Origin: Patescibacteria group bacterium
Lineage (GTDB): Bacteria > Patescibacteriota > Dojkabacteria > J137
Assembly (NCBI GenBank): GCA_016861265.1
Contig: BOLA01000001.1
Span: forward strand, 598,229 to 662,228
Direction of reading: 5' to 3'
Length of the DNA stretch: 64,000 nt
Shown here: in pieces, positions 1 through 64,000 of the stretch
How the letters are laid out: every line of letters begins with the position of its first letter
Position numbering within the stretch: the stretch's first letter is position 1
The notes under the pieces: model-generated
What the model was told of the DNA's origin: nothing
Seen by the model: the letters and a program-made list of their open reading frames with translations, nothing else
Databases searched by the model: none
Made by a program: the position numbers and the translations under genes

Positions 1-761
1 TACTACTTTCTGACTTAAAAGAAAAATCCCAAAAGTTAGACCTAGTAGAATTTATTAATTACGTACTAGAGAAAACAGGATATGTTGAGATGCTTAAAGA
101 CGGTACCCTAGAAAATGAATCAAGAATAGAGAACATTAAAGAGTTAATTTCGGTTGCAAGTAAATATCAAAATGATCCTGCTCCTGAAGGTTTAGAAAAT
201 TTCCTAAACGAAGTAACCTTACTTGAAGGTTTTACAGAAACAAAGGAATCTTCCAACTATGTAACTCTAATGACCATTCATGCGGCCAAGGGTTTAGAGT
301 TTGACTATGTATTTGTAGTAGGTATGGAGGAAAACCTGTTTCCGCATACAAATTCCATGACTGATATTAAAGAGATGGAAGAAGAACGTAGACTGGCATA
401 TGTGGCAATCACAAGAGCAAAGAAGAAATTATTCCTAACACATGCCTCAAAAAGAAAGTATTTTGGAATTATCCAAATGAATCCTGTCTCCAGATTTGTG
501 AGTGATATAAATACAGATGTAGTTGACTTCGAATCTAACTATTCCGATGGATATTCAAGCGTTAATCTTGATCCATGGGAAGAGAAGGAGGAGTACGTTC
601 CAGAAATAAATTTAAAAATAGGGGATAAAGTTAAACACGAATACTTTGGTAAGGGTGTAGTAAAGTCGGTGTTCGGTACCAACATAGAAATTGATTTTGG
701 GCCAATATATGGCGTTAAGGAGTTAATGTTGGAATATGCAAGGCTAGAGAAATTGAGCTAA
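1..761 (+). CDS. UvrD/PcrA-family superfamily-1 DNA helicase, C-terminal fragment (5' end lies outside the window)
   Basis: Frame of ORF 90..761 is open back to the window start. Translation carries the C-terminal UvrD-type helicase motifs (TIHAAKGLEFDYVFVVGMEEN, LAYVAITRAKKKLFLTHA) and the characteristic C-terminal tail. Confidence 0.8.
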   Translation, partial: LLSDLKEKSQKLDLVEFINYVLEKTGYVEMLKDGTLENESRIENIKELISVASKYQNDPAPEGLENFLNEVTLLEGFTETKESSNYVTLMTIHAAKGLEFDYVFVVGMEENLFPHTNSMTDIKEMEEERRLAYVAITRAKKKLFLTHASKRKYFGIIQMNPVSRFVSDINTDVVDFESNYSDGYSSVNLDPWEEKEEYVPEINLKIGDKVKHEYFGKGVVKSVFGTNIEIDFGPIYGVKELMLEYARLEKLS

Positions 762-1163
762 TTACAGTATTTTCTTTACACAAGCATTGTTCTCACAAAC
801 AGAGTATTGGTTGCTGTCACAACCTATAAGAGTTGCCGAGCATGAATTAGCTTTACAGTAATACTTGTTATGTGTGCCAATATTGCAGTCTTGAAGGTAT
901 TCGGGCCTTTCTCTGCAGTCATCATTTTCAAAACAAAGAGTTTTATTAACTTCCATTTGCCTAATCTCATCATCAGTTGCAGGGTTGCTTTTTCTATATT
1001 CGGCGTCTCCTTGTTGAACTTGAATTTGTTGCTGAGCTCTAATGCTGGTTGAAATACCTTTAGATACCGATTCTACACTAAGACCTTTCGATATTAATAA
1101 AAGCAACAGAATGAAAGCAATAAAAATAAAGGTTGATATAATTAGTAAAAGTCTTTTATTCAT
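762..1163 (-). CDS. hypothetical Cys-rich secreted or membrane-anchored protein
   Basis: 133-aa ORF with an N-terminal hydrophobic segment (LLLIISTFIFIAFILLLLLI) followed by a domain with about 10 Cys. No recognisable family. Confidence 0.4.
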   Translation of the reverse strand: MNKRLLLIISTFIFIAFILLLLLISKGLSVESVSKGISTSIRAQQQIQVQQGDAEYRKSNPATDDEIRQMEVNKTLCFENDDCRERPEYLQDCNIGTHNKYYCKANSCSATLIGCDSNQYSVCENNACVKKIL

Positions 1164-1199
1164 AATCTAATTCTAAAGTTTCCTTTTTTATAATTCAAT

Positions 1200-2099
1200 A
1201 TGAAGTTTGGAAAAGTAGAATCACTAATCGAGTTAGAAAATTTAGATCTGTCTTTGCCTCTTGAACCACATGAGAATGAAGCCTACCCATCTTCAATCGA
1301 TAGAAATGCTCAGATTAAGGTTTTTATAGGTGCCCCTGCGTGGGGTGTTAAAGATTGGAAAGGTAAAATATACCCTGAAAAACTAAAATCCGAAGAATAT
1401 TTAAATTATTACGCTAAGTCATTTAACTCTATAGAACTAAATACAACCCACTACAGGCTGCCCGAACAATCTGATATCTATAACTGGCTTAAGCAAGTGC
1501 CGTCAGATTTTTTATTTTGTCCTAAAGTTACTCAATCAATAAGTCATTTTAGCGGCCTTACAAATAAATTAAAGGTAGAGGAGTACTTTAATAGGATGAA
1601 TTCATTTGGTACGAATCTAGGACTCCATTTTTTGCAGCTGCATGAAAATTTTTCTCCTAAAAGATTTGCAGACCTGTCTAAGTTTATTAACTACATACCA
1701 AAAGGAACTAAGCTTGCAATTGAACTTAGGCACCCAGACTGGTTTAGGGATCAGGGAATATTCAATTACTTAAGATCAAAAGGCATTGGCACTGTAATTT
1801 CGGATACAGCAGGACGAGGAGATGTCTTGCATATGAATATTACCGCACCGTTTACAGTTATTCGATTTGTGGGTAATAATTTGCACCAAACGGATTATCA
1901 AAGAATAGATGATTGGGTAGAAAAAATAAAACAATGGAATGATAAAGGGTTAGAAGAAATATTCTTTTTTGTACACGAGCCACAAGAATTAGCCTGTCCC
2001 GAGATCTCAGATTATTTTATTCAGACCCTCAACAAGAATGAATTAACAACATCGGCAAGTATTAAATTTGTGCAACAACAGGATCTGTCGCTTTTCTAG
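1200..2099 (+). CDS. DUF72 (YecE-like) family protein
   Basis: N-terminal pattern FIGAPAWGVKDWKGKIYP...YAKSFNSIELNTTHYRLP...W....P.DFLFCPKVTQSISH matches the conserved DUF72 core. Confidence 0.75.
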   Translation: MKFGKVESLIELENLDLSLPLEPHENEAYPSSIDRNAQIKVFIGAPAWGVKDWKGKIYPEKLKSEEYLNYYAKSFNSIELNTTHYRLPEQSDIYNWLKQVPSDFLFCPKVTQSISHFSGLTNKLKVEEYFNRMNSFGTNLGLHFLQLHENFSPKRFADLSKFINYIPKGTKLAIELRHPDWFRDQGIFNYLRSKGIGTVISDTAGRGDVLHMNITAPFTVIRFVGNNLHQTDYQRIDDWVEKIKQWNDKGLEEIFFFVHEPQELACPEISDYFIQTLNKNELTTSASIKFVQQQDLSLF

Positions 2100-2100
2100 T

Positions 2101-2121
2101 GGTCACCAGTCAAGGGTGACC
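2101..2121. terminator. perfect 7-bp inverted repeat (GGTCACC-N7-GGTGACC) between convergent genes, with no U-tract
   Basis: Seen directly in the sequence. No T-run on either side, so it is only a weak terminator candidate. Confidence 0.3.
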
Positions 2122-2128
2122 TTCTGGA

Positions 2129-2335
2129 CTAGGAATTGTCATCCCCGGTTTTTTCTTCGGGAAGAAATCTGAATACTTTACTTATTCCTCCCCCGAGATG
2201 GACAGTTACATATTTAGTAACGGAACTAGGATTTTGTTCCTCCTGTTTTTCATCAAAATCTTCTTTAGGTTTGCCTTTTCTAGCTCTCCTTCGAAGTGCT
2301 TCCCTTATCTCTTCGATCTCCTTTGATGTTGGCAT
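2129..2335 (-). CDS. small (68 aa) charged hypothetical protein
   Basis: An internal ATG is preceded by a strong Shine-Dalgarno (GGAGGTG, 5-nt spacer) on the minus strand. The track ORF 2129..2374 starts 13 codons further upstream without an RBS. Confidence 0.45.
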   Translation of the reverse strand: MPTSKEIEEIREALRRRARKGKPKEDFDEKQEEQNPSSVTKYVTVHLGGGISKVFRFLPEEKTGDDNS

Positions 2336-2419
2336 CTTGACACCTCCATTGACTGGCCAAGAATTATGCAACAATAACTATAATTGATCAATAGAATCTA
2401 CAATACTTTAGTAGTATAA

Positions 2420-3112
2420 TTGCCCCATAGTTTTTATATTGTAGGTGTGAAATTTGATATTCTTACAACATTCCCTGAATCTTTTTCAGCAATACAGCAG
2501 AGTATTGTAAAACGAGCTGAGAACAAAGGATTGATTGAGATAAAGATACATAATTTAAGAGACTTTACACTTGATAAGCATAAAACTACCGATGACTCTC
2601 CGTTTAGCGGGGGAGCAGGTATGCTTATGAAAATAGAGCCCATTTACGCAGCCCTAAAATCTCTAGGCGTTTATCCGAATAGGGATTCTAGAACTAAGGT
2701 AATTCTAACAAGTGCAAAAGGTATGCTTTGGAAACAATCAATAGCGCAAGACTGGTCACAAAATTTGGATCGAATTGTAATTATCTGCGGACATTACGAA
2801 GGGGTGGATCACAGAGTGGTGGAGCATTTAATTGATGGAGAAATAAGTATTGGTGGTTATGTACTTTCAGGGGGTGAGATTCCTGCAATGATCGTTGTAG
2901 ATAGTATAACCAGGCTAATCGATGGAGCTTTAGGTAACACCCTGTCTTTATTAGATGAAAGTCATAATGAGCAGATGGATGCTGAGTATCCGCAATATAC
3001 AAGGCCCGCAATTTTTAAAACTGAAGAAGGTCAAGAATGGGGAATTCCTGAGATTTTGCTATCGGGGGATCACAAAAAGATTGAGGATTGGAAAAAACGA
3101 AACTCGAAGTAA
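2420..3112 (+). CDS. trmD: tRNA (guanine37-N1)-methyltransferase TrmD
   Basis: KFDILTTFPESF, ICGHYEGVDHRV, SIGGYVLSGGEIPAMIVVDSITRLI and YPQYTRPAIF are classic TrmD (SPOUT) motifs. Alternative start GTG at 2447 (VKFDIL...). A TATAAT lies at 2415-2420. Confidence 0.9.
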   Translation: MPHSFYIVGVKFDILTTFPESFSAIQQSIVKRAENKGLIEIKIHNLRDFTLDKHKTTDDSPFSGGAGMLMKIEPIYAALKSLGVYPNRDSRTKVILTSAKGMLWKQSIAQDWSQNLDRIVIICGHYEGVDHRVVEHLIDGEISIGGYVLSGGEIPAMIVVDSITRLIDGALGNTLSLLDESHNEQMDAEYPQYTRPAIFKTEEGQEWGIPEILLSGDHKKIEDWKKRNSK

Positions 3113-3256
3113 ACCTAAAGTAGATACTAGCTGTTTTATTGTATGTAGTCCACAAATGAGTCCACTTGTTACACAAACTTGCGTAACACAGAAAGTCTGT
3201 TGTAGTTTATTTTCTTCTTACTGGGTGATAATATTAGTATTATTACCACTTCAAAT

Positions 3257-3763
3257 ATGTATAATTTTGCATCTTTATTGTCTGGAGGTGATTTAAGGTC
3301 TATTGGAGAGTCAGATAAGGTAGTTGCGATAGTTTTGAAGAATCAAAGTCTTTTCGGTGATTTATTTAAGTGTTTATATTCTTCGGATTCTGTAGTCAGA
3401 ATGCGTGCAGCTGACGCGATAGAGAAGGTTACAAGAAGGCATCCCCAATTGCTTCAGCAATACAAAGTTAACCTAGTTGATGATATCTCTAGGATAAATC
3501 AAAAAGAAGTTCAGTGGCATTTTGCAGAGCTAATAACCAGGGTAAATTTAACCGCTTCTGATTTGTCTCATGTAGTAAAGGTTCTGGAAGAAAATATCGA
3601 AGCCTCCAAAAGTAATATTGTAAGAATATTCTCAATACAAGCAATCTATGACCTTTCTTTAAAACATAAATATTTAATTGACACAATTAAGTTAATACTT
3701 GAAAAGTATAAAGATGATGAAAGTCCTGCGGTAAAAGCCAGGGTGAATAAGTTGCGAAAGTAG
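3257..3763 (+). CDS. hypothetical all-helical protein (HEAT/ARM-like?)
   Basis: 168-aa ORF with no TM segment and a helical, repeat-like composition. No confident family assignment. Confidence 0.4.
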   Translation: MYNFASLLSGGDLRSIGESDKVVAIVLKNQSLFGDLFKCLYSSDSVVRMRAADAIEKVTRRHPQLLQQYKVNLVDDISRINQKEVQWHFAELITRVNLTASDLSHVVKVLEENIEASKSNIVRIFSIQAIYDLSLKHKYLIDTIKLILEKYKDDESPAVKARVNKLRK

Positions 3764-3774
3764 GGATTAAAAAA

Positions 3775-3848
3775 TCGGAGTGGCGGGGCTCGAACCCACA
3801 ACCCCACGCTCCCAAAGCGTGTATTCTAGCCAATTGAACTACACTCCG
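3775..3848 (-). tRNA. tRNA-Pro (anticodon TGG)
   Basis: The reverse complement folds as a cloverleaf: acceptor CGGAGTG/CACTCCG, D-stem GTTC/GAAT, anticodon stem CACGC/GCGTG with loop TTTGGGA (anticodon UGG, G37), T-stem GTGGG/CCCGC with loop TTCGAGC, discriminator A. No CCA is encoded. Confidence 0.85.
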
Positions 3849-3905
3849 ATGAATGCAGGAAATTATAACGAATTGTAGGACTTCTGTCTAATGGGAAAAC
3901 ATATT

Positions 3906-3933
3906 AAAAAAGACACCCCCTGGTGTCTTTTTC
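3906..3933. terminator. rho-independent terminator hairpin (AAAAAGACACC-CCCT-GGTGTCTTTTT), bidirectional
   Basis: GC-rich stem flanked by A-run and T-run, 3' of the minus-strand PIN gene. Confidence 0.6.
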
Positions 3934-3949
3934 TTGTTTGCAAGTTGTA

Positions 3950-4324
3950 TTATATTTCAACAAAGTTTAGGCCCTTTATTCCACTAAAGTTTCCTTTATC
4001 TTCGGTTAATACGGAATATCCTTTTTGCATTGCAGTTGCTGCTACGTAGCTAACAGCAAGACTAACTTCAGTATTTCTTATAACCTTTGCAGCCTCATCC
4101 GCTAGGGTTTTATTGACCTCTACAACATTAAAATACTTATCAACGAAGTCCTTTACTTCCTTTTCTAGATTTGCATCCTCAAAGGTTCTGCTGGCAAGTA
4201 ATTCTGTGTATGTCGCAATAGAAATTACCATGTTATATTTTTCATAGGCAATTGGAAGGACTCCCTTTCCTGTCTTTAGATATTGCACTATTACACTTGT
4301 ATCTACAATTATTGTTTCTTTCAT
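3950..4324 (-). CDS. PIN-domain ribonuclease (VapC-like toxin)
   Basis: N-terminus MKETIIVDTSVIVQYL has the typical PIN start with the first catalytic Asp. Size is about 124 aa, with conserved acidic residues downstream. Sits 13 bp downstream of the partner ORF. Confidence 0.75.
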   Translation of the reverse strand: MKETIIVDTSVIVQYLKTGKGVLPIAYEKYNMVISIATYTELLASRTFEDANLEKEVKDFVDKYFNVVEVNKTLADEAAKVIRNTEVSLAVSYVAATAMQKGYSVLTEDKGNFSGIKGLNFVEI

Positions 4325-4337
4325 ATTATTAATATAA

Positions 4338-4802
4338 TTAACTAATTAAAGGTCTAATTGCATTTAAGCTGAACTGTCTTTCTTCCTTTCCATCTCTGTT
4401 CCATTCTTGGATTTCGATTGTTCTTGGGAATAGTTTTACTTCTGCAGGTTCTTCAGGAACTTTTTCGGCTACGGGTTGTACTTCTTCTTGAGGGACTTCC
4501 TGTTCGACAATTTCATCGACGGTCTCTTCTGTAGTTTCTTCGATTGCTTCTACTTCTTCTCGTTCCTCTAATTTTGGTGTGGTGAGCCTCTTTTTCTCAG
4601 TTGTTGCTACTTTAACTTCTGGTCCATCGTTATTAATTTCAACACTGTTTTCAATGTCTACCTTTACAATCTTATATCTTACTTTGTTGTAAGAAGTTAG
4701 TGCTATTTCGCCGAATTCGTCCACTATGGCGAAAATATCACCAGTCTTATTTTTTACTTCTGTAAGGGAAGCGATTACTTTACCGTCTTTATTTTTATAC
4801 AT
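4338..4802 (-). CDS. putative PIN-partner (antitoxin-like) protein with a long acidic low-complexity linker
   Basis: 154-aa ORF immediately upstream of, and co-oriented with, the PIN gene. Small N-terminal domain, a Glu-rich tract (EEREEVEAIEETTEETVDEIVEQEVPQEEVQP) and a short C-terminal domain. No recognisable antitoxin fold, so the role is inferred from position only. Confidence 0.4.
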   Translation of the reverse strand: MYKNKDGKVIASLTEVKNKTGDIFAIVDEFGEIALTSYNKVRYKIVKVDIENSVEINNDGPEVKVATTEKKRLTTPKLEEREEVEAIEETTEETVDEIVEQEVPQEEVQPVAEKVPEEPAEVKLFPRTIEIQEWNRDGKEERQFSLNAIRPLIS

Positions 4803-4832
4803 ATGGAAAAATGTTTAACATTACTTATTAAA

Positions 4833-4860
4833 ATTATAGCTAATTTATATAAGTTGTCAA
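4833..4860 (-). promoter_or_regulatory. near-consensus sigma-70 promoter for the partner-PIN operon (TTGACA-N16-TATAAT on the minus strand)
   Basis: Minus-strand reading gives TTGACAACTTATATAAATTAGCTATAAT about 30 nt upstream of the ATG at 4802. Confidence 0.6.
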
Positions 4861-4864
4861 ACAA

Positions 4865-6583
4865 TTACTCTTGAGATCTTAGCGAGTTTAAAATTTCTTC
4901 AGAATCAGCACCTTCTACGATAATTATATCGCCCGATTTTATAAGGGTTCTGGTAGTAAATAGCAATTCGTTAACATTCCTAGATTTTAGGCTAAGGATA
5001 TCAAGGTAGCTATGTGCAAGCAAAGTGTAAAGTAAGGGATCTGTAGTTACAACTATAGAAACTTTCTGTTTTAATTTTTCAGTTAATCTAGCATAGGATT
5101 TTCTTTTTAATTTCCCCAATTCGCTAACTCCATCGGTTAGCAATATTATTCGTCCATGTTTAAACTTTCTCTTAATATTGTTTGCGTAATCTACAGCAGC
5201 CAGAACTCCTTTTAGGTTGCTGTCTGGGTTACCTGTGGATATTAATAGAGTATGATCATCACCTTCTAGGGTGTATATATTAGTGAATTTATCGGATAAT
5301 TTGCCCACTTTTTCTCTAACTGTTTTTTCGTCAATACCTGTTCGTTTGGCAGCCAGTATTGCCGGTACTAGCTGATGTACTAGGCTTAGTCTGTGTATTG
5401 GTGTTGAGTATTCACTGATCTTGTCTTTGGATTTAAACATGAACTTATAACCTTCAACCGATCTTTTGTAGATCTCTATAAAAAATAGTTCATTAAGTTT
5501 GCTAGATTTTTTATCCAAAAACGAGAAACCAATTTTTTCTCCTGGAAATTTATTCAAATAATGTAGTATATATTTGTTATCAATTGGTGCGATTACGCTT
5601 CCATTGTGATTAGTTCCTTTTATAAGCTCTAATCTTGCTTCTATATATTCCTGTTTATTTTTGAATGAACCATAGTGCTGAACGTCAATGTCTGTGATAA
5701 TTGAAATATCCGGACTAATAATCCTGCAAATGCTTTCTACTTCGCCTTTCTTGAAAGGTTCAATTTCAACTAATAATATTTGGGTGCCAGCTGTAATTTG
5801 GGTAGTTATATCGTAACTTAGTTCTTCTATTGTAGTATAAACATCACCTGTTTTAACAATGGAGTAGTCGTCCTTCAGTAACTTGAATAAGAGTTCCTTA
5901 GTTACTGTTTTCCCTATGCTACCGGTAATGGCAATGACAATAATGTTGTTCCTATATCGAGATAACTTGTCATTCAATTGGTGTACCGCAACTTTATTTC
6001 TAAACCATCCAATAGGGCTGGTAATTAAGATTATTAAAGCTGTGATTATTGGAGAAGCGATATCTAAAAACAAAGCGATTATTGCTGAAAGACCTAGGTA
6101 TACATATACATCGTAGATGGTATACATATTGGCATTGCTTACCCCGGGTAATATCAAGTTTTCTCTTTGTAGAGAAGCAAACGGTAGCGACACAATTATT
6201 ATTAGAAAGCTTACTAGTATACTTAATAATGTTAATACAACTGTATTTCTGGTGTTAATTCTTATGGATTCTGATTTACCGGAAAATACTTTTTCTAGAA
6301 GCATAAAGATTTCCACGGCCCAAATTGTGTATGCAATTAAGACTCCTATACTTGAAGTGTAAACAGAAACAACTAGCGTACAAGTTAAACTGAATACAAT
6401 ATATTTAAGTAGCGTGAGTAGAAAATCCCTGTTGTTAGGAAGATGGTCCCACCTAATAAAATTATAAAAACGCTCAACTCTGTACTGCTTTTGCTGCCAT
6501 AAGTGTAGATTCCAAAGTACATTCTTGAATAGAATCACTACTGGAGGAAGCCAAAATAGGACTACTAAGACTAAAAATTCCAT
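4865..6583 (-). CDS. Mur ligase family protein (MurF-like central and C-terminal domains) fused to an N-terminal polytopic membrane domain
   Basis: About 190 N-terminal residues contain 4-5 hydrophobic helices. They are followed by the Mur ligase P-loop IVIAITGSIGKTVTKELL, a MurF-like ISIITDIDVQH motif and the C-terminal ISTGNPDSNLKGVLAAV region. Confidence 0.65.
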   Translation of the reverse strand: MEFLVLVVLFWLPPVVILFKNVLWNLHLWQQKQYRVERFYNFIRWDHLPNNRDFLLTLLKYIVFSLTCTLVVSVYTSSIGVLIAYTIWAVEIFMLLEKVFSGKSESIRINTRNTVVLTLLSILVSFLIIIVSLPFASLQRENLILPGVSNANMYTIYDVYVYLGLSAIIALFLDIASPIITALIILITSPIGWFRNKVAVHQLNDKLSRYRNNIIVIAITGSIGKTVTKELLFKLLKDDYSIVKTGDVYTTIEELSYDITTQITAGTQILLVEIEPFKKGEVESICRIISPDISIITDIDVQHYGSFKNKQEYIEARLELIKGTNHNGSVIAPIDNKYILHYLNKFPGEKIGFSFLDKKSSKLNELFFIEIYKRSVEGYKFMFKSKDKISEYSTPIHRLSLVHQLVPAILAAKRTGIDEKTVREKVGKLSDKFTNIYTLEGDDHTLLISTGNPDSNLKGVLAAVDYANNIKRKFKHGRIILLTDGVSELGKLKRKSYARLTEKLKQKVSIVVTTDPLLYTLLAHSYLDILSLKSRNVNELLFTTRTLIKSGDIIIVEGADSEEILNSLRSQE

Positions 6584-6699
6584 AAACCTTTTAAGTTAAC
6601 TTAATTTACATTCTTTCAAAAATTTGATCTAATTACAATCTTTTAACATTGAATAGTATTTTTTTAGCATATATACTGTTATCGAATTAGTGAGAATTT

Positions 6700-7026
6700 A
6701 TGAACGTAGATGATTTTACAAAGCTTTTATTGGCTATTGCAGTTTCCTTTGCAATAGTTATATTGGCTTGGGGTTTATTTAGAATCCTAAATAATTTGGC
6801 AGGATCTATACAAGATCTTCGAAAAGCACTTAAAAATACATCGACTCTATCGGATTATGTACTCGAGGACTATTTAAAAGGTAGAGAAGAGGTTTATTCG
6901 CTGCTGCGCAATTTGCACGACTTTAAATCCTCCTTTGTAGATCCAGTAAGGAATATAGCAAAAATTACCAATATGTTAGGTTCCTTAAGGAAGAGGAAGG
7001 GTGGATACGCCGATAGTCAAGAATAG
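6700..7026 (+). CDS. small membrane protein (DUF948-like: N-terminal TM plus helical domain)
   Basis: TM segment LLLAIAVSFAIVILAWGLF followed by a charged helical region. The family call is tentative. Confidence 0.4.
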   Translation: MNVDDFTKLLLAIAVSFAIVILAWGLFRILNNLAGSIQDLRKALKNTSTLSDYVLEDYLKGREEVYSLLRNLHDFKSSFVDPVRNIAKITNMLGSLRKRKGGYADSQE

Positions 7027-7093
7027 GCTTGCTTTAAACGAAAGTATAATATATAATCTATAACGAATAAATATCTATAAATTTTGTAAAAAT

Positions 7094-7387
7094 ATGTCAA
7101 GTAAGAAATCAAGATTCAACAAGGAAAAAACCGACAAAATGAAGGTAATTTCTAAGTTTGGTGCACATGAAAAAGATACTGGATCTCCAGCTGTACAAGT
7201 GGCTCTATTAACAGAAAGAATTAAATACCTAACAAATCATTTAAAATCACATAAAAAGGATAAGCATTCCAGAAGAGGTTTGCTTAAATTAGTAGGCGAA
7301 AGAAGAAAACTAATTTCCTACATGGAAAGATCTTCAGATGATAAAGTATCTGTAACAAAATTTCTAAAACAAGTTGGTTTAGATTGA
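7094..7387 (+). CDS. rpsO: 30S ribosomal protein S15
   Basis: [46 protein letters not shown] is the S15 signature. 97 aa. Confidence 0.9.
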
Positions 7388-7404
7388 TAATTCCTATAAA
7401 TTGT

Positions 7405-7428
7405 AAGCCCTCGAAAGAGGGCTTTTTT
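7405..7428 (+). terminator. rho-independent terminator after rpsO (AAGCCCTC-GAAA-GAGGGCTT-TTTTT)
   Basis: Perfect 8-bp stem, GNRA-like loop, U-tract. Confidence 0.75.
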
Positions 7429-7478
7429 ATTACCTTTGCTTTCTTTAAGTCTTTTTTCTATGTAATAATGTATGAACT

Positions 7479-8585
7479 ATGAAGTTTCCGTTATTCAAAA
7501 AGAAAAAAGAGTCATCAAAGTCTCGTCCGGCTTACGTAAATATGCGTCCTAGAATTGATAATTCTAATATTTTGGCGCAGGCAAAAAAAAGAAAGCAGAA
7601 GCAGTTATTAACTAAAAGGGCTGAATTTATATCACCTCAGATTAAAAGTTTGCCGTTGTCTAAAATTTTATTTACTTTCGTTCTGTTGACCCTATTAATT
7701 GGGGCATTTATTTTTCTAAGGAATACGACTATTTTTGATGTAAAAGTTGTTGAGGTTATTACTGATAAGTCGGAGAGTTATAGTCTTGTTAAGGAAATTG
7801 CTGATAAGTATATTTCTAAAAATATTATCTTTATATCTTCTTCTGAAATTGAAAATTCAATAAAATCAGAATTATCCTCTGTTCATACTGTATTCGTGAA
7901 TAAAACTTTGGATGGTAAATTAAAGGTTGAGATTATTGAGGATGCCCCTGTGTATTACGAAGCTAATAATTCTGGAATTTATTTAATTAATCAGAGTGGG
8001 GGAGTAATGGAAGTAATTGAGCCAGAAACAAAGCTTACTTTCAATGAAACAGAATTATTGTTAAGGGACAACAAGCTTCCTGCCGATTCAGATCAGGTTA
8101 GAATTAAATATTTGGAGGGTTTTAGCGAGGAAGAGCGCTCCAAGATAATATGGAAGGATGTTGAAAGGGAAGAAAAAGAGGCCGTTTTAAATCAAATGAA
8201 GCAGGATTTGGACAACAAGATAAATGATTTTACTAATAAACTTGCACAACAGCTAAAGGAAGATAAGTATAAGAACTTAATTGGAAGTTATATACCAAAT
8301 AACGAAAATTATTCCGTAGGGGATAAAGTTCCTTTGGAAAGATTAAATTTTTTATCCATTGTTTTGGATTTCTTTAAAAGTAAGAATCTGAATTCGACAA
8401 AAGTTGTCTGGGATTCTGATTATTCTCTGGAAGTGTTCTTACAAGACAATCCTAGCGTTTTGTTGTCAGTTAAAAGAAGTTATTCATCACAATTTATAGA
8501 TTTGAACACTCTTATTTACTATGGACAATTTAGTGGAGCAAGGGTGGTTGATGTGAGAAGCAATAACTATTCTGTGGTAAGATAA
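7479..8585 (+). CDS. ftsQ: cell-division protein FtsQ/DivIB-like (POTRA domain), with an extended C-terminal region
   Basis: Basic N-terminus, single TM (ILFTFVLLTLLIGAFIFL), then a POTRA-like segment (IFDVKVVEVITDKSE...KLKVEIIEDAPVYY). Lies immediately upstream of ftsA-ftsZ. Confidence 0.6.
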   Translation: MKFPLFKKKKESSKSRPAYVNMRPRIDNSNILAQAKKRKQKQLLTKRAEFISPQIKSLPLSKILFTFVLLTLLIGAFIFLRNTTIFDVKVVEVITDKSESYSLVKEIADKYISKNIIFISSSEIENSIKSELSSVHTVFVNKTLDGKLKVEIIEDAPVYYEANNSGIYLINQSGGVMEVIEPETKLTFNETELLLRDNKLPADSDQVRIKYLEGFSEEERSKIIWKDVEREEKEAVLNQMKQDLDNKINDFTNKLAQQLKEDKYKNLIGSYIPNNENYSVGDKVPLERLNFLSIVLDFFKSKNLNSTKVVWDSDYSLEVFLQDNPSVLLSVKRSYSSQFIDLNTLIYYGQFSGARVVDVRSNNYSVVR

Positions 8586-8700
8586 GATTAATTGAATTGC
8601 TTGAAATAACAAAATCGAAATTGTAAACTATACTAGCAAATAAAAACCCAAATACAATGGGGTAAAGTGAAATTTTTATTGATATTAAACTACTTAATGT

Positions 8701-9987
8701 ATGGCAAACATAATAACCGCTATTGATATTGGCTCCCATAAAGTCTGTGCAGTAATAGCTATCGTTGACGACGAAGGAAAAGCAAAGGTGATAGGTGAAT
8801 CTTCTTACCCGGCATACGGAATTAAAAAAGGAGAGATTACAGGAATTGATGAAGCTATTAACTCAATTGCTTCTGCATTAACAGGTGCTGAAAGAATGGC
8901 AGGTTTAACTGTTTCTTCTGCGTACGTAACCATTAATGGTAAGCAAATAATATCAAATAATAACAAAGGAGTAGTTGCTATATCAGACAGTGAGATTAGT
9001 GAAGATGATGTATTTAGAGCATTGGAACAAGCAAAGACTGTTGCGATTCCTCCTGCAAGAGAAATTATTCATTTAATACCGAGACAATTTATTGTTGATC
9101 AACAAAGTGGAATTAAGGTCCCAATAGGAATGACTGGTACAAGATTAGAAGTAGACGCACATATAATCTCTGCGCCTACAACTGCAATTCACAATTTACA
9201 AAAATGTATTCAGAGTATAGGGTTGCGAATAGACGGAATCGTATTTAGCGGTTGGGCTGCTGCACAATCCGTGTTAACCCAAACAGAAAAAGAGTTAGGG
9301 GTACTATTACTAGACTTCGGAGGAGGAACCGTCTCAATTACAACGTTCGTAGAGGATTCCATAACTTACTCAACTTCAATTCCCTTTGGTGGAAGTAATA
9401 TTACACGAGACCTTGCTGCAGGTTTAAGGTTATCTTTAGACGATGCAGAGAAAGTCAAAGTTAGAGCAGAGGAAGTTTTTAGATCTGCAGATATGGCAGG
9501 ATCGAAAGATAAAGATGACGATGATAAACCAAAGAAAACCGATATTCTTGATGTTAGTCAACTAGATATAGAAGGTGTTAAGACCATTTCTCGGAAATTA
9601 TTTACAGATATAATTGGAGCTAGGGTTGAAGAAGTCTTTGATCTAATAAAAGCAAATATTGAACAATCGGGTAATGATTTCAAATTGCCTGCGGGAATTG
9701 TTATAACCGGTGGTAGTGCTTTAGTTCCAGAAATTACTGCTCTTGCTAAAAAGAGTTTTGGAGTGCCAGCAAGAATCGGAAATCCAAAGGGTCTAGAAGG
9801 TCTCGTAGATGGAATTTCCTCTCCAGCTTACTCTGCGGCTCAAGGTTTAATACTGTATGCATTAGGTGACGAAGTATACCGAGGCGATAGTAAGTTCTCA
9901 TCTAATAGCGGTTCCAAAAAGAAGGGTGGTTCACAAGGTGGATTATTTGGAAAGTTAGGTGGAATTTTCAAGAATATTCTTCCCTGA
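8701..9987 (+). CDS. ftsA: cell-division protein FtsA
   Basis: MANIITAIDIGSHKVCAVIA..., LLLDFGGGTVSITTF and actin-fold motifs. Sits upstream of ftsZ. Confidence 0.9.
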   Translation: MANIITAIDIGSHKVCAVIAIVDDEGKAKVIGESSYPAYGIKKGEITGIDEAINSIASALTGAERMAGLTVSSAYVTINGKQIISNNNKGVVAISDSEISEDDVFRALEQAKTVAIPPAREIIHLIPRQFIVDQQSGIKVPIGMTGTRLEVDAHIISAPTTAIHNLQKCIQSIGLRIDGIVFSGWAAAQSVLTQTEKELGVLLLDFGGGTVSITTFVEDSITYSTSIPFGGSNITRDLAAGLRLSLDDAEKVKVRAEEVFRSADMAGSKDKDDDDKPKKTDILDVSQLDIEGVKTISRKLFTDIIGARVEEVFDLIKANIEQSGNDFKLPAGIVITGGSALVPEITALAKKSFGVPARIGNPKGLEGLVDGISSPAYSAAQGLILYALGDEVYRGDSKFSSNSGSKKKGGSQGGLFGKLGGIFKNILP

Positions 9988-10166
9988 TTAAAAAACTTGA
10001 ACAATAGCATAATGTTTTAAATACTTATTTTTAATCCGCTTGTTAGTAAATAGAATTGGTGTTTACTTTTTTTGAACGAAGTTTTTTTGTTTTTTACTAT
10101 CTGCTTGAAATATTAGAACTATTATCATAGTATATAAATACGAATTAAATTTTTAGACTTGGTTGT

Positions 10167-11336
10167 ATGTTAGTAAAACCACAGGCTGCACTTTCGGCTA
10201 AGATAAAGGTCGTAGGGGTAGGGGGAGGCGGAAACAATGCGTTAAACACAATGATCAATGAATATAACATCCAAGATGTAGAGTTCATTGCTATAAACAC
10301 AGATGCTCAAGCGTTAATGAATTCTAAGGCAGATATAAAGCTTAGAATAGGAGAGCAGATTACAAGAGGTCTGGGTAGTGGTGGAAATCCAATAATTGGA
10401 AGAAAAGCCGCCGAAGAAAGTGTAGATTTAATTCATGAAAACTTGGCAGGATCAGATATGGTTTTTATTACTGCTGGAATGGGTGGGGGAACAGGAACTG
10501 GTGCCTCTCCAATTGTGGCAGGAATAGCTAAGAACCTAGGAGCATTGACTGTTGGTGTTGTTACTAAGCCTTTCCATTTTGAGATGAAAAGAAGAATGGA
10601 TTCAGCATTAAAGGGGATTGAAGAACTTCGAGAAAAAGTTGATACCTTAATCGTTGTTCCCAATCAAAGGTTGTTGGAAACTATGGATAAGAATGTTCCA
10701 TTTTTGGATGCAATGAAAAAAGCCGACGATATTTTAGCTCAAGCTGTTAAGAGTATTGCTAATCTTATTACCCAAACAGGATTAATTAACGTTGACTTTG
10801 CTGACGTGAGAAGTGTTATGGACAATGGTGGTACTGCACTAATGGGTATTGGAACCGCTAATGGTGAAAACAGAGCAGCAGATGCTTCAAAAATGGCTAT
10901 TGAAAGTCCATTACTAGAAGTTTCTATCGACGGAGCAAAAGGTGTTCTCTTCAATGTGGTTGGAGGTAGAGATCTATCTATGACTGAAATTAGTGAGGCT
11001 GCTGAAATTGTTAAAGAAAAAATTAACCCTGATGCTATATTTATCTTTGGAGCAAGTATTGATCCTGCTTACGAAGACAAATTTGAAGTTACAGTTCTTG
11101 CAACTGGTTTTGAATCAGACTATATAAACTCAGAGCTAATGAATATGGGCATGAATCCCGTAAATTCAATGGGAAATAAACCAGCAAATAGACCACAGGC
11201 TGAACAACCAAAACCTCAAATGTCGAGCGGAATATTAGGTAGTTTAACAAGGCCTAAGCAAAATCAACCTTCCGATGAAGATGATTTAGACTCATTGCCA
11301 TCTTTCTTAAGAAGAAGAAATAACGATAACGAGTAA
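10167..11336 (+). CDS. ftsZ: cell-division GTPase FtsZ
   Basis: IKVVGVGGGGNNALNTMI, the tubulin signature GLGSGGNPIIGRKAAEE, GGGTGTGASPIVA and an acidic C-terminal tail ending in a conserved peptide. Confidence 0.95.
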   Translation: MLVKPQAALSAKIKVVGVGGGGNNALNTMINEYNIQDVEFIAINTDAQALMNSKADIKLRIGEQITRGLGSGGNPIIGRKAAEESVDLIHENLAGSDMVFITAGMGGGTGTGASPIVAGIAKNLGALTVGVVTKPFHFEMKRRMDSALKGIEELREKVDTLIVVPNQRLLETMDKNVPFLDAMKKADDILAQAVKSIANLITQTGLINVDFADVRSVMDNGGTALMGIGTANGENRAADASKMAIESPLLEVSIDGAKGVLFNVVGGRDLSMTEISEAAEIVKEKINPDAIFIFGASIDPAYEDKFEVTVLATGFESDYINSELMNMGMNPVNSMGNKPANRPQAEQPKPQMSSGILGSLTRPKQNQPSDEDDLDSLPSFLRRRNNDNE

Positions 11337-11365
11337 CGATTCTTTGAACTCTATTGTATGCAATT

Positions 11366-11391
11366 AAAAAGCTCCCTTCGGGAGCTTTTTT
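11366..11391. terminator. bidirectional rho-independent terminator (AAAAGCTCCC-TTCG-GGAGCTTTT) between ftsZ and the sortase gene
   Basis: Hairpin with a UUCG loop, flanked by A-run and T-run. Confidence 0.75.
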
Positions 11392-11411
11392 GGAAGCAAT
11401 CAATAAAGTAT

Positions 11412-12275
11412 TTATACAGGCCTTGCTACAGCAACAAACCTATTTTCGTTGCTACCTAATGGAAAGCATGTAACCAGAGTTAAGGTTTTTTTGCCCCTTG
11501 CTCCCGTAATCACCGAGGTATCTGTAGGCTTTACAATCTTGCTACTTGCCATTACATAATTGTAGTCCTTGCCTTCCATTGTAATCGTAATCTCATCACC
11601 TACCTTTAGATTAGGTAGAAAGGAGAAGGCTACTTCTGGATCTTTTGGGTTAGGGTTGTAATTTGGACTAGCGCTGTGTCCATAAATTAGCATATTATTT
11701 TTTATATCAGATATAGGAAGTCCTGTGCTTTTAAAATGCGCCAGTTTTGTAAGTAGAACCTGGTTATAGACACTCTCTGTGGTGCTATCTACATTTGCTT
11801 CTACAGGTAAGTGATCTATTCCAATAGAAGGGATGGTTATATAAAACACACCTGTATAGTCAAAACTTACAGAGTCATCTTCTAACGTGTGTTCATTTAA
11901 GGCTTCGATTGTTAGTTCCTTAAAGCCTTCAGGCTTGGAAATATAGCTGGTAATATCTAAGTACTGGTCTGCGACAGGTGAAACATTGCCCTGGGAAAGG
12001 TATCCACCTGAGGTCTGAAAAGCCGCTTGTATATCAGGGAAGAATTCTTTATAGATAAATACTCCTCCAATTACAATAAAGATTAGTGGTAGAGCAAGAT
12101 TCGCTGTCGAGGACTTTTGCATTACATTGGTTAAATCCTTGTATATTCCCTTGGGGATGTACAGAATATTGTCAATGAAACCCCGCTTTTCGGTATAATC
12201 CTGTATTAAGAATTCGTCCTCAGGGACCGAGAATTTTTTAGGAGTTTTTGTTTTTTGGTATTTATAAAGTGCCAT
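11412..12275 (-). CDS. sortase family transpeptidase
   Basis: N-terminal TM (LALPLIFIVIGGVFIY). Catalytic His in LIYGHS, the TLxTC motif (KTLTLVTCFP) and the C-terminal Arg (RFVAVARPV). Confidence 0.8.
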   Translation of the reverse strand: MALYKYQKTKTPKKFSVPEDEFLIQDYTEKRGFIDNILYIPKGIYKDLTNVMQKSSTANLALPLIFIVIGGVFIYKEFFPDIQAAFQTSGGYLSQGNVSPVADQYLDITSYISKPEGFKELTIEALNEHTLEDDSVSFDYTGVFYITIPSIGIDHLPVEANVDSTTESVYNQVLLTKLAHFKSTGLPISDIKNNMLIYGHSASPNYNPNPKDPEVAFSFLPNLKVGDEITITMEGKDYNYVMASSKIVKPTDTSVITGARGKKTLTLVTCFPLGSNENRFVAVARPV

Positions 12276-12377
12276 TTCTTAAACAAGTAATTGTTCCACT
12301 AATAAAATTTTGAAAAAGGTGTTAAAATAGAGAGCAAAAAATTGCCCCTATACTATGATATTTGTTAGCGCGTACTA

Positions 12378-13655
12378 ATGTCAATAATTTCAGAAGATAA
12401 GCAGAAAGTTCGAAACCTTGTTGATCAAGGTAAAAAGCAGGGTTACTTGACCCACGACGATATTTTGGATGTTTTCCCAGAGGTAGAAGATAATTTAAAT
12501 CTTCTTGAATACATAATAACTAGTCTTCAAGACCAAGATATAGAATTAATCGAGCCTTTAGAGGACTCCGACTTAAAGTTTGCAGCCGGTGCCGCAAGCA
12601 AAATGTCGTTCGAAGAGAAAATTAGAATTCTAAAGCAGATTAAATCCCATGTAAGTACTGACCCAATTAGGGCCTATTTACAGGAAATCGGTAAAATCCC
12701 ATTACTTAGTGCAGAAGAAGAAGTGATTTTAGCTAAAAGAATAGAGGATGCAGAAGCCGAATTCTTAAAGGCTATCCCAGAAATTGCAAAAAAGAATGTA
12801 GACCCAATTTACGAAAAGGCTGCAAAAGTAATTTCTAAGGGTACGAAAAAGAATCCAAGTATTGAAGCAAGTAAAAAAAGAATAGCAGAAAAGGATAAGA
12901 GATTCCTAAATGAGAAAATGAAGTTAGGAATGGAAGCAAAACATTTACTTACAACTGCAAACCTAAGACTTGTAGTTTCTATTGCCAAGAATTACCTAAA
13001 GAGAGGTTTAGATTTACTAGATTTAATTCAAGAAGGTAATTTAGGCTTAATGAGAGCGGTAGATAAGTTCGAATATAGAAAAGGATTTAAATTTTCTACT
13101 TATGCCACATGGTGGATTAGACAGGCTATTACAAGAGCTATTGCTGATCAGGCTAGAACAATTAGAGTTCCAGTTCATATGATTGAAACAATTAATAAGT
13201 TAAGTAAAGTTTCATCTCAGTTGGCAGCCAAATTAGGAAGAAAGCCAACTCCTAAAGAAATTGCAGATGAGATGGGATTATCAATTCAAAAAGTAAACGA
13301 AATTATTAAGATTGCTCAAAAGCCTCAATCATTAGAAGCACCTATAGGAGATGAGTCAGATGCAAGTAGTTTAAGTGATATTATTGCAGATGAATACACA
13401 GCTTCTCCACAGGAATTGGCTACATGGTCATACTTAAAGAAGCAGATTAACGAAATATTAGGCAATTTATCTGATAGAGAAAGAAAAGTTCTTGAACTAA
13501 GGTTTGGCCTAAGAGATGGTGTAGCACGAACATTAGAAGAAGTTGGGCATGAATTTAATGTTACGAGAGAACGAATTCGACAGATAGAAGCCAAGGCTTT
13601 AAGAAGAATTAAGAGTGATGAAATTGCTCAGGCCCTAAGAGATTATTTAAACTAA
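12378..13655 (+). CDS. rpoD: RNA polymerase primary sigma factor (sigma-70/RpoD)
   Basis: Regions 1.2 to 4 are present: [91 protein letters not shown], and C-terminal region 4 ([27 protein letters not shown]). Confidence 0.9.
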
Positions 13656-13706
13656 AAGTATATAGTGGTAGACTGAAAGAGTAATATTTCGTCTACCACT
13701 TTTTTA

Positions 13707-14594
13707 ATGTATACAGATTTAAGTAATAAAGCTTCGAATAAAAATACTTCAGAAAGATACAGAATTTGGTTATTACAATCCCAATACGATTTAAAAGCCG
13801 CAGAAGAATCCCTTAAAGATAGATACTATGAGTGGTCATGCTATCAATCAGTGCAATCGGTAGAGAAAGCTCTTAAGGCAGTTATTATTCATGCTGGTTG
13901 GAGATCTCCAATGACCCATAAACTTGGTGTGCTGCTAAGCATGTGCAACAGAGCAAATGATAGTTTTAGAACAGTAAAATTCAATTTTAGAAAGATTGAG
14001 GCCTACACCTTTATTACAAGATATCCATTTATTTATCCTGATCAAAATATTACACCTCATGACTTAATAACCGAGAATGACGCCAAAACTTGTTTGGATA
14101 TTGCAACTTCTATGATTAACAAGGTAGAGGAATTTCTTCATCAGAAAAAGCCGAATTCACAAGATAAAGGCGATATTGATCTTGAAAATTACTACTTCAC
14201 TCCGGAAGAAGTTGAAGCAAGGCTAGAATCAGTTATAAAAGAACTATCTTCTGATTCACAATTACATGTTTCCAAAATTGTACTATTTGGTTCTTTTTCA
14301 AGAGAAAAATTACACCCAAGATCAAGCACTATGGATATGTTAATAGTTGCCGAAACAGAATTGCCATTCATTGAGAGAATTCAATATGTAAGAGAATTAA
14401 CTAAAGATGAGGAGCCAATTATTGAACCATTGATCTATACATCAAAAGAATTCGACTTTATGCTTAAGGACGAAAGAGAAGGTTATGTTGAAAGTGCAAT
14501 TGATGAGGGAAAAGTTTTGTTTGATAGATCCATTTCTGATACTAATGCAGATCAGGTGGGTGTACAGGAAGCCGCCCCAAGAATCACGACCTAA
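13707..14594 (+). CDS. fused HEPN-domain / minimal-nucleotidyltransferase (MNT-like) protein
   Basis: N-terminal HEPN-like helical domain with an Rx4H motif (RSPMTH). C-terminal NTase-like segment VLFGSFSREKLHPRSSTMDMLIVAE: the GS motif is present but the DxD acidic pair is degenerate. Confidence 0.55.
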   Translation: MYTDLSNKASNKNTSERYRIWLLQSQYDLKAAEESLKDRYYEWSCYQSVQSVEKALKAVIIHAGWRSPMTHKLGVLLSMCNRANDSFRTVKFNFRKIEAYTFITRYPFIYPDQNITPHDLITENDAKTCLDIATSMINKVEEFLHQKKPNSQDKGDIDLENYYFTPEEVEARLESVIKELSSDSQLHVSKIVLFGSFSREKLHPRSSTMDMLIVAETELPFIERIQYVRELTKDEEPIIEPLIYTSKEFDFMLKDEREGYVESAIDEGKVLFDRSISDTNADQVGVQEAAPRITT

Positions 14595-14661
14595 TTTGTA
14601 TTGCCATACAAAGAAAATAATTAATCAAGCTGTAAGAATATTGTAAATATTTCCTAATAAA

Positions 14662-15696
14662 TTGGAAGTATTAATTTTTATAATTCTTTTTATGCGAGTT
14701 CGTAAAAAGCACATTCTTACAGTTCTTCTGTTGGGAACTCTAGGAGTTAATATCCCGATACTGGCTGCCGTAGGGCAGTGGTCTGTTTCGGGAAACAACA
14801 TGTATTATATTGATGGTTTGGTGGGCATCGGTAAAGATGTTCCATCTTCTCCATTGCACATTCAAAAGTCTTCAGTAATTGATACTGCCCAAAGAGTTGA
14901 ATTGGAGGGTAGTCTATCTGGTGCAGATTGGGAGGCAATTAGAATTAATGCCAATGCTAATTTCTCAAACTCAAATTCAATATCTTGGGAGTTTGATAGT
15001 ATAAATGGTGCAACCGGTCCTGCAATATCGGCGTATAGAACCTCCGGTGCAGATACGGATTTAACATTATCTGCGACAAAAAATGATTTGAGAAATGAAA
15101 TCATACGTTTGAAAGGTGCAACTGGAAATGTCGGAATTGGCAATAATGCACCCGGGGCTAAACTTGATGTAAAAGGGAATAATAATTTAGGCAATAGTCC
15201 AAATGTAGTAGCAGCTTTTAGAGCAAATAATCATGCCGGTGTAATTATAGGTAGTTTGAATGGTAATACACCATATATTGGTGATGATCCAGGTGCAAGT
15301 TCCTCTGTTGGGTTATCCTTTTTTACTAATGGACAAGAACGAATGAGGATTAAAAACGATAATGGGAATATTGGAATCGGCACAACAAATCCTAAACACA
15401 AATTATCGGTTAACGGAACTATTCTAGCCAAAGAAGTTATTGTTTCGATTGCTGGTTCAAATTGGCCTGACTATGTTTTTGAGGATGGATATAAACTTAG
15501 TCCTTTATCCGAAGTAGAAAATTATATAAAGGAAAATAATCATTTGCCAAATATACCTAGTGCAAAAGAAGTTGAAGAAAAGGGTATTTCCTTAGGAGAA
15601 ATGCAAAAAATGCAAATGGCAAAAATAGAGGAACTGACTTTGTATATTATTGAGCTTGAAGCAAGGATAAGTAAATTGGAAAATGGAGATAATTAA
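14662..15696 (+). CDS. secreted tail-fibre-like / head-repeat protein with a C-terminal coiled-coil domain
   Basis: Signal/TM at the N-terminus. Gly/Asn-rich repeats (GNVGIGNNAPGAKLDVKG..., NIGIGTTNPKHKLSVNG) of the type seen in phage tail-fibre and Hep_Hag-like proteins. Conserved-looking C-terminus (NWPDYVFEDGYKLSPLSEVENYIKENNHLPNIPSAKEV...EELTLYIIELEARISKLE). Confidence 0.5.
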   Translation: MEVLIFIILFMRVRKKHILTVLLLGTLGVNIPILAAVGQWSVSGNNMYYIDGLVGIGKDVPSSPLHIQKSSVIDTAQRVELEGSLSGADWEAIRINANANFSNSNSISWEFDSINGATGPAISAYRTSGADTDLTLSATKNDLRNEIIRLKGATGNVGIGNNAPGAKLDVKGNNNLGNSPNVVAAFRANNHAGVIIGSLNGNTPYIGDDPGASSSVGLSFFTNGQERMRIKNDNGNIGIGTTNPKHKLSVNGTILAKEVIVSIAGSNWPDYVFEDGYKLSPLSEVENYIKENNHLPNIPSAKEVEEKGISLGEMQKMQMAKIEELTLYIIELEARISKLENGDN

Positions 15697-15718
15697 TTTA
15701 ATTATTGATATTTGATAT

Positions 15719-16393
15719 ATGAGAAAATTTGTGATATTCGCAGGGGCTTTAGTGATATTTGGAATAGGTGCTGCCGTCTTCTTACTCACTAATAACAGCA
15801 GTAGTGATACTGAAAATTTTACCCATCCTTTAAATGAAAGTTGGACTATTAAAGATGGTTATAGTCAGATTGATAATCAAGAATCCAGCTATAGATTTCA
15901 ATATAGATCAAGTTTATTTGTCACCGATACTCCAAGAGATGACTTCGTACATATTTTAGATGGCAATACCATAGCACTAGCATCTAAACCTTCCAGAGGA
16001 TATCAATTACCCCAAGTGAGTATAATATCGTTAGATAGATCTATTATGGGAGGTATGTCTCTTGAGAATTGGGTTAAGTATGCGTCATCAATGAGCTCGG
16101 AAGATATTCAATCAGATCATGAAAGATATAGATACTTAACAAACGGTTACAAAGTAATTTCGGAAGGGAAGATCTTCTTTTTAGTGGATCTAACTGGGTT
16201 CTCCAATACCCCACCAATTTTATTGTTTGATAATGGCAACAAGCTGATAGAAGTAGCAAGCTATTGGGCTGATGATCTATACTTTGAAATTTTACAGGAC
16301 TTTCAAGTCAAGTTCGATGATGGTTATCTACAGTTAACCAATGAGGAAGTAAATATTATTAAGACATACTATGAAGAAAATGACGTTTATTAA
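15719..16393 (+). CDS. hypothetical membrane-anchored protein
   Basis: N-terminal TM (FVIFAGALVIFGIGAAVFLL), no recognisable domain. The 3' end overlaps the next ORF by 23 nt. Confidence 0.4.
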   Translation: MRKFVIFAGALVIFGIGAAVFLLTNNSSSDTENFTHPLNESWTIKDGYSQIDNQESSYRFQYRSSLFVTDTPRDDFVHILDGNTIALASKPSRGYQLPQVSIISLDRSIMGGMSLENWVKYASSMSSEDIQSDHERYRYLTNGYKVISEGKIFFLVDLTGFSNTPPILLFDNGNKLIEVASYWADDLYFEILQDFQVKFDDGYLQLTNEEVNIIKTYYEENDVY

Positions 16394-17759
16394 AGTATTT
16401 GCACTAATCTTAATATCTTTCACACTATTATCAGGTTTCGATATTAGAGCAATTAAAAATGATGATTTACCTACTTCATTTGAAGCAAATAAGCTCACAG
16501 GTGGGATTGTAAGCTATCCTGTTAGTTCGCCAAAACCTCCATCCATAAAATTTGGAGATAGTATAAGTATTGATACAGCTTCGCTAGATGAAGCCAGATT
16601 CTTTGATTCTACCGATAATATTGAATACAGTGGTATTCTTAAAATCAGAGATACTCCATTTGAAGTTACACTTTTTCGTAATAGTCAAAATTTAAAGCTT
16701 CGGGAATGGGTAAATACTTTTTATCCACTTAATACAGTAGATGAAGATGGCTTCCTGAGCGATTTTACCGCTAAGCAATCCAGGGAGTTAAGTGCCAATA
16801 CTATGAGTTTATTGAATAAATATGAAGGTACCTATTATATTAGCTATCTTAAGGAGTACGAAAGAAAAGTACTATCATTGACATTCTCTATTGAGTATTA
16901 CGATGCAAATGATATTGATGAAATACTCAGCATGGTAAAAGTTGCAGGGAAACAATTTGATGATAATATATTCTCAGGAAAACAAGAGTTCAATCGTCTA
17001 AAAGATAGATTGATAGAATACAACAAAGAGAAAAATAATGTAAATCATTATGAGATAAGAACTAGAAAACTTGGAGCGGATACAGTTTACTATTTACCTT
17101 GGACGAAAGACCAAACATATCCAATAACACAGGATTGGGGAATCAATGATAATCCTATTGATTATAATTTGTCTCATTCCACTCAACCGAATGGGTATGC
17201 ATACGATTTTGGACTACCCGAAGGAACTGATGTACTGGCATCTAGTGAGGGCACTGTAACATATGCTCGCTCAGGATCGACAAGTTGTGGTGGGCCAAGT
17301 TATATAAATAGTGCAAATTATGTAGTAATAGCACATGCAGATGGTAAGGCTACTAACTATTATCATCTTCAGTCTATAAATGTTTCGGTAGGAGATAATG
17401 TGCAACAAGGGCAGTTAATCGGGAAGTCAGGAAAAACTGGATTTACTGCTGAATTTGATGGTGGGTCCTGTGCACCTCATTTACATTTTCAAAAACAAAT
17501 TCAGGGAGCAAGTTATACAGACTCAGTTCCAGTTATCTTCGCTGAATATTCAAATCAACCCGGTGACGGAGAAATTCCTTATCCTATGTCCGTTACTTCG
17601 CAAAATGAACTTACTACTGGTGGAGGCTCAAATTGTTTAGTTAAAACCGATTGGATAACTAATGGCCCAAATACAATATCAAATTCGAATTGTATTACGA
17701 TTAGGTCCGAATCTACGATTAGATCAATAAATGGTACAACTCGTTTTTATATACAATAA
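16371..17759 (+). CDS. secreted M23-family (LytM-type) peptidoglycan metalloendopeptidase
   Basis: Signal peptide. GYAYDFGLPEGTDVLASSEGTV ... NYVVIAHADGKATNYYHLQSINVSVGDNVQQGQLIGKSGKTG ... APHLHFQ supplies the HxxxD and HxH zinc ligands of M23. Confidence 0.8.
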   Translation: MKKMTFIKVFALILISFTLLSGFDIRAIKNDDLPTSFEANKLTGGIVSYPVSSPKPPSIKFGDSISIDTASLDEARFFDSTDNIEYSGILKIRDTPFEVTLFRNSQNLKLREWVNTFYPLNTVDEDGFLSDFTAKQSRELSANTMSLLNKYEGTYYISYLKEYERKVLSLTFSIEYYDANDIDEILSMVKVAGKQFDDNIFSGKQEFNRLKDRLIEYNKEKNNVNHYEIRTRKLGADTVYYLPWTKDQTYPITQDWGINDNPIDYNLSHSTQPNGYAYDFGLPEGTDVLASSEGTVTYARSGSTSCGGPSYINSANYVVIAHADGKATNYYHLQSINVSVGDNVQQGQLIGKSGKTGFTAEFDGGSCAPHLHFQKQIQGASYTDSVPVIFAEYSNQPGDGEIPYPMSVTSQNELTTGGGSNCLVKTDWITNGPNTISNSNCITIRSESTIRSINGTTRFYIQ

Positions 17760-17771
17760 GTCAAAACCAAT

Positions 17772-18263
17772 ATGAGAATTAATAATAAATATACATACTT
17801 CATTATTCTTTTTATCTTGCTAGGTATTATCTTCTATCTCTATCAAGCGATGCAATCCAGTGTAACTTCGACTCCGTTAAATGATGATACATCAATAATT
17901 AACTCTAATGAAAGCGATACAAATACTGGAGATTATCAAAGTAATACTGATTCTGGAAATTTATCATCAGACGTGAATAAACCATACACATTCTTGTACT
18001 CCTCTGAATTAGTAAATAAAAAAGAAGATAAAGTTCCTGGCAATATAGATTACGCAGAGTTTGTGACAACAACCGAAGCGTACTCTCACTCACTATACCA
18101 GATGCCGGGAATTTATCTTTACTTCTATCCTTTTCAAAAAGATCTTGGTAGTTGGTTTAATGATAGAAGGGCAATTAATGTAGGTGAACTATCTCAAGAA
18201 AAGCTTTTTATAGCAGATAATCCACAGGGAATTCGATCGTATTTAGTAACAAAACTCCTATGA
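17772..18263 (+). CDS. hypothetical membrane-anchored protein
   Basis: N-terminal TM (YTYFIILFILLGIIFYLY), Ser/Asn/Asp-rich linker. Confidence 0.4.
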   Translation: MRINNKYTYFIILFILLGIIFYLYQAMQSSVTSTPLNDDTSIINSNESDTNTGDYQSNTDSGNLSSDVNKPYTFLYSSELVNKKEDKVPGNIDYAEFVTTTEAYSHSLYQMPGIYLYFYPFQKDLGSWFNDRRAINVGELSQEKLFIADNPQGIRSYLVTKLL

Positions 18264-18449
18264 TTGATTCTATTTCTGTTTTAGTAAAGTTGAACTCGGG
18301 GATACTAATGTTTCACAATCTGAACTACGGTTCAGATGCAATGTTTAATCCAATTCTTCTTAATGTGCTGGAGAGCCTTAAAGAAAATGGAAATTTAGTT
18401 CTATCAGAAAGAGACATAAAACAAATTAATGAATTTTTAAAATAATTAA

Positions 18450-19211
18450 ATGAAGACAATATTAATATATATGTTTATTTTCTCAATACTTGTAGGTAGT
18501 GTAGTTGCTGTAAATGCTGAGAGTAGATTTATCTCTTATCCAATACAAACAAATACAGAACTTCTTCAATACAATGTTTCCGAGAAAATGGAGTTAAATG
18601 AAGTTATGAAAGATCAAAAAGATATAAATCTACAGGATCTAGGTTTAGGGGTTCTTAATAAGAAAAGGGATCTGTACTACTACACCACAAAAGATCATAA
18701 TAGTTGGGGGGCTAATAAATTTATTAATGTATATTCATTAAAAGAGAAACGTATCATTCAAAGGATTCCTTTTGACAACACGGGATACTATAAATACCCT
18801 ATTTCAATTAGCCCAGATAATAAAAAGATTGTCCTAGCTGAAAGAGCGCAGAGCGTGGGCGAAGTTAATATCTTGGTAATAGATTCGGATACAGGTAATA
18901 CCTTAACCATATTTACAAAAGCTTATGCCCCTACCGCGGTATGGCTAGATTCTGATTCTGTAGTAACCATGTTTCCTCGCGTTAGTTGCTCAAGTAATAG
19001 ATACTGCGACCTCGATGGTATTAACTTAAAGCTAAGTAATCTGAAAATAAAAGAAGATAGACAGTTAGAGGTTAGTGGTAATGAAGTTTCACTGCAACTA
19101 GACCATCTAGAGTTAATTTCTGACAAAATAAATATTAGGTCGAAGCTACGAGAAGACAGCGAGCATGAGTCAAGGTTACAATTAAATGTTAAATTATTAA
19201 AGAATGAATAA
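18450..19211 (+). CDS. hypothetical secreted protein
   Basis: Signal peptide (ILIYMFIFSILVGSVVAVNA). No family recognised. Confidence 0.4.
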   Translation: MKTILIYMFIFSILVGSVVAVNAESRFISYPIQTNTELLQYNVSEKMELNEVMKDQKDINLQDLGLGVLNKKRDLYYYTTKDHNSWGANKFINVYSLKEKRIIQRIPFDNTGYYKYPISISPDNKKIVLAERAQSVGEVNILVIDSDTGNTLTIFTKAYAPTAVWLDSDSVVTMFPRVSCSSNRYCDLDGINLKLSNLKIKEDRQLEVSGNEVSLQLDHLELISDKINIRSKLREDSEHESRLQLNVKLLKNE

Positions 19212-19842
19212 ATGTGTTGCCTCCATATTTCTATTGATTATGATAATTTTTCCGTTACAAAAAACATTGGCTTGGGAATACCCTTCTAATGATAGTGGCT
19301 ACCCCTACAGAGATTCAGAGGAAGATTTAGTCGATCAATGGAATACATACACAAGAAATTGTACTTCATACGTAATGTGGAAGATAAATCAAACGGGTAT
19401 GAGTTTTAATAATAATCCCACGGGACCCAACGGTAATTCTACAACTATGGGGAATGCTGGTAACTGGGATGAACATGCTTCTAACATAGGCTATACTGTT
19501 GATAGCAATCCCGGTGCAGGGGATGTGATGAATTGGGAAGCTAATAGTGGTGGTGCAGGAAGTGCAGGTCATGTCGCATGGGTAGAAAAAGTTAACGATA
19601 ATGGAACAGTATTTTTATCGGAATGGAATTGGAATTATGGAGATGGGTTATATTCTGAAAGAAATGGCTATAGTGGAGATCACTACCTACACATTGCAAC
19701 TACTAGTGTCTTAAATTGTACACAAATTCAAAATATAACAATTAATTCAGGACAAAATCTAAACTGTTCAAGTAGTAATGTTAGAGTATTGCCTGAATCT
19801 CTATTTAGTAGTGGTAGTAGTATTAATTTAAAATCTATATAA
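19204..19842 (+). CDS. secreted CHAP-domain peptidoglycan hydrolase (amidase/peptidase)
   Basis: Signal peptide. CHAP catalytic Cys context (RNCTSYVMWKI) and His context (SAGHVAWVEKV), with aromatic Gly/Asn-rich spacing typical of CHAP. Confidence 0.7.
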   Translation: MNKCVASIFLLIMIIFPLQKTLAWEYPSNDSGYPYRDSEEDLVDQWNTYTRNCTSYVMWKINQTGMSFNNNPTGPNGNSTTMGNAGNWDEHASNIGYTVDSNPGAGDVMNWEANSGGAGSAGHVAWVEKVNDNGTVFLSEWNWNYGDGLYSERNGYSGDHYLHIATTSVLNCTQIQNITINSGQNLNCSSSNVRVLPESLFSSGSSINLKSI

Positions 19843-19845
19843 AGA

Positions 19846-20412
19846 ATGAAAAGGAGATTAATAATATTAGCTTTTTTAGTATTTACTATAACCTTGTTGG
19901 TATTGCATTCTGTTAGTCAAATTCAGACCAACAAAAGTGCTAGTAGTGAGAATATTAATAAAAGTAATGAAGTGAAGGAAATTAATCCTAATGTTGAGTA
20001 CACACATCCCAGTGGTAAATTCTCCTACACTTACCCTGCATCTTGGGAGTTTGTACCAAAAAGAGAAGATATAGGACTAAGACCCTTAGAATACAGCGGT
20101 CCGTTGAAAAATGAAATTGTAACCATAATATATTTTGAGGAAAAGGGTAAGGATTTAAAAGCTTGGGCCAAGACATTTGATGGTGGGTACGATGAAGATT
20201 GGATTGAGAAAACCGTTTTCAACAAAAAAGCCCTCTACTATAACTATAATAGTGATAAGTTAGACAACATGATCTACTACTTTAGCAACGGTACAGATGC
20301 GGTAAAAGTTATGTTCAGAAAGTATTATGCTTTAGGGGTAGAGGGGCAACGCGATAATTCAAGATTCTTAGAAGATTTTGAACTAATTCTAAAAAGTTTC
20401 AAATTCAATTGA
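19846..20412 (+). CDS. hypothetical secreted protein
   Basis: Signal/TM at the N-terminus (LIILAFLVFTITLLVL). No family recognised. Confidence 0.4.
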   Translation: MKRRLIILAFLVFTITLLVLHSVSQIQTNKSASSENINKSNEVKEINPNVEYTHPSGKFSYTYPASWEFVPKREDIGLRPLEYSGPLKNEIVTIIYFEEKGKDLKAWAKTFDGGYDEDWIEKTVFNKKALYYNYNSDKLDNMIYYFSNGTDAVKVMFRKYYALGVEGQRDNSRFLEDFELILKSFKFN

Positions 20413-20434
20413 AACGGAGCCTTTCGGCTCCGTT
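20413..20434. terminator. bidirectional terminator hairpin (AACGGAGCC-TTTC-GGCTCCGTT) between convergent genes
   Basis: Perfect 9-bp stem directly after the stop at 20412 and 3' of minus-strand rny. Confidence 0.65.
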
Positions 20435-20456
20435 TATCTTCAATCTAAAGTCATTC

Positions 20457-22034
20457 TTACTTAGCTTCTTCTGTCGCTCTTAATTCTCTAATAACGTTAA
20501 CCTTAATAACACCAGGGTAGTTTTGGGTTTCCTCGATTTCTTTTGCAATTTTAAATGCCATAACTCTAGTATCTTCATCAGTTACATCTTCAGGTTTTAC
20601 AATAACTCTAACTTCTCGGCCAGCATGAATAGCATAAGCTTCTTTAACTCCACCATGCTTTCTTGCAATATCTTCTAAGGCTCTAACCCTCTTAATGTAT
20701 TCTTCGTAAGAATCTCTTCTTGCACCTGGTCTAGCACCAGAAATTGCATCAGCAATTCTTACAATCTCGGCTTCAATAAATTTTGCATCAATGTCGTAGT
20801 GGTGTGCTTCAATTGCGTTATACAATCTGTCGTTATTTTTAAAGTATTTTCTAGCAACTTCCCCAGAAATATGGTGGTGCTGCTTTCCTTCTTCAGGTGC
20901 AACTTTACCAATGTCATGTAATAAGCAAGCTAGTTTTACTGTTTGAACATCAGCTCCCATTTCAAGGGCTAACGATTCTCCAATCTTTACCATTTCTAGA
21001 GTATGCTTTACTAAGTTCTGTCCAAAGCTGAATCTATATTTAAATCTACCTAAAAGCATAATTACTTCTGTAGGAAGATTATTAAAGCCTGTCTCGTAGG
21101 CCATGTCTTCTCCAGTCTTTTTTATTACTTTTAATAAGTCCTTTTTTACTTTTTCAACTGTTTCCTCAATTGCTCCTGGGTGAACTCTTCCATCATCTAA
21201 AAGTTTTTTAAGTGCTAAAGCTCCAACTTCTCTTCTAATTGGATCGAAACAAGATAGTGTGACTTGATTAGGAGCCTCATCTACAATTAAATCTACTCCT
21301 GTTAATTTCTCGAAGGTTCTAATATTCCTACCATCCTTACCGATGATTTTTCCTTTCATTGCTTCGTCATCAATGGTGAATGTAGTTGTAGTTGTTTCCA
21401 CAACATAATCAGTTGCAGCATTAACCATTGTTTCAACTAAGATCTCTCGGGAAATTTCGTCATTTCGTAAGTTTATTTGATCCTGGTTTTCTCTAATTTT
21501 CTTAGCGAACCAGTCTTGAAGATCTCTTTCTACTTGGGCCTTAAGCTGAACCTCAGCTTCTTGCTTGGTGAGTCCGGCAATTTGTTGTAATTTTAATCCT
21601 AGTTCCTCTCTAACTTTTGTAACGTCTTTTTTGGCTTGCTCAAGACTTCTTTCTTTTGCTTCGATTGAATTGGCCCTTTCGTCAATGCTTTTAGCTCTAG
21701 ACAAAAGACCTCTTTCCCTATCGTCAAGAATTCGCTCCTGTTCTTTTAATTTCTCTCGAATGTCTCTTGCAGCTGCTTGAGCTTTACTTTCAAGCTCTAA
21801 TACATTTTTCTCAGCCTCTAATAATTTGTTTTTTGCAATCTGGCTCGCTTTCTCTATGGCTTGCTCTTCAGTCAAATTAGCCATTGATTTGCCTTTTTCA
21901 ATCGCTGCTGCAACTTGTTTTGCAGCTTCTTCCTTAACTTTTTTATTCTGATTGTTAAGATAGAACGCAACTACTCCAAAAAGAGTGGCAAGAACCAGCA
22001 AAACTGCTAAAACAAGCAATAATGCTACGTCCAT
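20457..22034 (-). CDS. rny: ribonuclease Y
   Basis: N-terminal TM, coiled-coil region, KH domain (IIGKDGRNIRTFEKLTGVDLIVD) and HD domain (LLHDIGK). Length 525 aa. Confidence 0.9.
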   Translation of the reverse strand: MDVALLLVLAVLLVLATLFGVVAFYLNNQNKKVKEEAAKQVAAAIEKGKSMANLTEEQAIEKASQIAKNKLLEAEKNVLELESKAQAAARDIREKLKEQERILDDRERGLLSRAKSIDERANSIEAKERSLEQAKKDVTKVREELGLKLQQIAGLTKQEAEVQLKAQVERDLQDWFAKKIRENQDQINLRNDEISREILVETMVNAATDYVVETTTTTFTIDDEAMKGKIIGKDGRNIRTFEKLTGVDLIVDEAPNQVTLSCFDPIRREVGALALKKLLDDGRVHPGAIEETVEKVKKDLLKVIKKTGEDMAYETGFNNLPTEVIMLLGRFKYRFSFGQNLVKHTLEMVKIGESLALEMGADVQTVKLACLLHDIGKVAPEEGKQHHHISGEVARKYFKNNDRLYNAIEAHHYDIDAKFIEAEIVRIADAISGARPGARRDSYEEYIKRVRALEDIARKHGGVKEAYAIHAGREVRVIVKPEDVTDEDTRVMAFKIAKEIEETQNYPGVIKVNVIRELRATEEAK

Positions 22035-22242
22035 ACATTAAATATTAAAAATTTATGCTGTAGAGAATTGCCGAAGTATAGATCAGTACAAAGATATACC
22101 AGTATCTAGGTACGCGAATAGTATTTTTGAATTAATTAATTGTTTAATTTTTTCTATAAGACTAATGTTCATTTAGATCAGTACGTTCAGTAATTTATCT
22201 ACTGATAGCAATTATACCTTAAATCTAGCCAATTTTGGGGAT

Positions 22243-23466
22243 TTACAATTTGAATACATCCATTAAAAAGTCGGTAAATGTTCTCTTTTTCTTCACCTGT
22301 GGCAGCATAGTTTGAGACTGAGTCTGCAACTGTGTCTTCATAGAGTCAATGTGGCCTCCATGAACAATTATATTGTTTTTGGAAAGTTCCTGGTGTAATC
22401 GTGCAATAAGTAAGTTCTTATGTTCTAAAAGCTGGTTCATGCTGTTGTACATAGCCTTATTGTCCTGATTGTTGGCTTTAAGCTGGTCAATTTCTGCATT
22501 TAACCTGTTTACCTTATCGTTTAATTCCTTAAACTCCAGCGCTTCTTTTACTAATTTTGCATGGTCGTCTCCTTCTACAAGTTTCTTTAATAGTTCCATT
22601 TCGGCAACCCCAGTGTTTAAATGATAGTTTAAATCATTTTGACTTGGTTCCTTTCCTAAAACTTTTAGAAATACCTTTTTTATCATTTCTTTTCTTTCCT
22701 CACGATCCATTAGTATAGGTTTATTTGGAGTTGTGGAGTTGAATGGTGAGCTCGGATTGTTAAAAGATGATAATGGGGAGTTCCCAGCAAAACCAGGGGC
22801 TTTAGGAGCTTGGGGAGCGAAAGGGGATGGTGATGTAAAACTAGGCATTGGTGTTCTTCCTCCATTAAAGGCTGGTAAGGCTTTTGCTGTATATTTTAAC
22901 TTTGGCGCTACATTCACAATATACTCATTAACTGAGTCTGCGATTGCTTTTGCCAATTCATCAAGCTTGCTTTCGTCTTTTAGAATTTGAATATCATCCG
23001 AATTATCAATGTAAAGACATTCTATTGCTGTAGAAATAACATTTGATTGGTTCAGAATTATAAGTGAGCCCAATTCATGCTCGTATTCACTTTTTACTCC
23101 TTGATTTTGATACCCTGTAATTTTGCAGATTCCTTCAACTATTGAGTCTGCAAATATTTTGGAGTTATTGTCCGGAGATGCAGCTCCCTCAAACCAGCCT
23201 TCAATTCCTCTTTTTCCACCATCATTAACATGAATTTCAAGGAAAATGTCTCCAAGTTCTCTGGAATACCCTGTTTCTTTTATCCAATCAATTCTTTTTA
23301 ATAGTTGAAGATCTAAGGGTACGGCCTGGTACTCAATTTTGTGAGAATCTAAGTAGGGTAGAGTCTTCTTTAAAATTTTTCTTGTAATATCAGCTTCTCG
23401 TAAATCTCCGAAAACCTCACCGGGATTTTCTAATGTATGAGCAGCAGATATGAGTAACCTTGGCAT
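22243..23466 (-). CDS. N-acetylmuramoyl-L-alanine amidase family (Amidase_3-like) domain fused to a Pro-rich linker and a C-terminal coiled coil
   Basis: N-terminal 180 aa align block-for-block with Amidase_3 (SAAHT for AGHGG, EIHVND for SIHANA, GVKSE..LIILNQSNVISTAIECLYIDN for the C-terminal block). The rest is a P/S/N-rich linker plus heptad-rich helices. Confidence 0.6.
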   Translation of the reverse strand: MPRLLISAAHTLENPGEVFGDLREADITRKILKKTLPYLDSHKIEYQAVPLDLQLLKRIDWIKETGYSRELGDIFLEIHVNDGGKRGIEGWFEGAASPDNNSKIFADSIVEGICKITGYQNQGVKSEYEHELGSLIILNQSNVISTAIECLYIDNSDDIQILKDESKLDELAKAIADSVNEYIVNVAPKLKYTAKALPAFNGGRTPMPSFTSPSPFAPQAPKAPGFAGNSPLSSFNNPSSPFNSTTPNKPILMDREERKEMIKKVFLKVLGKEPSQNDLNYHLNTGVAEMELLKKLVEGDDHAKLVKEALEFKELNDKVNRLNAEIDQLKANNQDNKAMYNSMNQLLEHKNLLIARLHQELSKNNIIVHGGHIDSMKTQLQTQSQTMLPQVKKKRTFTDFLMDVFKL

Positions 23467-23517
23467 TTGAGTCCTTTAATTTCTAAATACACAAAGATTT
23501 TACTATTTTTTTTATAT

Positions 23518-24375
23518 TTACAGAAGCTTATCGACAATCTTATCTAGCTCGTTGTCGTTTTTGAAAGGAATTACGATTTTTCCACCCTTTTGAGATCGGG
23601 CAAGTGTTACAGTGTTCCCGAACTTGGTCCTTAAAGAACTTTCGAGTTCAGTTGTCTTTTCATCCAATATTCTCATGTCTTTTCTTTTTGTAACCTGTTT
23701 ACCTGTGTTTAATCTTCTTACTAATTCTTCAACTGCTCTTACCGAAAGATTGTCTCTAATTGTAATTTTGAATGCAGCAATTAATGTTTCTGGTTTGTGT
23801 AAACCTAGCAGGGCTCTTGCATGTCCTTCGGAAATCTTTTCTTCTAGAAGTGCTCTTTTTATTTCTTCAGGCAGACTTAAAAGTCTTATTTTATTTGCAA
23901 TTGCTGGTCTACTAAGTCCAATCTTCTTTGATATGACTTCGTGGGTCATGTTGAATGTTGTTACCAGTTGCTGAAATGCCAGTGCTTCTTCCAAAGGATT
24001 TAGATCCGCTCTTTGAACATTTTCTACAATAGCAAGTTCAAGCATTTCTTGTGGTGACGATTCCTTTATTACAACAGGAACAGTTTCCATTCCGGCTAGT
24101 TTAGCTGCTCTCCATCTTCTTTCTCCGGCAATTAACTCGTATTTGTTAGAATCTTTTTTTGTTACCAGCAAAGGCTCAATAACACCATGCTCCCTAATGG
24201 AATCTGCTAGTTCCACTAAGTTTTCAGGATTCATTTCAATTCTTGGTTGATAAGGATTTGGAACAATTAAATTTATTGGCAGATTAGGTATATACCCTTG
24301 TGAGATATCAGGTATAGAATTTGCGTTTATTAATGCTGAAAGTCCTTTTCCTAATCCGGATTTTTTCTCTGCCAT
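23518..24375 (-). CDS. parB: chromosome partitioning protein ParB/Spo0J
   Basis: GLGKGLSALI, ParB box (YELIAGERRWRAAKLAG), HTH region. Confidence 0.9.
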   Translation of the reverse strand: MAEKKSGLGKGLSALINANSIPDISQGYIPNLPINLIVPNPYQPRIEMNPENLVELADSIREHGVIEPLLVTKKDSNKYELIAGERRWRAAKLAGMETVPVVIKESSPQEMLELAIVENVQRADLNPLEEALAFQQLVTTFNMTHEVISKKIGLSRPAIANKIRLLSLPEEIKRALLEEKISEGHARALLGLHKPETLIAAFKITIRDNLSVRAVEELVRRLNTGKQVTKRKDMRILDEKTTELESSLRTKFGNTVTLARSQKGGKIVIPFKNDNELDKIVDKLL

Positions 24376-24429
24376 ATAAAAGTATGATTTCTAAGCTATT
24401 AATAATCTTGTCACAAAACACTCACCACT

Positions 24430-25251
24430 TCAAGAATTTTTACTGAAATTAGGCCTTTTCATAACCTTATCAAATCTTTTGATTATTTCATCTGTAAGGT
24501 TTTCGTATGCAAGCCCACCAGCAGATGTTCTAGCGTATTCATAAATTGAAAGTCCGTGAGAGGGAGCTTCGGATAATCTAATATTTCTTGGAATAACAGA
24601 TTTAAAGAGCTTGGTATTAAAGTATTTTTCAATTTCGCTTGCGACATCTTTACTTAAGTTTGTTCTATTGTCGTACATTGTAAGTACAACACCGCCGATT
24701 TCCATTGTAGGGTTCAAAGACCCTTTTATTAATGTGATTGTATTTACAAGTTGTCCTAAGCCTTCTAATGCAAAGTATTCAGACTGAACAGGAATTAAAA
24801 CTTTATCAGCTGCTACAAGGCTATTAATTGTTAATAACCCCAGTGATGGTGGGCAATCAATTAGTACATAGTCGTAATTGTCTTTAATTGGTTCTAGCGC
24901 TTTTTTTAGAATGTTTTCTCTAGATAGAGCACCAACAATTTCTACTTCTGCCCCTGCTAATTCAATCCCCGATGGGATGATGTCCAGATTTTCTATTCTT
25001 GTAGTTTGTACTACTTCGGTTACTGGTGTTTTATTTACCAGTAAATCGTAAACAGTTTTGTATTCTTTATTGTTTAACTCTTCAATATCGTTTGGCTGGT
25101 GTAATATTCCTAATCCTGAAGAGAGGTTAGCCTGTGGATCAATATCTATTAGTAGAACCTTTTTATCCTTTGTGGCTAGGAAAACTCCGAGGTTTAATAC
25201 AGTGGTAGTTTTCCCAACTCCACCTTTTTGATTAGTAACTGCAAATATCAT
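24430..25251 (-). CDS. parA: chromosome partitioning ATPase ParA/Soj
   Basis: Deviant Walker A (IFAVTNQKGGVGKTTT). Upstream of and co-oriented with parB. Confidence 0.9.
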   Translation of the reverse strand: MIFAVTNQKGGVGKTTTVLNLGVFLATKDKKVLLIDIDPQANLSSGLGILHQPNDIEELNNKEYKTVYDLLVNKTPVTEVVQTTRIENLDIIPSGIELAGAEVEIVGALSRENILKKALEPIKDNYDYVLIDCPPSLGLLTINSLVAADKVLIPVQSEYFALEGLGQLVNTITLIKGSLNPTMEIGGVVLTMYDNRTNLSKDVASEIEKYFNTKLFKSVIPRNIRLSEAPSHGLSIYEYARTSAGGLAYENLTDEIIKRFDKVMKRPNFSKNS

Positions 25252-25289
25252 ACTTACAAATTACAGGAATAATCGATTTTAGGCAACTT

Positions 25290-25913
25290 TCAAATATTGT
25301 AATTTGGCTTACTAAATAAAGAGAATCTTGTTATAGGCCAGTACCTGGCAATAACCCTACCTTTTATCCAGTCCTTATTTATAAGTCCAATCTCGGAATA
25401 TCTAGAATCCAGACTATCCATTCTATTATCACCTAGAACAAAATATCGTCCCTCAGGAATTAGGATTTCTTCACCACTATTTAATGCAAAATCCCCTCCC
25501 ACTGTGTAAACATTATTAATATATTCTTCTTCTAGTAGACTTCCATTAACAAAAATATGTCCATTGTGAATTGAAATTCTTTCTCCTGGCATACCTACTA
25601 TTCTTTTTACAAAATCTTTGTGACCTGGTTTTTGAAAAACCACAATATCTCCTCGTGAGTACTGCAGACCCAGCCTATCGCTTATTTGGTTAAGAATCTT
25701 ATCAATTTTATCTGTGATTATTAAATCGCTGTTTATTAGATTAGGAATCATGGAATCTCCTTCTATTTGGTTAGGAGCTGCAACGAAAATATAGAAGAAG
25801 GTACATAAAACTAATACAAATCCAGCAGTCCTAAAGAAGTCGTAAACTTCCAGCGGAAGTTTTAGTCCGTATATATTTACGACTTCTTCTGTTTTGTATT
25901 GTTCATTTTCCAT
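25290..25913 (-). CDS. lepB: signal peptidase I
   Basis: Catalytic Ser box (EGDSMIPNL), Lys box (KRIVGMPGE) and GDNRMDSLDSR. Confidence 0.85.
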   Translation of the reverse strand: MENEQYKTEEVVNIYGLKLPLEVYDFFRTAGFVLVLCTFFYIFVAAPNQIEGDSMIPNLINSDLIITDKIDKILNQISDRLGLQYSRGDIVVFQKPGHKDFVKRIVGMPGERISIHNGHIFVNGSLLEEEYINNVYTVGGDFALNSGEEILIPEGRYFVLGDNRMDSLDSRYSEIGLINKDWIKGRVIARYWPITRFSLFSKPNYNI

Positions 25914-28888
25914 TAACCAGCATTGATTTCCCCTTCGATCTCCCTTGACTCAACTTCCATTACAAAAGGAGTTTCAATTTCCTCTACAAATTCAATTGAT
26001 GTCGCACTTACAGTCTTTTTTATTGATTCTACATTTCTTTCGATTGTCTGTCTTAAGACTTGGTCACTAGGTTTAAGCTTTATACTAATAGTCTGACCCT
26101 GTTGTAATCCCATCTTCTTTCGCTGAGACTGCAGTGCCCTAGTTAGTTCCCGTACAAAACCTTCATCTTTTAGTTCATCAGTTAATTTGGTTTCTAAGCC
26201 GATTAATACTTTTATATTTGTATCTTCGTTAATTTTTAGTGTATCTGTTTCGTGGATTACAGCTTTATCTAATACATCTTTTACATTTAATTCATTTTTA
26301 ATCATTTCACTCATCCATTCAGTGATTACAGGCACAACTTCGTTTGTACTTTGAACCTGAAGTTCACTTAATGGCTGTCTCACTTTCATTTGATTGTTAA
26401 CTCTTAAGGTATGTCCCATTTCGCAAATCTTTCTTACAATCTGCATTTCATCTGCAAGTCTAGAATATTGCTCAATATAGGCTCTATCTACTTCAGGATA
26501 GTCAGTTAAGTGTATTGATTCTTTTGCTCCATCTAATTTACTTACTACCAATTCTCTATACATGTAATCAGTAATAAACGGTGTGAATGGGGCAAGTAGT
26601 TTTAATATCTCGATAAACACATAGTAAAGAGTCTCAATTGAATTCTGATTGCCTTCTGCGAAATTTTCCCTAGAGCTTCTAATAAACCATTTTGAGGTAT
26701 CATCAACCAGTTCTTTAATGGCTTTGGTAGCCTTAGGAATATCGTATGCAGTTAATGCTAACTCAGAATTGTGAATAGTTTCCTGTAGTCTATAGATTAT
26801 CCACGCATTTATCTCGTTTTCAATGTCATCAAATGGAATATGATCCCATGGGTGAGCATCATCAATATTCTTCCTTGAGTTATATGCAAGCTCTTCCCTT
26901 GGTGACCAATTATGAATATTTGCGTAGGTTGTAAGGTAGGCGAATATATTCCACAGCGGAAGAATGTATTCTTGCGTTTGAGTCTTTAATGTTTTACTAC
27001 TTATAGTTGTATCCTCTCCGGCACAAATTGGCGTTGTAAAAAAGTTGCTTCTAATTGCATCTGCACCAAAAGATTCAATCATTGTTTTAGGTTCAGTATA
27101 ATTTCCTTTAGATTTACTTAACTTAACACCATTATCGTCTAGAACAAATCCGCTCATTACAACATTTTCGTAGGCCTCTTTATTAAATAAGCTAGTAGAA
27201 ATTGCCAGAAGAGAGTAGAACCAACCTCTTGTTTGGTCAACACTCTCTGCAATGTATTGTGCAGGAAATTTCTTATCAAATTTTTCTTTATTTTCGAATG
27301 GATAGTGGAATCTAGCAAAAGGCATTGCTCCAGAATCGTACCAAACATCCAGAACGTCAGGAATTCTCTTGTAGGTTTCACCGTCTTTTTCAAATGTAAT
27401 ATCGTCAATGTATGGTCTGTGAGGATCGTTTACCTCAACCCCAGAGAACTCCTTGAGTTCTTGATAGGAACCTATAATTATTGTTTTTCCAGATTCGGAC
27501 TTCCATACAGGTATTGGTGTTCCCCAGTATCTAGTTCTAGAAATTCCCCAATCTTTGATTTCTGCTAACCAGTTACCGAATCTTCCATATTTAACATGTT
27601 TAGGTGTCCAGTTAATTTTTTCGTTGTTATCTACCAATTGCTGTCTTAAATTGCTCATGGCAATGTACCAAGATGTAATTGGCTTATAGATTAAAGGTGT
27701 GTTTGTTCGCCAGCACATTGGCATTTCGTGTTCATAATCTTCGTGCTTAAATAGAACATTTGTTGTTTTTAAATCTTCAATTATCTTTGGATTAGCATCT
27801 CTGTAATTTAATCCGGCATATGGAGCAATTTCAGATTTAAAATCCCCTTGATCATCTAAATAGTCAAAACTTTCAATTCCTACTTTTACAAAGATGTCAT
27901 TGTCTTCGGCACCATACGGAGCAAGATGAACAATTCCTGTACCTGAATCTGTAGTTACGTGATCTCCTGTATAAATTATGTGAGCATTTTTCCTACCCTT
28001 GTAAAATGCAAATGGAGGAATGTATTTCTTACCCAGCAAGTCATCAACTTTAACCTCTGCTAAAACTTCATGTTCAATATTTTTGAACACACTCTCTACC
28101 AAATCTTTGGCTACAATGTAATTTTTATCGCTTCCTACTTTCTTTACTTTTACGTAAATTATTTCTTTTCCTAAGGCTAAACCTAAGTTACCAGGAATTG
28201 TCCAAGGAGTAGTAGTCCAAGCCAATAGTACAGTCATTGGATCCTCTTCCAGCGGAAATTCCACAGTTATTGCTGGGTCTACAAATTTTTTATATCCCCC
28301 CAACGCAACTTCTGCATTAGATAAAGTAGTTCCTGCTCTGGTGGAGTATGGTACGACCTTGAATCCTTCGTAAAGCAAGCCTTTAGTATGTAATTCTTTT
28401 AAAGACCACCAGATAGATTCAATATAGGATTTATCCATTGTCTGATATTCTTCATCGGAGTTAGTTAGCCTTCCCATTAACTCTTCTAATTCAATAATCT
28501 TATCTTTGAACTCTAGTACAGACGCTTTACAAAGCTCATTAAACTTATCTATTCCAAATTTAACAATGTCCTTTTTTTCCTTAAAACCAAGTCTTTTTTC
28601 AATTTCATATTCAACAGGTAGTCCCTGACAATCCCAGCCTAGAGATCTGGCAACTTTATATCCCTTCATGGTCCAGTATCTAGGGTACAAGTCCTTCATG
28701 GCAAAAGTGAGCATGTGCCCATGATGAGGACTTCCATTTGCGGTTATTGGTCCATCGTAGAATGTTTTTGTTTTATCATCTGATCTTTGGTCAATAGATT
28801 TGTCTAGAATATTATTACTTTTCCAAAATTTTAATATCTCTTGTTCTAACTCGAAGAAGTTCTGCTTGGGATTGGGCTTGTTAAACAT
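25913..28888 (-). CDS. ileS: isoleucyl-tRNA synthetase
   Basis: HIGH-type motif (PHHGHMLTF), KMSKS (KLSKSKGN), the IleRS editing/CP1 signature TTPWTIPGNLGLA and about 990 aa. Confidence 0.95.
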   Translation of the reverse strand: MFNKPNPKQNFFELEQEILKFWKSNNILDKSIDQRSDDKTKTFYDGPITANGSPHHGHMLTFAMKDLYPRYWTMKGYKVARSLGWDCQGLPVEYEIEKRLGFKEKKDIVKFGIDKFNELCKASVLEFKDKIIELEELMGRLTNSDEEYQTMDKSYIESIWWSLKELHTKGLLYEGFKVVPYSTRAGTTLSNAEVALGGYKKFVDPAITVEFPLEEDPMTVLLAWTTTPWTIPGNLGLALGKEIIYVKVKKVGSDKNYIVAKDLVESVFKNIEHEVLAEVKVDDLLGKKYIPPFAFYKGRKNAHIIYTGDHVTTDSGTGIVHLAPYGAEDNDIFVKVGIESFDYLDDQGDFKSEIAPYAGLNYRDANPKIIEDLKTTNVLFKHEDYEHEMPMCWRTNTPLIYKPITSWYIAMSNLRQQLVDNNEKINWTPKHVKYGRFGNWLAEIKDWGISRTRYWGTPIPVWKSESGKTIIIGSYQELKEFSGVEVNDPHRPYIDDITFEKDGETYKRIPDVLDVWYDSGAMPFARFHYPFENKEKFDKKFPAQYIAESVDQTRGWFYSLLAISTSLFNKEAYENVVMSGFVLDDNGVKLSKSKGNYTEPKTMIESFGADAIRSNFFTTPICAGEDTTISSKTLKTQTQEYILPLWNIFAYLTTYANIHNWSPREELAYNSRKNIDDAHPWDHIPFDDIENEINAWIIYRLQETIHNSELALTAYDIPKATKAIKELVDDTSKWFIRSSRENFAEGNQNSIETLYYVFIEILKLLAPFTPFITDYMYRELVVSKLDGAKESIHLTDYPEVDRAYIEQYSRLADEMQIVRKICEMGHTLRVNNQMKVRQPLSELQVQSTNEVVPVITEWMSEMIKNELNVKDVLDKAVIHETDTLKINEDTNIKVLIGLETKLTDELKDEGFVRELTRALQSQRKKMGLQQGQTISIKLKPSDQVLRQTIERNVESIKKTVSATSIEFVEEIETPFVMEVESREIEGEINAG

Positions 28889-28986
28889 ATGTTAATTAAT
28901 AAATACTAGTTCCGTTAATTTTAACCTTAAAGCTCAACACAGGCAATAAAGTTCAATGTAGAATAAGAGAATGTTAAAATCAATTT

Positions 28987-29907
28987 ATGAAAATAAAAAC
29001 AATGTTTATGGGAAGTGGGGAATTTGCAGTTCCAATACTTGATTCACTCCTAAAAAATGACTTAATAGATTTAGTTTGTGTTATTACGCAGCCCGACAAG
29101 CCTGTTGGCAGAAAGCAGGTATTTACCCCAACACCAGTTGGCGAATTTTTGCAAAAGAATTCCATAAAAGTAGTCTGCGAAACTCCGGCAAAAATTCGCA
29201 TTGAAGCCGAAGATTTACTAAATAAGTATCAGCCCGAGTTAATAATAGTAGCATCCTATGCTCAAATAATTCCTGAAACCATATTAAATTATCCTAAATA
29301 CAAAGCACTAAATTTACACGGATCTTTGCTTCCTGAATTGCGAGGTGCCGTTCCTGTTCAAATGTCAATTTTAAACGGATTAGAAAGAACTGGAGTAACA
29401 ATTCAGAGAATGGTTTACGAAATGGATGCAGGTCCAATAGTTGGCAAAAAAGAGATTGAACTCGATAAAACCGAGACTACGGATATATTAATGGACAAAT
29501 TGGCACATCTGGGTGCAGCTTTGCTTACTGACATACTTCCGAAATGGATAAATGGCCAGATTCAAGAAATACCGCAAAATGAATCAGATTCTACTTATTG
29601 TTACAAAGACGATATCTCAAAAAACAAAGCCGAAATAACATTTGAAACTGACTTGGATACAGCAGAAAGAATGATTCGAGCATTTTATCCTTGGCCAGTA
29701 GCCTGGATAAAGTATCAAGGTAAAATGGTAAAAATCTTTTCAGGAATAGTAAGCGACCTTAAAGAAAACTCCTCAGAGTTAAAATTTATCAAAAAGGACA
29801 AGAAGTTATTCCTCGTATTGCAAACCGGATGCATAGAAGTTTTAGAGTTACAAATAGAAGGAAAGAACAGAGATAGTTTTAAAAATTATTTATTCTTATC
29901 TGCCTGA
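28987..29907 (+). CDS. fmt: methionyl-tRNA formyltransferase
   Basis: N-terminal formyltransferase fold (VFMGSGEFAVPILDSLL...VCVITQPDKPVGRKQ) and a C-terminal Fmt domain. Divergent from ileS. Confidence 0.9.
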   Translation: MKIKTMFMGSGEFAVPILDSLLKNDLIDLVCVITQPDKPVGRKQVFTPTPVGEFLQKNSIKVVCETPAKIRIEAEDLLNKYQPELIIVASYAQIIPETILNYPKYKALNLHGSLLPELRGAVPVQMSILNGLERTGVTIQRMVYEMDAGPIVGKKEIELDKTETTDILMDKLAHLGAALLTDILPKWINGQIQEIPQNESDSTYCYKDDISKNKAEITFETDLDTAERMIRAFYPWPVAWIKYQGKMVKIFSGIVSDLKENSSELKFIKKDKKLFLVLQTGCIEVLELQIEGKNRDSFKNYLFLSA

Positions 29908-30143
29908 AATTGGGCATATCTTTCTACTATGTAAGGTTCAGGAAAGCTTTCTATTGCTTTCTTATAATATTCATCGGCCTTTGCATATGCTCCTAAGCCC
30001 TCTTGGTCTGTGGCAAGTTTATAGTAACCAGCAGCCCTAGTTTTGGGAATTCCAATTAAAAGCATATAAATAATAAATGCAAAACCTAGTACCACAGAAA
30101 CAATTATTGGTTTTATAAGATTTTTAAGCGGTTGTAATCTCAT
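29886..30143 (-). CDS. small bitopic membrane protein with a TPR-like helical tail
   Basis: TM (IIVSVVLGFAFIIYMLLIGI) then an AGYYKLATDQEGLGAYAKADEYYKKAIESFPEPY helix pair. Overlaps both neighbouring genes by about 20 nt. Confidence 0.35.
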   Translation of the reverse strand: MRLQPLKNLIKPIIVSVVLGFAFIIYMLLIGIPKTRAAGYYKLATDQEGLGAYAKADEYYKKAIESFPEPYIVERYAQFQADKNK

Positions 30144-31230
30144 GGTTTCTATTGTTGCCTAGAAAATTTCTCCTATAAATATCTACCAGTGTTAGGGATA
30201 ATACAAATAACACCGGACCATATAATATTCCAAGGAAGCCAAACATGGCAATACCGCCAAGTACGCTAAACACAGCTGCTAATGGGTGTATATTTACAGC
30301 TCCTTTCATTAGTCTTGGTCTAAAGGTGGTATCGATTACATTAATAATAATTGCGCTGTAAATAATTAATAATGCACCAAGAACTATTTGTGTCGAATTT
30401 CCTGAGGAAATCCCCCCGATAATAATAGCAACTCCTACCGGAGCCCATACCAAACCTGAGCCTATAGGTACAATAGATAGTAAGACCATGATTAACCATA
30501 GTAGTACAGGTGCACCAACGCCCATCAACATTAAAGGAATAAGTACTGCAGTTGCTTGCAATATTGCTACAATAAGTGTTCCTTTTAGCACACCCTTTGT
30601 CGTCTGTCTTAATTTCTCAAATATTAATGTGTCTACTTCATCATCCAGTGGAGAAACTTTCTTGAATATCTGGGGCAATTTATCAAACATTGGGAATAAA
30701 TAGCTTAACGAAAGTACTAAGAGGAATAAATTAAATAAGATTTTTCCGCTTAAAGAAAGTATCTGGGAAGCTATCGGTAGTAATTGATTTCTTAAACTTG
30801 TTGCCAGATCAATTAGAATAACTCTAAGTTCTAATTGAGACAGTTCAAAGCCGGTTGATTTTAGAATATTGTTATTAATATTAATAATGGTATTGTTTAT
30901 TGAGCTTTCTAGGTTGCCCACAATGCTGAATAAATTTCCCGAGTCAGAAAGATTCTTAATTTCGTTAATTGTTAAAAGAAGAATTATTACCAAAGGGATA
31001 ATTACGCAAACAAGGGTAACTATAATCGACAGTAGTGTACTTAAACCCGCACTTTTTGTTTTTCTATAAATAAATCTGTAAAAAGGATGAAATATTTGAA
31101 CAATAATTAAAGAAATAATTATTATATTAAAATATGGCGAAAAAAGATTAAAAGTTATTAGTCCCAGTGCAACCATTAACAAGAGAAAAAATATTGTAGG
31201 GATTTCTAAATTTGAGATTGTTTTCTTCAT
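30124..31230 (-). CDS. AI-2E family transporter (UPF0118/PerM-like permease)
   Basis: Eight predicted TM segments and the characteristic C-terminal core (IVPIGSGLVWAPVGVAIIIGG...). Confidence 0.75.
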   Translation of the reverse strand: MKKTISNLEIPTIFFLLLMVALGLITFNLFSPYFNIIIISLIIVQIFHPFYRFIYRKTKSAGLSTLLSIIVTLVCVIIPLVIILLLTINEIKNLSDSGNLFSIVGNLESSINNTIININNNILKSTGFELSQLELRVILIDLATSLRNQLLPIASQILSLSGKILFNLFLLVLSLSYLFPMFDKLPQIFKKVSPLDDEVDTLIFEKLRQTTKGVLKGTLIVAILQATAVLIPLMLMGVGAPVLLWLIMVLLSIVPIGSGLVWAPVGVAIIIGGISSGNSTQIVLGALLIIYSAIIINVIDTTFRPRLMKGAVNIHPLAAVFSVLGGIAMFGFLGILYGPVLFVLSLTLVDIYRRNFLGNNRNHEITTA

Positions 31231-31335
31231 TTATTTTTTATAACAGAATTAAGCTAATGATAATGTAGAGTAGAGCAATAGTAAATAGCAATACCCTTAT
31301 TAAATGAGTAGCAAACAAGAAATAATTCTTGTATT

Positions 31336-34300
31336 ATGAAAAGTGTATCAATAATAGTTACTATAGTAATGAACTCACCCCTACTAAGTTATAAAAAAAG
31401 AAAAAAACGAAATCGAAATATTATTCTTTCTAGTATAGTAATCACTTTTCTTTCTATAGCTATTTTCTCAAGATTATTCGCGGCCACAAGTATAAGTTGG
31501 AATTTTGATGTCGCAGAAGATTATTTATCCTCAGATAACAACAAGGTTCAAATTAATAACGGAGATGTAACTTTAAAACAAGTCGTTACAAACCTATCTG
31601 AAGATACAGATATCGAATTTAATGATGGAGAACATATTAATACAATGTCTTCAAATAATAAATTGACATTAGGGGGAACTAAATCTCCCGTTCCCTCAAA
31701 TTCGTCTGGACTTGTTGCGCAATATAGGGCTGAGAACAATTGGGATAATGAAAAGGGTACCGGTAGTGTATCTGTTGTGGGATCACCAACCTTTGTGGCA
31801 GGGCAGATAGGTACAGGGGTAAGTTTTGACGGTACTGATGATCAGGCAATCGTTAATTCTAATTTTGGTCTTACCACCACAAATATTTCTGTTGAGTTAT
31901 GGGTTAACCTAGATTCAATCTCAGAAAACGGATCATTTGTGAAAATTGGTGGAACGGGAAATGGTGGAATTGCTGTCGGGGTAGGTTCAACTACATTCTT
32001 AGATGGTGGTAATAATCTGATTCTTTTATATGAGGGAGTTCGATGGATTAATACAAATGTAAGGATTGGAACAGGCTGGCACCATATTGTAATGGTGGTT
32101 AATAGCTCCGGAGTTCCTTCCGCATATATAGATGGACGTCTGATTGGAACCTTTGCCGGTACTAATGCAATTGCCCCTGTAAACAACAATGTTTATATTG
32201 GAGGTTATTTCGCTTCAGGTGCTAGGTTTGCTGATGCAATCATAGACGAAGTATCGATATATAATATTGATTTAAGTGGGTCGCAGATATTTCAAAATTA
32301 CCAGAAAGGAGCCGCACTCATAGGAGAGTATACTTCTAGTGTAATTGATTCCAATGCAACGGATGGAGTGCCGTGGGATTCCTTAAATTGGATACCTAGT
32401 GGCCCCTATGGAGTTGAACTCCCAAATAATATGCAAACTGAAACAACTTACCCAACCGGTAATGTAGATATGAGTGGAAATCTTGCTCTTTGGCATTTCA
32501 ATAATAACGGACAAGATAGTAGTGGTAATAATAGAAATGGGACTTTGGCAGGCAACGCTCAATATGTAACCACTTCTAAATTTGGTAGTCACTCAGCTTC
32601 TTTCGACGGAGCTGGAGATTATGTTTCTTTAGGCAATAATGCATTAGGTAATTTAGGGAATTTTACACTTTCTGCATGGATTAAAACTCCAGACACAAAT
32701 ACCTCCAGATATATTCTCACTGAATTCAGACCAAGCTGCGGTGATGCAATTTGGTATATTGATGCAAATGGTATTCCTACGTATATAGATGGTGCAGTAA
32801 CATTAAATAGTGGAGGTACGAGTGTAGAGGATAATAAATGGCATCATATTGTTTACGTATATGGTGGAACCTATGGGAAGCATTACATCGATGGAGTTCC
32901 TCAGCCAAACTCCACCGGAGCAATTTGGAGAAGCACTTGCAGTGCTGCTGACGTAAGAATAGGAATTGATGCGCAAGGAGCAGGATCATTTTTAGGTAAT
33001 ATTGATGAATTAGCAGTATTCAATAGGGCATTAACCCAAGAGGAAGTATCAGCGATATATAACCGTGGTGGGCAAACAGTTAAATACCAAGTGAGAAGCT
33101 GCAACGATAACCTATGCGATGGGGAAAATTTTATAGGTCCTGACGGATCACCAAATACTTACTACTCAATAGAAAAAAATCAGGTTACTTCAAATCCATC
33201 CATAGAATTCTCTAATTTAAACAACAACAGATATTTTCAATATAAAGTAACATTAGAGGCCCATACACAAAATGCGCTTCCGACTATAGGTTCAATAAAT
33301 TTATCTTACGAAAGTTATGCAACTGATAATCCGTATGTAAACCCTGTTTCCTCCATAGACTTGGGCGGCATTCCAAAAACAATTTCTAAATTTTGTGAAG
33401 GCACTCTTAATGGTTCAAATGAATGTACTACAACAAGTGTAAAGCCATTGGGTACGGAAATTCATTATCAAATTTGTAATGATTTAGTCTCTAACTGCGA
33501 TATAAACAATACATGGAAGTACTGGGACGGTGATAGTTGGGAAAACGCAGATAATACAGAATTCAATACTGCCTCTGACGTTTCAAGTAATATCGAGCAG
33601 TTCATTCCTTCTTCAAGATATTTATCGTTTAAATCATTCTTAAGTTCAGGAGGCAATTCTACACCAACACTAAAAGATGTTTCGGTCTCCGCTACTTTAG
33701 ATGGAATCCCACCAGTAACGAATGCATCAAATATTCATTCAAATGGTTACAACAGTAATGACTGGATAAGAAATAAACCCTTAATAGAATGGAGTGAAGG
33801 AGAAGATGATCAAGAAGGGGTAGGTCTTCTGGGTTACTGTGTGGCACTAGACGAATCTAACCTGGGAAGTAGTCAGAATTTAAACCCTTCAACAAGCGCT
33901 GGAGTTTTACAGAGTCTAGATGATGGAGTTTCTCAACAATATTGTCCATACATTGTTACGGGTACAAGCATTAATTTGAATTCAATTCAGGGGCTGAATC
34001 TAGTTACAAATAAACAATATAATTTTTCAATTAAGGCGGTTGATATTTCCGGCAATATTTGGAATGGAAGCAGCGAGGATTATCAAGACTTATTTACATT
34101 CCGATATGATGGTACTGCACCTAATAATCCTGCTTTTATTTCAATGCCAAGTAATTTTATACAAAGTAAGGATGTAACAATAACCTGGCCAACGGAAGGA
34201 GCAAATGGTGCAAGCGATGTAGGTTCGGGATTGGCCGGATTACAATATAGGATAGGGCAGAATGGTGTATGGTATGGAGATCTTCACAATGGCAATCAAG

Positions 34301-36312
34301 ATTTAACAGATTTACTTGTTAATGATGGTACATATACAACAAACCCGGAAGTAGATTACGAGAATTTAATAGACGGGTCGAACATAATTTACTTTAGAAC
34401 AGTGGATAATGCAGGAAACTATTCGATCTCTAATGTAACTGGTGTGTTAAAGATAAATACAACTGCCCCTAACCAGGTTCAGAATTTGCAAGTGAATCCA
34501 AGCGATAATATTGTTAATTCTTATTCCTTTAATTGGAGTGTTCCCGATACATTCATAGGTGAAGCCAGTGGATTAACCTATTGCTATACCGTAAATACAT
34601 TGCCAAACGGGAATAATTGCACATATACAGCAGCCGGAATAACAACTATTCCAAGCGATGCATTTGCAACTCAGCCTGGAACAAACAACTTTTATGTAGT
34701 GGCAAAAGATGAAGCGGGGAATATAAATTACGATACATATTCAAGCATCCAGTTTACGTATTCAGGGGAAGCTCCTGGAATACCATTGAATGTTGATGTT
34801 GCAGACATATCTACTAAAGAGACCCAAGACTGGAAGTTAGCAGTAACCTGGGCCGTACCTACAAATGCCGGAGCAGGAGTTAGTAGTTATAAAGTTTACA
34901 GATCATCAGTAGAAAATGCGGCTTGTAATTCAAACATGAATAACTTTAGTCAGGTAAGTAGTGTAGCAGGAACATCGTTTATCGATACAGGCTTAGAGCA
35001 GCAAGACTATTACTATTGTGTAAAAGCATGTGACAGTGCGAATAATTGTTCCGCTGTATCAAGTACTAAAGTAAAATATCCAACAGGTAAATATACTTCG
35101 CCGGCGAACCTAGTATCGGGTCCAGAACTGAATGCGGTAACAACAAAGAAGGCAGTAATTAGTTGGGTTACTGATAGAAGAAGTGATTCAAAAATACAGA
35201 TAGGGCTATCTAGTAACGACTACTTTGAGGCAGAAAGTGCAGTTTCAGCACAGGTAACATCACATACGGTGACCCTTGATAATCTAGCTGCAGGAACAAC
35301 ATATTATTATCGAGCTAAGTGGACTGACGAGGATGGCAACACCGGAATAAGTGAAGAGAAATCTTTCACTACAAACCCACCTCCAAGTATTGTTTCCACA
35401 AATGTGACTAATATTGGAATTAATAGCGCTTTACTTCAATTAAGAGTGAGTGGAGCAACAAAAGCAACAATACTATACGGCATTGAAAGTAATTTTAACC
35501 TAGTAAAGGAGGTCTTAACTTCTTTCACAGAGAGTAGTTATACAATTCCACTAGAAGATCTAAATGATAATTCTAGATATACATATAGAATAAGATTGTC
35601 AGATATCGAAGGCGCAGAATACTTAAATCTAGAGACTAATGAATTCACTACCTTACCAAGGCCTACGGTAAGTAATATTGAAATTGAGGAAATTAAAAAT
35701 GTTGCACAGCCTACTGTGAAGGTAAACTGGACCTCAAATACTGAGATTTCCTCCATAGTTACTTTCTATCCATCAAACTCAGAAGATCAGGCTAGAGATT
35801 CAATTAACTTAGATTTAGTAAAAGAGCATCAATTAGAATTATCCGGATTAATGGCAAACACTAGATATGTTTTGATTGTAAAAGGTATTGATAAATTCGG
35901 AAACGAAGCAATTTCTTCACCTCAGTTGTTTAATACTGCTACAGATACAAGACCGCCAAGAATATTTAATGTAAAGGTTGAAGCGGTAAATCCCGACAGC
36001 AGTGAAAATACATCACAAATAATTGTAAGTTGGGAAACTGACGAGTTATCTACCAGTCAAGTAGAGTACGGAGAAGGTACTAACGGAGGCTATTCTCAAT
36101 CCACCCAAATAGACAAAGGTTTAGGTTACAAGCACGTTGTAATAATTACGAATCTAAAGCCTGCAAGCGTGTACCATCTAAAGGCAATTAGTGAGGATAA
36201 TAGTAAGAATACGAGCGAGACGGGGAATATAGTAACAATAACTCCAAAGCAGCAAGAGAAGGCCTTTGACATTGTACTTAAGGGCTTAGGAGATATTTTT
36301 AGTTTCCTGTAA
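31336..36312 (+). CDS. giant (1658 aa) secreted surface protein with two LamG/concanavalin-A-like lectin domains and multiple fibronectin-III / purple-acid-phosphatase-N-like beta-sandwich repeats
   Basis: Signal peptide with a basic n-region (KKRKKRNRN) and an LFA|AT cleavage-like site. LamG_3-like blocks (DGTDDQAIVNS...ISVELWVNLD...GWHHIVMVVN; FDGAGDYVSLGNNALGNLGNFTLSAWIK...KWHHIVYVYGG). FN3/PAP-N-like blocks (WVTDRRSDSKIQIGL...TTYYYRAKWTDEDGN). A possible alternative start lies 11 codons downstream. Confidence 0.7.
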   Translation: MKSVSIIVTIVMNSPLLSYKKRKKRNRNIILSSIVITFLSIAIFSRLFAATSISWNFDVAEDYLSSDNNKVQINNGDVTLKQVVTNLSEDTDIEFNDGEHINTMSSNNKLTLGGTKSPVPSNSSGLVAQYRAENNWDNEKGTGSVSVVGSPTFVAGQIGTGVSFDGTDDQAIVNSNFGLTTTNISVELWVNLDSISENGSFVKIGGTGNGGIAVGVGSTTFLDGGNNLILLYEGVRWINTNVRIGTGWHHIVMVVNSSGVPSAYIDGRLIGTFAGTNAIAPVNNNVYIGGYFASGARFADAIIDEVSIYNIDLSGSQIFQNYQKGAALIGEYTSSVIDSNATDGVPWDSLNWIPSGPYGVELPNNMQTETTYPTGNVDMSGNLALWHFNNNGQDSSGNNRNGTLAGNAQYVTTSKFGSHSASFDGAGDYVSLGNNALGNLGNFTLSAWIKTPDTNTSRYILTEFRPSCGDAIWYIDANGIPTYIDGAVTLNSGGTSVEDNKWHHIVYVYGGTYGKHYIDGVPQPNSTGAIWRSTCSAADVRIGIDAQGAGSFLGNIDELAVFNRALTQEEVSAIYNRGGQTVKYQVRSCNDNLCDGENFIGPDGSPNTYYSIEKNQVTSNPSIEFSNLNNNRYFQYKVTLEAHTQNALPTIGSINLSYESYATDNPYVNPVSSIDLGGIPKTISKFCEGTLNGSNECTTTSVKPLGTEIHYQICNDLVSNCDINNTWKYWDGDSWENADNTEFNTASDVSSNIEQFIPSSRYLSFKSFLSSGGNSTPTLKDVSVSATLDGIPPVTNASNIHSNGYNSNDWIRNKPLIEWSEGEDDQEGVGLLGYCVALDESNLGSSQNLNPSTSAGVLQSLDDGVSQQYCPYIVTGTSINLNSIQGLNLVTNKQYNFSIKAVDISGNIWNGSSEDYQDLFTFRYDGTAPNNPAFISMPSNFIQSKDVTITWPTEGANGASDVGSGLAGLQYRIGQNGVWYGDLHNGNQDLTDLLVNDGTYTTNPEVDYENLIDGSNIIYFRTVDNAGNYSISNVTGVLKINTTAPNQVQNLQVNPSDNIVNSYSFNWSVPDTFIGEASGLTYCYTVNTLPNGNNCTYTAAGITTIPSDAFATQPGTNNFYVVAKDEAGNINYDTYSSIQFTYSGEAPGIPLNVDVADISTKETQDWKLAVTWAVPTNAGAGVSSYKVYRSSVENAACNSNMNNFSQVSSVAGTSFIDTGLEQQDYYYCVKACDSANNCSAVSSTKVKYPTGKYTSPANLVSGPELNAVTTKKAVISWVTDRRSDSKIQIGLSSNDYFEAESAVSAQVTSHTVTLDNLAAGTTYYYRAKWTDEDGNTGISEEKSFTTNPPPSIVSTNVTNIGINSALLQLRVSGATKATILYGIESNFNLVKEVLTSFTESSYTIPLEDLNDNSRYTYRIRLSDIEGAEYLNLETNEFTTLPRPTVSNIEIEEIKNVAQPTVKVNWTSNTEISSIVTFYPSNSEDQARDSINLDLVKEHQLELSGLMANTRYVLIVKGIDKFGNEAISSPQLFNTATDTRPPRIFNVKVEAVNPDSSENTSQIIVSWETDELSTSQVEYGEGTNGGYSQSTQIDKGLGYKHVVIITNLKPASVYHLKAISEDNSKNTSETGNIVTITPKQQEKAFDIVLKGLGDIFSFL

Positions 36313-36354
36313 ATTTTAATGAAATATATTTCTAATTTTATAGAATAGTTGGTA

Positions 36355-38643
36355 ATGAATAATCCAATCATAGAAGTAAAAAATGTTTTTAAAGGATATA
36401 GAGTAACGCCTAGCGATGTTCTAGTTCTAAAGGATGTTAGTTTACAGATTAATAAGGGAGAATTCATTGTAATCTTTGGACCCTCAGGGAGCGGCAAATC
36501 CACCTTATTGAATATAGTAATGGGATTAGAAAAACCTACTAAGGGTAAGATAACTTTTAAAGGTGTCGAAATCTCCACTTCTACCGAAGATGAGCTTGCG
36601 GAATTTAGGAAGAGAAATATTGGTATCGTTTATCAGCAATCCTATTGGGTAAAATCATTAAATGTAGTTGAAAATGTTGCGTTACCGTTAATTCTAAGAG
36701 GAATAGAGAAGCAGACTGCAGAAGCAAGTGCACTTACTTTATTGAATTCACTCGGAATGAAGGAATGGGCTACTTATCACCCACACGAGCTTTCTTCGGG
36801 CCAACAGCAAAAGGTATCCTTGGCCAGAGCTTTAATTACAAATCCTGAAATTATTATTGCGGATGAACCTACAGGAAATCTTGACTATAGAAGCGGACAG
36901 CTTATTACTTCTTATTTAAAAAAACTGGCTGAATCAGGAAAGACTGTTATTATGGTTACTCATAATCTGGATAATTTAGATTATGCAGAAAGAGTAATAA
37001 ATATTTTTGATGGAAGAATCGCAGACGATTTTAAATTAAATACTAGTAATCTAGATGAAGTTAAAAAAGCCCTAATCACTGAAAAAGCTCATGGAAGTGT
37101 CCAAGATGACTATGGAGTTAAAAAAGAGTTGGATGTTCTAATAACAGGGCAAACAAAGCTATACGAGGATATAAATAGGGACAAAGGTTTAGGTAGAGTA
37201 CTTAGAAATTTAAAACATATAATTACTTCTATCTTTTTAGGAGTTTTGCTAGTAATTTATAAATTTATAGATGCCTTCCTTGGTATAAGGTTAATGCCTT
37301 CTTTTATACAGAGTCTAAGATCCCCGATTTCAAATCTTTTTAGAGGGGTTGTTAATTCCATTGATCAAAATAAAGAAAGTATAAGTTACTTTGATATTTT
37401 TAATTTGTCGCTTAAAACTTTATTCTCAAAAAAGAATAGAACGGCTGTTACCATAGGAGGAATTGCATTCGGAATAGGGTTTACTGCGTTCTTAATATCA
37501 ATTGGGTATGGTTTGGAGCAACTTGTGATATCTAGATCGGCCCAACTCGAGCAACTAAGACAGATTGAAGTTTATCCACCCTTAGGTGAAAGTATTACAA
37601 TTAATGATGCCTCTATAGCAACAATTAAATCAATTAACCAAGTTGAGAAGGTCCTTCCAGTTATTAATGCAGCAGGAAAGGTGAATTATCAAAATTCTAA
37701 CATTGATGTTGTTGTTTATGGAGTTCAATCTGATTACCTCCGATTATCAGACTCTGTACTGGTATCGGGAGATTACTTTAAGAGTAATTCGAATACCAAG
37801 TTAGATATTCCAGTATCTGCACCAGTTTCCATGCCCGTAGGCGCGGAATCCAGTTCTTCACTTGAACGCAAGGCCGTTGTTAATATTGCATTCTTAAATT
37901 TAATTGGATTAGACTTTAATTCTGCTGTGGGCAAACAGTTTAAGTTAGGCTATATTCCCGTTAATAATCTAGAAGGATCAAATTCAAATGTATTATTCAA
38001 TTATGATTATGAAATTTCTGGAGTATTATCCACAGATGAATCTCCCGTGATATATACACCAATCGACGAAATTAAAAAGGCGGGCATAAATAACTATTCT
38101 CAAATTAGGATTGTGACTTCTGATCAATCTCAAGTCTTTTCAATAAGACAACAACTGAATGTGCTGGGTTATAGAACAACCTCGGTTCAAGATACTATTG
38201 CACAAATTGAAGGCTTTTTTAGTACAGCCAGAATTATTTTTGCGGCGGTTGGACTTGTGGCTTTATTTGTGGGTTCGTTGGGAATGTTTAACACACTAAC
38301 AGTTTCATTACTGGAACGAACTAGAGAAGTAGGCCTGTTAAAGACAATGGGTATGAAATCAAAAGAAATTAGAGAAGTGTTCTTATCGGAGGCAATAATT
38401 ATGGGAGTTTATGGAGGAATAGTAGGTATTATTATCGGAATTGTGGGAGGGTATGTAATTTCATTTATAATCTCTACAATATCCATATTGAGGGGCTATG
38501 AAGGGTTAGTAATTACCTATCTTCCTTTTACAACGGCAGTAGGAATAATCTTGGTTTCGGCATTCACTGGTATTGCAACAGGATTCTATCCATCAAGAAG
38601 GGCAACAAAGATTTCTGCACTAGATGCATTAAGATATGAATAA
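36355..38643 (+). CDS. MacB-type ABC transporter with fused ATPase and FtsX-family permease
   Basis: Walker A ([16 protein letters not shown]), ABC signature ([15 protein letters not shown]), Walker B ([12 protein letters not shown]). A TM then a large extracytoplasmic domain, and C-terminal FtsX-type helices. A TTG at 36349 is an alternative start. Confidence 0.85.
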
Positions 38644-38704
38644 TAAGTATCGTGAGTTAGTAAACTCAGATGTTATAATCATATAAATATATCTTGGAGG
38701 ACAC

Positions 38705-38815
38705 ATGAGATTCCTTAAGCGTCTGCTGAGATACATTAGTGCTGTGGGGAATTGGGTTTTCATTGAACTCGATGATAACCGTTGGTCAGAAACAAGACCA
38801 TTTCCTAAGTTCTAA
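38705..38815 (+). CDS. candidate small protein (36 aa, MRFLKRLLRYISAVGNWVFIELDDNRWSETRPFPKF)
   Basis: Strong SD (GGAGG, 4-nt spacer) before the ATG, a TATAAT about 25 nt upstream and a terminator hairpin directly after. Below the ORF-track size cutoff. Confidence 0.35.
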   Translation: MRFLKRLLRYISAVGNWVFIELDDNRWSETRPFPKF

Positions 38816-38816
38816 T

Positions 38817-38850
38817 GGAAAAGGCAGCTGCAAAAAACAGCTGCCTTTTT
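38817..38850. terminator. rho-independent terminator (AAGGCAGCTG-CAAAAAA-CAGCTGCCTTTTT)
   Basis: Perfect 10-bp stem plus U-tract. Sits between the small ORF and tRNA-Asn. Confidence 0.7.
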
Positions 38851-38863
38851 AGTATTTAATAAA

Positions 38864-38935
38864 CTCCGATTGCTGGATTCGAACCAGCGACCAATCGCTT
38901 AACAGGCGAGCGCTCTACCGCTGAGCTAAATCGGA
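38864..38935 (-). tRNA. tRNA-Asn (anticodon GTT)
   Basis: The reverse complement folds as a cloverleaf: acceptor TCCGATT/AATCGGA, D-stem GCTC/GAGC, anticodon loop CTGTTAA (GUU), T-stem GCTGG/CCAGC with loop TTCGAAT, discriminator G. No CCA encoded. Confidence 0.85.
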
Positions 38936-39009
38936 ATGTGCTTTAAATTGCGTAGAATTATATCGAATACAAACATTCCTGTCTACGTTAATTGTAAACG
39001 GTGCGAGTA

Positions 39010-39354
39010 TTAATCGATGGACTTTTGTGCAGCTTTTTTGAAAGCCTTTAAAAGTTCAGTGGAGTTTTCTTTTAAAATATCTAATTGTTTAAGTATTTCC
39101 CTACTTGCTTTAGACACATCATCAACACGTTGTTTATATTCTTTCGATTTACTGTATTTATTCAAATTCTCATCAAGTTCTTGATAGTCTTCTTCTAGTT
39201 CACGAACAAATGCGTTTGCCTTTTTTGACAGATCCTCTGCTGTTGATCTTACCTTTTTCCTATTTTGTTCATCGGAAAGCATTGCAGCAATTCCTGCCGA
39301 TGCAGCTGCAAGGGTGCCTAAGATTACTGTCGCTTTTAGAATGTTTTTACTCAT
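39010..39354 (-). CDS. secreted or membrane-anchored coiled-coil protein (YtxH-like?)
   Basis: N-terminal signal/anchor (ILKATVILGTLAAASAGIAAM) then charged helical repeats. Confidence 0.45.
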   Translation of the reverse strand: MSKNILKATVILGTLAAASAGIAAMLSDEQNRKKVRSTAEDLSKKANAFVRELEEDYQELDENLNKYSKSKEYKQRVDDVSKASREILKQLDILKENSTELLKAFKKAAQKSID

Positions 39355-39429
39355 AATAATATTTTACGCAGTAATTTTTGTAAGCACAACAATAATAATG
39401 GGAATTTAATAAAATATTTGACAAGAGTA

Positions 39430-39477
39430 GGTATACCACGTATACCATAATAGTACTATTATTTAACTTGGTATACC
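39430..39477 (+). promoter_or_regulatory. putative LexA operators: a perfect palindrome GGTATAC-CAC-GTATACC (39430-39446) overlapping the lexA promoter, plus a GGTATACC half/second site abutting the start codon (39470-39477)
   Basis: Inverted repeat seen directly. TTGACA at 39417-39422 and a TATACC -10 lie inside the palindrome. This location is typical of autoregulated lexA. Confidence 0.5.
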
Positions 39478-40113
39478 ATGTTAACTCAAAAACAACAAAA
39501 AGTGCTGGAATCAATACAATTCTATATCAGAGAAAATGACCAGCCACCAACATTATCAGAACTAGGTGATATGTTAGGAATAAAGACAAAAAGAGGTGTC
39601 GTAAAACATCTCGATGCTTTAGAAAAGAAAGGCTTCTTATATAGAACCAGCAAGCCAAGAGGGATTGTTCTGACCAGCGGGGATTCAAGTCAAATGGATA
39701 CCTTAAGTATACCTGTTTTGGGGTATGCAAACGCAGGTAGACCTCTGGTATTTGCAGAAGAAGATATTATTGGTTCTATAAAAATAGATAGAGATTTAAT
39801 TAAAGATAGTAGAAAAACCTTTGCATTAGTAGTAAAGGGCGATTCAATGAATTTAAGACAGGTGAACAGAGTTCCAATCTTAGATAGGAATTATGTGGTT
39901 GTGGAAAAAGATAGCTCGTATTCAGATGGTGATGTTGTCCTCGCTGTAGTCGATAATGCTGCAACCATTAAGACTTTCAAAAGAAGTCAGAATTCTGTGA
40001 TCCTTTATCCGGAAAGTAACAATCCGGTACACACACCAATTTATCTAAAGGATAATGTAGCCGGATTTATAAATGGTAAGGTCATCGCAGTGCTAGAGAA
40101 CCCGGTTTTTTAA
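39478..40113 (+). CDS. lexA: LexA repressor (S24 peptidase family)
   Basis: N-terminal winged HTH (PPTLSELGDMLGIKTKRGVVKHLDALEKKGFL), cleavage-site region (VLGYANAG), Ser box (VKGDSMN) and Lys box (ATIKTFKR). Confidence 0.85.
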   Translation: MLTQKQQKVLESIQFYIRENDQPPTLSELGDMLGIKTKRGVVKHLDALEKKGFLYRTSKPRGIVLTSGDSSQMDTLSIPVLGYANAGRPLVFAEEDIIGSIKIDRDLIKDSRKTFALVVKGDSMNLRQVNRVPILDRNYVVVEKDSSYSDGDVVLAVVDNAATIKTFKRSQNSVILYPESNNPVHTPIYLKDNVAGFINGKVIAVLENPVF

Positions 40114-40341
40114 CAAATTATTTACAAACCTGATACGCAACTGTTAAGTTACTTATCTATCATTCAGATAGTAAGAATTAATTAATATTTTAATTTTTAT
40201 TTTAATAAATATGACTAACGTAGATTACAAAAGAGCTGTTGATTTAAGAAAGAAACCCTTAAAAGAGCACTTGGCTTCATTTGCCGCTAGAATATTAGGT
40301 GTTCAGTATGCTTAATTCCCGCTCTTTTAACTGTATTTACT

Positions 40342-40372
40342 AAAGTCCCGTTTTGCCAACGGGACTTTTTTT
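40342..40372. terminator. bidirectional terminator (AGTCCCGTT-TTGCC-AACGGGACT-TTTTTT) shared by lexA and the downstream minus-strand dsbB-like gene
   Basis: 9-bp stem plus T-run, with an A-run on the other side. Confidence 0.7.
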
Positions 40373-40823
40373 ATTTCTTCCAAAATTGCAATCTAGATCT
40401 CTTTGTTGATGCAACAATAATTACAATGATTGTTGTAAAAGCAAGCAGGGATAAAAATGGAATAGTTATAAAACCGAGATAGTTGATGTCTATTACGTCG
40501 CAAGGTTTAGCAGTAGAGGTGCAGGCAGAGAACTCCTTAAATAGCCCAAAAGTTTGCAATAGATAGTGATAAATCGCAAATATAAATCCTGGCACAGCTA
40601 TTGCTAATACATGGAGTTTTTGTAGTCTAGTTTTGAAAACAAGGCTAATTAAAGTTAATGCGAATAGTGGGTACATAAATATTCTTTGCCACCAACACAA
40701 ATAACAAGGCTCTATCAATAGAATATCGCTAAAATATAGACTTCCTAGTACAGCTGAGAAGGAAATTAAAAAGATAAAAACTATATAGTTTTTATCTAGA
40801 AACCTTTGGATTTTACTAATCAT
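40371..40823 (-). CDS. disulfide-bond formation protein B-like (DsbB/BdbC family)
   Basis: Four TM segments. CxxC in the first loop (EPCYLCWWQRI) and a second Cys pair in the second loop (ACTSTAKPCD). Confidence 0.7.
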   Translation of the reverse strand: MISKIQRFLDKNYIVFIFLISFSAVLGSLYFSDILLIEPCYLCWWQRIFMYPLFALTLISLVFKTRLQKLHVLAIAVPGFIFAIYHYLLQTFGLFKEFSACTSTAKPCDVIDINYLGFITIPFLSLLAFTTIIVIIVASTKRSRLQFWKK

Positions 40824-40840
40824 AAAAATAAGGTAATTAA

Positions 40841-41191
40841 TTAAAGTTTTTTCTTCTTAATTGAATCCGCCGTAAGTACGCCTACTATTACAAAACTTAG
40901 TAATATAAGTAGTATTCCAATTATAATTAACATACCGCTTTGCCCTTCTAATTTTACCTGTTGGTTTATTATAGGCAGAGTAATTCTAGCTGTTTCCTGT
41001 TTCTCGGTGCTAACACCCATTACTTGCGGACCCGATACTACCTCCTCAATATTATTACTTTGTTTTGAATTTTCTATTAAGGCTATCGGGATTATAAACG
41101 CGAAGATAGTAATAAGTACAGCTGCAACTAGTGTAGTTAAATTAAGCTCAATCTTTAATTTTGGTAACTGACTGTAGATATTTTCCTCCAT
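40841..41191 (-). CDS. hypothetical bitopic membrane protein
   Basis: Two hydrophobic segments. No domain recognised. Confidence 0.4.
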   Translation of the reverse strand: MEENIYSQLPKLKIELNLTTLVAAVLITIFAFIIPIALIENSKQSNNIEEVVSGPQVMGVSTEKQETARITLPIINQQVKLEGQSGMLIIIGILLILLSFVIVGVLTADSIKKKKL

Positions 41192-41193
41192 TT

Positions 41194-42249
41194 TTATGGA
41201 TATAAATAAATACTTTCTTGATGTTCTGCGTATGTCTCCGAAAAGTATATATTTGCCTGTGCATCGTGCCTAAAATAGTAGTAACTTGACTGCTTAGGGT
41301 AAATTGCTGCAAAAATTGATAATACTCCTGGACTATTTATTGGTGTTGGCATTAGTCCTGCATACATATATGTATTATATGGATTATCAATCTGGGTCTC
41401 TTGTATAGTAGATCTAGGATCGTCTCTTCTAGTAAAGAAATTTATTGTTGCATCTGATTGGAGAGGCATACCATCTGCAATCCTATTATGGAACACACTT
41501 GAAATTAATCTTCTATCATCACTCCCTCCCGATTCTTTTTCGATTACCGAAGCTAGGATTAGTGCGTCATAAAAAGTGGGAGTTTCTGGGGTTGTATCTT
41601 TAGTATTAATTTCGTTTTCTTCTAATCTATTAATTAAGTTTCTAATCTGAGTATTAATAAATATTAGTGCGGTGGTATCGGCATCTAAATTGTATGTATC
41701 TGGAAACAAAAAACCTATCAGAGGTTTGTCAGAGGGTTTATTCAGGCTTAAGAATGTTTGAACGTCTTCATCGAAAGTATAGTTGGCCGGATTTTCGCTA
41801 ATCGCCAAGTACTCATTAGCTGAAAATTTTGAATCATCGCCTAATGCAGCAATTGCAGTATTAATAATGTCTGCGGCTTGATCAGGTCTCAATGCTTCCC
41901 GTAGTGTTACAGTGATTGAGGACTTGAATACTCCCGTTTCTAATTTTTGTATTAGTTCGGAAAATGTAAGATTTTTAGGAACAACGTATGTCCCAACCTT
42001 AATATTAGGGGAAAGATCGTTAACTCTTAGATAAATCTTTAGAGCCAATTCGCTTTTTATAAGACCCTTTTCTTCGAGCTCCTTAGAAATTGTATTTAGG
42101 TTATCACCTTCTTCTACAGTAATTTCTTCCGTTGCGGTGCTATCAGATGCAGGTGTATTTTCCATTCCTTTATACCAGCTATACGCCACAAATATTCCTC
42201 CTCCACAAAGTAGAATTACTATTAATACAACGGCTAAACAATTTTTCAT
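41194..42249 (-). CDS. mltG: endolytic murein transglycosylase MltG (YceG family)
   Basis: N-terminal TM and the YceG core with the catalytic Glu context (ILASVIEKESGG...RLISSVFHNRIADGMPLQSDATINF). Confidence 0.8.
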   Translation of the reverse strand: MKNCLAVVLIVILLCGGGIFVAYSWYKGMENTPASDSTATEEITVEEGDNLNTISKELEEKGLIKSELALKIYLRVNDLSPNIKVGTYVVPKNLTFSELIQKLETGVFKSSITVTLREALRPDQAADIINTAIAALGDDSKFSANEYLAISENPANYTFDEDVQTFLSLNKPSDKPLIGFLFPDTYNLDADTTALIFINTQIRNLINRLEENEINTKDTTPETPTFYDALILASVIEKESGGSDDRRLISSVFHNRIADGMPLQSDATINFFTRRDDPRSTIQETQIDNPYNTYMYAGLMPTPINSPGVLSIFAAIYPKQSSYYYFRHDAQANIYFSETYAEHQESIYLYP

Positions 42250-42641
42250 TATAAATTCTTAAAATCTAAATATTCCTGGAGTATTATTCTAGCAGATTCA
42301 CTGTCTAGTTTCCCCGATTTATCCTTCTTCACAAACTGTGATGCAGCAATGCTTGTCATTACCTCATTCCATAAAACGACTTCCTTGTTAAATTGAGTCT
42401 TTATTGAATTAGCAAACTTCTTAACATTTTCTGACATTTGAGTTGGCTTATCGTCGTACCCCAGTGGAATACCAATTATTATAAAACTGGGATTGTACTT
42501 GTTAAAAAGCGCAGCTATATTCCCGAATAATTCATTCTCTTCTTTGTATACTATGGGGCTTGTAGCAACTGCGATCTTTTCTGTATCGTCGCTTAAGGCT
42601 ACACCTAATCTTTTTGTCCCGTAATCAAAGCCAATTATCAT
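42249..42641 (-). CDS. ruvX: putative pre-16S rRNA nuclease / Holliday-junction-resolvase-like YqgF (RuvX)
   Basis: MIIGFDYGTKRLGVALSD is the RNase H-like YqgF start. 130 aa. Confidence 0.85.
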   Translation of the reverse strand: MIIGFDYGTKRLGVALSDDTEKIAVATSPIVYKEENELFGNIAALFNKYNPSFIIIGIPLGYDDKPTQMSENVKKFANSIKTQFNKEVVLWNEVMTSIAASQFVKKDKSGKLDSESARIILQEYLDFKNL

Positions 42642-42702
42642 GTAATAAATATGTAAGAAAATGGGTCTAATATATTAATAATAATATAACACAAATACTA
42701 TA

Positions 42703-43422
42703 TTGAGCCTTGCTATTTTTGATTTCATAAACACAGCTTTTTTGCCTGAATACTGTATAACTTGCAACAAGTTTGGGAGCTATATTTGCAAAAATTGTCT
42801 TAAGACAAAGTATAGAGTTAATTTTAGAAATGTCTGTCATGTGTGTGGCCGAAATAGCTTTAAACTCCGTTTACACAAAGACTGTATTGACTATTCTAAT
42901 CTCGACAACTTATATTTCTTTTGTGAATATAACTTTGCAGCGAAAGAATTAATTGAGACTATAAAATACAGTGGTAATTATGCTATTTTGAATACTTTAT
43001 CGTGGCATATGGCAAAATATATAAAAATGGTTTGCCCTGAGTACAAAAAGTTCCAGTTTACTTATGTTCCATCGCATTGGACAAAACAGAATATTCGAGG
43101 TTTTAACCAATCGCAGCTATTAGCAAAGGATATAGCTAAGCTATTAGAAGTAGAACTATGTGATGTACTTATAAAAAACAAAGCGACAAGTAAGCAAGCC
43201 GGAACAAACAAAAGTCAAAGAAGTAGAAACCTTAAAGGTAAGTTTGCAATAAAAAAAGATATCGTATCAAGAAATGTTATGATTATAGATGATGTTCATA
43301 CTACAGGGGCAACTCTTAATGAATGTGCGGCAATTCTCAAGTCAAATGGTGCCGAAATTGTTTATGGATATGCGTTTTCTAAGTCTTTGAATTACTCTCA
43401 AAACACCATAGAATACCGTTAA
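42703..43422 (+). CDS. comFC: ComF family phosphoribosyltransferase (ComFC-like)
   Basis: N-terminal Cys4 zinc finger (CITCNKFGSYICKNC...CHVCG) and a C-terminal PRTase motif (VMIIDDVHTTGATL). Confidence 0.8.
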   Translation: MSLAIFDFINTAFLPEYCITCNKFGSYICKNCLKTKYRVNFRNVCHVCGRNSFKLRLHKDCIDYSNLDNLYFFCEYNFAAKELIETIKYSGNYAILNTLSWHMAKYIKMVCPEYKKFQFTYVPSHWTKQNIRGFNQSQLLAKDIAKLLEVELCDVLIKNKATSKQAGTNKSQRSRNLKGKFAIKKDIVSRNVMIIDDVHTTGATLNECAAILKSNGAEIVYGYAFSKSLNYSQNTIEYR

Positions 43423-43425
43423 CTG

Positions 43426-43434
43426 TGGTATAAT
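43426..43434 (+). promoter_or_regulatory. extended -10 element (TGG-TATAAT) about 40 nt upstream of the proposed tmRNA 5' end
   Basis: TGnTATAAT seen directly, overlapping the comFC stop region. Confidence 0.4.
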
Positions 43435-43476
43435 ATTATTAGGCATTCGCTAATAGTACAAAACTTTGTGTTGTAA

Positions 43477-43928
43477 GGGGATGCTTTTTAGACAGTAAAC
43501 CTGCATATTAAAAATCAAGTCGGAATTTAGATTATTTGTTCCGTAAAAATAAGTAATCACCAGTAATGGTAAATGACTATAAACGTCAATCAAATTAAAA
43601 CAGCTGTATCAAACGCAGTTGCTAATGTAAAGGCAGCTTTTGCTCCTCAATACAACCTAGCATTTGCTTAATTTGAGCAGTCGTTAATCGAAAAAAAGAG
43701 TAGATTAACCGTTTTTTAATTTCTCTTCCAGTGGAAATTACTAAACGACACTTAGCTGGAACGCAAAATTTATTCTTAGTTTACGAATAGATTCCAAGTT
43801 TAGGTAGACTAGAGTATTTGGTGTTTTGCTAGTTTTAAGCCTTTTACTCTTAAACAAAAACTTGTCTAAGCTTGTAAGAACTTTTAATGTGAGATTTGTT
43901 GGACAGGGATTATCCCTCATCTCCACCA
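43477..43928 (+). ncRNA. ssrA: transfer-messenger RNA (tmRNA, SsrA), about 450 nt
   Basis: 5' GGGGATG pairs with 3' CATCTCC-A-CCA to give a 7-bp acceptor stem with the G3:U70 alanine identity pair and an encoded CCA. An internal tag-like reading frame (...GCA GTT GCT AAT GTA AAG GCA GCT TTT GCT CCT CAA TAC AAC CTA GCA TTT GCT TAA) would give (AV)ANVKAAFAPQYNLAFA*. A hairpin terminator follows at 43929-43960. No protein-coding signal beyond a spurious antisense ORF. Confidence 0.55.
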
Positions 43929-44002
43929 AAAGGGCATCTTTAATTTTATTAAAGGTGCCCTTTTTTGTTATCATTGATGTGCATCTAAATTTAATACAAC
44001 AT

Positions 44003-44887
44003 ATGGACATAACTATCACCCTTTTATATCAGCCAATTTTCAACTTAATAGTCGTTTTTTATAGATTCTTTGGAGAGAACTTGGGTGTCGCAATTATCCT
44101 AATTGCCTTACTTTCCAGACTAATAACTGTACCAATTCTTGTAAAGCAACGAAAATCAATGGTTAAAAACCGTGAATTTACAGAAAAAAGAAAAGAATTA
44201 GAGAAAAAACACAAAAATAATAAAGAAGTATTAGATAAAGAAATGATGGCTTTGAATTCTGAATATCTGCCCGGACAATTAGCAGGTTGTCTTCCTATTA
44301 TTCTGCAGCTAATCTTCTTTATTAATGTTTACCAGGTTATTACTAACCTAATTATGCATGGAGCAGAGGCATTTAATAGTTTAGCCTATCCTGCAGTCGG
44401 CCAATTTCCAAGCGGATATCAGTTAAATTATTCATTCTTAGGAATCTTCGATTTAGGTAAAGCTCCTGCAAATTTCTCTAGCGATGGATTAGTCTTCTTG
44501 CCTTATTTAATTCTAATGATTCTAGTAGGTATTACACAGTATTACTCAATGAAGATTACAATGAACATGAGTAAAACAAGTACTACAGAGAATAAGACTA
44601 AGTCAAAGGAAGATAAGAAGAAGGACAAAAGTAAATCTAATCCTGCCTCTGAGGACTTTGCTGAGATTTTGCAGCAATCAACACAACAAACAATGCTATT
44701 ATTTCCTGTTCTTTATACATTCCTTTCGTATAACTTCCAAGCTGGGTTGGCAATATACTGGATTGTTCAGAGTGGTTTTGTTATAATCCAACAGTTCTAT
44801 ATTTCGTGGTTAGATAGGCGTGCAAAGGCAAAGGAGCAAGACTTGGTTCAGCCTGAAGCAATAACTGTAAATGTAAGACCAAAGTAA
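44003..44887 (+). CDS. yidC: membrane protein insertase YidC/Oxa1 family (short, monoderm-type core)
   Basis: The core begins LLYQPIFNLIVVFYRFFGENLGVAIILIALLSRLITVPI, followed by a charged loop and C-terminal TM helices with a basic tail. The track ORF begins at a TTG at 43826 but runs through the tmRNA terminator hairpin, so I favour ATG 44003. Confidence 0.75.
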   Translation: MDITITLLYQPIFNLIVVFYRFFGENLGVAIILIALLSRLITVPILVKQRKSMVKNREFTEKRKELEKKHKNNKEVLDKEMMALNSEYLPGQLAGCLPIILQLIFFINVYQVITNLIMHGAEAFNSLAYPAVGQFPSGYQLNYSFLGIFDLGKAPANFSSDGLVFLPYLILMILVGITQYYSMKITMNMSKTSTTENKTKSKEDKKKDKSKSNPASEDFAEILQQSTQQTMLLFPVLYTFLSYNFQAGLAIYWIVQSGFVIIQQFYISWLDRRAKAKEQDLVQPEAITVNVRPK

Positions 44888-44906
44888 TATTTTTATTCAA
44901 TAATTT

Positions 44907-45581
44907 ATGAAGCTACAAGCAAATAAAAGGGAGATAACCGGGAAAAAGGTGAAAAACCTAAGAAGCGAAGGCTTAACCCCAGCATCAGTTTTCGGCCCTA
45001 CAAAAAAATCCGAAAACATACAGATTAACAAAAAAGATTTCATTAAACTTTTCAAGAATGTTGGTTACAACAAATTCTTTGACTTAGTTATTGATGAAGA
45101 AAAACCCGTAAAAGTATTAGTAAAAGAAATTCAAAAACACCCTGTAAACGACAATCTAATTTCAGTTGGTCTATACCAGGTTGATGAAAATAGAAAGATT
45201 ACTGTAGAAGTTCCAGTTACATTTACTGGCGAAGCTCCAGCAGTGAAGTTAAACCTAGGATTCTTAATTACAAACATGGACTCAATTGCAGTTCACTGTT
45301 TCCCAAAAGACTTGCCATCCGGATTCGATGTTGATATTTCTACACTTGAAAATCCAGGTGATGCAATAACTGTGGGTGATATCAAATTACCTGAAGATGT
45401 TGAATTAGACAGCGATATGGATGCAACTTCAGCAGTTGTATACATTGGTACAGCACAAAAAGAAGAAGAAGTTAAACCTGAGGAACCAGCAGAAGGTGAG
45501 CCAGCAGTAACACCAGAAGCAGCAGCAAAGGCAGCAGCAGAAGCTGAAAAAGAAAAAGAGAAAGCAGCTGCAAATAGTTAA
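44907..45581 (+). CDS. rplY: 50S ribosomal protein L25 / general stress protein Ctc, with an Ala/Glu/Lys-rich C-terminal extension
   Basis: MKLQANKREITGKKVKNLRSEGLTPASVFG is the L25 N-terminus. Two-domain Ctc length (224 aa). Confidence 0.85.
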   Translation: MKLQANKREITGKKVKNLRSEGLTPASVFGPTKKSENIQINKKDFIKLFKNVGYNKFFDLVIDEEKPVKVLVKEIQKHPVNDNLISVGLYQVDENRKITVEVPVTFTGEAPAVKLNLGFLITNMDSIAVHCFPKDLPSGFDVDISTLENPGDAITVGDIKLPEDVELDSDMDATSAVVYIGTAQKEEEVKPEEPAEGEPAVTPEAAAKAAAEAEKEKEKAAANS

Positions 45582-45597
45582 TTCTATGTAAAAGTTT

Positions 45598-45628
45598 AAA
45601 AGCCCTCCGTAAGGAGGGCTTTTTCTTT
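45598..45628 (+). terminator. rho-independent terminator (AGCCCTCC-GTAA-GGAGGGCT-TTTT)
   Basis: Perfect 8-bp stem, GNRA loop, U-tract after rplY. Confidence 0.75.
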
Positions 45629-45646
45629 GCAATTTGCTATGCAATA

Positions 45647-47002
45647 ATGCTAAAAGATTATTATGAATTGTTTATGGATCAGAATTTAACTCCTACACAG
45701 CCAAATACTAACCCTGTTAGTGATATACAGCCACATTTGCCGTTGGCATCTGCACCTTCTCCTGTGCAGCCTGCTGCACAAGCTCAACAGTCCGCAGTAA
45801 TACCGAGTACAGAGCCAATAACGGTTTCGAATAAGCCAACACAGAATCAATTAGATGAGGCGGCGCAGGGGGCCGATGCTTACGATATGAATGTATTCGA
45901 TGAAATTACACTTTTAAAGAAAAAAGTGGCAGAGGCAAACTTACCTCAAGCATTAAGAGAGAAGGCACAAGGTATGATTTTAAGATTGGTAAAAATGTCT
46001 CAAAAGGGAAATTTTTCCGCTGAATTTGAACCTGTCTCTGAATACATTAATTGGATAATTAAAATTCCCTTTGGACAATACACCCAAGACAACATTGAGA
46101 TTGATACTGTAAAAGCTACACTTGATAAGTACAATTATGGTCTTGAGCCGGTGAAAAATAGAATACTAGAGTATTTAGCGGTATTAAAGTTACAAAATAA
46201 AACTAATATTCAGGTCGAAACTAGCGAATTAAGTATATCCGATGAAATGAAGAGACTCCAGGGTAATTCTTCTCATGCACCAATTCTTTGTTTTGTGGGA
46301 ATTCAAGGGGTAGGTAAAACGTCTATAGCTAAGGCTATTGCCACAGCATTGGATAGAAAGTTTATGAGATTGGCTTTAGGAGGAATGGGTAATGTAACAG
46401 AAATTAGAGGAATTCCCAGGGGTAGCGAAGGAGCAGAGCCAGGTCAAATAATAAAATCATTAGTGCGAACTGGAGTAATGAATCCTTTGATTCTACTGGA
46501 CGAAATTGACAAAACAAGTTCTCAGAGTGGCGTTAGGACAGATGTCATGGCAGCTTTGCTTGAAATTTTAGATCCGGAGCAGAACTCGACATTCTCTGAT
46601 AAATATTTAGATTACCCAATAGATCTATCTAAATGTATATTTATTTGTACGGCAAATAACTTAGGAGGAATCACGGCTGCTTTGCTAGACCGTCTTGAAG
46701 TTATACGTTTCGGCAGTTATACCGACAGTGATAAAGTTATGATCGCTAAAAATTATCTACTGCCAAAAGTTCGTGAGGCTACAGGGTTGGGAGAAGATCA
46801 GTTAGCCTTTGCAGATGACGTATGGCCTACAGTAATTAGACCTCTGGGCTTTGACGCGGGAGTTAGACAACTGGAAAGAACTTTAACAGAACTAGCAAGA
46901 AAAGTGGCATTGCAAATTGTTAGGGGCACAGCTAAAAGTGTAACAATTACGAAGGAAAATTTTAGAGAGTTTATTCCAGAAGATATTGGAGTTTATTCAT
47001 AA
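45647..47002 (+). CDS. Lon-like AAA+ ATPase lacking both the LON N-terminal substrate domain and the S16 protease domain
   Basis: The AAA+ module is collinear with Lon: the N-terminal helical end, Walker A (ILCFVGIQGVGKTSIAKAIA), MRLALGGMGNVTEIRGIPRGSEGAEPGQIIKSL, Walker B (LILLDEIDK), ALLEILDPEQNSTFSDKYLDYPIDLS, LLDRLEVIRFGSYTD and GVRQLER. The ORF stops exactly where the protease domain would begin and is followed by its own terminator. The N-terminus is a Pro/Gln-rich low-complexity region. Confidence 0.7.
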   Translation: MLKDYYELFMDQNLTPTQPNTNPVSDIQPHLPLASAPSPVQPAAQAQQSAVIPSTEPITVSNKPTQNQLDEAAQGADAYDMNVFDEITLLKKKVAEANLPQALREKAQGMILRLVKMSQKGNFSAEFEPVSEYINWIIKIPFGQYTQDNIEIDTVKATLDKYNYGLEPVKNRILEYLAVLKLQNKTNIQVETSELSISDEMKRLQGNSSHAPILCFVGIQGVGKTSIAKAIATALDRKFMRLALGGMGNVTEIRGIPRGSEGAEPGQIIKSLVRTGVMNPLILLDEIDKTSSQSGVRTDVMAALLEILDPEQNSTFSDKYLDYPIDLSKCIFICTANNLGGITAALLDRLEVIRFGSYTDSDKVMIAKNYLLPKVREATGLGEDQLAFADDVWPTVIRPLGFDAGVRQLERTLTELARKVALQIVRGTAKSVTITKENFREFIPEDIGVYS

Positions 47003-47027
47003 AAAAAGAGCCTTTCGGCTCTTTTTT
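47003..47027. terminator. bidirectional terminator (AAAGAGCC-TTTC-GGCTCTTT-TTT)
   Basis: Hairpin between convergent genes. Confidence 0.7.
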
Positions 47028-47041
47028 ATAGGTCTTGCTTA

Positions 47042-47623
47042 TTAAGCACTTAAATAGTTTTTATAATCCTTGTCCTTTTTCATCATTTGTTCTAATGCAT
47101 TTCTAACAATCTGAGCCTTATGCATTCTCTTTGTTGTAGAAGACCAATCTAGGTATCTATCAATTTCAGGAGAAATGATTAAGATGAATTTAGAGTCTAG
47201 TCTCTTAGCGGCTTCTTTAACAGATTCTTCAATTACTGCAGTTATATTGTCCTTATGATATTTAGTGTGTAACAAGTTCTTAGATTTATTTCCATGAACA
47301 ATAGGGTTTACTTTATCAACTGCATGTTCACTTTCAAGGGCTATAACAAACTTCTTTTCGTTGAATGCTTTTGCAATTTCATAACCAACTTTGCTGTCGG
47401 ATTTTGAAACCTCTGCAATAACTATGTCAGTATCTTTTAAAGATTTGTCTGAATGAGAAAATAATTTTTCTGCATTTTCCTTAGATTTTGCATTATGCCC
47501 AGTTGTATCAACAACATTGTGACCTAGTTTTTTTAGATGGCCTACGCCGTCCATGAATGCCTTCATGTCCTTTTCATCAAAGTCCAATGGCAATGACACA
47601 TATATTTTCATTAAATTCTTCAA
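47042..47623 (-). CDS. nucleoside 2-deoxyribosyltransferase-like family protein
   Basis: KIYVSLPL start and the DIVIAEVSKSDSKVGYEIAKAFNEKKFVIAL block match the Rossmann-like NDT-fold signature (Asp ... Glu-x-Gly). Confidence 0.5.
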   Translation of the reverse strand: MKNLMKIYVSLPLDFDEKDMKAFMDGVGHLKKLGHNVVDTTGHNAKSKENAEKLFSHSDKSLKDTDIVIAEVSKSDSKVGYEIAKAFNEKKFVIALESEHAVDKVNPIVHGNKSKNLLHTKYHKDNITAVIEESVKEAAKRLDSKFILIISPEIDRYLDWSSTTKRMHKAQIVRNALEQMMKKDKDYKNYLSA

Positions 47624-47762
47624 TAAAATTTATATATAGGAATTATATCATCACTTTGTTACATATGTAAACACTTTCCTTATAAAATAAGGCTAGTAGC
47701 CTCTAATGTACAATGTAAGGATTTCTGGTATATTGTTATAGAATTATTCAAAATTATCAAAA

Positions 47763-48986
47763 ATGTTTGGAAATAATAGAAATAAGAAAATAGTGAGCAG
47801 AAGCTCAAACTATCATTTGGCCATCGATATCGGTACTGAATTCGTTAAATCTGCTGTATTTAAAGAAGAGGATAACGAAGTTATTATATTGGGCTACAGT
47901 AGAATAAAACAAAGAGAGTCATCAATGTATGCGGCATTTATAATTAATTTGCAGGCGGTTATTGAGGCATGCGACAGAGGAGTTGGGGAAGCAGTTGCTC
48001 AGGCAATGGAAAAAGAGGGAGATAAATTTGTAATTCCTAACGATGTAATTATAGGTATTGCCGGTGAGTTGGTTCACGGAGTAACAATTATGGTTAATGT
48101 GGAAAGAGACAATCACGAAGCTAAGATTACACAAAAGGAGATCGACAAATTCGTAGAAAAAGTAAAAAAGTATACATTTTCTAGTACAGTGGAAGAAATC
48201 TCGCGAGAAATGGGGTTAAAAGCAAGTCAAGTTATAGAAGTAAATACAACCATTAACAGTGTTTATATTGATGGAATGAAGGTTATAAACCCATTAGGTT
48301 ATTCCGGTAACGAATTAGTTTATAAGGTATTTTCAACATTTGCACCCAAGATTCATTTAGATTCAATTAACCAAGTAGCCGATGCTTTAAATTTAAGATT
48401 AAGCAAGATTGTAGTAGAGCCCTATTCACTAGCGGTAGGCTTAAGAAATATGAAAGATCAAGATGCAAATGCCATAATTATTGATGTCGGAGGTGGTACT
48501 ACCGACGTTGCGTTGGTGAGCAATGGAGATATTATAGGTACAAAAATGTTTGCCATTGGCGGTAAGGTTTTTACAAAGAGAGTGCAGAGGGAGCTTGGCG
48601 TTGATTATGAAGAAGCTGAAAAAATAAAAATAGATTACTCGAATGGTGCTGTTTCCAAAGATGTCGACCTTAAATTAAGTAAAGCTTTTGAGATGGATAT
48701 TTCAACCTGGTTAACCGGAGTTGAAATAGCTTTAGAAAGTTTTAACGATGTAAAAGAGTATCCAAGTCAGATTTATATTTGCGGTGGTGGAGCATTGCTG
48801 CCTGAAATTCAGGAGGGTCTAATGACTTACCCATGGCTACAGACCTTGAATTTTAAAAAGTTTCCAAAAGTGAGCTTTATATTCCCTAATGCGTTGAGTA
48901 GTGTTTTGGATAAAACTAAGAGTGCTACTTTACCTATGGATGTAACTCCGCTAGCATTAGCTAGAATGCATTTAGAAAATTTATAA
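47763..48986 (+). CDS. second actin-fold ATPase of the FtsA/PilM family (not the ftsA at 8701)
   Basis: YHLAIDIGTEFVKSAVF (phosphate-1), IIDVGGGTTDVALVSNGDIIGTKMFAIGGKVFT (phosphate-2/adenosine) and the C-terminal actin-fold blocks. 407 aa. Confidence 0.7.
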   Translation: MFGNNRNKKIVSRSSNYHLAIDIGTEFVKSAVFKEEDNEVIILGYSRIKQRESSMYAAFIINLQAVIEACDRGVGEAVAQAMEKEGDKFVIPNDVIIGIAGELVHGVTIMVNVERDNHEAKITQKEIDKFVEKVKKYTFSSTVEEISREMGLKASQVIEVNTTINSVYIDGMKVINPLGYSGNELVYKVFSTFAPKIHLDSINQVADALNLRLSKIVVEPYSLAVGLRNMKDQDANAIIIDVGGGTTDVALVSNGDIIGTKMFAIGGKVFTKRVQRELGVDYEEAEKIKIDYSNGAVSKDVDLKLSKAFEMDISTWLTGVEIALESFNDVKEYPSQIYICGGGALLPEIQEGLMTYPWLQTLNFKKFPKVSFIFPNALSSVLDKTKSATLPMDVTPLALARMHLENL

Positions 48987-49001
48987 ATTAATTTTAATAA
49001 A

Positions 49002-51146
49002 GTGTCGATTTCGTCATCCGAAAAAATTTTTATTGACCCTAGGGAGGAAATAACCTTTATTGTTGAACGTCTTTTAAAGGCGGAAAAAGACAGGGTTATT
49101 CTTGTCGTTCCTCAAAATTCCTTGCTACTAAGTAGTTTAGTTAGTATAGATATTCTTTTTAGAAAATTAGTTAGAACAAAGAAACTTGCGATTATTGTCA
49201 CAGAAGATGAATATGGTAAGTCTATTGCCTCTAAAGCAGGATTTGTAGTAGTAGATAAAGTAAGTCAGATTACAAATGAGCAGTGGAACCTAGGAAATAA
49301 CCGAAAAATTTCCATAAAAGAAATCTTAGACGAGAGAAAGAAGGCTTTGTTGGCCAATATTAGTGGTGAAAGTCATGACATAGAAGAGCTGCCTGAAATT
49401 CCAGGTACCGAAGATATAGAAGAGTATCAGGTTACGGAGCAGGAAATGGACGAAGTTGTAACGAAAAGTGTGGGATTGCCATACGAAGAGGTTTTAGAGA
49501 AGAAAGAAGAGATTCTTGATGAAGTAGAAGATGCAGTGGAGTTGGTTAATAATCAAACTGATGTAATAGAAGAATCACCTGTGGTACCTGAGGTGCCAAC
49601 TGCGGAAGATTTAGAAAAACAGGAACTAGAATCTTCTCTAAAAAAGTACGCAAAGCCAAGAAGAGAGGTTAAGGAAGTTGAATTAGACGGTATAAAGCTT
49701 GTGTCTGGCGGTGATATAAAGAGTTACATTGATTCTAAAGAAAGTGCTAAAATGGCAGATAGTAACAATTCTTTCACTCAAATGACAGACATAAATATAG
49801 ATAGAAAAATTAAAAAGGTGGGCTCTTCGTCCTTTACAGGAAAAGACTTTACAAAAAAAGTAACAGACAAAGGTGGTCTCGGGGCTCTGTTTTCGAGATT
49901 TAGCTTGAAACGAAGAAACCCGGATTTTAGAGACGAAAATGACTTTATAAAAAAAAAGAATAGAAAAAAAATTCTAATTACTACTTTTGTATTATTTATT
50001 CTATTGTTCGCTGTAGGAGGCTATGTGTTAGCGTTTCAGGTATCAACAGTAGATATTACTTTAACATTAAGAGCGCAAGATGTAAGCACATCTGCAACTG
50101 TATTGTTAAGCACTAGTGCGGAAGAACTCAGTCTGGAGAGTCCAATTACAATTCCTGCAAAGGAATATTCAATACCAGCCGATAATTTAAGTATTTCTAA
50201 GACCGGGACTGCTGATGGCAATAGTAAGAGAGGCGCTAAAGCAAAAGGGGTCGTAACAATTTATAATCTTACAGCTGAAAGTGTTACATTGGGAGCGGGA
50301 ACAAAGTTTAAAAATGTTACAAATGGATTAATTTATGTTTCCACAACTGAAGTTGTATTAGATCCGGCTACTGTCAGTTCAAATATTAAAACTCCAAGCA
50401 CTAAAGATAATGTTGCACTAGAGGCTGAAAATTTTGGACCTCAATTTAACATCGAAGTTTCTGATAAAACAAGATTCAGCATTGAAAGTTATAGTACAGA
50501 GGAAGAAATGAGTGCAACTGCATTCCAATCATTTCAGGGGGGAACTGAAGAGGCATTTACATCTGTCTCGCAAGAGAATTACGATAAATTAAAAGAAACA
50601 ATTGTACCGGATTTAAAGAAACAAGGGTTAGACAGGTTAAAATCCCTAACCGAGAGTGGATACCAGTTAATTGAAGGTACAGTTACATACGATGAAACAA
50701 AAACCCCTGAGTCTTTGCCAAAGGTTGGAGAAGAGGCAAAAGATAAGACTTTTAATTTAACAGTTCAGATAGGTATTAAGGGACTTGCAGTTAAAACGAG
50801 TGATCTAACAGAAGCTGTCAGTGCTGTTTTAAAGAATAATGCTCAGAATACGAATGGTGGAAATCTTCAGATTGATGACATAATGAATCCGCAAATCGAT
50901 AAGGTAGAAAAGAATGGAGATGATTATGTAGTAACTGTTTCTTCTAAAGGTTCGGTTAAAACCCAAATTACTCCTGAGCAAATGAAGAAAGATATATCTG
51001 GATTGACTATTCAACAGGCAAATGATTACTTTAGATTAATCGATTATATTCAGGATTATAGAGTGAATTTTAATCCAGGATTTGTACCTGACAGTATAAA
51101 ACGTGTCCCTTCCGATACATCACGAATTAATATTAAAACAAAATAA
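49002..51146 (+). CDS. bitopic membrane protein (714 aa): cytoplasmic N-terminal domain plus acidic linker, single TM, large extracytoplasmic C-terminal domain
   Basis: GTG start 16 nt after the FtsA/PilM-like gene. TM at about residues 330-352 (ILITTFVLFILLFAVGGYVLAF). No recognisable family. Confidence 0.5.
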   Translation: MSISSSEKIFIDPREEITFIVERLLKAEKDRVILVVPQNSLLLSSLVSIDILFRKLVRTKKLAIIVTEDEYGKSIASKAGFVVVDKVSQITNEQWNLGNNRKISIKEILDERKKALLANISGESHDIEELPEIPGTEDIEEYQVTEQEMDEVVTKSVGLPYEEVLEKKEEILDEVEDAVELVNNQTDVIEESPVVPEVPTAEDLEKQELESSLKKYAKPRREVKEVELDGIKLVSGGDIKSYIDSKESAKMADSNNSFTQMTDINIDRKIKKVGSSSFTGKDFTKKVTDKGGLGALFSRFSLKRRNPDFRDENDFIKKKNRKKILITTFVLFILLFAVGGYVLAFQVSTVDITLTLRAQDVSTSATVLLSTSAEELSLESPITIPAKEYSIPADNLSISKTGTADGNSKRGAKAKGVVTIYNLTAESVTLGAGTKFKNVTNGLIYVSTTEVVLDPATVSSNIKTPSTKDNVALEAENFGPQFNIEVSDKTRFSIESYSTEEEMSATAFQSFQGGTEEAFTSVSQENYDKLKETIVPDLKKQGLDRLKSLTESGYQLIEGTVTYDETKTPESLPKVGEEAKDKTFNLTVQIGIKGLAVKTSDLTEAVSAVLKNNAQNTNGGNLQIDDIMNPQIDKVEKNGDDYVVTVSSKGSVKTQITPEQMKKDISGLTIQQANDYFRLIDYIQDYRVNFNPGFVPDSIKRVPSDTSRINIKTK

Positions 51147-51166
51147 TAGTTCTGAAATCAAAATAC

Positions 51167-51190
51167 AAACCTCCCTTTGGGAGGTTTTCT
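51167..51190 (+). terminator. rho-independent terminator (AAACCTCCC-TTTG-GGAGGTTT)
   Basis: Stem-loop directly after the stop at 51146. Confidence 0.65.
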
Positions 51191-51271
51191 ATTGCTGATT
51201 TTAAATCACCTATTCTAATGGACTTTAAGTCTTGTTGAACGCTAAATATTATATATGGTAGAATTCAAAGG

Positions 51272-51298
51272 TTAGCAATTAAAGCATTAATCTGCTAA
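51272..51298 (+). promoter_or_regulatory. degenerate CIRCE-like inverted repeat (TTAGCAATT-N9-ATCTGCTAA) upstream of groES
   Basis: 9-9-9 architecture. The outer TTAGCA/TGCTAA arms are perfect while the inner arm positions diverge from the consensus TTAGCACTC-N9-GAGTGCTAA. About 35 nt upstream of the groES ATG. Confidence 0.45.
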
Positions 51299-51331
51299 CT
51301 ATTTTTATCATTAATTTTTTAATTATTTATT

Positions 51332-51634
51332 ATGTCCAAAATCACTATAAAGCCTATAGGCGAATATATTTTGGTTGAACCTCTAGAAGAGGAAGAAAAG
51401 ACTGCATCTGGTCTTCTTATTCAAACTTCTTCAAAAGGAGAAAGACCACAGAGAGGAAAAATTAGTGCTTTAGGCACAGGCAAAAGAGATGAAAATGGAA
51501 AACTTATTGAATTTAACGTAGAAGTGGGTCAAGAAGTTTTGTTCAAAAAATATTCACCTGAGGATATCGAAATTGATGGAAAATCTTACCTTCTAATGAA
51601 GGAAGCAGATATTCTAGCAGTTATTACTGAATAA
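51332..51634 (+). CDS. groES: co-chaperonin GroES
   Basis: 100 aa. IKPIGEYILVEP...ASGLLI...GKISALG...EVGQEVLFKKY. Confidence 0.9.
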   Translation: MSKITIKPIGEYILVEPLEEEEKTASGLLIQTSSKGERPQRGKISALGTGKRDENGKLIEFNVEVGQEVLFKKYSPEDIEIDGKSYLLMKEADILAVITE

Positions 51635-51641
51635 TTAATAA

Positions 51642-53282
<1,641 letters not shown>

Positions 53283-53294
53283 TAGACGCTTATT

Positions 53295-53323
53295 AAAGCC
53301 AGCCGTAAGGCTGGCTTTTTTTA
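53295..53323 (+). terminator. rho-independent terminator (AAAGCCAGCC-GTAA-GGCTGGCTTT-TTTTT)
   Basis: Perfect 10-bp stem, GNRA loop, long U-tract after groEL. Confidence 0.8.
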
Positions 53324-53382
53324 GCTCTTAATTTACAGGGATTAATAATATATACTATGAAAAGTTAAAGAACGCATTTTTT

Positions 53383-53709
53383 ATGAGTAACTTACTTTTT
53401 GTCTTTTACTGGTGGTACGTAATACTAGTAAAAGAATTCTGGCGAAGCTATGTATTGGGTAGATTAGTTTATAACTTGAATCTAACAAATACTTTGCCCA
53501 TGGCAAAGCATATATCGGATCCATTGTTCCAGGACGATTCCGGTATCGGCAAATCTTTCGGTTTTATTATTAGATTTATTTGGATAGGAATTGGATCTTC
53601 TATTAGTGTAATCGTAACAGTTCCCTTCTTCATTTTTGGAATATTTTTATTGGTATTGCCCTTATTACCGTTAATACAATTAGTTACATACTTAAATACA
53701 TTATTATGA
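53383..53709 (+). CDS. small polytopic membrane protein, 4-nt overlap with (likely translationally coupled to) the Clp-like ATPase
   Basis: Three hydrophobic helices. ATGA overlap with the next start. Confidence 0.4.
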   Translation: MSNLLFVFYWWYVILVKEFWRSYVLGRLVYNLNLTNTLPMAKHISDPLFQDDSGIGKSFGFIIRFIWIGIGSSISVIVTVPFFIFGIFLLVLPLLPLIQLVTYLNTLL

Positions 53710-56285
53710 ACGGTAAGGTACTACTAGCAAAATACAAAAATTCAAGAATATTCGTAGACTTTGGTTCACTTACATTCTTTAAGGGAGATAAACATGCTCT
53801 TTACAAACTTGAACAGAATACAGGAACCTTATTAGAAATATTTACAGCACTTCTTTTTGGAATACCCATTGTTATTCAAATCTTGAATGGAGAACTTAAT
53901 CTCTTGAATTTTTTGATACCCGATAATCTACTAAACTATTTGCCGTATATAGGTATCTACACATTTATTTTTGCAAGATTTTTAAAGCGAGATAGGAATA
54001 AATTCGATGAGGCGGTGAAAAACTATAATTTGCTTGCTGTAAATAAGAAAATTGAAGCGGGTGCTGACATGGAACTTACTGTAAATCACTACATTGACTT
54101 TGAAACACTTACAATATTAGATAAAGCTTTGGCAGATAAGGAAAGAGCTTTTATAGTTACATTATGTAAACTACTAACAGAAGATACAGAAATTGAACAC
54201 TTCTTAGCAAACAGATTAGGTATTAATAGAGATAAGTTTATAGAAGTTGTAAACCATAATAGTCACAATGCAAATTTCACACTAAATAATGCTTATAGAA
54301 CTTTATTTCTTTACTTGTTCGATGAAGCCCTAAAGCTTGAATCTAATACTATTAATAAGTTCGTATTATTCTTTGTTTTAAATAAATACTTTTTGAAAAA
54401 TATTTATTTTGACCTAGGTGTAGCAGAATTGGAATTAGAGGGTTTGAGAATTTGGTTTAAGAATGAAACAAAACAAAGAGAGTACTATATTAAGTGGGAA
54501 AGACTATCAAAATTCAAACCAAAAGGAGATGTTAATAGGGCATACACATCTAGACCTACACCAGTATTAGATGAGTATGCGGAAGATTTAACAAGTCAGG
54601 CTGCACTTGGTTTATTCATGTTGTCCGTGGGCAAGGATCAAGAATTGAATAGGGTTGTAGAAATTATGGAAAGAGACAAGGCGAGTGCATGTATGATTCT
54701 CGGAGATCCGGGCGTTGGAAAAACCAGATTCTTAAGGCATTTAGCAACAAGAATGGTTGTGGAAGATATTCCAGGTAGACTCTATGATCACAGATTGTTA
54801 TCCATTGATTTAAATAAAATCCTTACTAAAATTGGTACAGTTGATTCGTTTAAGCAGGTTCTTCAGAGAATTTTTGAAGAGGTTCGTTACTCAGGAAATG
54901 TGATTCTAGTACTTGAAGAATTTAGTCAAATACTTAACATAAGAGAAGAATCGAAACTGGAGGTTGTTAATTTGATTGTAAATGCAATAAATAATTTAAA
55001 CCTAAGATTAATTGCTACTTCTAATAATTCAAGTTATTCAAAATATGTTAAACCGTTAAAATCACTTTCCGCGTTGTTCGATGTTGTAGAGCTTAAGGAG
55101 CCATCTTCAAATGTAGCTCTACAAATTCTAATCGATGAGGTTCCAAGAATTGAGAAAAAATACAAAGTGAGTGTAAGGATTAATTCTTTAAAAAGAATTG
55201 TAGAATTTGCACCAAAGTTCGATCAGGACAGAGTAATGCCCGATAAAGGTATAGATCTATTTGAAGAGGCCTGTTTAGCAGCAAAGAATAGAGGGTTAAC
55301 ATTCCTAGATGTGTCAACGGTTGATGAAATTCTTTCTGAAAAAGTAGGTGTAAAAGTAGGTAATTTATCTGAAGGGGAAAGTCATACATTAATGGCTATG
55401 TCGGAACGAATGCATGACAGAGTTATTGGGCAGAATGAGGCTGTAGATGCTGTCGCATCTGCAATTAAAAGATCTCGTTCAGGACTGACAAATACTAAAA
55501 AACCAATTGCGTCATTTTTATTTTATGGACCTACTGGTGTTGGGAAAACAGAAGTGGCTAAAACTTTGGCCGATGTCTACTATGGCAGTGAAAACTTATT
55601 GATCAGACTAGACATGTCGGAATATCAGGAAGATCAAAATCTTAATAGAATTATTGGATATACCGATGACAAAGGCAATTTTATAGGCGGATACTTGACT
55701 GAGTCAGTCAGATCAAGACCTTTCTCGTTGGTGTTGTTGGACGAAATAGAGAAGGCTAATAAAAAGGTCTTAGATCTATTCCTACAAGTTTTAGATGAAG
55801 GTACTTTAACTGATGGTTTAGGTCGAAAGGTAGATTTTACTAATACCATAATAATTATGACTTCAAATGTAGGTTCTGACTTAATTGCGAAAGAAATCTA
55901 CGAAGGTAAAAAATACCACGATGTGGAAAAAGATGTGACAAATAAACTAAGGGAATCTTACAGGATTGAATTTTTAAACAGATTTGATAAATTAATAATG
56001 TTTAGACCGTTATCAAAAATTGAGATTGAGCAGATTGTGATGCTGATGTTGAAAAAAATAGATGATAATTTAATGCAAAAAGGAATTGGTATTTCCTGGA
56101 ATGAGGCAACTTTGGTAGAATTAGCAAACCTTGGTTATAGCGAGATGTTTGGTGCAAGAGAATTAAAAAGAATTGTGCAGGAAAACATAGAGAATAAATT
56201 AGCAGATTTAATAATTCAGGGTAAACTACGAAGCGGTACAGAAGCAGTTTTTAATGGATTAACTGTACAACAAGTGGTAAATTAA
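53706..56285 (+). CDS. Hsp100/Clp-family double AAA+ ATPase (ClpA/ClpC-type, no long M-domain) with an unusual N-terminal region containing hydrophobic segments and Clp_N-like repeats
   Basis: D1: Walker A (MILGDPGVGKTRFLRHLA), EDIPGRLYDHRLLSIDL, NVILVLEEF, PDKGIDLFEEAC. Linker: HDRVIGQNEAVDAVASAIKRSRSGL. D2: FLFYGPTGVGKTEVAKTLA, LIRLDMSEYQED, SLVLLDEIEKANKKVLDLFLQVLDEGTLTDGLGRKVDFTNTIIIMTSNVGS, C-terminal GARELKRIVQ. The N-terminal 280 aa hold two hydrophobic helices and ELTVNHYIDFETLTILDKAL-type Clp_N repeats. No [LIV]G[FL] ClpP-docking tripeptide is visible after the TSNVGS block. Confidence 0.75.
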   Translation: MNGKVLLAKYKNSRIFVDFGSLTFFKGDKHALYKLEQNTGTLLEIFTALLFGIPIVIQILNGELNLLNFLIPDNLLNYLPYIGIYTFIFARFLKRDRNKFDEAVKNYNLLAVNKKIEAGADMELTVNHYIDFETLTILDKALADKERAFIVTLCKLLTEDTEIEHFLANRLGINRDKFIEVVNHNSHNANFTLNNAYRTLFLYLFDEALKLESNTINKFVLFFVLNKYFLKNIYFDLGVAELELEGLRIWFKNETKQREYYIKWERLSKFKPKGDVNRAYTSRPTPVLDEYAEDLTSQAALGLFMLSVGKDQELNRVVEIMERDKASACMILGDPGVGKTRFLRHLATRMVVEDIPGRLYDHRLLSIDLNKILTKIGTVDSFKQVLQRIFEEVRYSGNVILVLEEFSQILNIREESKLEVVNLIVNAINNLNLRLIATSNNSSYSKYVKPLKSLSALFDVVELKEPSSNVALQILIDEVPRIEKKYKVSVRINSLKRIVEFAPKFDQDRVMPDKGIDLFEEACLAAKNRGLTFLDVSTVDEILSEKVGVKVGNLSEGESHTLMAMSERMHDRVIGQNEAVDAVASAIKRSRSGLTNTKKPIASFLFYGPTGVGKTEVAKTLADVYYGSENLLIRLDMSEYQEDQNLNRIIGYTDDKGNFIGGYLTESVRSRPFSLVLLDEIEKANKKVLDLFLQVLDEGTLTDGLGRKVDFTNTIIIMTSNVGSDLIAKEIYEGKKYHDVEKDVTNKLRESYRIEFLNRFDKLIMFRPLSKIEIEQIVMLMLKKIDDNLMQKGIGISWNEATLVELANLGYSEMFGARELKRIVQENIENKLADLIIQGKLRSGTEAVFNGLTVQQVVN

Positions 56286-56304
56286 ATTAAATAATCAAAT
56301 TTAT

Positions 56305-56685
56305 ATGAATAAAAAAAAGTTGATCTCAATAATTGTCTTAGCCCAGAGTGTTTTAATGGCATTGCCAGTAGCAGCTCAAGGACTGACTAATGTTAGTCAG
56401 AATTATGCAATTCCTAACCCTACAAGATACAGTAGTCTGGAAGACATAATTAATGCATTGACTTCGCTAATTAGACCTGTCTTTATTATTACATTTGGTG
56501 CAATGATACTTTATGGAGGATGGGTTAGATTAACATCTCAAGGTAATCCGGATAAAGTTAAGTCAAGCTCGCAAATCATAGTTGCAGCAATTGTAGGTTT
56601 TGCAATTGCAGTGTTTGCACCTACAATTGTTGACTTTGCGGGTAAATTGCTAGGTATTCAAGGTGGATTAATACAGAATCAATAA
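56305..56685 (+). CDS. pilin-like protein paralog 1 (VirB2/TrbC-like topology: signal peptide, two hydrophobic helices joined by a short polar loop)
   Basis: Signal (LISIIVLAQSVLMALPVAAQG). Helix-1 (VFIITFGAMILYGGWVRL), loop (TSQGNPDKVKSSSQ), helix-2 (IIVAAIVGFAIAVFAPTIV). Confidence 0.55.
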   Translation: MNKKKLISIIVLAQSVLMALPVAAQGLTNVSQNYAIPNPTRYSSLEDIINALTSLIRPVFIITFGAMILYGGWVRLTSQGNPDKVKSSSQIIVAAIVGFAIAVFAPTIVDFAGKLLGIQGGLIQNQ

Positions 56686-56686
56686 T

Positions 56687-57298
56687 ATGAAACTAAAAGC
56701 TTTATTATTCATAGTAATTACAATAATCCTTAGTTCGGGTATTAAGTTATCGGCACAGTCTACAGACTGTATAGCCCCATATTTTATCCCTGATGATTGT
56801 AGTGTGCCTTATGTACCTGGTAAATCAGGGGGTTATACTGCAGATTTAAATTGTCAGATCGTTCGAATTACTAAACCTGGAACCGAGGAGGCTAAATGTT
56901 GTCCCAATATTTGTGTAAATGAAAATGGTGATAGGGTAAGTGCCCAGCTTCCGTCCGAAATTACGCAGACCGAGGTATTTGGAACTACTATTAGAATTAA
57001 TCCGGATAATTCAGGGACGATTATAAATATACTGTTTACAACAATATTGGGTCTTGTTTCTGTTTACGCAATTGTGAGAGGTATTTATGTTACTGGAGTA
57101 AAAAGACCAATGGCTATTACACCCGACCAAATCGCGGAAATTAATAAAGAACTTACAAATTTAATAATAGGTGTAGTTATTTGCTGGGGCTTTATAATCT
57201 TAATTCAAGTAGTCGCCAACCTATTAGGAGTAGGTCAGTTAAATAATCTAGATATTTCCGGCGGAGAATCTGGAGGAACAATTATTACTATTAAATAA
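56687..57298 (+). CDS. pilin-like protein paralog 2 with an N-terminal Cys-rich extracytoplasmic module
   Basis: Signal, 7 Cys in the first 80 mature residues, then helix-1 / KRPMAITPDQIAEINKELTN loop / helix-2. Confidence 0.5.
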   Translation: MKLKALLFIVITIILSSGIKLSAQSTDCIAPYFIPDDCSVPYVPGKSGGYTADLNCQIVRITKPGTEEAKCCPNICVNENGDRVSAQLPSEITQTEVFGTTIRINPDNSGTIINILFTTILGLVSVYAIVRGIYVTGVKRPMAITPDQIAEINKELTNLIIGVVICWGFIILIQVVANLLGVGQLNNLDISGGESGGTIITIK

Positions 57299-57858
57299 TG
57301 AAGACTTTATTGCTAACAATAATATTAAGCATATTCTTCTTTGCTCCTGTGTATGCACAAGAAAATTCAGGCGGATTAGCAAATCAGACGGTCACATGCG
57401 TTAACTGTACAATAGATAACAATATTGGGCTAGAGGAAATTAGAGTTCCTGTTTTTGCTAGCTTTATTGATTTCAATACTGAAAATGCGAGCATATTTAG
57501 CTGGGTATCGTTCATCGGAGCTTTAGCTACCGTAGGATTGGTTATTTTCTGGATTTTTCTTCTGGTTAAAGCTGGTGTAAGAGGATTGCAGAGCCAGGGC
57601 AACGCAGATACATTGGCTGAGGCATTTAAACAGGTTCAATCGGTACTTATTGGAGCTGCAATCTCACTGTTCTTCCCCCTAGTACTAAGTATTATAGGTG
57701 TATTCTTTGGAATTGGCACTATCTTTAGTTGGCCTAAAATGTTTCAGTTTTGCGATGAGTCGTCTGGTGTTCAATTTTATTATCAGGCTCTGTTAGCTGA
57801 CGATGTAAAAGGAGATAAGTCAGCCGCAGAGGCTAAATGTAACCCAATAGGAGAATAA
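57298..57858 (+). CDS. pilin-like protein paralog 3 with a Cys-containing C-terminal tail
   Basis: Signal. Helix-1 (VGLVIFWIFLLVKAGVRGL), loop (QSQGNADTLAEAFKQ), helix-2, then a C-terminal tail with 2 Cys. Confidence 0.5.
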   Translation: MKTLLLTIILSIFFFAPVYAQENSGGLANQTVTCVNCTIDNNIGLEEIRVPVFASFIDFNTENASIFSWVSFIGALATVGLVIFWIFLLVKAGVRGLQSQGNADTLAEAFKQVQSVLIGAAISLFFPLVLSIIGVFFGIGTIFSWPKMFQFCDESSGVQFYYQALLADDVKGDKSAAEAKCNPIGE

Positions 57859-57859
57859 T

Positions 57860-58291
57860 ATGAAAAAATTAATATTGCTAACTTTTATAATCGCTTTTTC
57901 GGTATTGCCTTTCAGCATTAAGGCTGCTACTGCTTCAGATGTCTTGCCATGCGATCAGTACGATACATCGGCCTTTGATGCGTGTGGGGATGTTAACGGA
58001 CAAGTTACTGATCTTATAAAGTTCGCTTTGGCAGCAGCTTTCGGAGCAATTATATTATATGGCATTTTCTTGATAATTAAGGCTGCACTTACTATAATTA
58101 GGAGTAATGGTGATCCGGGCCAAGTAGAGGCCGGTACAAATATTATAAGAGGTGTTTATATTGGCATAGGAATCATCTTTATAGGAATAGTAGGGCTTAT
58201 TATTGTTATTGCATTCTTTGGTGCAGGTGGTATATTGAATACAGCAGTAAATACACCAGGTAATACTGTAATACCAATAATTACAAATTAA
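57860..58291 (+). CDS. pilin-like protein paralog 4
   Basis: Signal. Helix-1 (AIILYGIFLIIKAALTIIRS), loop (NGDPGQVEAGTN), helix-2 ending AFFGAGG. Confidence 0.55.
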   Translation: MKKLILLTFIIAFSVLPFSIKAATASDVLPCDQYDTSAFDACGDVNGQVTDLIKFALAAAFGAIILYGIFLIIKAALTIIRSNGDPGQVEAGTNIIRGVYIGIGIIFIGIVGLIIVIAFFGAGGILNTAVNTPGNTVIPIITN

Positions 58292-58317
58292 ATTATTTAT
58301 TTTATTAAAATACTCTT

Positions 58318-58806
58318 ATGTTTAGAAATAAGAAACTTGCAGGAATCATGGTAGGAGCATTTTTATTAGTTGCACCATTGGTTTCTCCATTGTTAACAGT
58401 TCAAGCTCAATCAAGAAACTTGATTTGTACTGTTTTCCCATTTATTAATAGTGTTGGAGCATTTGGAATCAGCTCATTGTGCGGTGATGTTAATGCAACA
58501 AGTACATCTGATACAATCAAAAGTACTTTTAACTTAATTGTGTCTTTAATATTTGTAGCAATAATCATTTTCTCAATCTACGTGATTATTAGAGCTGCAA
58601 TTAAATACATTAGATCAGAAGGAGATCCAGCAAAAATTGAAGAGGCTCAAAAGGCTATCAAGTCGGTGTTTATCGGTATTGCTGCATTATTTGTAGGCTT
58701 AATCGGTATTATCATTATTATTGCATTCTTTGGTGCAGGTGGTGCATTAACTACAAATCAGGTTAATAACCAGGTAAACCCACTATTGAATTCAATCTTG
58801 AATTAA
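58318..58806 (+). CDS. pilin-like protein paralog 5 (closest paralog of no. 4; shares IRSxGDP...AFFGAGG)
   Basis: Signal. Helix-1, loop (IRSEGDPAKIEEAQKAIKS), helix-2 ending AFFGAGGAL. Confidence 0.55.
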   Translation: MFRNKKLAGIMVGAFLLVAPLVSPLLTVQAQSRNLICTVFPFINSVGAFGISSLCGDVNATSTSDTIKSTFNLIVSLIFVAIIIFSIYVIIRAAIKYIRSEGDPAKIEEAQKAIKSVFIGIAALFVGLIGIIIIIAFFGAGGALTTNQVNNQVNPLLNSILN

Positions 58807-58824
58807 GTTAATTAGAATTTTATA

Positions 58825-58851
58825 AAGCCCAGGCCAAGCCTGGGCTTTTCA
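58825..58851 (+). terminator. rho-independent terminator (AAAGCCCAGGC-CAA-GCCTGGGCTTT) closing the five-gene pilin-like operon
   Basis: Perfect 11-bp stem plus a T-rich tail. Confidence 0.7.
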
Positions 58852-58916
58852 TTTCTTCTTGATTAGCCTTAACCTTTAATCTATAGTGTAATAAGTATTA
58901 ATATTAATAATTTCTC

Positions 58917-59810
58917 ATGGGAAAGAATAAAAAACTCCTTTATCTGCTACTCATACTTAATCTGATTTTTGGTCACGTAGCGATTGTTAGTGCACAATTA
59001 CAGTCTTTCGATTTTTCAGGGAATAATGCTGAAAGTTATCAATGTTTTGATAAGGAAACAGGAGAGAACCTAACAGATGAAGATACTGAGCCAAGTGGTG
59101 TTAAATTAAATGTGCAAGGTCCTGATGATTTTGGTAATTTCTATTGTTGTGGGGGCACTAATTCGGGTTATACACCAGTAGGGTTAGATTGCGCTGCGGG
59201 TCAAACAAAGATCATTGCTCAACTAAAACCACCTGCGCTACAGCAAATAGAAGTTTGGTTCGTAAGAATTTTATATGCAATTTGGGGACTTGTAGCATCT
59301 CTATCTTTTCTATTTCTAGTAAAACTTGGTTATGAATATATTATCTCAAGAGGAGATCCTACCAAGATTACTGAAGTTAGAAAGAAGATTGTGAATTACA
59401 TTATTGGTTTTGCACTGGTTTTCCTGGCTGTTCCTATTTTGACTACAGTATTCCGTCTTTTAGGAATAAATACAAATGCGCAATGTTACAACGTAAATAT
59501 GCCAGGGTTTCAATTCTTTTATAGCTCTCTATGTACCGATCCTAAAGGGGTAATTGCAGCAAAATTTGCCTCCAACCCATGTACGGCATTTAATGACGGA
59601 TCAGATCCTGAAGGCATAATCTGTAAAGGAACTGGCTATGAAGGTGTTACGAGAGGTTGTGGAGTTATTAGGGGTATTTATAATATTTCATTAACTTGCG
59701 ATGTTCAAACAGGTGACACTGCAGCAACATGGTGCAAAACCAGAGAACTTACTTTGCCGCTGTTGGGACTCGTTTACTGTGATTCATCCTGTAACCCTAC
59801 AAGGTGTTAA
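58917..59810 (+). CDS. pilin-like protein paralog 6 with Cys-rich N- and C-terminal extracytoplasmic modules
   Basis: Signal. Cys-rich N-module, helix-1 (ILYAIWGLVASLSFLFLVKLGY), loop (ISRGDPTKITEVRKK), helix-2, and a C-terminal domain with about 12 Cys. Confidence 0.5.
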   Translation: MGKNKKLLYLLLILNLIFGHVAIVSAQLQSFDFSGNNAESYQCFDKETGENLTDEDTEPSGVKLNVQGPDDFGNFYCCGGTNSGYTPVGLDCAAGQTKIIAQLKPPALQQIEVWFVRILYAIWGLVASLSFLFLVKLGYEYIISRGDPTKITEVRKKIVNYIIGFALVFLAVPILTTVFRLLGINTNAQCYNVNMPGFQFFYSSLCTDPKGVIAAKFASNPCTAFNDGSDPEGIICKGTGYEGVTRGCGVIRGIYNISLTCDVQTGDTAATWCKTRELTLPLLGLVYCDSSCNPTRC

Positions 59811-59819
59811 AAGTTATAA

Positions 59820-61316
59820 ATGTTTAGATTTAAATCATTTAAAACTAACGGTTCTGTGATTAACTTTAAGGACTCAAGTCTTAGTCTGGAGTCCTTAAAC
59901 TCATTTCTTGCGAATCTAGAAAATCTATCATTAAATTCAGAAATTGAGTTTAATGTTGAAAATTTAGACGGCACAATTGCAAATTATAAGTTGATTAACG
60001 ATGGAACTATAAAGGCGTATAAAGACAATAAAAGTATTGTTGAAAATGATTTTTATAGGTTAGTCAAAAATAATTTTCATCTTGAATTGACTCCCCAAAT
60101 TATGCAGGCACGAATAGTGCAATACAATTCTCAGATAAGGGAAACGATTAGTAAATTATCTATACCAATTTCGCCTGACTTGGTAAATAAAATCGCCGAG
60201 GCAAAAAATACTATTGAATCTGTAAAAAATTCAATCGAATCCAGCCTAAGTGAGGAACAAAAAGATAAATACTCGAGGCTCACAGAGCTAAATTCAAGAT
60301 TGAATTCGATTCAGAATCAGATAGATTCTTTTCAAGGAAGTAAAAAGAGTAAAGAGGATATTACCACTAATATTAAAAAATATAATACCGATAAATCCAC
60401 TATAAAACAGATGATGGAATCTGTGGGTCTACTTATTAAAACAAGAGATGAATTAAAGCAGAAAGTGCTAAGTTATAACCATTTAATACAAGATGCTGAC
60501 AAGGTTAATCAGCTAAAACAGCAAAAAATGCAATTTCAGAATTCTCAACTCTTTACAAAATCACAGTCTGCAATTAATAGTTCCGAAGATGATTCTGCTA
60601 GCTCAAACTCAAAATTCAAACTTAAACTTAGCATAATTCCTATTTTGTTATTCCTAAATATTGCAATTTCTATTGTAGGCTTTCTTTACTCTTACGATTT
60701 TAACGTTCTAGTCGTAGCGGTAGTATCAACTGTTATCTTAATGACAGCTTATATTGTCTCTAAATTCTTTAGCGATTCATTGGAAGACCTGAATGAAGAT
60801 TCAAGTAGAGCAGAGGTAATTGATATTAAGCAAGAATCAAATCCATTGGCTAAAGAAGACCCAAATGCCCAATTATTCATAAATTCTGCCTGGGTTAATG
60901 CATTAAACAACGAACTGAATGCAGTAGAACAGAATATTCAAAAAAACCTTAATGGAAAAGACTACGAGTCAATAAAGAATGAATTACAACAAATTGAAAA
61001 TTTAATAGTGCAGGAAGAAAAGAAATTAACGGATTTATCCGCTAATTCAATTACTTCGGATGAATACTATAAAAAGAGAAGGGAGGCAGATATTCTTAAA
61101 ATAGAGCGAGAAAATCTTGAATTTGGACTTAAGATTGATTCAAGCCTAAACGACCAGAGAATATCTGCCGAAAAAACATTAAAAGAACTCTTGGACAAGC
61201 AAGCATTTGCCAGTAAGTTGTCTATGAGTTTCCCAGTATTTTTAGTAAAAACGAGTGAAATTCAGCACACAAACATTGATTTATTGAATCAGATAGTACT
61301 AGTTCTGTCCAATTAA
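59820..61316 (+). CDS. bitopic coiled-coil membrane protein (498 aa; TM near residue 280)
   Basis: Long heptad-rich N- and C-terminal regions flanking LSIIPILLFLNIAISIVGFLY...VVAVVSTVILMTAYIV. Confidence 0.45.
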   Translation: MFRFKSFKTNGSVINFKDSSLSLESLNSFLANLENLSLNSEIEFNVENLDGTIANYKLINDGTIKAYKDNKSIVENDFYRLVKNNFHLELTPQIMQARIVQYNSQIRETISKLSIPISPDLVNKIAEAKNTIESVKNSIESSLSEEQKDKYSRLTELNSRLNSIQNQIDSFQGSKKSKEDITTNIKKYNTDKSTIKQMMESVGLLIKTRDELKQKVLSYNHLIQDADKVNQLKQQKMQFQNSQLFTKSQSAINSSEDDSASSNSKFKLKLSIIPILLFLNIAISIVGFLYSYDFNVLVVAVVSTVILMTAYIVSKFFSDSLEDLNEDSSRAEVIDIKQESNPLAKEDPNAQLFINSAWVNALNNELNAVEQNIQKNLNGKDYESIKNELQQIENLIVQEEKKLTDLSANSITSDEYYKKRREADILKIERENLEFGLKIDSSLNDQRISAEKTLKELLDKQAFASKLSMSFPVFLVKTSEIQHTNIDLLNQIVLVLSN

Positions 61317-61330
61317 CGTTATAATTAGAT

Positions 61331-62107
61331 ATGTCTAATAACGCCAATGCAAGCAATAATCAGGAAACTTCAAAGAAAGAGGCGGTATTTCCACAGCCAG
61401 TTTATCCAGGAAGTATGTCAAACCCGTTTAATGGTTATTACTACTATCCCACGAACATGCAACCTCCCAAAAACAATAGAGACTATGTTTCGAAGATGAG
61501 GCTGCAGGAAGCTGATAAGATTGTACCTAAACAATCAGGGCTGCCTTGGTCCTCAATAATACTAAAGCCCAATATCGTTTTCGAAACTCAAGATGCAAAT
61601 GAGAAAGTCTATGTATTGGTAAGAGCACATTGGATAACAAATCTAGGATGGTTTCTAAGGAATTTGTTCATGGCACTTTTGCCGTTTATTGTACTATCTC
61701 TGTTAGAAAATTTTGGAATCAGAATCGATATAAGCTTTATAAGTAATAAGGCATTAACCATTGTAGGACTGTTGTATTATTCGTTTATATTTACAAGTAT
61801 TGTAAGTAACTTCATTGATTGGTATTTTGATCCCTTTATAGTTACTGACCAGCGTATAATGGACTACGACTATAAACCATTCGGTAATTACAGTGTTTCT
61901 GAAGTCTCTCTACAAGATATTCAAGATGTAAAGGAAAGATCTGCGGGGTTACTTGGTGACATTTTTAATTATGGCAATGTATACGTGTACAGTGCAAGCG
62001 ACGCATCTGAAATGATTTGCAAACATGTTCCATCTCCAACAAGAGTTAGAGATATTATTACAGATTTATCTAATGTAGCAAAAACTTATAAATATGATAG
62101 TGTCTGA
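61331..62107 (+). CDS. membrane protein with a bacterial PH-like (bPH_2/YdbS-like) domain
   Basis: Pro/Asn/Tyr-rich N-terminus, two TM helices (LFMALLPFIVLSLL; LTIVGLLYYSFIFTSIV) and a C-terminal region (DWYFDPFIVTDQRIMDYDYKPFG...) typical of the YdbS/DUF304 arrangement. Confidence 0.45.
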   Translation: MSNNANASNNQETSKKEAVFPQPVYPGSMSNPFNGYYYYPTNMQPPKNNRDYVSKMRLQEADKIVPKQSGLPWSSIILKPNIVFETQDANEKVYVLVRAHWITNLGWFLRNLFMALLPFIVLSLLENFGIRIDISFISNKALTIVGLLYYSFIFTSIVSNFIDWYFDPFIVTDQRIMDYDYKPFGNYSVSEVSLQDIQDVKERSAGLLGDIFNYGNVYVYSASDASEMICKHVPSPTRVRDIITDLSNVAKTYKYDSV

Positions 62108-62315
62108 ATTTTTTACACCAGAAATAATAGAATTTATAAAAATAATAGTCATTATTATTGGTTTGGTTCATCTTTTAGCAGGCTTTATATTAGTTTTTCA
62201 GACCTTTAGAATGAACCGAATTATTAAGACTTCAGGCTTTCCTGTATTTAACCTTATTGCAATCGCTTATATTGCAGTTCTTCTAGCTACACTTATTTTG
62301 ATAATTACAGCATAA
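62094..62315 (+). CDS. small two-helix membrane protein, 14-nt overlap with the upstream gene
   Basis: 73 aa, two hydrophobic helices. Confidence 0.3.
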   Translation: MIVSEFFTPEIIEFIKIIVIIIGLVHLLAGFILVFQTFRMNRIIKTSGFPVFNLIAIAYIAVLLATLILIITA

Positions 62316-62371
62316 TTTAGATTTTCTTTTTTGATATACTGTTAAAAAGATAGTTAATCTAATATTTTTGT

Positions 62372-64000
62372 ATGCAATTAAGAGCTGATTTTTTGGTAGG
62401 AAAACAAACCCCTAATTCCTGGTCAGGAGTTTATGGCTTTAAGCCCGATGATTCAATTGAACCACTAGAATTGTTCGCAATTATTAAACTTGCATCGCAA
62501 AGTGATGAAACGGGCCTAGAACCACTTGCGAAAATGTTCCTAGACGAACTTCAGAATTACTTATTTTCAGAGGGTAAAGAAGGTGATTACATAATTAGAT
62601 TAGAGAATGCTGTGTGGAAAATGAAGTCCAAAATGGAGGTTCTTCTATCTTCTGATGAAAGATATTCACAAAATGGTTTAGATATTGAAGTTGCGCTAAC
62701 ACTATTTGACCGAAATTTTTTATACGTAGGAGTTGTAGGCGAAAGCAAAATTTATATTCAAAGAGGAGACAGATTTGTAGAGCTATCAAAGGGTCTAACT
62801 GATGGGAATATGATGGGCTTTCTGAAGACAGGTAGCTTAGAGTTAGAACCTGGTGATAGACTAGCCTTATCCACTAGTTCGGCAGCAGTGGCCGGGGAAG
62901 CCAGTATTGAATCTGCAATAGGTAATCTAAATGTAGACAATTTATCGTCCTTATCAAATTCTGAAGGTGTAGGTATTCTTCTACTTGCCGATGAGAAAGA
63001 TACATGGGCCGAAAAAGCCTTACCAACCCAAGAAGAATTCGTAGAAGAAACTACTGCACAGGAAAATGATGGTTCTGCAAAATATATACCAATTCAAGAA
63101 GAAGATTTTGATGATACACTAGAAACACCTACCGAGGTTGTAGATGAAGGATTAGAGCTTGAGCCTCAAGAAGAGCATTTACCTGTTAATCAAGAAGATA
63201 CTCTTGCAGAAATAGAATCTGTACAGGAGCTAAATACAAATTTAGATAACCCAGAGACTCGGTCTGAATTGCCAGTAGGGAGACAATTTATAAATAACTT
63301 CAGAAACAAACTGGTGACAGGCTTTAACACTGGAAAAACACATATGGGAAATCTAAAGGTTAAAGTTCAAGAAAAAAGAAATGCCCAGGAAAATGAAGAT
63401 ACAGATAATGAACAAAATATTGAAGAAGCCTATGCGAATTCCAAATATGAACAACCTGATGCCTCTGAGCAAAATAAAGCAGTTACAATAATTAAAAATT
63501 TTATTGGCAGTATTAGAAATTTCGCTAACAGCAAGCTAATTCCTTTTTTTAAAAAAAGTAATAAGACTTATATAAAATATCTAAGAGACTTTGTTCTATT
63601 AATTGCGGGTCTACTGAAAAAACTGCTGATTTGGTTTAAAAAAGAATTTATTGGAGGTGGAGTAGACGATAGAAGGGATATTTTTGCAAAGGCTAAAAAA
63701 AGAAAAAGAAACAGGCTAATTCTTGTGGCTCTGGTTGTGGTACTGGGAGTATTAATAATTTCTGCAATAAACAATAGAAATGCGCAGCTGGCAGAAGAAG
63801 CAAGAATTGAAGAAATAAGAACTTCCGTAGATAGTTATAAATCTCAGCTTGATAATCTTGTTAAACAAGCAAACGCCAATCTGGATGACGCTAAAAAGAC
63901 AACTTTATTAGATCAGCTGGACAAATTAAATAATTCTTTAGAAGCTCAGAAGAAGGATGGTATGTATTTAGATAGTATTGCTTCGCAGCAGGACCAGATT
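62372..64000 (+). CDS. PP2C/SpoIIE-like (likely degenerate phosphatase-fold) domain protein with a single TM and an extracytoplasmic coiled-coil region; 3' end beyond the window
   Basis: Uninterrupted reading frame from ATG 62372 to the window end (over 540 codons), absent from the ORF track because no stop lies inside the window. The N-terminal domain has PP2C-like blocks (ALTLFDRNFLYVGVVGESKIYIQRGDRFVELS; GDRLALSTSSAA). An acidic linker, a TM (LILVALVVVLGVLIISAI) and then heptad repeats follow. Confidence 0.5.
   Translation, partial: MQLRADFLVGKQTPNSWSGVYGFKPDDSIEPLELFAIIKLASQSDETGLEPLAKMFLDELQNYLFSEGKEGDYIIRLENAVWKMKSKMEVLLSSDERYSQNGLDIEVALTLFDRNFLYVGVVGESKIYIQRGDRFVELSKGLTDGNMMGFLKTGSLELEPGDRLALSTSSAAVAGEASIESAIGNLNVDNLSSLSNSEGVGILLLADEKDTWAEKALPTQEEFVEETTAQENDGSAKYIPIQEEDFDDTLETPTEVVDEGLELEPQEEHLPVNQEDTLAEIESVQELNTNLDNPETRSELPVGRQFINNFRNKLVTGFNTGKTHMGNLKVKVQEKRNAQENEDTDNEQNIEEAYANSKYEQPDASEQNKAVTIIKNFIGSIRNFANSKLIPFFKKSNKTYIKYLRDFVLLIAGLLKKLLIWFKKEFIGGGVDDRRDIFAKAKKRKRNRLILVALVVVLGVLIISAINNRNAQLAEEARIEEIRTSVDSYKSQLDNLVKQANANLDDAKKTTLLDQLDKLNNSLEAQKKDGMYLDSIASQQDQI

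Follow-up and report, generated by a model that had tools for sequence, protein, structure and literature searches.

The presented analysis describes a membrane-anchored Hsp100 ATPase which, together with a small membrane protein whose gene immediately precedes its own, constitutes a two-gene module conserved across Patescibacteria. Both genes are located at positions 53383-56285 of the window, i.e., the whole 64-kb stretch of DNA that was analysed, and encode a 108-aa membrane protein followed by an 859-aa Hsp100 protein, with a start/stop overlap (ATGA). By analogy with Msp1 and FtsH, it is possible, and this is the reading tentatively preferred here, that the anchored ATPase works with its small partner as a protease-free machine for the remodelling or extraction of membrane proteins, for which the VirB2-like proteins encoded downstream would be the likeliest clients in Dojkabacteria. 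Patescibacteria (CPR) are ultra-small bacteria with tiny genomes, and VirB2-like surface structures are thought to underlie the epibiotic lifestyle. The window itself comes from a Dojkabacteria-like (WS6) member of this group.

Results

The small gene (53383-53709, + strand) has a stop codon overlapping the start of the ATPase gene, in agreement with the initial annotation, in which the ATPase was coupled to a small upstream membrane protein. An intrinsic-terminator-like hairpin after groEL (53295-53318, + strand; 10-bp stem with 6 G-C pairs, then a T run) is the upstream boundary of the transcription unit. Membership of the unit in a groESL heat-shock operon was rejected because a strong terminator separates groEL from the small gene. 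The small protein gave no match in Pfam or NCBIfam, and its AF2 model is all-helical (pLDDT 93.9). One search for its family returned 798 clusters and another 718 representatives at E<=1e-3, and the names found in the matches are those of Patescibacteria only. The family, characterized by the motifs WWY ... KN.F.P.[FY]GQ.D..GR.ISF..R, is Patescibacteria-wide and uncharacterised. The small protein may serve as a membrane-embedded adaptor or co-anchor of the ATPase.

The ATPase (53706-56285, + strand) belongs to the Hsp100/Clp superfamily (class I, two AAA+ modules). A phmmer search of the PDB matched it to ClpB at 1.7e-111, and its AF2 model (pLDDT 88.4) superposes on ClpC/ClpB, which were returned by Foldseek at E 1e-50 to 1e-40, the top matches being ClpC chains with 800+ aligned columns. 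The D1 module (residues ~305-530; 54618-55295, + strand), matched in Pfam by AAA_16/AAA_lid_9 (AAA_lid_9 2.3e-07), retains the fold and Walker A (GDPGVGKT, residue 333), and its Walker B reads LEEF (EE). Both D1 arginine fingers are lost (A456/L457, where the 'ERRF' of ClpB aligns with 'SALF'), and the pore loop is without Tyr or another aromatic residue, KYRG being replaced by IGTVDSF. D1 is thus catalytically degenerate, and the ATPase is therefore not an intact double motor. There is no M-domain insertion, as the D1 lid ends at residue ~529 and D2 begins at ~537, with ClpB residues ~390-535 left unmatched. The ClpB-type D2 module (residues 537-859; 55314-56285, + strand; AAA_2 2.4e-49, ClpB_D2-small 9.4e-20) retains Walker A (608), Walker B DE (679/680), sensor-1 N721, arginine finger R759 and sensor-2 R818. 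Its pore loop is GYTDDKGNFIGG, with DDKGNF in place of GYVG. An aromatic residue in this loop is retained in all 66 Dojkabacteria-type members scored, and the loop is short and devoid of aromatics in 25 of the 33 non-Dojkabacteria relatives. Since D1 has no aromatic and the D2 loops of these relatives are non-canonical, processive threading is doubtful for much of the family. The D1 loop without an aromatic pore residue and the non-canonical D2 loop (DDKGNF) of the ATPase itself are features that do not favour an extractase.

The initial annotation described both rings as intact and collinear with Hsp100 proteins. The collinearity and the completeness of D2 stand, but D1 is not intact. Similarly, the label ClpA/ClpC-like is correct as to the Hsp100 fold, but D2 resembles ClpB more closely than ClpA/ClpC, and the GYVG motif is missing from its pore loop.

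ATPase residues 1-93 (53706-53984, + strand) comprise a basic cytoplasmic N-tail with a beta-hairpin, followed by a transmembrane (TM) helical hairpin, the helices of which lie at ~39-60 and ~75-93 according to hydropathy and at 29-60 and 75-93 in the AF2 model. The K+R charge of 7.3, 1.1 and 4.9 for the tail, the loop and the region after TM2, respectively, indicates an N-in, C-in hairpin, and this hairpin is kept in 100+ relatives. This N-terminal hairpin anchors the ATPase, an Hsp100-family protein, to the cytoplasmic side of the membrane. Behind the hairpin lies a divergent N-domain (residues ~109-236; 54030-54413, + strand) which, on the evidence of profile methods, is of the Clp_N double-repeat type. 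In hhalign, it aligned with the N-regions of CPR homologs with table-listed Clp_N at 99.8% (E 1.7e-29), and Clp N-domains account for nearly all PDB matches of the family N-domain profile (best E 1.2e-4), that of Hsp101 being among them. Clp_N (PF02861) is given by precomputed tables for the proteins P0078, P0096 and P0120 and is absent among the best 25 hmmscan families. In the ATPase, Clp_N was undetected by Pfam, and Pfam and NCBIfam searches with the N-terminal 300 aa gave nothing. Of the N-terminal features reported initially, the hydrophobic helices were recovered by hydropathy and AF2 and the Clp_N-like repeats by hhalign and the PDB profile; among the HMM searches proposed at that stage, AAA_2 and ClpB_D2-small were found in Pfam and Clp_N by profile methods. 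Between the N-domain and D1 (residues ~241-300; 54426-54605, + strand), a long helix (241-270 in the AF2 model) is accompanied by the family-specific linker motif KPKGDVNRAYTSRPTPVLD, kept across the family in the pattern KP.G.[VIM][ND]R[AS].T.

The D2 ring aligns to ClpB D2 gap-free where a ClpP loop would be situated. Of 109 relatives, 108 have 33-34 aa between TSN and EFLNRFD, and 108 lack the tripeptide [LIVM]G[FLM] in this segment. The earlier statement that no ClpP-docking loop is visible was therefore confirmed.

Compared with ClpB/Hsp104, the ATPase exhibits the same order of N-domain, D1 and D2, and the D2 rings share all catalytic motifs (E about 1e-86) and the same short segment replacing the ClpP loop. 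Unlike ClpB/Hsp104, however, it has no coiled-coil M-domain, has lost the arginine fingers of D1 and the canonical pore tyrosine of each ring, and possesses an N-terminal TM hairpin and a dedicated small membrane partner; its score against TIGR03346 (ClpB) is 466.5 bits, below the cut-off of 1232.1. With ClpA/ClpC it has in common the two-ring fold and the Clp_N-type N-domain, and, as in ClpA, a long M-domain is absent. In contrast to these proteins, it has no IGL/VGF loop, its D1 is degenerate and it is membrane-anchored; the UVR-type M-domain of ClpC is also missing, and TIGR02639 (ClpA) gave 417 bits against a cut-off of 993. The score for ClpV/TssH (TIGR03345) was likewise below the cut-off (389.7 vs 884.95 bits), and there were no T6SS genes among the annotations of the 64-kb window. 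The ATPase is unrelated to VirB4, VirB11 and PilB, all of its significant Pfam/NCBIfam matches being Hsp100 or generic AAA+ families. Hsp100s are not known to combine a TM anchor with a D1 reduced to a pseudo-ATPase, a D2 of ClpB type lacking both M-domain and ClpP loop, and a small membrane subunit of their own.

As in the initial annotation, the ATPase gene is followed by six pilin-like genes. The first begins after a gap of 19 nt, and all six are on the + strand and match a paralog HMM. Three of them exceed the PF18895 (T4SS_pilin) gathering cut-off of 26.6 bits, and two were detected by the paralog HMM only. Paralog 1 (126 aa, 56305-56685; PF18895 34.4 bits) has a signal peptide and two TM helices and a positional ortholog in loci L001, L012, L003 and L015. 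Positional orthologs were also found for paralog 2 (203 aa, 56687-57298; PF18895 20.2 bits, below the cut-off; paralog HMM 1.2e-21) and paralog 3 (186 aa, 57298-57858; paralog HMM 1.1e-21; signal peptide and two TM helices). Paralog 4 (143 aa, 57860-58291; paralog HMM 1.6e-21) is 48% identical to paralog 5 (162 aa, 58318-58806; PF18895 27.7 bits and paralog HMM). An intrinsic-terminator-like hairpin (58824-58848, + strand; 11-bp stem, 7 G-C pairs) probably marks the end of a unit that runs from the small gene through the ATPase gene to the fifth pilin-like gene; this hairpin and the one preceding the small gene enclose a stretch free of further terminators. Past this terminator lies paralog 6 (297 aa, 58917-59810; PF18895 38.0 bits), which has a Cys-rich ectodomain and a positional ortholog. 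With their signal peptide, two TM helices and PF18895 match, the downstream genes are VirB2/TrbC-like T4SS pilins, and the encoded proteins share a conserved cytoplasmic loop, R..GDP.K. An origin by recent tandem duplication for antigenic variation was rejected, since identity between paralogs is no more than 25-48% and their positional orthologs recur in other genomes.

The small gene is situated directly upstream of the ATPase in 19 of 19 loci with readable upstream DNA, and again in L022-L024. Accordingly, the proposed CPR module family is defined by the TM hairpin, the linker motif, the degenerate D1, the ClpB-type D2 and an upstream protein of 105-135 aa with WWY/GR.ISF motifs, all of which are present here. 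The genome survey for ATPase loci was based on a narrow linker pattern from 8 sequences (KP[KT][GN]xVNRAY) that returned 14 loci only, and it is therefore small. In Dojkabacteria-type loci the pilin array follows the ATPase in 14/14 cases, down to 33% identity and in a fixed paralog order. This adjacency persists where the upstream neighbourhood differs, and the start of the first pilin-like gene and the stop codon of the ATPase overlap in L003, L014 and L016. In the other CPR, the module was found in seven locus types among housekeeping genes, and only one of the seven has a pilin-like gene nearby, which is single and on the opposite strand. The co-conservation with pilin-like paralogs, raised as a check by the initial annotation, thus holds for Dojkabacteria-type loci but not for the seven other CPR locus types. 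The housekeeping contexts without pilins outside Dojkabacteria also do not favour an extractase. Near the module, the window contains the proteostasis genes YidC, Lon-like AAA+, GroES and GroEL. No P-loop protein of VirB4 size was present in the 64-kb window, and the array does not adjoin virB4.

Southlakia epibionticum is genetically tractable. Its gene pair SEML1_0700/0701, matched to the module on domain architecture alone, is probably the Saccharibacteria counterpart. In this organism the pair coexists with a canonical ClpC (Clp_N + UVR) and ClpP, and on this basis the module ATPase is a paralog separate from the housekeeping Clp. The two genes SEML1_0700/0701 tolerate transposon insertions (PMC10633639) and were scored NE/NE/GD in Tn-seq, i.e., as non-essential with a late growth defect (PMC10633639 Tables S1/S2). 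The pilins of S. epibionticum, in turn, are essential (PMC10633639); this difference from the architecture-matched pair is another observation not in favour of an extractase.

Discussion

The arrangement of the module allows a mechanism to be proposed. The ATPase would form a hexamer with the N-domain/D1 entry face against the membrane, in which D2 would be the sole motor and D1 an assembly or scaffold ring. Such a protease-free machine would remodel membrane-embedded clients or extract them toward the cytoplasm, like Msp1 or like FtsH minus its protease. In Msp1/ATAD1 and FtsH, an N-terminal anchor sets the AAA+ entry face at the membrane, as in the ATPase described here, and Msp1 works without a protease. 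However, Msp1/ATAD1 and FtsH are single-ring AAA proteins of the classical clade, FtsH with a protease domain, whereas the present ATPase is an Hsp100 protein whose D1 is a pseudo-ATPase and whose D2 is of ClpB type. The analogy concerns mechanism; homology does not extend past the AAA+ fold. Lineages of the Dojkabacteria type would transcribe the module together with an ancient set of genes, fixed in order, for VirB2-like two-TM proteins. Because the ATPase shares an operon with this fixed set, it may pull pilin-like proteins out of the membrane. The R..GDP.K cytoplasmic loop could be the handle, and the VirB2-like proteins, as the likeliest clients, would be dislocated from the membrane pool for turnover or recycling. 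A membrane-protein extractase role with pilin-like clients is regarded as plausible.

It is somewhat unlikely that the module serves general proteostasis, as a CPR ClpB-like disaggregase or holdase acting at the membrane on misfolded or mis-inserted proteins, with the pilin adjacency being an inherited gene order. The closeness of D2 to ClpB, the YidC, Lon-like, GroES and GroEL genes in the neighbourhood, the wide distribution of the module in CPR without pilins and the merely mild fitness phenotype of the probable Saccharibacteria counterpart are in line with such a function. However, the ATPase has an inactive D1, pore loops that deviate from the canonical motifs and no M-domain for DnaK coupling, a strong terminator separates the module from groESL, and a canonical ClpC is also present in S. 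epibionticum. Moreover, the pilin adjacency extends to 33% identity despite differing upstream context, with start/stop overlap in some lineages.

A more far-reaching version of the extraction reading appears unlikely. According to it, the Dojkabacteria-type Hsp100 motor and its small partner would be a dedicated ATPase that dislocates or retracts the two-TM subunits of a heteromeric VirB2-like surface structure, and the CPR-wide module would be an Msp1-like protease-free extractase. VirB4 is the T4SS ATPase whose accepted role is to act from the cytoplasm on membrane-integrated VirB2, and it is proposed to dislocate this pilin.

Quite unlikely is a non-threading ATP switch comparable to Torsin, in which the D2 ring would assemble, disassemble or gate a membrane complex including the small partner, with no translocation of polypeptides. 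Torsin, a ClpB-D2-like AAA+ protein, has no aromatics in its pore loops and requires cofactors that span the membrane (LAP1/LULL1). The loss of aromatics from the D1 pore loop and from the D2 loop of 25/33 non-Dojkabacteria members, the small membrane partner that is always co-encoded and the conserved family-specific linker motif without known role are compatible with a switch. On the other hand, Torsin has no arginine finger of its own, whereas D2 here has R759 and also keeps sensor-1 and sensor-2; the D2-loop aromatic is present in 66/66 Dojkabacteria-type members scored, and the Clp_N substrate/adaptor domain is retained.

The direction of transport is relevant to the strong form of the initial annotation, in which a dedicated pilus-biogenesis ATPase would replace VirB4, VirB11 or PilB and feed pilins outward into the filament. 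Plasmodium Hsp101 is a ClpB-type motor at a membrane complex, the PTEX translocon. There, Hsp101 docks on the pore with the exit face of its D2 and pushes proteins out, whereas the anchor of the present ATPase sets the entry face at the membrane, which favours an inward pull over outward feeding. VirB2-like T4SS_pilin arrays are known in Patescibacteria, with 441 arrays of 2-11 genes (PMC12102498; PMC10633639). The operon linkage to VirB2-like genes in Dojkabacteria and the window without a VirB4-sized P-loop protein agree with outward feeding, but VirB4 is listed for two Dojkabacteria genomes (PMC12102498 Table S1), the family occurs elsewhere in CPR without pilins, and the probable S. epibionticum counterpart is dispensable whereas the pilins are essential. 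Outward feeding is therefore very improbable. The suggestion that the ATPase extracts or feeds membrane-embedded subunits, a role normally filled by VirB11/VirB4- or PilB-type ATPases, survives in the tethering, the missing ClpP loop, the transcription unit shared with VirB2-like genes and the pilin adjacency of 14/14 loci; as a general or VirB4-replacing role, it is not supported, given the other CPR loci, the VirB4 listings, the essentiality data, the inward geometry and the degenerate D1.

That the ATPase is an unfoldase for ClpP, docking via a non-canonical interface, is extremely unlikely: ClpP is encoded in some CPR genomes (SEML1_0493 in S. epibionticum), but the IGL/VGF-loop segment has ClpB length and is without [LIVM]G[FLM] in 108/109, the score of 417 falls short of the ClpA equivalog cut-off of 993, and tblastn with an approximate query sequence found no ClpP in the 64-kb window or in 24 related loci that were fetched.

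Regarding previous work, the main text of PMC12102498 and PMC10633639 makes no mention of a Clp or AAA+ partner. Searches of PubMed Central open-access papers and bioRxiv preprints found neither a description of the module or of a membrane-anchored Hsp100/Clp in CPR nor a Clp-pilin link, in agreement with the remark in the initial annotation that no described Clp-family ATPase was known in such a role.

Summarizing, the two-gene module has been kept across many Patescibacteria lineages despite their tiny genomes. As an extractor of membrane proteins, it would be a bacterial equivalent of Msp1-type dislocases, and in Dojkabacteria such an activity would connect the Clp family with VirB2-like surface structures. 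If dedicated to pilins, the ATPase would represent the first member of the Clp family with a function in pilin or T4SS-filament dynamics.

Gene organization of the locus

The interval 53383-56285 holds two plus-strand genes, encoding a small hydrophobic protein of 108 aa (53383-53709) and an ATPase of 859 aa (53706-56285). The stop codon of the first and the start codon of the second share the sequence ATGA, which agrees with the coupling to a small upstream membrane protein proposed in the initial annotation. A strong terminator-like hairpin (53295-53318) separates the small gene from the preceding groEL (51660-53282), while the 19 nt that separate the ATPase stop from the following gene contain no terminator-like site. 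The next strong hairpin (58824-58848) lies after the fifth gene downstream of the ATPase. Therefore, the transcription unit most likely runs from the small gene through the ATPase gene to the fifth pilin-like gene. The ATPase homologs that bear names come from Candidatus Dojkabacteria (WS6) and other Patescibacteria (CPR).

The window has a G+C content of about 35% and carries housekeeping genes for FtsA, FtsZ, sigma-70, RNase Y, a class-I aminoacyl-tRNA synthetase, YidC, L25, GroES and GroEL. A second protease-less AAA+ protein is encoded near the ATPase, at 45647-47002 (+). The Lon AAA+ module is the sole match of this 451-aa protein (TIGR00763 positions 254-572 at 359.7 bits, where the cut-off is 608, and also Lon_lid), the protease domain is missing, and shorter versions (389-415 aa) occupy the same position in the Dojkabacteria loci L001 and L003. 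An FtsA/PilM-like actin-fold protein (47763-48986, +) is followed after 16 nt by a 714-aa protein (49002-51146, +) with no informative domain and, by eye, a hydrophobic stretch near residue 340; the pair is kept upstream of groES-groEL in Dojkabacteria loci. Regular FtsA (8701-9987) and FtsZ (10167-11336) genes are present elsewhere in the window, and the pair is therefore paralogous and possibly pilus-related. Farther away, 31336-36312 (+) encodes a large protein of 1658 aa with Laminin_G_3, purple-acid-phosphatase-N and fn3 domains, which probably serves at the surface or in adhesion.

Membrane anchor and N-terminal domain of the ATPase

Hydropathy analysis placed two helices of the ATPase at about residues 39-60 and 75-93, and these are present in essentially all full-length relatives. 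The mean number of lysine and arginine residues is 7.3 in the N-terminal tail, 1.1 in the loop between the helices and 4.9 just past the second helix. This distribution fits an N-in/C-in hairpin that would leave the ATPase on the cytoplasmic side, and the N-terminal membrane anchor suspected earlier is thus supported by both hydropathy and charge. The AlphaFold2 model, computed from 107 sequences, is confident (pLDDT 88.4, pTM 0.74) and comprises a beta-hairpin (4-18), helices 29-60 and 75-93, a helical domain (109-236) and a further, long helix (241-270), followed by the first and second AAA+ modules, D1 and D2. In Foldseek searches the model grouped with ClpC and ClpB, and more than 800 columns were aligned to full-length ClpC.

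The initial annotation also described the N-terminus as Clp_N-like. Although Pfam gave no Clp_N match for the ATPase, this description was confirmed by profile comparisons. Clp_N is listed in precomputed tables for the CPR homologs of about 900 aa, and hhalign matched their N-region to that of the Dojkabacteria-type proteins, from lineages like the source organism, with 99.8% probability (E 1.7e-29) over the hairpin, N-domain and linker. Moreover, the N-domain profile retrieved from the PDB almost exclusively Clp N-domains (ClpC2, ClpA, Hsp101, Hsp104 and ClpC; best E 1.2e-4). The helical domain 109-236 can thus be assigned, at the level of sequence profiles, as a divergent Clp_N. Three homologs (P0078, P0096 and P0120) carry PF02861 in precomputed tables, but hmmscan did not rank Clp_N within the top 25 families of any of them. 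The linker that joins the N-domain to D1 contains the motif KPKGxVNRAYTSxATPxLD (54516-54575, residues ~271-290), which is conserved over the whole CPR family and has no counterpart in ClpB alignments.

A degenerate D1 and a ClpB-type D2

Both AAA+ rings had been considered intact, which does not hold for D1. Pfam found there only weak generic AAA matches and, in addition, AAA_lid_9. The D1 Walker A is kept (GDPGVGKT), but its Walker B reads LVLEEF (EE, DD, DN and ED occur as family variants), the ClpB arginine fingers ERRF align with SALF, and IGTVDSF stands in place of the KYRG pore loop. Judged from these motifs, D1 is degenerate and not intact in the catalytic sense. Many non-Dojkabacteria CPR homologs among P0078-P0120 show no recognisable D1 Walker A.

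D2 is strongly matched by AAA_2 (2.4e-49) and ClpB_D2-small (9.4e-20), and it retains Walker A, the Walker B DE, sensor-1 N721, arginine finger R759 and sensor-2 R818, elements that show little or no variation among 107 relatives. The NCBIfam equivalogs ClpB, ClpA, ClpK, ClpG and ClpV match the ATPase far below their cut-offs (ClpB, 466 vs 1232 bits). In ClpA and ClpC the ClpP loop follows the position of TSNVGS, whereas D2 of the ATPase has none; it aligns without gaps to the ClpB D2 of solved structures (E ~1e-86), this stretch included, and over this span ClpC chains have about 8 residues more. Of 109 relatives, 108 have 33-34 residues separating sensor-1 from the arginine finger in EFLNRFD, and 108 show no [LIVM]G[FLM] in that interval. 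The claimed absence of a ClpP-docking loop is therefore borne out and corresponds to the ClpB state. No M-domain was found between the end of the D1 lid (residue ~529) and the start of D2 (~537), either in structure alignments or in the AlphaFold2 model.

The D2 pore loop is GYTDDKGNFIGG and not GYVG. An aromatic residue is present in this loop in all 66 Dojkabacteria-type members scored, while 25 of 33 other CPR members have a short loop without one, an uncommon feature in an Hsp100, a class in which substrate threading is expected. Shortened non-aromatic loops among P0078-P0120 include DVDGTL and TAEGEG.

A conserved module with a dedicated small membrane protein

Homologs of the small protein (105-135 aa) lie directly upstream of the ATPase, are start/stop-coupled to it and share the motifs WWY and KN.F.P.[FY]GQ.D..GR.ISF..R. 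This gene was found directly upstream in 19/19 loci with readable upstream DNA and again in L022-L024. Grouped at 90% identity, the family includes 798 clusters or more; all members with names are "hypothetical proteins" of Patescibacteria, with no Pfam domain. In a search of 1.84 billion representative proteins, 718 belonged to it at E<=1e-3.

Relationship to the pilin-like genes

The six pilin-like genes said to follow the ATPase were recovered within 56305-59810. Each product combines two TM helices with a signal peptide; three pass the gathering threshold of PF18895 (T4SS_pilin), the score of a fourth stays under it, and an HMM made from the paralogs recognises the whole set of six. Recent duplication as the source of this set was rejected on the basis of a mutual identity of 25-48% and positional orthologs in other genomes, which point to an old, ordered set. 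Arrays of 2-11 VirB2-like pilin genes have been described in Patescibacteria (PMC12102498), and the VirB2-like pilins of Southlakia epibionticum are essential (PMC10633639); a Clp or AAA+ partner is absent from the main texts of both papers. Three further conserved genes follow the array (59820-62315, +). The first encodes a low-complexity, coiled-coil-like protein of 498 aa that has two TM segments at its centre, the second a membrane protein of 258 aa whose bPH-domain matches are weak and lie under the Pfam cut-offs, and the third, which overlaps, a 73-aa DUF5657 protein. L001 has counterparts, with a SpoIID gene inserted among them.

Co-conservation of the ATPase with the pilin-like genes holds within Dojkabacteria-type lineages. 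In the window, L001-L004, L008-L012 and L014-L016, 6-8 such genes follow the ATPase on the same strand, and its stop overlaps the first of them in L003, L014 and L016. At the locus of P0079, a 33% identical ATPase, precomputed annotation places a 580-aa gene and then T4SS_pilin genes downstream, and RecA instead of groESL upstream. Outside this clade, however, the link is mostly absent. In seven other CPR locus types (L005; L006/L019; L007/L017/L023; L018/L022; L020; L021; L024) the module of small protein and ATPase lies amid housekeeping genes, often with the tRNA-guanine transglycosylase gene TGT upstream, and is followed by Glycos_transf_4, by an aminoacyl-tRNA synthetase and an M16 peptidase, or by a sensor kinase. 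A pilin-like gene occurs only in L006/L019, as a single copy on the opposite strand. TGT lies one to four genes upstream in L005, L007, L018 and L020-L023, and in L007 and L023 the module stands just after mraZ-rsmH and before the Glycos_transf_4 gene. The contig titles of L008, L009 and L018 ("uncultured Candidatus Saccharibacteria bacterium" or "uncultured Gammaproteobacteria bacterium") do not match their gene content.

S. epibionticum ML1 encodes an 860-aa "AAA family ATPase", SEML1_0700, overlapped from upstream by the gene for a 127-aa hypothetical protein, SEML1_0701 (PMC10633639). In SEML1_0700, AAA_2 covers 544-706 and is accompanied by a D2-small domain; D1 is weak, and Clp_N is not matched. 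The pair shares the architecture and gene arrangement of the module, and from this architecture we infer that it is the probable counterpart. Over three passages both genes were called NE, NE and GD, with falling read counts; a canonical ClpC with Clp_N and UVR (SEML1_0512) and ClpP (SEML1_0493) are both non-essential (PMC10633639). If the equivalence is correct, the module would be a paralog separate from the ordinary Clp system of that organism, whose essential pilins do not require it. Neither ClpP, searched with an approximate query sequence, nor a second Hsp100 was found in the window or the 24 fetched loci. Two Dojkabacteria genomes are listed as VirB4-positive (PMC12102498 Table S1).

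Proposed mechanism

The architecture, topology, conserved partner and operon structure are established features, and beyond these the following mechanism may be proposed. The protein would form a hexamer, anchored in the membrane through twelve TM helices and the small partner, with the N-domain and the inactive D1 ring turned toward the membrane; D2 would be the sole motor, working without a protease. Substrates of Hsp100 proteins enter at the N/D1 face, and such a geometry would therefore favour gripping clients embedded in the membrane and drawing them to the cytoplasmic side. This inward pull would be closer to the action of Msp1 or of the FtsH AAA ring than to an outward pushing of subunits. 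Because the pore loops are non-canonical, a non-threading, switch-like mechanism may also be considered. The most evident candidates for clients in Dojkabacteria are the VirB2-like proteins co-transcribed with the ATPase. Their conserved cytoplasmic loop (R..GDP.K) could serve as a handle, and the ATPase could dislocate them from the pool in the membrane, turn them over or recycle them.

Summarizing, the feature is real, and the initial observation was largely right except for the intactness of D1. The idea that the ATPase acts on pilin-like proteins finds support as a lineage-specific hypothesis for Dojkabacteria-type genomes and not as a general role. No description of the module was found in the searchable literature (PubMed Central open-access, bioRxiv). 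The combination of a membrane anchor, a pseudo-D1, a ClpB-type D2 and a dedicated small membrane subunit is a conserved CPR module and a new variant of Hsp100.

Follow-up and report, generated by a model that had tools for sequence, protein, structure and literature searches.

Six consecutive ORFs lie on the plus strand at positions 56305 to 59810 of the window, the 64-kb stretch of patescibacterial DNA that was analyzed as a whole, and the coordinates given for them in an earlier note on this DNA are exact. The genes are spaced by -1 to 110 nt and encode the following products:

56305..56685, plus strand: paralog 1 (P1), 126 amino acids (aa); minimal, Cys-free pilin whose sequence is the most conserved; candidate for the major subunit
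56687..57298, plus strand: paralog 2 (P2), 203 aa; 6 Cys in an N-terminal module, and a hairpin with a divergent loop
57298..57858, plus strand: paralog 3 (P3), 186 aa; Cys pair on the N-terminal side and a second pair in a C-terminal WPKMF..C..FYYQ..C tail
57860..58291, plus strand: paralog 4 (P4), 143 aa; single N-terminal Cys pair, with AFFGAGG closing helix 2
58318..58806, plus strand: paralog 5 (P5), 162 aa; single N-terminal Cys pair and the canonical loop RSEGDPAKIEE
58917..59810, plus strand: paralog 6 (P6), 297 aa; N-terminal module with 4 Cys, hairpin, and C-terminal module with 10 Cys (helices and a four-stranded sheet)

Prediction of signal peptides and transmembrane (TM) segments recovered the shared architecture described in the earlier note in all six products, namely, three hydrophobic segments, of which the N-terminal one is signal-like and the other two form long helices on either side of a polar loop. 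The predicted signal-peptidase site is of the form A/Q in five paralogs and SIKA/A in P4. In its AF2 model, P1 forms a hairpin with helices at residues 45 to 76 and 82 to 115, and the model of P6 (pLDDT of 79.6) places them at residues 108 to 143 and 148 to 181. Identities between the hairpin cores of the paralogs range from 17% to 48%, with a mean of 26%, and P4 and P5 are 46% identical. The loop core proposed to be common to the six holds in relaxed form, with SxG[DN][PA] in all paralogs but P2, whereas the strict form [RS]xG[ND]Pxx[VI]xE occurs only in P5 and P6. The Ser and Gly of the loop are invariant in an alignment of 35 relatives. The AFFGAGG of P4 and P5, previously taken as the end of both proteins, terminates helix 2 and is followed by tails of 15 to 20 residues.

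The Cys contents differ from the 7 to about 12 residues that had been assigned to P2, P3, and P6. The actual totals are 0, 7, 4, 2, 2, and 14 for P1 to P6, respectively, and P4 and P5 thus also bear Cys, one pair apiece. The extracytoplasmic Cys numbers are even throughout the paralogs. By predicted topology, which supports the extracellular placement suggested previously, the N- and C-terminal modules with these even Cys numbers would lie outside the cell. Two genes elsewhere in the window may act on these precursors:

25290..25913, minus strand: signal peptidase I (PF10502 Peptidase_S26, 1.8e-37), the expected processor of the six precursors
40371..40823, minus strand: DsbB homologue (PF02600, 3.6e-15) with a CYLC motif, which could oxidize the Cys-rich exterior modules

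Three signals delimit the transcription of the array:

53295..53318, plus strand: intrinsic terminator downstream of groEL (10-bp stem, 6 G-C pairs, T run), the upstream end of unit 1
58824..58848, plus strand: intrinsic terminator after P5 (11-bp stem, 7 G-C pairs), closing unit 1
58859..58887, plus strand: promoter-like TTGATT-17-TATAGT for unit 2, a consensus match only

The junctions between P1 and P5 measure 1, -1, 1, and 26 nt. Unit 1 is predicted to comprise a small TM protein, a ClpB-like ATPase, and P1 to P5, and unit 2 is predicted to comprise P6 and further membrane proteins, in agreement with the strong terminator and separate sixth gene noted before. The window was compared with loci of relatives (L002, L003, and so on) in the candidate phyla radiation (CPR). 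Its relatives are Ca. Dojkabacteria, and it is assigned to the chromosome of an ultra-small bacterium of this lineage. The unit-separating terminator is kept in four of the six relatives compared, where a hairpin with other stem sequences stands at the position after P5 (L002, L003, L007, and L005, with none in L004 and L022). The promoter-like site recurs with identical hexamers and spacing in the intergenic regions of L002 and L003.

Family membership and fold

The assignment of the array to the VirB2/TrbC class of helical hairpins, by way of the Pfam family T4SS_pilin, was supported. P1, P5, and P6 matched the Pfam family PF18895 (T4SS_pilin) with 34.4, 27.7, and 38.0 bits, respectively, all above the gathering threshold of 26.6 bits, while P2 (20.2 bits) and P3 (12.7 bits) remained below it and P4 had no Pfam match. 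The architecture of PF18895, with a signal peptide, two hydrophobic helices, and a short polar loop, is present in all six. A profile built from P1 and 34 outside proteins (A3) recovered each of the six and nothing else among the ORFs of the 64 kb, with E values from 1.4e-44 to 1.7e-5 (P5, 1.4e-44; P4, 2.4e-34; P3, 4.5e-27; P2, 1.7e-5). P2 was also matched at an E value of 5.2e-22 by the profile A2, which was built with P2 included. Among 35 relatives of P1, 26 matched PF18895, and 3 matched TrbC/VirB2 (PF04956; best E value of 5.5e-6), against which P1 itself gave an E value of 0.048 and 14.3 bits (cutoff, 27.9). In addition, 24 of the 35 matched the Mycoplasma integrative and conjugative element (ICE) pilin-like family NF045849 (best E value of 4.8e-9), as did P2 and P5 weakly, all under the curated cutoff of 40 bits. 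P6 has 102 relatives, some of which are labeled "pilin [Ca. Dojkabacteria]." The family is large (11,246 clusters at 50% identity), and some of its members elsewhere are "poly-pilins," in which three to seven diverged hairpins are fused in a single protein with linkers of 3 to 16 residues.

VirB2-like pilin arrays of Patescibacteria have been described previously, with 441 arrays of 2 to 11 genes sharing ~25% identity (Quinonero-Coronel et al. 2025, PMC12102498). They are defined by at least two pilin genes in tandem or one non-pilin gene apart with low identity, a description that the six genes fit, and by a patescibacterial host genome with VirB4 (PMC12102498). In Ca. Southlakia epibionticum ML1, the six-gene array SEML1_0014-0019 is located in a type IV secretion system (T4SS) cluster, and each of its six pilins is individually essential (Wang et al. 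2023, PMC10633639; PMC12857230).

No solved pilin was matched at the sequence level by the family profile. The predicted fold is that of a solved conjugative pilin, and the best structural match is the subunit of a genuine extracellular filament. This match, together with the matches of some relatives to TrbC/VirB2, a filament-subunit family, argues against an unlikely alternative in which the hairpins stay in the membrane as the ring or channel lining (c-ring-like) of a single-membrane T4SS translocon and only the Cys-rich modules protrude. Such an arrangement would suit the Gram-positive-type T4SSs, which have no known pili (PMC12102498), and the short linkers of the poly-pilins, which fit a fixed side-by-side bundle. 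One ML1 pilin is annotated by structure as "F1F0 ATP synthase subunit C," and filaments formed by these pilins have so far not been seen in any patescibacterium, with only the "possibility" being discussed (PMC12857230). The large folded exterior modules and their fast-evolving surfaces suit exposed display at least equally.

Conservation of the array and its neighborhood

The paralogs have 1:1 orthologues in relatives, where their order is kept. Orthologue scores are 83 to 174 bits, and scores between paralogs are 20 to 47 bits, with the exception of P4 and P5 (92 bits). P2 has its own orthologues in L004 and L009, as does P3 (134 and 124 bits, respectively). The array consists of exactly six genes in L002, L003, L004, L007, and L022, and the orthologous types hold their order even where the ClpB-like protein is only 36% to 51% identical. 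Because of these ordered 1:1 orthologues, the six paralog types are, as judged from sequence comparison, old and not freshly diversifying. The P5 hairpin core is 98% identical to that of L002. The fastest-evolving part is the pair of exterior modules of P6, which are 65% to 66% identical to those of L002, compared with 95% for the hairpin core. Seven Cys are invariant among 45 P6 orthologues. The proposal of variable tip modules in the earlier note thus holds only in part, since the P6 exterior modules outpace the hairpins but the types themselves are old, with their orthologues in fixed order.

These data bear on whether the six could be interchangeable alternative major pilins, used one at a time or mixed to evade recognition or match hosts, an idea drawn from Bartonella and Anaplasma and proposed in a published discussion (PMC12102498). 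The low identity between the paralogs and the rapid divergence of the P6 exterior modules between close relatives would be consistent with it. However, each type has its own ordered orthologue across the divergence of the ClpB-like protein, the copy number is six in five relatives, the architectures differ systematically between types, and the individual essentiality of the ML1 pilins means that they are not redundant, all of which makes interchangeability very improbable.

The genes flanking the array are as follows:

53383..53709, plus strand: small membrane protein, 108 aa, with hydrophobic segments; first gene of unit 1, its end overlapping the ClpB-like start by 4 nt
53706..56285, plus strand: membrane-anchored ClpB/ClpA-like double AAA+ ATPase, 859 aa; Pfam AAA_2 (2.4e-49), ClpB_D2-small, AAA, and AAA_lid_9
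59820..61316, plus strand: coiled-coil protein, 498 aa, with a central TM pair; in one predicted transcript with P6, orthologues after P6 in L002, L003, L007, L004, and L022
61331..62107, plus strand: membrane protein, 258 aa, with a putative bacterial PH-like domain; bPH_3 at 22.2 bits, below the cutoff of 23; syntenic in relatives
62094..62315, plus strand: two-TM protein, 73 aa, DUF5657-like; PF18901 at 20.8 bits, below the cutoff of 25; syntenic in relatives
62372..64000, plus strand: N-terminal part of a membrane protein of ~800 to 850 aa, running off the window; orthologous to L022:15288-17699 (E value of 2e-65) and to an 850-aa ORF of L002

Neither the small membrane protein nor the 498-aa protein had a match in Pfam or NCBIfam (for the latter, no significant one). 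Orthologues of the former lie directly 5' of the ClpB-like gene in L002 to L009, L012, and L022. The ATPase has an N-terminal membrane anchor (TM segment at residues 42 to 60), and no Clp_N domain was found by Pfam. Its NCBIfam scores were 466 bits for ClpB (cutoff, 1232), 417 for ClpA (993), and 390 for ClpV (885), and by sequence it resembles a Clp/Hsp100 double-ring ATPase outside these named families.

The array starts directly after this pair in 10 of 13 CPR loci, one of which (L013) has RecA in place of GroEL upstream, so that the Clp-like neighbor pointed out earlier is a conserved one. A very low probability is assigned to the reading that the array, the co-transcribed ATPase, and the small partner form a self-contained apparatus in which the ATPase extracts or recycles the hairpins without a T4SS. 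Its appeal lies in the near-contiguous genes of the ATPase pair and P1 to P5 between two terminators, in the recurrence of the pairing, including L013 with its other upstream genes, and in the lack by eye of a ClpP-docking IGF/IGL tripeptide, which suggests that the ATPase may be a stand-alone unfoldase. However, L010 and L011 carry the pair without adjoining pilins, around other arrays this kind of ATPase is missing at distances of up to 10 kb, and the likely ML1 counterparts (SEML1_0701/0700, orthologous by architecture only) are ~650 kb from the pilins and nonessential, whereas the pilins are essential. Moreover, an AAA+ unfoldase pulls toward the cytoplasm, the wrong direction for export, and plain conserved gene order suffices to explain a block that also includes GroES/EL and SmpB.

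No Pfam match to VirB4, VirB6, VirD4, VirB3, or PrgI was found in the 64-kb window, which confirms, for the window itself, the reported absence of VirB4, VirB6, and VirD4. For VirD4, this absence probably reflects where the window ends. In four syntenic relatives (L022, L025, L003, and L007), a VirD4/TraG-like coupling-protein gene lies 6.1 to 8.5 kb downstream of P6; the orthologues of the ~800- to 850-aa protein are followed by SmpB, a ~190-aa gene, and this gene, and synteny predicts a VirD4-like gene ~2 kb past the end of the window. In a relative, the 10 kb after the coupling-protein gene also yielded no VirB4, VirB6, VirB3, or PrgI. The 64 kb thus contain no T4SS cluster with VirB4, VirB3, and VirB6 alongside, and because these genes and PrgI are found neither there nor near a relative's coupling protein, the T4SS link in this genome rests on family membership and the literature. 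virB4 is close to pilins in only 1135 of 1948 assemblies, and the unlinked state is common (PMC12102498). According to the literature, VirB4 is present in two Dojkabacteria assemblies and the lineage is counted among T4SS carriers; VirB4 is presumably encoded elsewhere in the Dojkabacteria genome.

Proposed role and relationship to known systems

The six genes are probably a chromosomal VirB2-like T4SS_pilin paralog array, of a type typical of Patescibacteria, and would be part of the monoderm-type (MPF-FATA-related) T4SS of these bacteria. By analogy with VirB2/TraA biology and from the sequences, the precursors would enter the membrane through the Sec pathway, and signal peptidase I would cleave them after the A of the A/Q site, which would leave a two-helix hairpin in the membrane with both ends outside and the S-x-G-D/N-P loop in the cytoplasm. 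The exterior modules of P2 to P6 would then be locked by disulfides from the DsbB pathway, as the even Cys counts, the invariant Cys of P6, and the DsbB homologue suggest. A VirB4-class ATPase from elsewhere in the genome may extract the hairpins from the membrane to form one pilus- or stalk-like structure of several subunit types. Such subunits would be non-interchangeable, given the ordered 1:1 orthologues, the six genes fixed in five relatives, and the fused diverged hairpins elsewhere. P1, as the unadorned subunit, would make up the bulk, surface modules contacting the host cell would be provided by P2, P3, and P6, and the structure may serve a host-dependent (epibiotic) lifestyle.

The idea of a new kind of surface apparatus was not borne out, since this array type is already published in Patescibacteria (PMC12102498) and essential in ML1. 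The find is real, and the array is mainly a further example of a known system. Like the patescibacterial and ML1 arrays, it is a chromosomal tandem array of six divergent signal-peptide and hairpin proteins of PF18895 in the same phylum, with no relaxase nearby. However, the ML1 array lies beside VirB4 and VirB6 inside its T4SS cluster, whereas the array in the window follows GroEL, the small TM protein, and the ClpB-like ATPase, and the 64 kb contain no T4SS core gene. The Cys-rich exterior modules (up to 14 Cys), the two-unit split, and the 1:1 paralog conservation are without mention in the cited literature on patescibacterial arrays. Nor does that literature mention the ClpB-like neighborhood, the even Cys counts together with DsbB, the fast-evolving P6 exterior modules, or the poly-pilins.

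The VirB2/TrbC/TraA pilins of Gram-negative T4SSs (PF04956) share the cleaved signal, two hydrophobic helices, polar loop, and small size, and both of their termini are expected outside, a site for the display of add-ons. They differ in that sequence similarity is marginal, the host of the array has a single membrane, and one major pilin is used there instead of many paralogs with large Cys-rich extensions. The pilin of the Aeropyrum pernix Ced/conjugation-type pilus (PDB 8dfu) is likewise placed in the monoderm/archaeal branch of machines related to T4SSs, but it is a single pilin from another domain of life with only 13% identity and no sequence-level match. The Mbov_0395 family (NF045849) of Mycoplasma ICEs likewise comes from wall-less/monoderm hosts with an MPF-FATA-type T4SS, but there one gene is carried by a mobile element, in place of a chromosomal array. 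The VirB2 arrays of Bartonella and Anaplasma are also tandemly amplified, divergent, and linked to host interaction (PMC12102498). However, their pilins are thought to be interchangeable, whereas the types in the window are anciently fixed, distinct in architecture, and apparently nonredundant.

The six pilin-type paralogs and their family

Six consecutive open reading frames (ORFs) lie on the plus strand at 56305-59810 and encode proteins P1 to P6 of 126, 203, 186, 143, 162, and 297 amino acids (aa). Each contains three hydrophobic segments, one N-terminal and signal-like and two forming long helices separated by a short polar loop (the helical hairpin). A signal peptidase I site is predicted between A and Q in five precursors and after SIKA, before A, in P4, and a signal peptidase I gene is present in the window:

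25290-25913, signal peptidase I gene

In a Pfam search, P1, P5, and P6 matched T4SS_pilin (PF18895) above the threshold, P2 and P3 matched it below the threshold, and P4 had no match. A family profile built from P1 and 34 outside proteins matched all six (E values from 1.4e-44 to 1.7e-5) and no other ORF of the 64-kb window; therefore, the six-paralog observation is real and far beyond chance. These ORFs, hydrophobic segments, and profile matches uphold the description of a six-paralog array in the earlier note, and the PF18895 and profile results uphold its assignment to a VirB2/TrbC-like family, with several corrections of detail. Instead of the 7 to about 12 Cys given for P2, P3, and P6, the counts for P1 to P6 are 0, 7, 4, 2, 2, and 14, and AFFGAGG, taken to be a protein end, in fact closes helix 2. 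The loop motif in its strict form is found in P5 and P6 and not in the other four, and its S-x-G portion is invariant in 35 relatives.

The match of P1 to TrbC in Pfam is marginal (E value of 0.048). Among 35 P1 relatives, PF18895 was matched by 26, TrbC by 3 (best E value, 5.5e-6), and NF045849, a pilin-like conjugal transfer protein of Mycoplasma integrative and conjugative elements (ICEs), by 24 (best E value, 4.8e-9). The family comprises 11,246 clusters at an E value of ≤1e-3, and its profile retrieved no solved pilin, nor any other meaningful match, from all PDB sequences. The nearest named relatives are the Mollicutes ICE protein and an archaeal pilin. Since both sit in the monoderm/archaeal branch, in which patescibacterial VirB4 has also been placed, the pilin is suggested to have arrived with a monoderm/archaeal-type system and not from Gram-negative type IV secretion systems (T4SSs), which is a lead rather than proof.

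Operon layout and conserved neighborhood

The array is divided between two putative transcription units:

53295-53318, terminator after groEL, preceding the unit with the small transmembrane (TM) protein, the ClpB-like ATPase, and P1 to P5
58824-58848, strong hairpin with a T-rich tail, ending the first unit
58859-58887, promoter-like TTGATT-17-TATAGT upstream of P6

The claim that a strong terminator closes the first five genes was confirmed, and P6 is predicted to open a second unit. The gene of the 108-aa membrane protein overlaps the start of the 859-aa ClpB-like ATPase gene by 4 nt, and the gaps from ClpB-like/P1 through P4/P5 are 19, 1, -1, 1, and 26 nt. Downstream of P6, at spacings of 9 to 14 nt, are genes for a 498-aa coiled-coil membrane protein, a bPH-like membrane protein, and a DUF5657-like protein, followed by a large ORF continuing past the window end. 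The terminator at 58824-58848 appears to be functional; the P5-P6 spacers of four related loci (L002, L003, L007, and L005) have a hairpin at the equivalent position with entirely different stem sequences. No hairpin was found in the P5-P6 spacers of L004 and L022, which are only 22 to 34 nt long. A promoter-like stretch, CTTGATw...CTTTAATCTATAGTGTA, is conserved 3' of the hairpin in the window (58807-58916) and in the spacers of L002, L003, L007, and L005.

Relatives of the ClpB-like ATPase were found at 92, 79, 73, 51, 41, and 36% identity in metagenome-assembled genomes mostly labeled Ca. Dojkabacteria, and several of the 102 P6 relatives carry the NCBI name 'pilin [Candidatus Dojkabacteria bacterium]'. 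An exact look-up of the ClpB-like protein had no match in public assemblies, and that of P6 matched a 2.2-kb contig only. The G+C content of the window is uniform at about 35%, and the neighbors are housekeeping genes (GroES/EL, YidC, L25, FtsA/Z, sigma-70, and tmRNA). The host replicon of the array is a patescibacterial chromosome; an origin from a mobile element or plasmid is ruled out by the uniform composition and the order-conserved housekeeping neighbors.

Order of the conserved block in relatives
1, PilM-like protein
2, 714-aa protein
3, GroES
4, GroEL
5, small TM protein
6, ClpB-like ATPase
7, pilin array
8, 498-aa protein
9, SpoIID (some relatives only)
10, bPH-like protein
11, DUF5657-like protein
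12, ~800- to 850-aa protein
13, SmpB
14, ~190-aa protein
15, ~810-aa ATPase

The ~810-aa ATPase contains an N-terminal DUF8128 domain and TrwB_AAD_bind, T4SS-DNA_transf, TraG-D_C, and DUF87 domains in Pfam and is named 'TraM recognition domain-containing protein' or 'type IV secretion system DNA-binding domain-containing protein' by NCBI; it is a VirD4/TraG-like coupling protein. Its gene occupies a fixed syntenic position in four relatives (L003:22165-, L007:22365-, L022:18858-, and L025:10001-12445), starting 6.1 to 6.2 kb past P6 in L003 and L007 and 8.1 to 8.5 kb past it in L022 and L025. An orthologue of the relatives' ~800-aa gene (E value of 2e-65) forms the final ORF of the window, and the coupling-protein gene is therefore predicted at ~65.9 to 66.0 kb, ~2 kb beyond the window. 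Of the canonical T4SS just outside the window, a possibility raised in the earlier note, only this one component is predicted, and no VirB4 was found within 10 kb after the coupling-protein gene in L025. Coupling-protein homologues are numerous in Patescibacteria, mostly distant from virB4, and nonessential in the cultured relative Ca. Southlakia epibionticum ML1. This neighbor is suggestive and is not a canonical T4SS next door.

Other features of the window were observed. A second actin-like ATPase matching FtsA and PilM_2, distinct from the true FtsA (8701-9987), is followed by a 714-aa single-pass membrane protein (47763-51146), and the two genes keep their place before groES in every Dojkabacteria relative. 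In OY969472.1, groEL and the small TM gene are separated by an additional gene of 199 aa (L004:8966-9565), ClpP/serine-protease-like by eye, which has no counterpart in the window. A 1,658-aa protein with Laminin_G_3, purple-acid-phosphatase-N, and fn3 domains (31336-38643) resembles a large surface protein or adhesin, and a fused MacB-type ABC ATPase-permease comes next. Seven successive signal-peptide-bearing or unannotated proteins at 14662-20412 include an M23 peptidase (16371-17759) and a CHAP-domain protein (19204-19842), cell-wall hydrolases of the type adjoining virB4 in ML1, and no ATPase. The first ~100 nt of the listed YidC ORF (43826-44887, TTG start) lie within the tmRNA gene (43477-43928), and the real YidC start is probably farther downstream. 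HEPN and nucleotidyltransferase domains, usually separate halves of a toxin-antitoxin pair, are fused in a single 295-aa protein (13707-14594).

The ClpB-like ATPase has two AAA+ modules and a membrane anchor, lacks Clp_N, and scores far under the ClpB, ClpA, and ClpV cutoffs; neither it nor the small membrane protein has an existing family name. When a pilin HMM was scanned over all of the retrieved loci, arrays of 4 to 9 pilin genes were found directly 3' of the ClpB-like gene in L002 to L009, L013, and L022/23. No pilin ORF was detected in L010, L011, or L012 or alongside the fetched ordinary ClpBs of other phyla; L012 is uninformative because its contig stops ~300 bp past the ClpB-like gene. 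In L013, the order of small TM gene, ClpB-like gene, and array is kept despite different upstream genes (RecA), a hint of something beyond inherited order. Two observations speak against a functional tie: L010 and L011 have the ATPase and small TM pair but no pilins, and the likely ML1 counterpart by architecture (SEML1_0701/0700) lies ~650 kb from the pilins and is nonessential by Tn-seq, whereas the ML1 pilins are essential. A machine dedicated to the ATPase and the pilins is considered unlikely. A two-gene module consisting of a ~105- to 133-aa membrane protein overlapping the start of an anchored ClpB-like ATPase without Clp_N is widespread in CPR genomes.

Paralog types, exterior modules, and poly-pilins

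Each of P1 to P6 best matches its own orthologue, with the order kept, in L004 (ClpB-like ATPase 51% identical), with scores of 104, 109, 134, 83, 124, and 174 bits, respectively; between-paralog scores are 20 to 47 bits, except for P4-P5 (92 bits). Exactly six array genes with a matching size pattern are found in L002, L003, L004, L007, and L022, and more distant arrays retain the P1, P3, P4/5, and P6 types, with Cys-rich members added or enlarged. The one-to-one conservation of the paralog types and the essentiality of each ML1 pilin argue for non-redundant subunits of one structure rather than interchangeable variants.

Extracytoplasmic Cys are always even in number (6 in P2, 2+2 in P3, 2 each in P4 and P5, and 4+10 in P6), and the only leftover Cys lies within a helix of P2, where L002 has Ser. 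Seven Cys of P6 are invariant in 45 orthologues. A DsbB homologue is encoded in the window:

40371-40823, DsbB homologue with a CYLC motif

The ClpB-like ATPase shares 92% identity with that of L002; in the same comparison, identity is 85 to 98% for the hairpin cores but only 65 to 66% for the P6 modules. The P6 C-terminal module was modeled by AF2 as a helix and four strands (pLDDT, 80 to 94), and a Foldseek search with the P6 model gave no credible PDB match for its Cys-rich modules. The Cys-rich modules are plausibly disulfide-locked, host-facing domains. The P3 tail (57738-57858) and P6 (59480-59540) share, immediately past helix 2, a Cys, an aromatic run (FQFFY/QFYYQ), and a second Cys (or Leu), conserved in the orthologues of L004, L005, L009, and L013. 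The first members of more distant arrays (L005:12553-13749 and L013:12490-15607) are very large, at 398, 492, and 553 aa, with long Cys-rich N-terminal domains followed by a single C-terminal hairpin; the added exterior domains can thus be much larger than the pilin core itself.

Many of the top family matches are poly-pilins, in which a single signal peptide is followed by 3 to 7 tandem T4SS_pilin helix-loop-helix repeats in one protein; at least three hairpins were found in 47 of the 140 new matches among the 150 listed. Examples are as follows:

P0103, P0104, and P0105, proteins
L024:1777-3435, ORF
L027:76-1743, ORF
L028:10001-11821, ORF

The hairpins of a poly-pilin are mutually 21 to 66% identical, a divergence equal to that of separate paralogs, and are joined by linkers of 3 to 16 residues; the genes are located within ordinary pilin arrays. 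A gene-calling artifact of an alternative genetic code was ruled out, as reading the 552-aa L024 ORF with code 11 gives no stop before its end. Diverged hairpins are fused by short linkers, and therefore different hairpins can work covalently side by side; this supports hetero-oligomeric packing of hairpins and lends weight to the bolder reading given below.

Relationship to published pilin arrays

Much of the bacterial diversity that has not been cultured belongs to Patescibacteria, which live on other microbes by attachment. Using PF18895 and PF04956 on 3,035 Patescibacteria genomes, Quinonero-Coronel et al. (2025; PMC12102498) described 441 'VirB2 arrays' of 2 to 11 pilin genes each, which on average share 25% identity; pilins adjoined virB4 in only 1,135 of 1,948 VirB4-positive assemblies with pilins. 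The T4SS cluster of ML1 holds six PF18895 pilins (SEML1_0014-0019), all essential by Tn-seq (Wang et al., 2023; PMC10633639). Two Dojkabacteria assemblies are VirB4 positive in the available part of the published table, and the preprint lists Dojkabacteria among T4SS-bearing lineages. A pilin array unlinked to virB4 is itself common, and an eight-gene array among gyrA, L19, and similar genes likewise had no VirB4 within 10 kb. Given the 441 published arrays and that of ML1, the array studied here is a further case of a described kind, and the proposal of a new, T4SS-independent surface apparatus is unsupported. We consider it likely that the six genes form a T4SS pilin array of the patescibacterial type, in which each paralog is a subunit of its own and some bear disulfide-rich host-contact modules.

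The sole genetically tractable patescibacterium cannot do without its T4SS and pilin array, and this locus provides a well-resolved array of a class that has no cultured member. Here the different pilin types prove to be ancient, each conserved in its own right, and some have quickly evolving disulfide-rich exterior domains. The ATPase linkage, ancient paralog types, even-Cys modules, and poly-pilins are not mentioned in the cited Patescibacteria T4SS and pilin papers. The antiquity of the pilin types and the quickly evolving exterior domains narrow the models, favoring a multi-subunit structure with host-facing modules over interchangeable variants, and offer targets for structure prediction, metaproteomics, and imaging, with P1 as the putative bulk subunit and P6 as the host-contact candidate.

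A bolder and rather doubtful reading is that P1 to P6 are fixed, non-interchangeable parts of a hetero-oligomeric stalk or ring with a set order and proportion. The same assembly would be built in other lineages from poly-pilins, as 3 to 7 diverged hairpins on linkers of 3 to 16 residues, and in Dojkabacteria it would be serviced by the ClpB-like ATPase and its small partner, which might, for example, clear or recycle membrane hairpins. If so, the array would encode a pilin-derived cell-contact organelle of its own architecture. A classical conjugative pilus is built from one subunit, whereas the proposed hetero-oligomeric hairpin assembly would contain several subunit types.

Follow-up and report, generated by a model that had tools for sequence, protein, structure and literature searches.

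Four membrane-protein genes in a conserved run beside a pilin array of a Patescibacteria genome include one for a receptor-like protein with a predicted PP2C-fold pseudophosphatase domain and an NHL propeller

The window, which is the whole 64,000-nucleotide stretch of DNA analysed here, comes from a tiny-genome Patescibacteria bacterium and carries, 3' of a pilin array, a conserved run of four genes for membrane proteins (Table 1). Three of these, encoding a 498-aa protein, a 258-aa bPH protein and a PP2C-like protein whose open reading frame (62372..>64000) passes the window end, had been picked out in the original prediction, and they are indeed present, co-directional and close-packed on one strand; the 73-aa open reading frame between the bPH and PP2C-like genes had been overlooked. 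The run is flanked on one side by six genes for VirB2-like pilins (PF18895), upstream of which lies a membrane-anchored ClpB/ClpA-like double AAA+ protein of 859 aa, and downstream by a VirD4-like DUF8128 ATPase that matches T4SS-DNA_transf, TraG-D_C and TrwB_AAD_bind just over cut-off. Division and envelope genes are common in the neighbourhood (FtsA-like, DivIC-like, FtsH, XerC/D-like recombinase and YidC), and a SpoIID-domain gene is present in that of relatives.

Table 1. Features of the four-gene run and related genes in the window (all on the + strand)
Feature	Position	Strand	Basis
714-aa bitopic protein, beta-rich ectodomain	49002..51146	+	TM scan, homologue profile matches
108-aa membrane ORF, ClpB/ClpA-like double AAA+ and six pilins	53383..59810	+	Pfam, NCBIfam
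Terminator-like hairpin between pilin 5 and pilin 6	58824..58848	+	11-bp stem, 7 GC pairs, T-rich tail
498-aa relic, without the ATPase, of an SbcE/YhaN-type (AAA_27) SMC-like protein anchored in the membrane	59820..61316	+	
TM hairpin of 498-aa protein, aa 270-288 and 296-314	60627..60782	+	Kyte-Doolittle, conservation, AlphaFold
Family-specific motifs EDPNxQLFINSAW and ITSDEYYKKRRExDILKIEKENLEF, second cytoplasmic helical arm	60855..61120	+	
258-aa two-TM protein, TMs ~aa 107-130 and 141-162, bPH ~aa 164-243	61331..62107	+	Hydrophobicity scan, orthologue alignment
73-aa two-TM protein, DUF5657-like, overlaps bPH gene by 14 nt	62094..62315	+	PF18901
Cytoplasmic PP2C/PPM-fold domain, aa 1-210, without binuclear metal site; predicted pseudophosphatase	62372..63001	+	
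Acidic linker, aa 211-391, variable length, poorly conserved	63002..63544	+	Conservation, alignment gaps
Conserved juxtamembrane segment: FFKKSNKTY..., amphipathic stretch, WFKKEFIGGG, basic cluster	63545..63715	+	
Single TM helix, aa 449-467, N-in/C-out	63716..63772	+	KD 2.99
Ectodomain start, helical stalk; ORF goes ~300 aa past the window as NHL beta-propeller	63773..64000	+	

The last gene encodes the largest member of the run, a previously undescribed, receptor-like protein. The rest of its sequence was obtained from a 98.9 %-identical contig (537/543 aa), where the complete open reading frame (L001:11042-13579) is 845 aa long. From the N-terminus, the protein consists of a PP2C fold, an acidic linker, a juxtamembrane segment, a TM helix, a helical stalk and an NHL beta-propeller; about 120 clusters, with lengths of 705-916 aa, share this architecture. 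The first 210 residues have the PPM beta-sandwich fold flanked by helices, which bears out the PP2C/SpoIIE-like fold originally proposed. Profile-profile comparison with hhalign gave 94.8 % against PPM and was the sole method to reach that level; significance was not attained with the curated Pfam models, as PP2C, PP2C_2 and SpoIIE had no match to the isolated N-domain at E<=10 and matches within the family were weak (PP2C_2 in 3/58, best 0.066; PP2C in 2/58, best 0.04). A PDB hmmsearch returned no PPM.

The GESK motif of this domain aligns with the GDSR motif of PstP and tPphA, so the replacement of Asp by Glu had been read correctly; among 134 sequences, 93 have E at this position (124), 18 have D and 21 have one of N/S/K/Q/A. 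The residue is acidic yet not Asp, and the partner ligand of the GDSR third-metal Asp is missing. In addition, none of the four ligands of the binuclear metal centre is retained across the 134 homologues, with S/A at the equivalent of PstP D25, S/R/K at D38, S/P at the SDG-motif Asp and a gap or Gly at D229; the GDSR Asp, PstP D118, alone is kept, as E/D in 111/134. Because four metal ligands are gone, beyond the GDSR Asp alone, the pseudo-phosphatase idea has gained more support than it was proposed with, and the domain is predicted to be catalytically dead. The PPM motifs GDSR, xDx and GD are partly retained, and an acidic set persists across the 134 sequences (D104, D/E in 128; E106, D/E/N in 115; E124, D/E in 111; D144, D in 123) that could form a non-canonical metal site. 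With conserved residues placed at the former active site by alignment to PstP and textbook PPM topology, the former active-site face and the alpha1/alpha2 helices appear to be the most conserved surfaces of the domain.

Column conservation falls to 0.09-0.19 in the linker (124 homologues), where the alignment has many gaps, and climbs again at the juxtamembrane segment, in which T402, F425, E428, G431, G433, D436, R437, R449, N450 and R451 (L001 numbering) are invariant or nearly so. Nine K/R residues lie in the 15 aa upstream of the TM helix and two downstream; family-wide the values are 6.3 and 3.7, with upstream exceeding downstream in 104/122, and one TM is found at a similar position in 109/139 family members. 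The hydrophobicity scan and the positive-inside rule give an N-terminal cytoplasmic domain, a single TM and an extracellular C-domain. The protein is bitopic, as first described, and has a short helical stalk, but the bulk of its ectodomain is not coiled coil: a helix of ~75 aa is followed, outside the window, by an NHL beta-propeller of ~290 aa. Family profiles match the PknD-derived Pizza designs (1e-16 to 7e-29) and the PknD sensor 1rwi (E 3.5e-8 to 3.5e-13), and 22/58 family members match Pfam NHL (best 4.2e-7). The propeller is predicted to be extracellular and probably of the six-blade type.

The 498-aa protein had been assigned a single TM and an external coiled coil, which does not hold. 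A Kyte-Doolittle scan revealed two hydrophobic helices ~6 residues apart, kept in 20/20 homologues, and the AlphaFold secondary structure contains a helical hairpin (helices 272-291 and 294-321). Its counterpart in the alignment to the intact L021 ATPase is that protein's own TM hairpin. With a membrane hairpin of this kind, the 498-aa protein has no large extracytoplasmic domain. Comparison with the AAA_27 proteins of L021 and L022 by hhalign gave 96.3 % in local and 98.6 % in global mode, the global alignment covering residues 73 to ~620 of the 711-aa intact protein, a span that leaves out Walker A, signature motif, Walker B and H-loop; none of these was found in the 20 aligned homologues, and a Pfam scan of the 498-aa protein gave no match. 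In distant loci, intact AAA_27 proteins fill the slot of this gene.

SbcE/YhaN (AAA_27) forms, with the nuclease SbcF/YhaO, an SMC-like pair of Gram-positive bacteria. The 498-aa protein resembles SbcE/YhaN in its coiled coil, in the hydrophobic hairpin at its centre and in a YxxKRRE motif, its YYKKRRE aligning with YLQKRRELDNLRFER of the intact homologue, but it is without the ATPase motifs, the lineage of the window lacks the Metallophos (nuclease) partner gene, and its family has new invariant motifs (EDPNxQLFINSAW), with D347, P348, N349, F353, N355 and T412-E434 as invariant columns. Its ancestor would have been a membrane-anchored SbcE/YhaN-type ATPase with an antiparallel coiled coil and a TM hairpin at the apex. 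As an SMC-like relic with a membrane hairpin, the protein should have both arms in the cytoplasm, and with P-loop, signature motif, Walker B and nuclease partner lost, it would be only a cytoplasmic, membrane-tethered scaffold. The central domain of B. subtilis SbcE is hydrophobic and insoluble, and the protein is brought to the cell pole at which DNA is taken up (PMC2811018).

The bPH assignment of the 258-aa protein is supported by its orthologues, which match bPH_3 in 10/14 and bPH_2 in 6/14 at E<0.01 (best 1.4e-5). Like YdbS/YdbT-type bPH_2/bPH_3 proteins, it has two TM helices in a hairpin and, C-terminal to them, a bPH-like domain; it differs from them in a long, variable, P/N/Y-rich N-terminal tail and in that the window copy stays under the Pfam cut-offs (bPH_3, E 2e-4, 22.2 bits vs 23; bPH_2, E 0.02, 15.5 bits vs 22). 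The 73-aa open reading frame is likewise below the PF18901 cut-off (E 4e-4, 20.8 bits vs 25), its syntenic orthologues in L021 and L024 are unmarked PF18901 matches, and an orthologue occupies the same slot in nearly all loci examined. Further upstream in the window, the 714-aa protein is bitopic, as had been described, with a positive flank N-terminal to its TM (aa 324-342; K/R 7 upstream vs 1 downstream), but its ectodomain is beta-rich, with GlxA beta-barrel (9/24 homologues) and Baseplate_J (2/24) matches, rather than coiled coil; the PDB match to GlxA-like secreted proteins is weak.

Gene order places the run in a longer string: ClpB-like ATPase, six pilins, the 498-aa gene or an intact SbcF/SbcE-like pair, SpoIID in some cases, bPH, DUF5657, PP2C-TM-NHL, SmpB, a small open reading frame and, next in most loci, the VirD4-like ATPase. 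The upstream order (108-aa open reading frame, ClpB-like, pilins) together with the module is the same in 10+ loci, the genes overlap or nearly abut, and the string is largely intact down to ~24 % identity while the outer flanks vary. In L024 the pilins are inverted and the flanks rearranged, and the pilins still lie within ~10 kb. Because synteny holds to this depth, a link to the pilin-like array is probable, supported but not proven by gene order; of the earlier proposal of one envelope-spanning apparatus, the structural part finds no direct support. None of the four module proteins matched a T4SS subunit family in Pfam or NCBIfam. The housekeeping genes SmpB and GroEL lie inside the conserved block, and with SmpB there, operon inertia may account for part of the conserved order in place of a common function. 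The named source genomes are all Dojkabacteria or MAGs auto-labelled 'uncultured Saccharibacteria', and the synteny argument carries less weight if the sampled genomes are all one class.

Known systems offer partial parallels. PstP (Rv0018c), a membrane-anchored PPM phosphatase of Mycobacterium tuberculosis, has a similar layout, but the 845-aa protein keeps none of D25, D38, the SDG-motif Asp and D229, and it has a long, acidic linker, an NHL propeller as ectodomain and no significant Pfam PP2C match. PknD is likewise a bitopic receptor with an extracellular, six-bladed NHL propeller, but it has a Hanks kinase where the 845-aa protein has a dead PP2C fold, and in the latter a helical stalk of ~75 aa precedes the propeller. 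TAB1 and the C-terminal domain of RssB are PP2C-fold pseudophosphatases or adaptors that are soluble and cytoplasmic, whereas in the 845-aa protein the fold is tethered to the membrane and linked to an ectodomain. Patescibacteria T4SS biology is known to feature pilin arrays and dispersed T4CPs (PMC12102498; PMC10633639), and the window resembles such loci, including the S. epibionticum cluster, in its six PF18895 pilins and VirD4-like DUF8128 ATPase; it differs in that no VirB4, VirB3, VirB6, TrsD or other T4SS core gene was found within it and in that its array is headed by a membrane-anchored ClpB/ClpA-like AAA+. Neither account, in the portions consulted, mentions PP2C-NHL, bPH, DUF5657 or SbcE-relic genes.

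The best explanation overall, which we put at about an even chance, is that the region would form the far end of a gene string conserved on the chromosome of Dojkabacteria-type Patescibacteria, with four inner-membrane proteins and the 845-aa protein as sensor or scaffold. We are confident of its structural side, which takes in the folds, the topology, the missing catalytic residues and the synteny; the best reading of the 845-aa protein would be a PstP/PknD-style transmembrane sensor or scaffold, not an enzyme, and a tie of this role to the pilin/T4CP system is put forward tentatively. The propeller may bind an extracellular ligand (a host or own surface glycan, a peptidoglycan fragment or a pilus component), and the dead PP2C domain may serve as a binding module that recruits or regulates a cytoplasmic partner such as the ClpB-like AAA+, the VirD4-like coupling ATPase or the SbcE relic. 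An active phosphatase or other hydrolase, gated by the propeller as in PstP and using a relocated acidic site, is unlikely: D104/E106/E124/D144 are acidic in most of the 134 sequences, PPM motifs persist in part and the architecture is PstP-like, but the four canonical M1/M2 ligands are missing family-wide, Ser, Arg or Lys takes the place of the central Asp (PstP D38), TAB1 and the RssB C-domain, which are the nearest precedents for losses of this kind, are known to be non-catalytic, and a scan of window ORFs showed no Hanks-type kinase.

The original prediction held that the 714-aa, 498-aa and last proteins share a layout of cytoplasmic domain, single TM and extracellular coiled coil, which would make them struts in a pilus apparatus that spans the envelope. 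All three are membrane proteins beside the pilin array, whose synteny is conserved, and the part of the last ectodomain visible in the window is helical; this reading is nonetheless largely refuted already and highly improbable, as the three share neither sequence nor fold, two of the ectodomains are mainly NHL propeller and beta-barrel type, and the 498-aa protein, a homologue of cytoplasmic SMC-like ATPases, carries a conserved TM hairpin. A PstP/PknD-like regulator of envelope growth or cell division, with no relation to the pilins and adjacent to them through genome architecture alone, is rather doubtful but fits the division and envelope genes nearby, SpoIID in relatives and SmpB embedded in the string; PstP regulates cell-wall synthesis in mycobacteria. 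Against this, the pilins stay within ~10 kb despite rearranged flanks and their inversion in L024, and the VirD4-like ATPase is next in most loci. It is also decidedly unlikely that the genes are functionally unrelated and their order simply inherited in a single slowly rearranging lineage; the narrow range of source genomes and the presence of SmpB and GroEL in the block would suit this, but the core order survives to ~24 % identity while the outer flanks differ, and the genes overlap or nearly abut.

Finally, from pilin 6 to the end of the VirD4-like gene, no + strand terminator-like site of similar strength to the hairpin between pilins 5 and 6 was found; the single weak match on this strand, with a 6-bp stem, lies within the bPH gene.

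The final open reading frame of the window was completed from a related contig (L001; 98.9 % identity across the 543 amino acids encoded within the window), giving an 845-aa protein with a PP2C-like N-domain (residues ~1-215), one transmembrane helix (TM) and an NHL-type ectodomain. This PP2C-NHL receptor-like protein is widely conserved, previously unannotated, and lies in a gene string with pilins and a VirD4-like ATPase. All genes from 53383 onward to the end of the window are on the + strand, each nearly abutting the next. In L001, the 845-aa gene is followed by SmpB, a 182-aa ORF, an 819-aa DUF8128 protein with VirD4/TraG/TrwB signatures, a XerC/D-like recombinase, a DivIC-like protein and FtsH. 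The original prediction missed the 73-aa ORF between the bPH and PP2C-like genes. Between pilins 5 and 6 lies a strong hairpin of terminator type, with an 11-bp stem containing 7 GC pairs and a T-rich tail, which could be an attenuator separating the pilin array from the downstream genes. On the + strand from this hairpin to the end of the VirD4-like gene, no terminator-like site of comparable strength was found, the sole other match being a weak 6-bp stem within the bPH gene.

Locations of the features discussed (window positions unless prefixed with the number of a related contig)
Feature	Location	Strand	Remark
Canonical ftsA	8701-9987
Canonical ftsZ	10167-11336
1658-aa predicted surface protein	31336-36312		Laminin_G_3, purple-acid-phosphatase-N and fn3 domains
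Second actin-fold FtsA/PilM-like gene	47763-48986		next gene upstream of that for the 714-aa bitopic protein
108-aa membrane ORF	from 53383	+	first gene of the string; 4-nt overlap with ClpB/ClpA-like gene
859-aa ClpB/ClpA-like double AAA+	within 53383-56285 (range includes the 108-aa ORF)	+	non-Clp hydrophobic N-terminus
Six VirB2-like pilins	56305-59810	+	PF18895
Terminator-like hairpin	58824-58848	+	between pilins 5 and 6
498-aa ORF	59820-61316	+	SbcE relic
258-aa ORF	61331-62107	+	bPH
73-aa ORF	62094-62315	+	DUF5657-like; 14-nt overlap with the 258-aa ORF
Open-ended ORF	from 62372	+	PP2C-TM-NHL; runs past window end
SmpB	L001:13576-14031		just past window end; overlaps PP2C-like stop codon by 4 nt
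Intact Metallophos + AAA_27 (SbcF/SbcE-like) pair	L021:4090-7346, L022:506-3766, L026:4630-7956		distant relatives
~580-aa SpoIID-domain protein	L007:7056-8852, L021:7470-9179, L022:4030-5763, L023:793-2541, L024:7381-9159
PP2C-like gene called at just 359 aa	L030:918-1997		internal stop; one metagenome contig

No PP2C/SpoIIE match to the isolated N-domain or the full 845-aa protein was obtained from Pfam and NCBIfam, even at E<=10. HMMER profiles of 15, 18 and 58 homologs recovered no PPM among PDB sequences, with the N-domain yielding vimentin/keratin noise only, and PP2C-family matches appeared in only 5 of 58 family members (E 0.04-0.07). Despite this failure at the HMMER level, the predicted PP2C fold of the N-domain is unambiguous: the AlphaFold model of residues 1-215 (15 sequences) had a pLDDT of 90.8 and a pTM of 0.88, and hhalign of the 134-sequence family profile against PstP and tPphA returned 94.8 % probability. 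The PP2C-fold call of the original prediction was therefore right; the failed profile search that was to count against it did occur with HMMER, and was overturned by profile-profile and fold comparison. A hydrophobic segment at residues 109-127 of some homologs was rejected as a second TM, being the buried beta4/beta5 core of this fold. Separately, P0094 (5688 aa) matches residues 37-95 (alpha1/alpha2 helices) in nine separate stretches, which is probably helical-repeat noise.

Residues of the PP2C-NHL family at PstP ligand positions (134 aligned family sequences; ligand register from hhalign)
PstP ligand	Family position	Residues in family
D25	18	S 79, A 37
D38	39	S 51, R 32, K 22
SDG-motif Asp	169	S 60, P 24
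D229	gap beside G199	no residue aligned
D118 (third metal, GDSR)	124 (GESK)	E 93, D 18

By this alignment, the entire binuclear metal center is gone from the PP2C-NHL family. The GESK motif had been noted earlier, correctly, as a sign of a possible pseudoenzyme, and that idea can be strengthened, as the replacements extend beyond GESK to all ligands of the binuclear center. Other residues are conserved across the family (W17, G102, D104, E106, Y118, G123, R131, D144, G154-S155 and D162), as is the alpha2 helix LExxxWKMKSK. Judging from PPM topology, several of the conserved residues would lie on the former active-site face, which fits a predicted conserved binding pocket; a non-canonical metal site is also possible.

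Beyond the N-domain, the protein continues through a variable acidic linker, a conserved juxtamembrane segment and the single TM. The flank N-terminal of the TM is basic (9 versus 2 K/R locally, 6.3 versus 3.7 family-wide), with K/R upstream exceeding K/R downstream in 104 of 122 sequences. The ectodomain (median 375 aa in the family) consists of ~75 aa of helical sequence and then a domain matching NHL propellers: family profiles matched Pizza proteins, which were designed from PknD, at 1e-16 to 7e-29, the PknD sensor 1rwi at 3.5e-8 to 3.5e-13, and LRP YWTD propellers, and 22 of 58 members had a Pfam NHL match. An exhaustive search with the N-domain returned 127 clusters (50 % identity representatives), nearly all of 705-916 aa with the same single-TM layout; none of the 127 carried a name or Pfam family, and literature searches yielded no description of the PP2C-NHL family. 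The short gene call in L030 may reflect a pseudogene or a fault in the assembly.

The 498-aa protein contains two hydrophobic helices ~6 residues apart, kept in 20/20 homologs and predicted to form a helical hairpin. In its AlphaFold model (pLDDT 79), an alpha/beta domain at the N-terminus is followed by two helical arms of great length and, at the C-terminus, by two strands. Intact homologs in distant loci belong to AAA_27, the YhaN/SbcE family. For SbcE of B. subtilis, a central domain that is hydrophobic and insoluble, pairing with the nuclease SbcF, and recruitment to the competence pole have been described (PMC2811018). By model and homology, the 498-aa protein is an ATPase-less, partner-less relic of the SbcE type with both arms predicted to be cytoplasmic, and the single pass and external coiled coil originally proposed for it fail. 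The 714-aa protein is bitopic and N-in, with GlxA-barrel and Baseplate_J matches in its ectodomain. Given the hairpin of the former and the beta-type ectodomain of the latter, the layout said to be common to three proteins is reduced to two bitopic proteins unrelated to each other. In the 258-aa protein, a variable tail and two TMs accompany a bPH domain that scores slightly below Pfam cut-offs in the window copy and recurs in 10/14 orthologs; the 73-aa protein has two TMs and occupies the same slot in nearly every locus. In distant relatives, the intact SbcF/SbcE-like pair (whose L021 protein contains a TM hairpin) separates the pilins from the SpoIID/bPH/PP2C genes and hints at a membrane DNA-end-processing function lost in the window lineage.

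Synteny was compared across twelve loci from genomes and another seven from metagenomes. The related contigs derive from MAGs whose labels read Candidatus Dojkabacteria or "uncultured Candidatus Saccharibacteria", which places the organism in the Patescibacteria (CPR). The order was [ClpB-like], pilins, the 498-aa gene or an SbcF/SbcE pair, [SpoIID coiled-coil gene], bPH, DUF5657, PP2C-TM-NHL, SmpB, a small ORF and DUF8128/VirD4-like, kept wholly or largely down to ~24 % N-domain identity. Exceptions were an inverted SmpB in L025 and uncalled bPH and DUF5657 genes in L026; in L024 and L025, the sequence available beyond SmpB showed no VirD4-like gene. Outer flanks vary among loci, and the pilins are inverted in one. 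Conserved order under changing flanks favors selection for the arrangement, and we infer a functional link of the module to the pilins. This link stays an inference because SmpB is a housekeeping trans-translation factor and the sampled genomes may all be of one class. An origin as a mobile element, raised by the nearby tyrosine recombinase, was rejected, as the recombinase is XerC/D-like and kept in several syntenic loci and GC is uniform (~35 %) through the window, which also carries ordinary chromosomal genes (ftsA, ftsZ, sigma-70, IleRS, RNase Y, YidC, L25, LexA, GroES/EL).

The likeliest of the roles considered for the 845-aa protein would be that of a PstP/PknD-style transmembrane sensor or scaffold working with the neighboring pilin and ATPase genes. 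A more ambitious reading, which we consider unlikely, is that the entire string forms a VirB4-independent envelope machine moving DNA or protein between epibiont and host. Such a machine would combine a membrane-anchored ClpB-like AAA+, six ordered VirB2-like pilins and a VirD4-like ATPase with an SbcE/SbcF-type DNA-end module (here scaffold only), a SpoIID-type wall hydrolase, the bPH and DUF5657 membrane proteins and the PP2C-NHL receptor. The NHL propeller would sense host contact and the dead PP2C domain would then gate the ATPases; the logic of this regulation would parallel that of PpkA/PppA in type VI secretion, catalysis aside.

Patescibacteria rely on host bacteria, and in the few species that have been cultured, epibiotic growth requires their pilin arrays and T4SS-like genes. 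The gene string, together with a dead phosphatase fold inside and a putative ligand-binding propeller outside, makes the 845-aa protein a concrete candidate sensor or scaffold for host contact. The protein also enlarges the short list of PP2C-fold pseudoenzymes by a membrane-bound bacterial one, and the 498-aa protein documents how an SMC-like ATPase of the SbcE type decayed into a predicted membrane scaffold. These points would alter a paradigm only if the functional link were demonstrated. VirB2-like arrays, as well as T4CP genes located at a distance from virB4, have already been described in Patescibacteria, and the portions of these reports that were consulted contain no mention of the four module genes (PMC12102498; PMC10633639).

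Several further observations concern the string. The 108-aa ORF and ClpB/ClpA-like pair is always at the head of the six-pilin array in related loci, in the place where VirB4 would be expected, and the N-terminal ~280 aa of the AAA+ protein are non-Clp and include a hydrophobic segment at residues 42-60. In Dojkabacteria-type loci, the six pilin paralogs keep a fixed order, each with its own ortholog, to ~34 % identity of the neighboring receptor gene; the most divergent loci show a rearranged order. Pilin 6 (297 aa) is rich in Cys and extends far at its C-terminus. The SpoIID-domain gene, absent from the window and close relatives, occupies a slot in many relatives between the SbcE-like gene (if present) and the bPH gene, with weak coiled-coil-type matches in the L021 copy. 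SmpB directly follows the PP2C-like gene in nearly every locus, down to ~24 % identity, an odd and persistent coupling of trans-translation with an envelope gene. The exact strain also occurs among publicly available assemblies, one of them a contig from a human gut metagenome. Elsewhere in the window, the FtsA/PilM-like gene occurs besides canonical ftsA and ftsZ, and the 1658-aa predicted surface protein is a possible adhesin.
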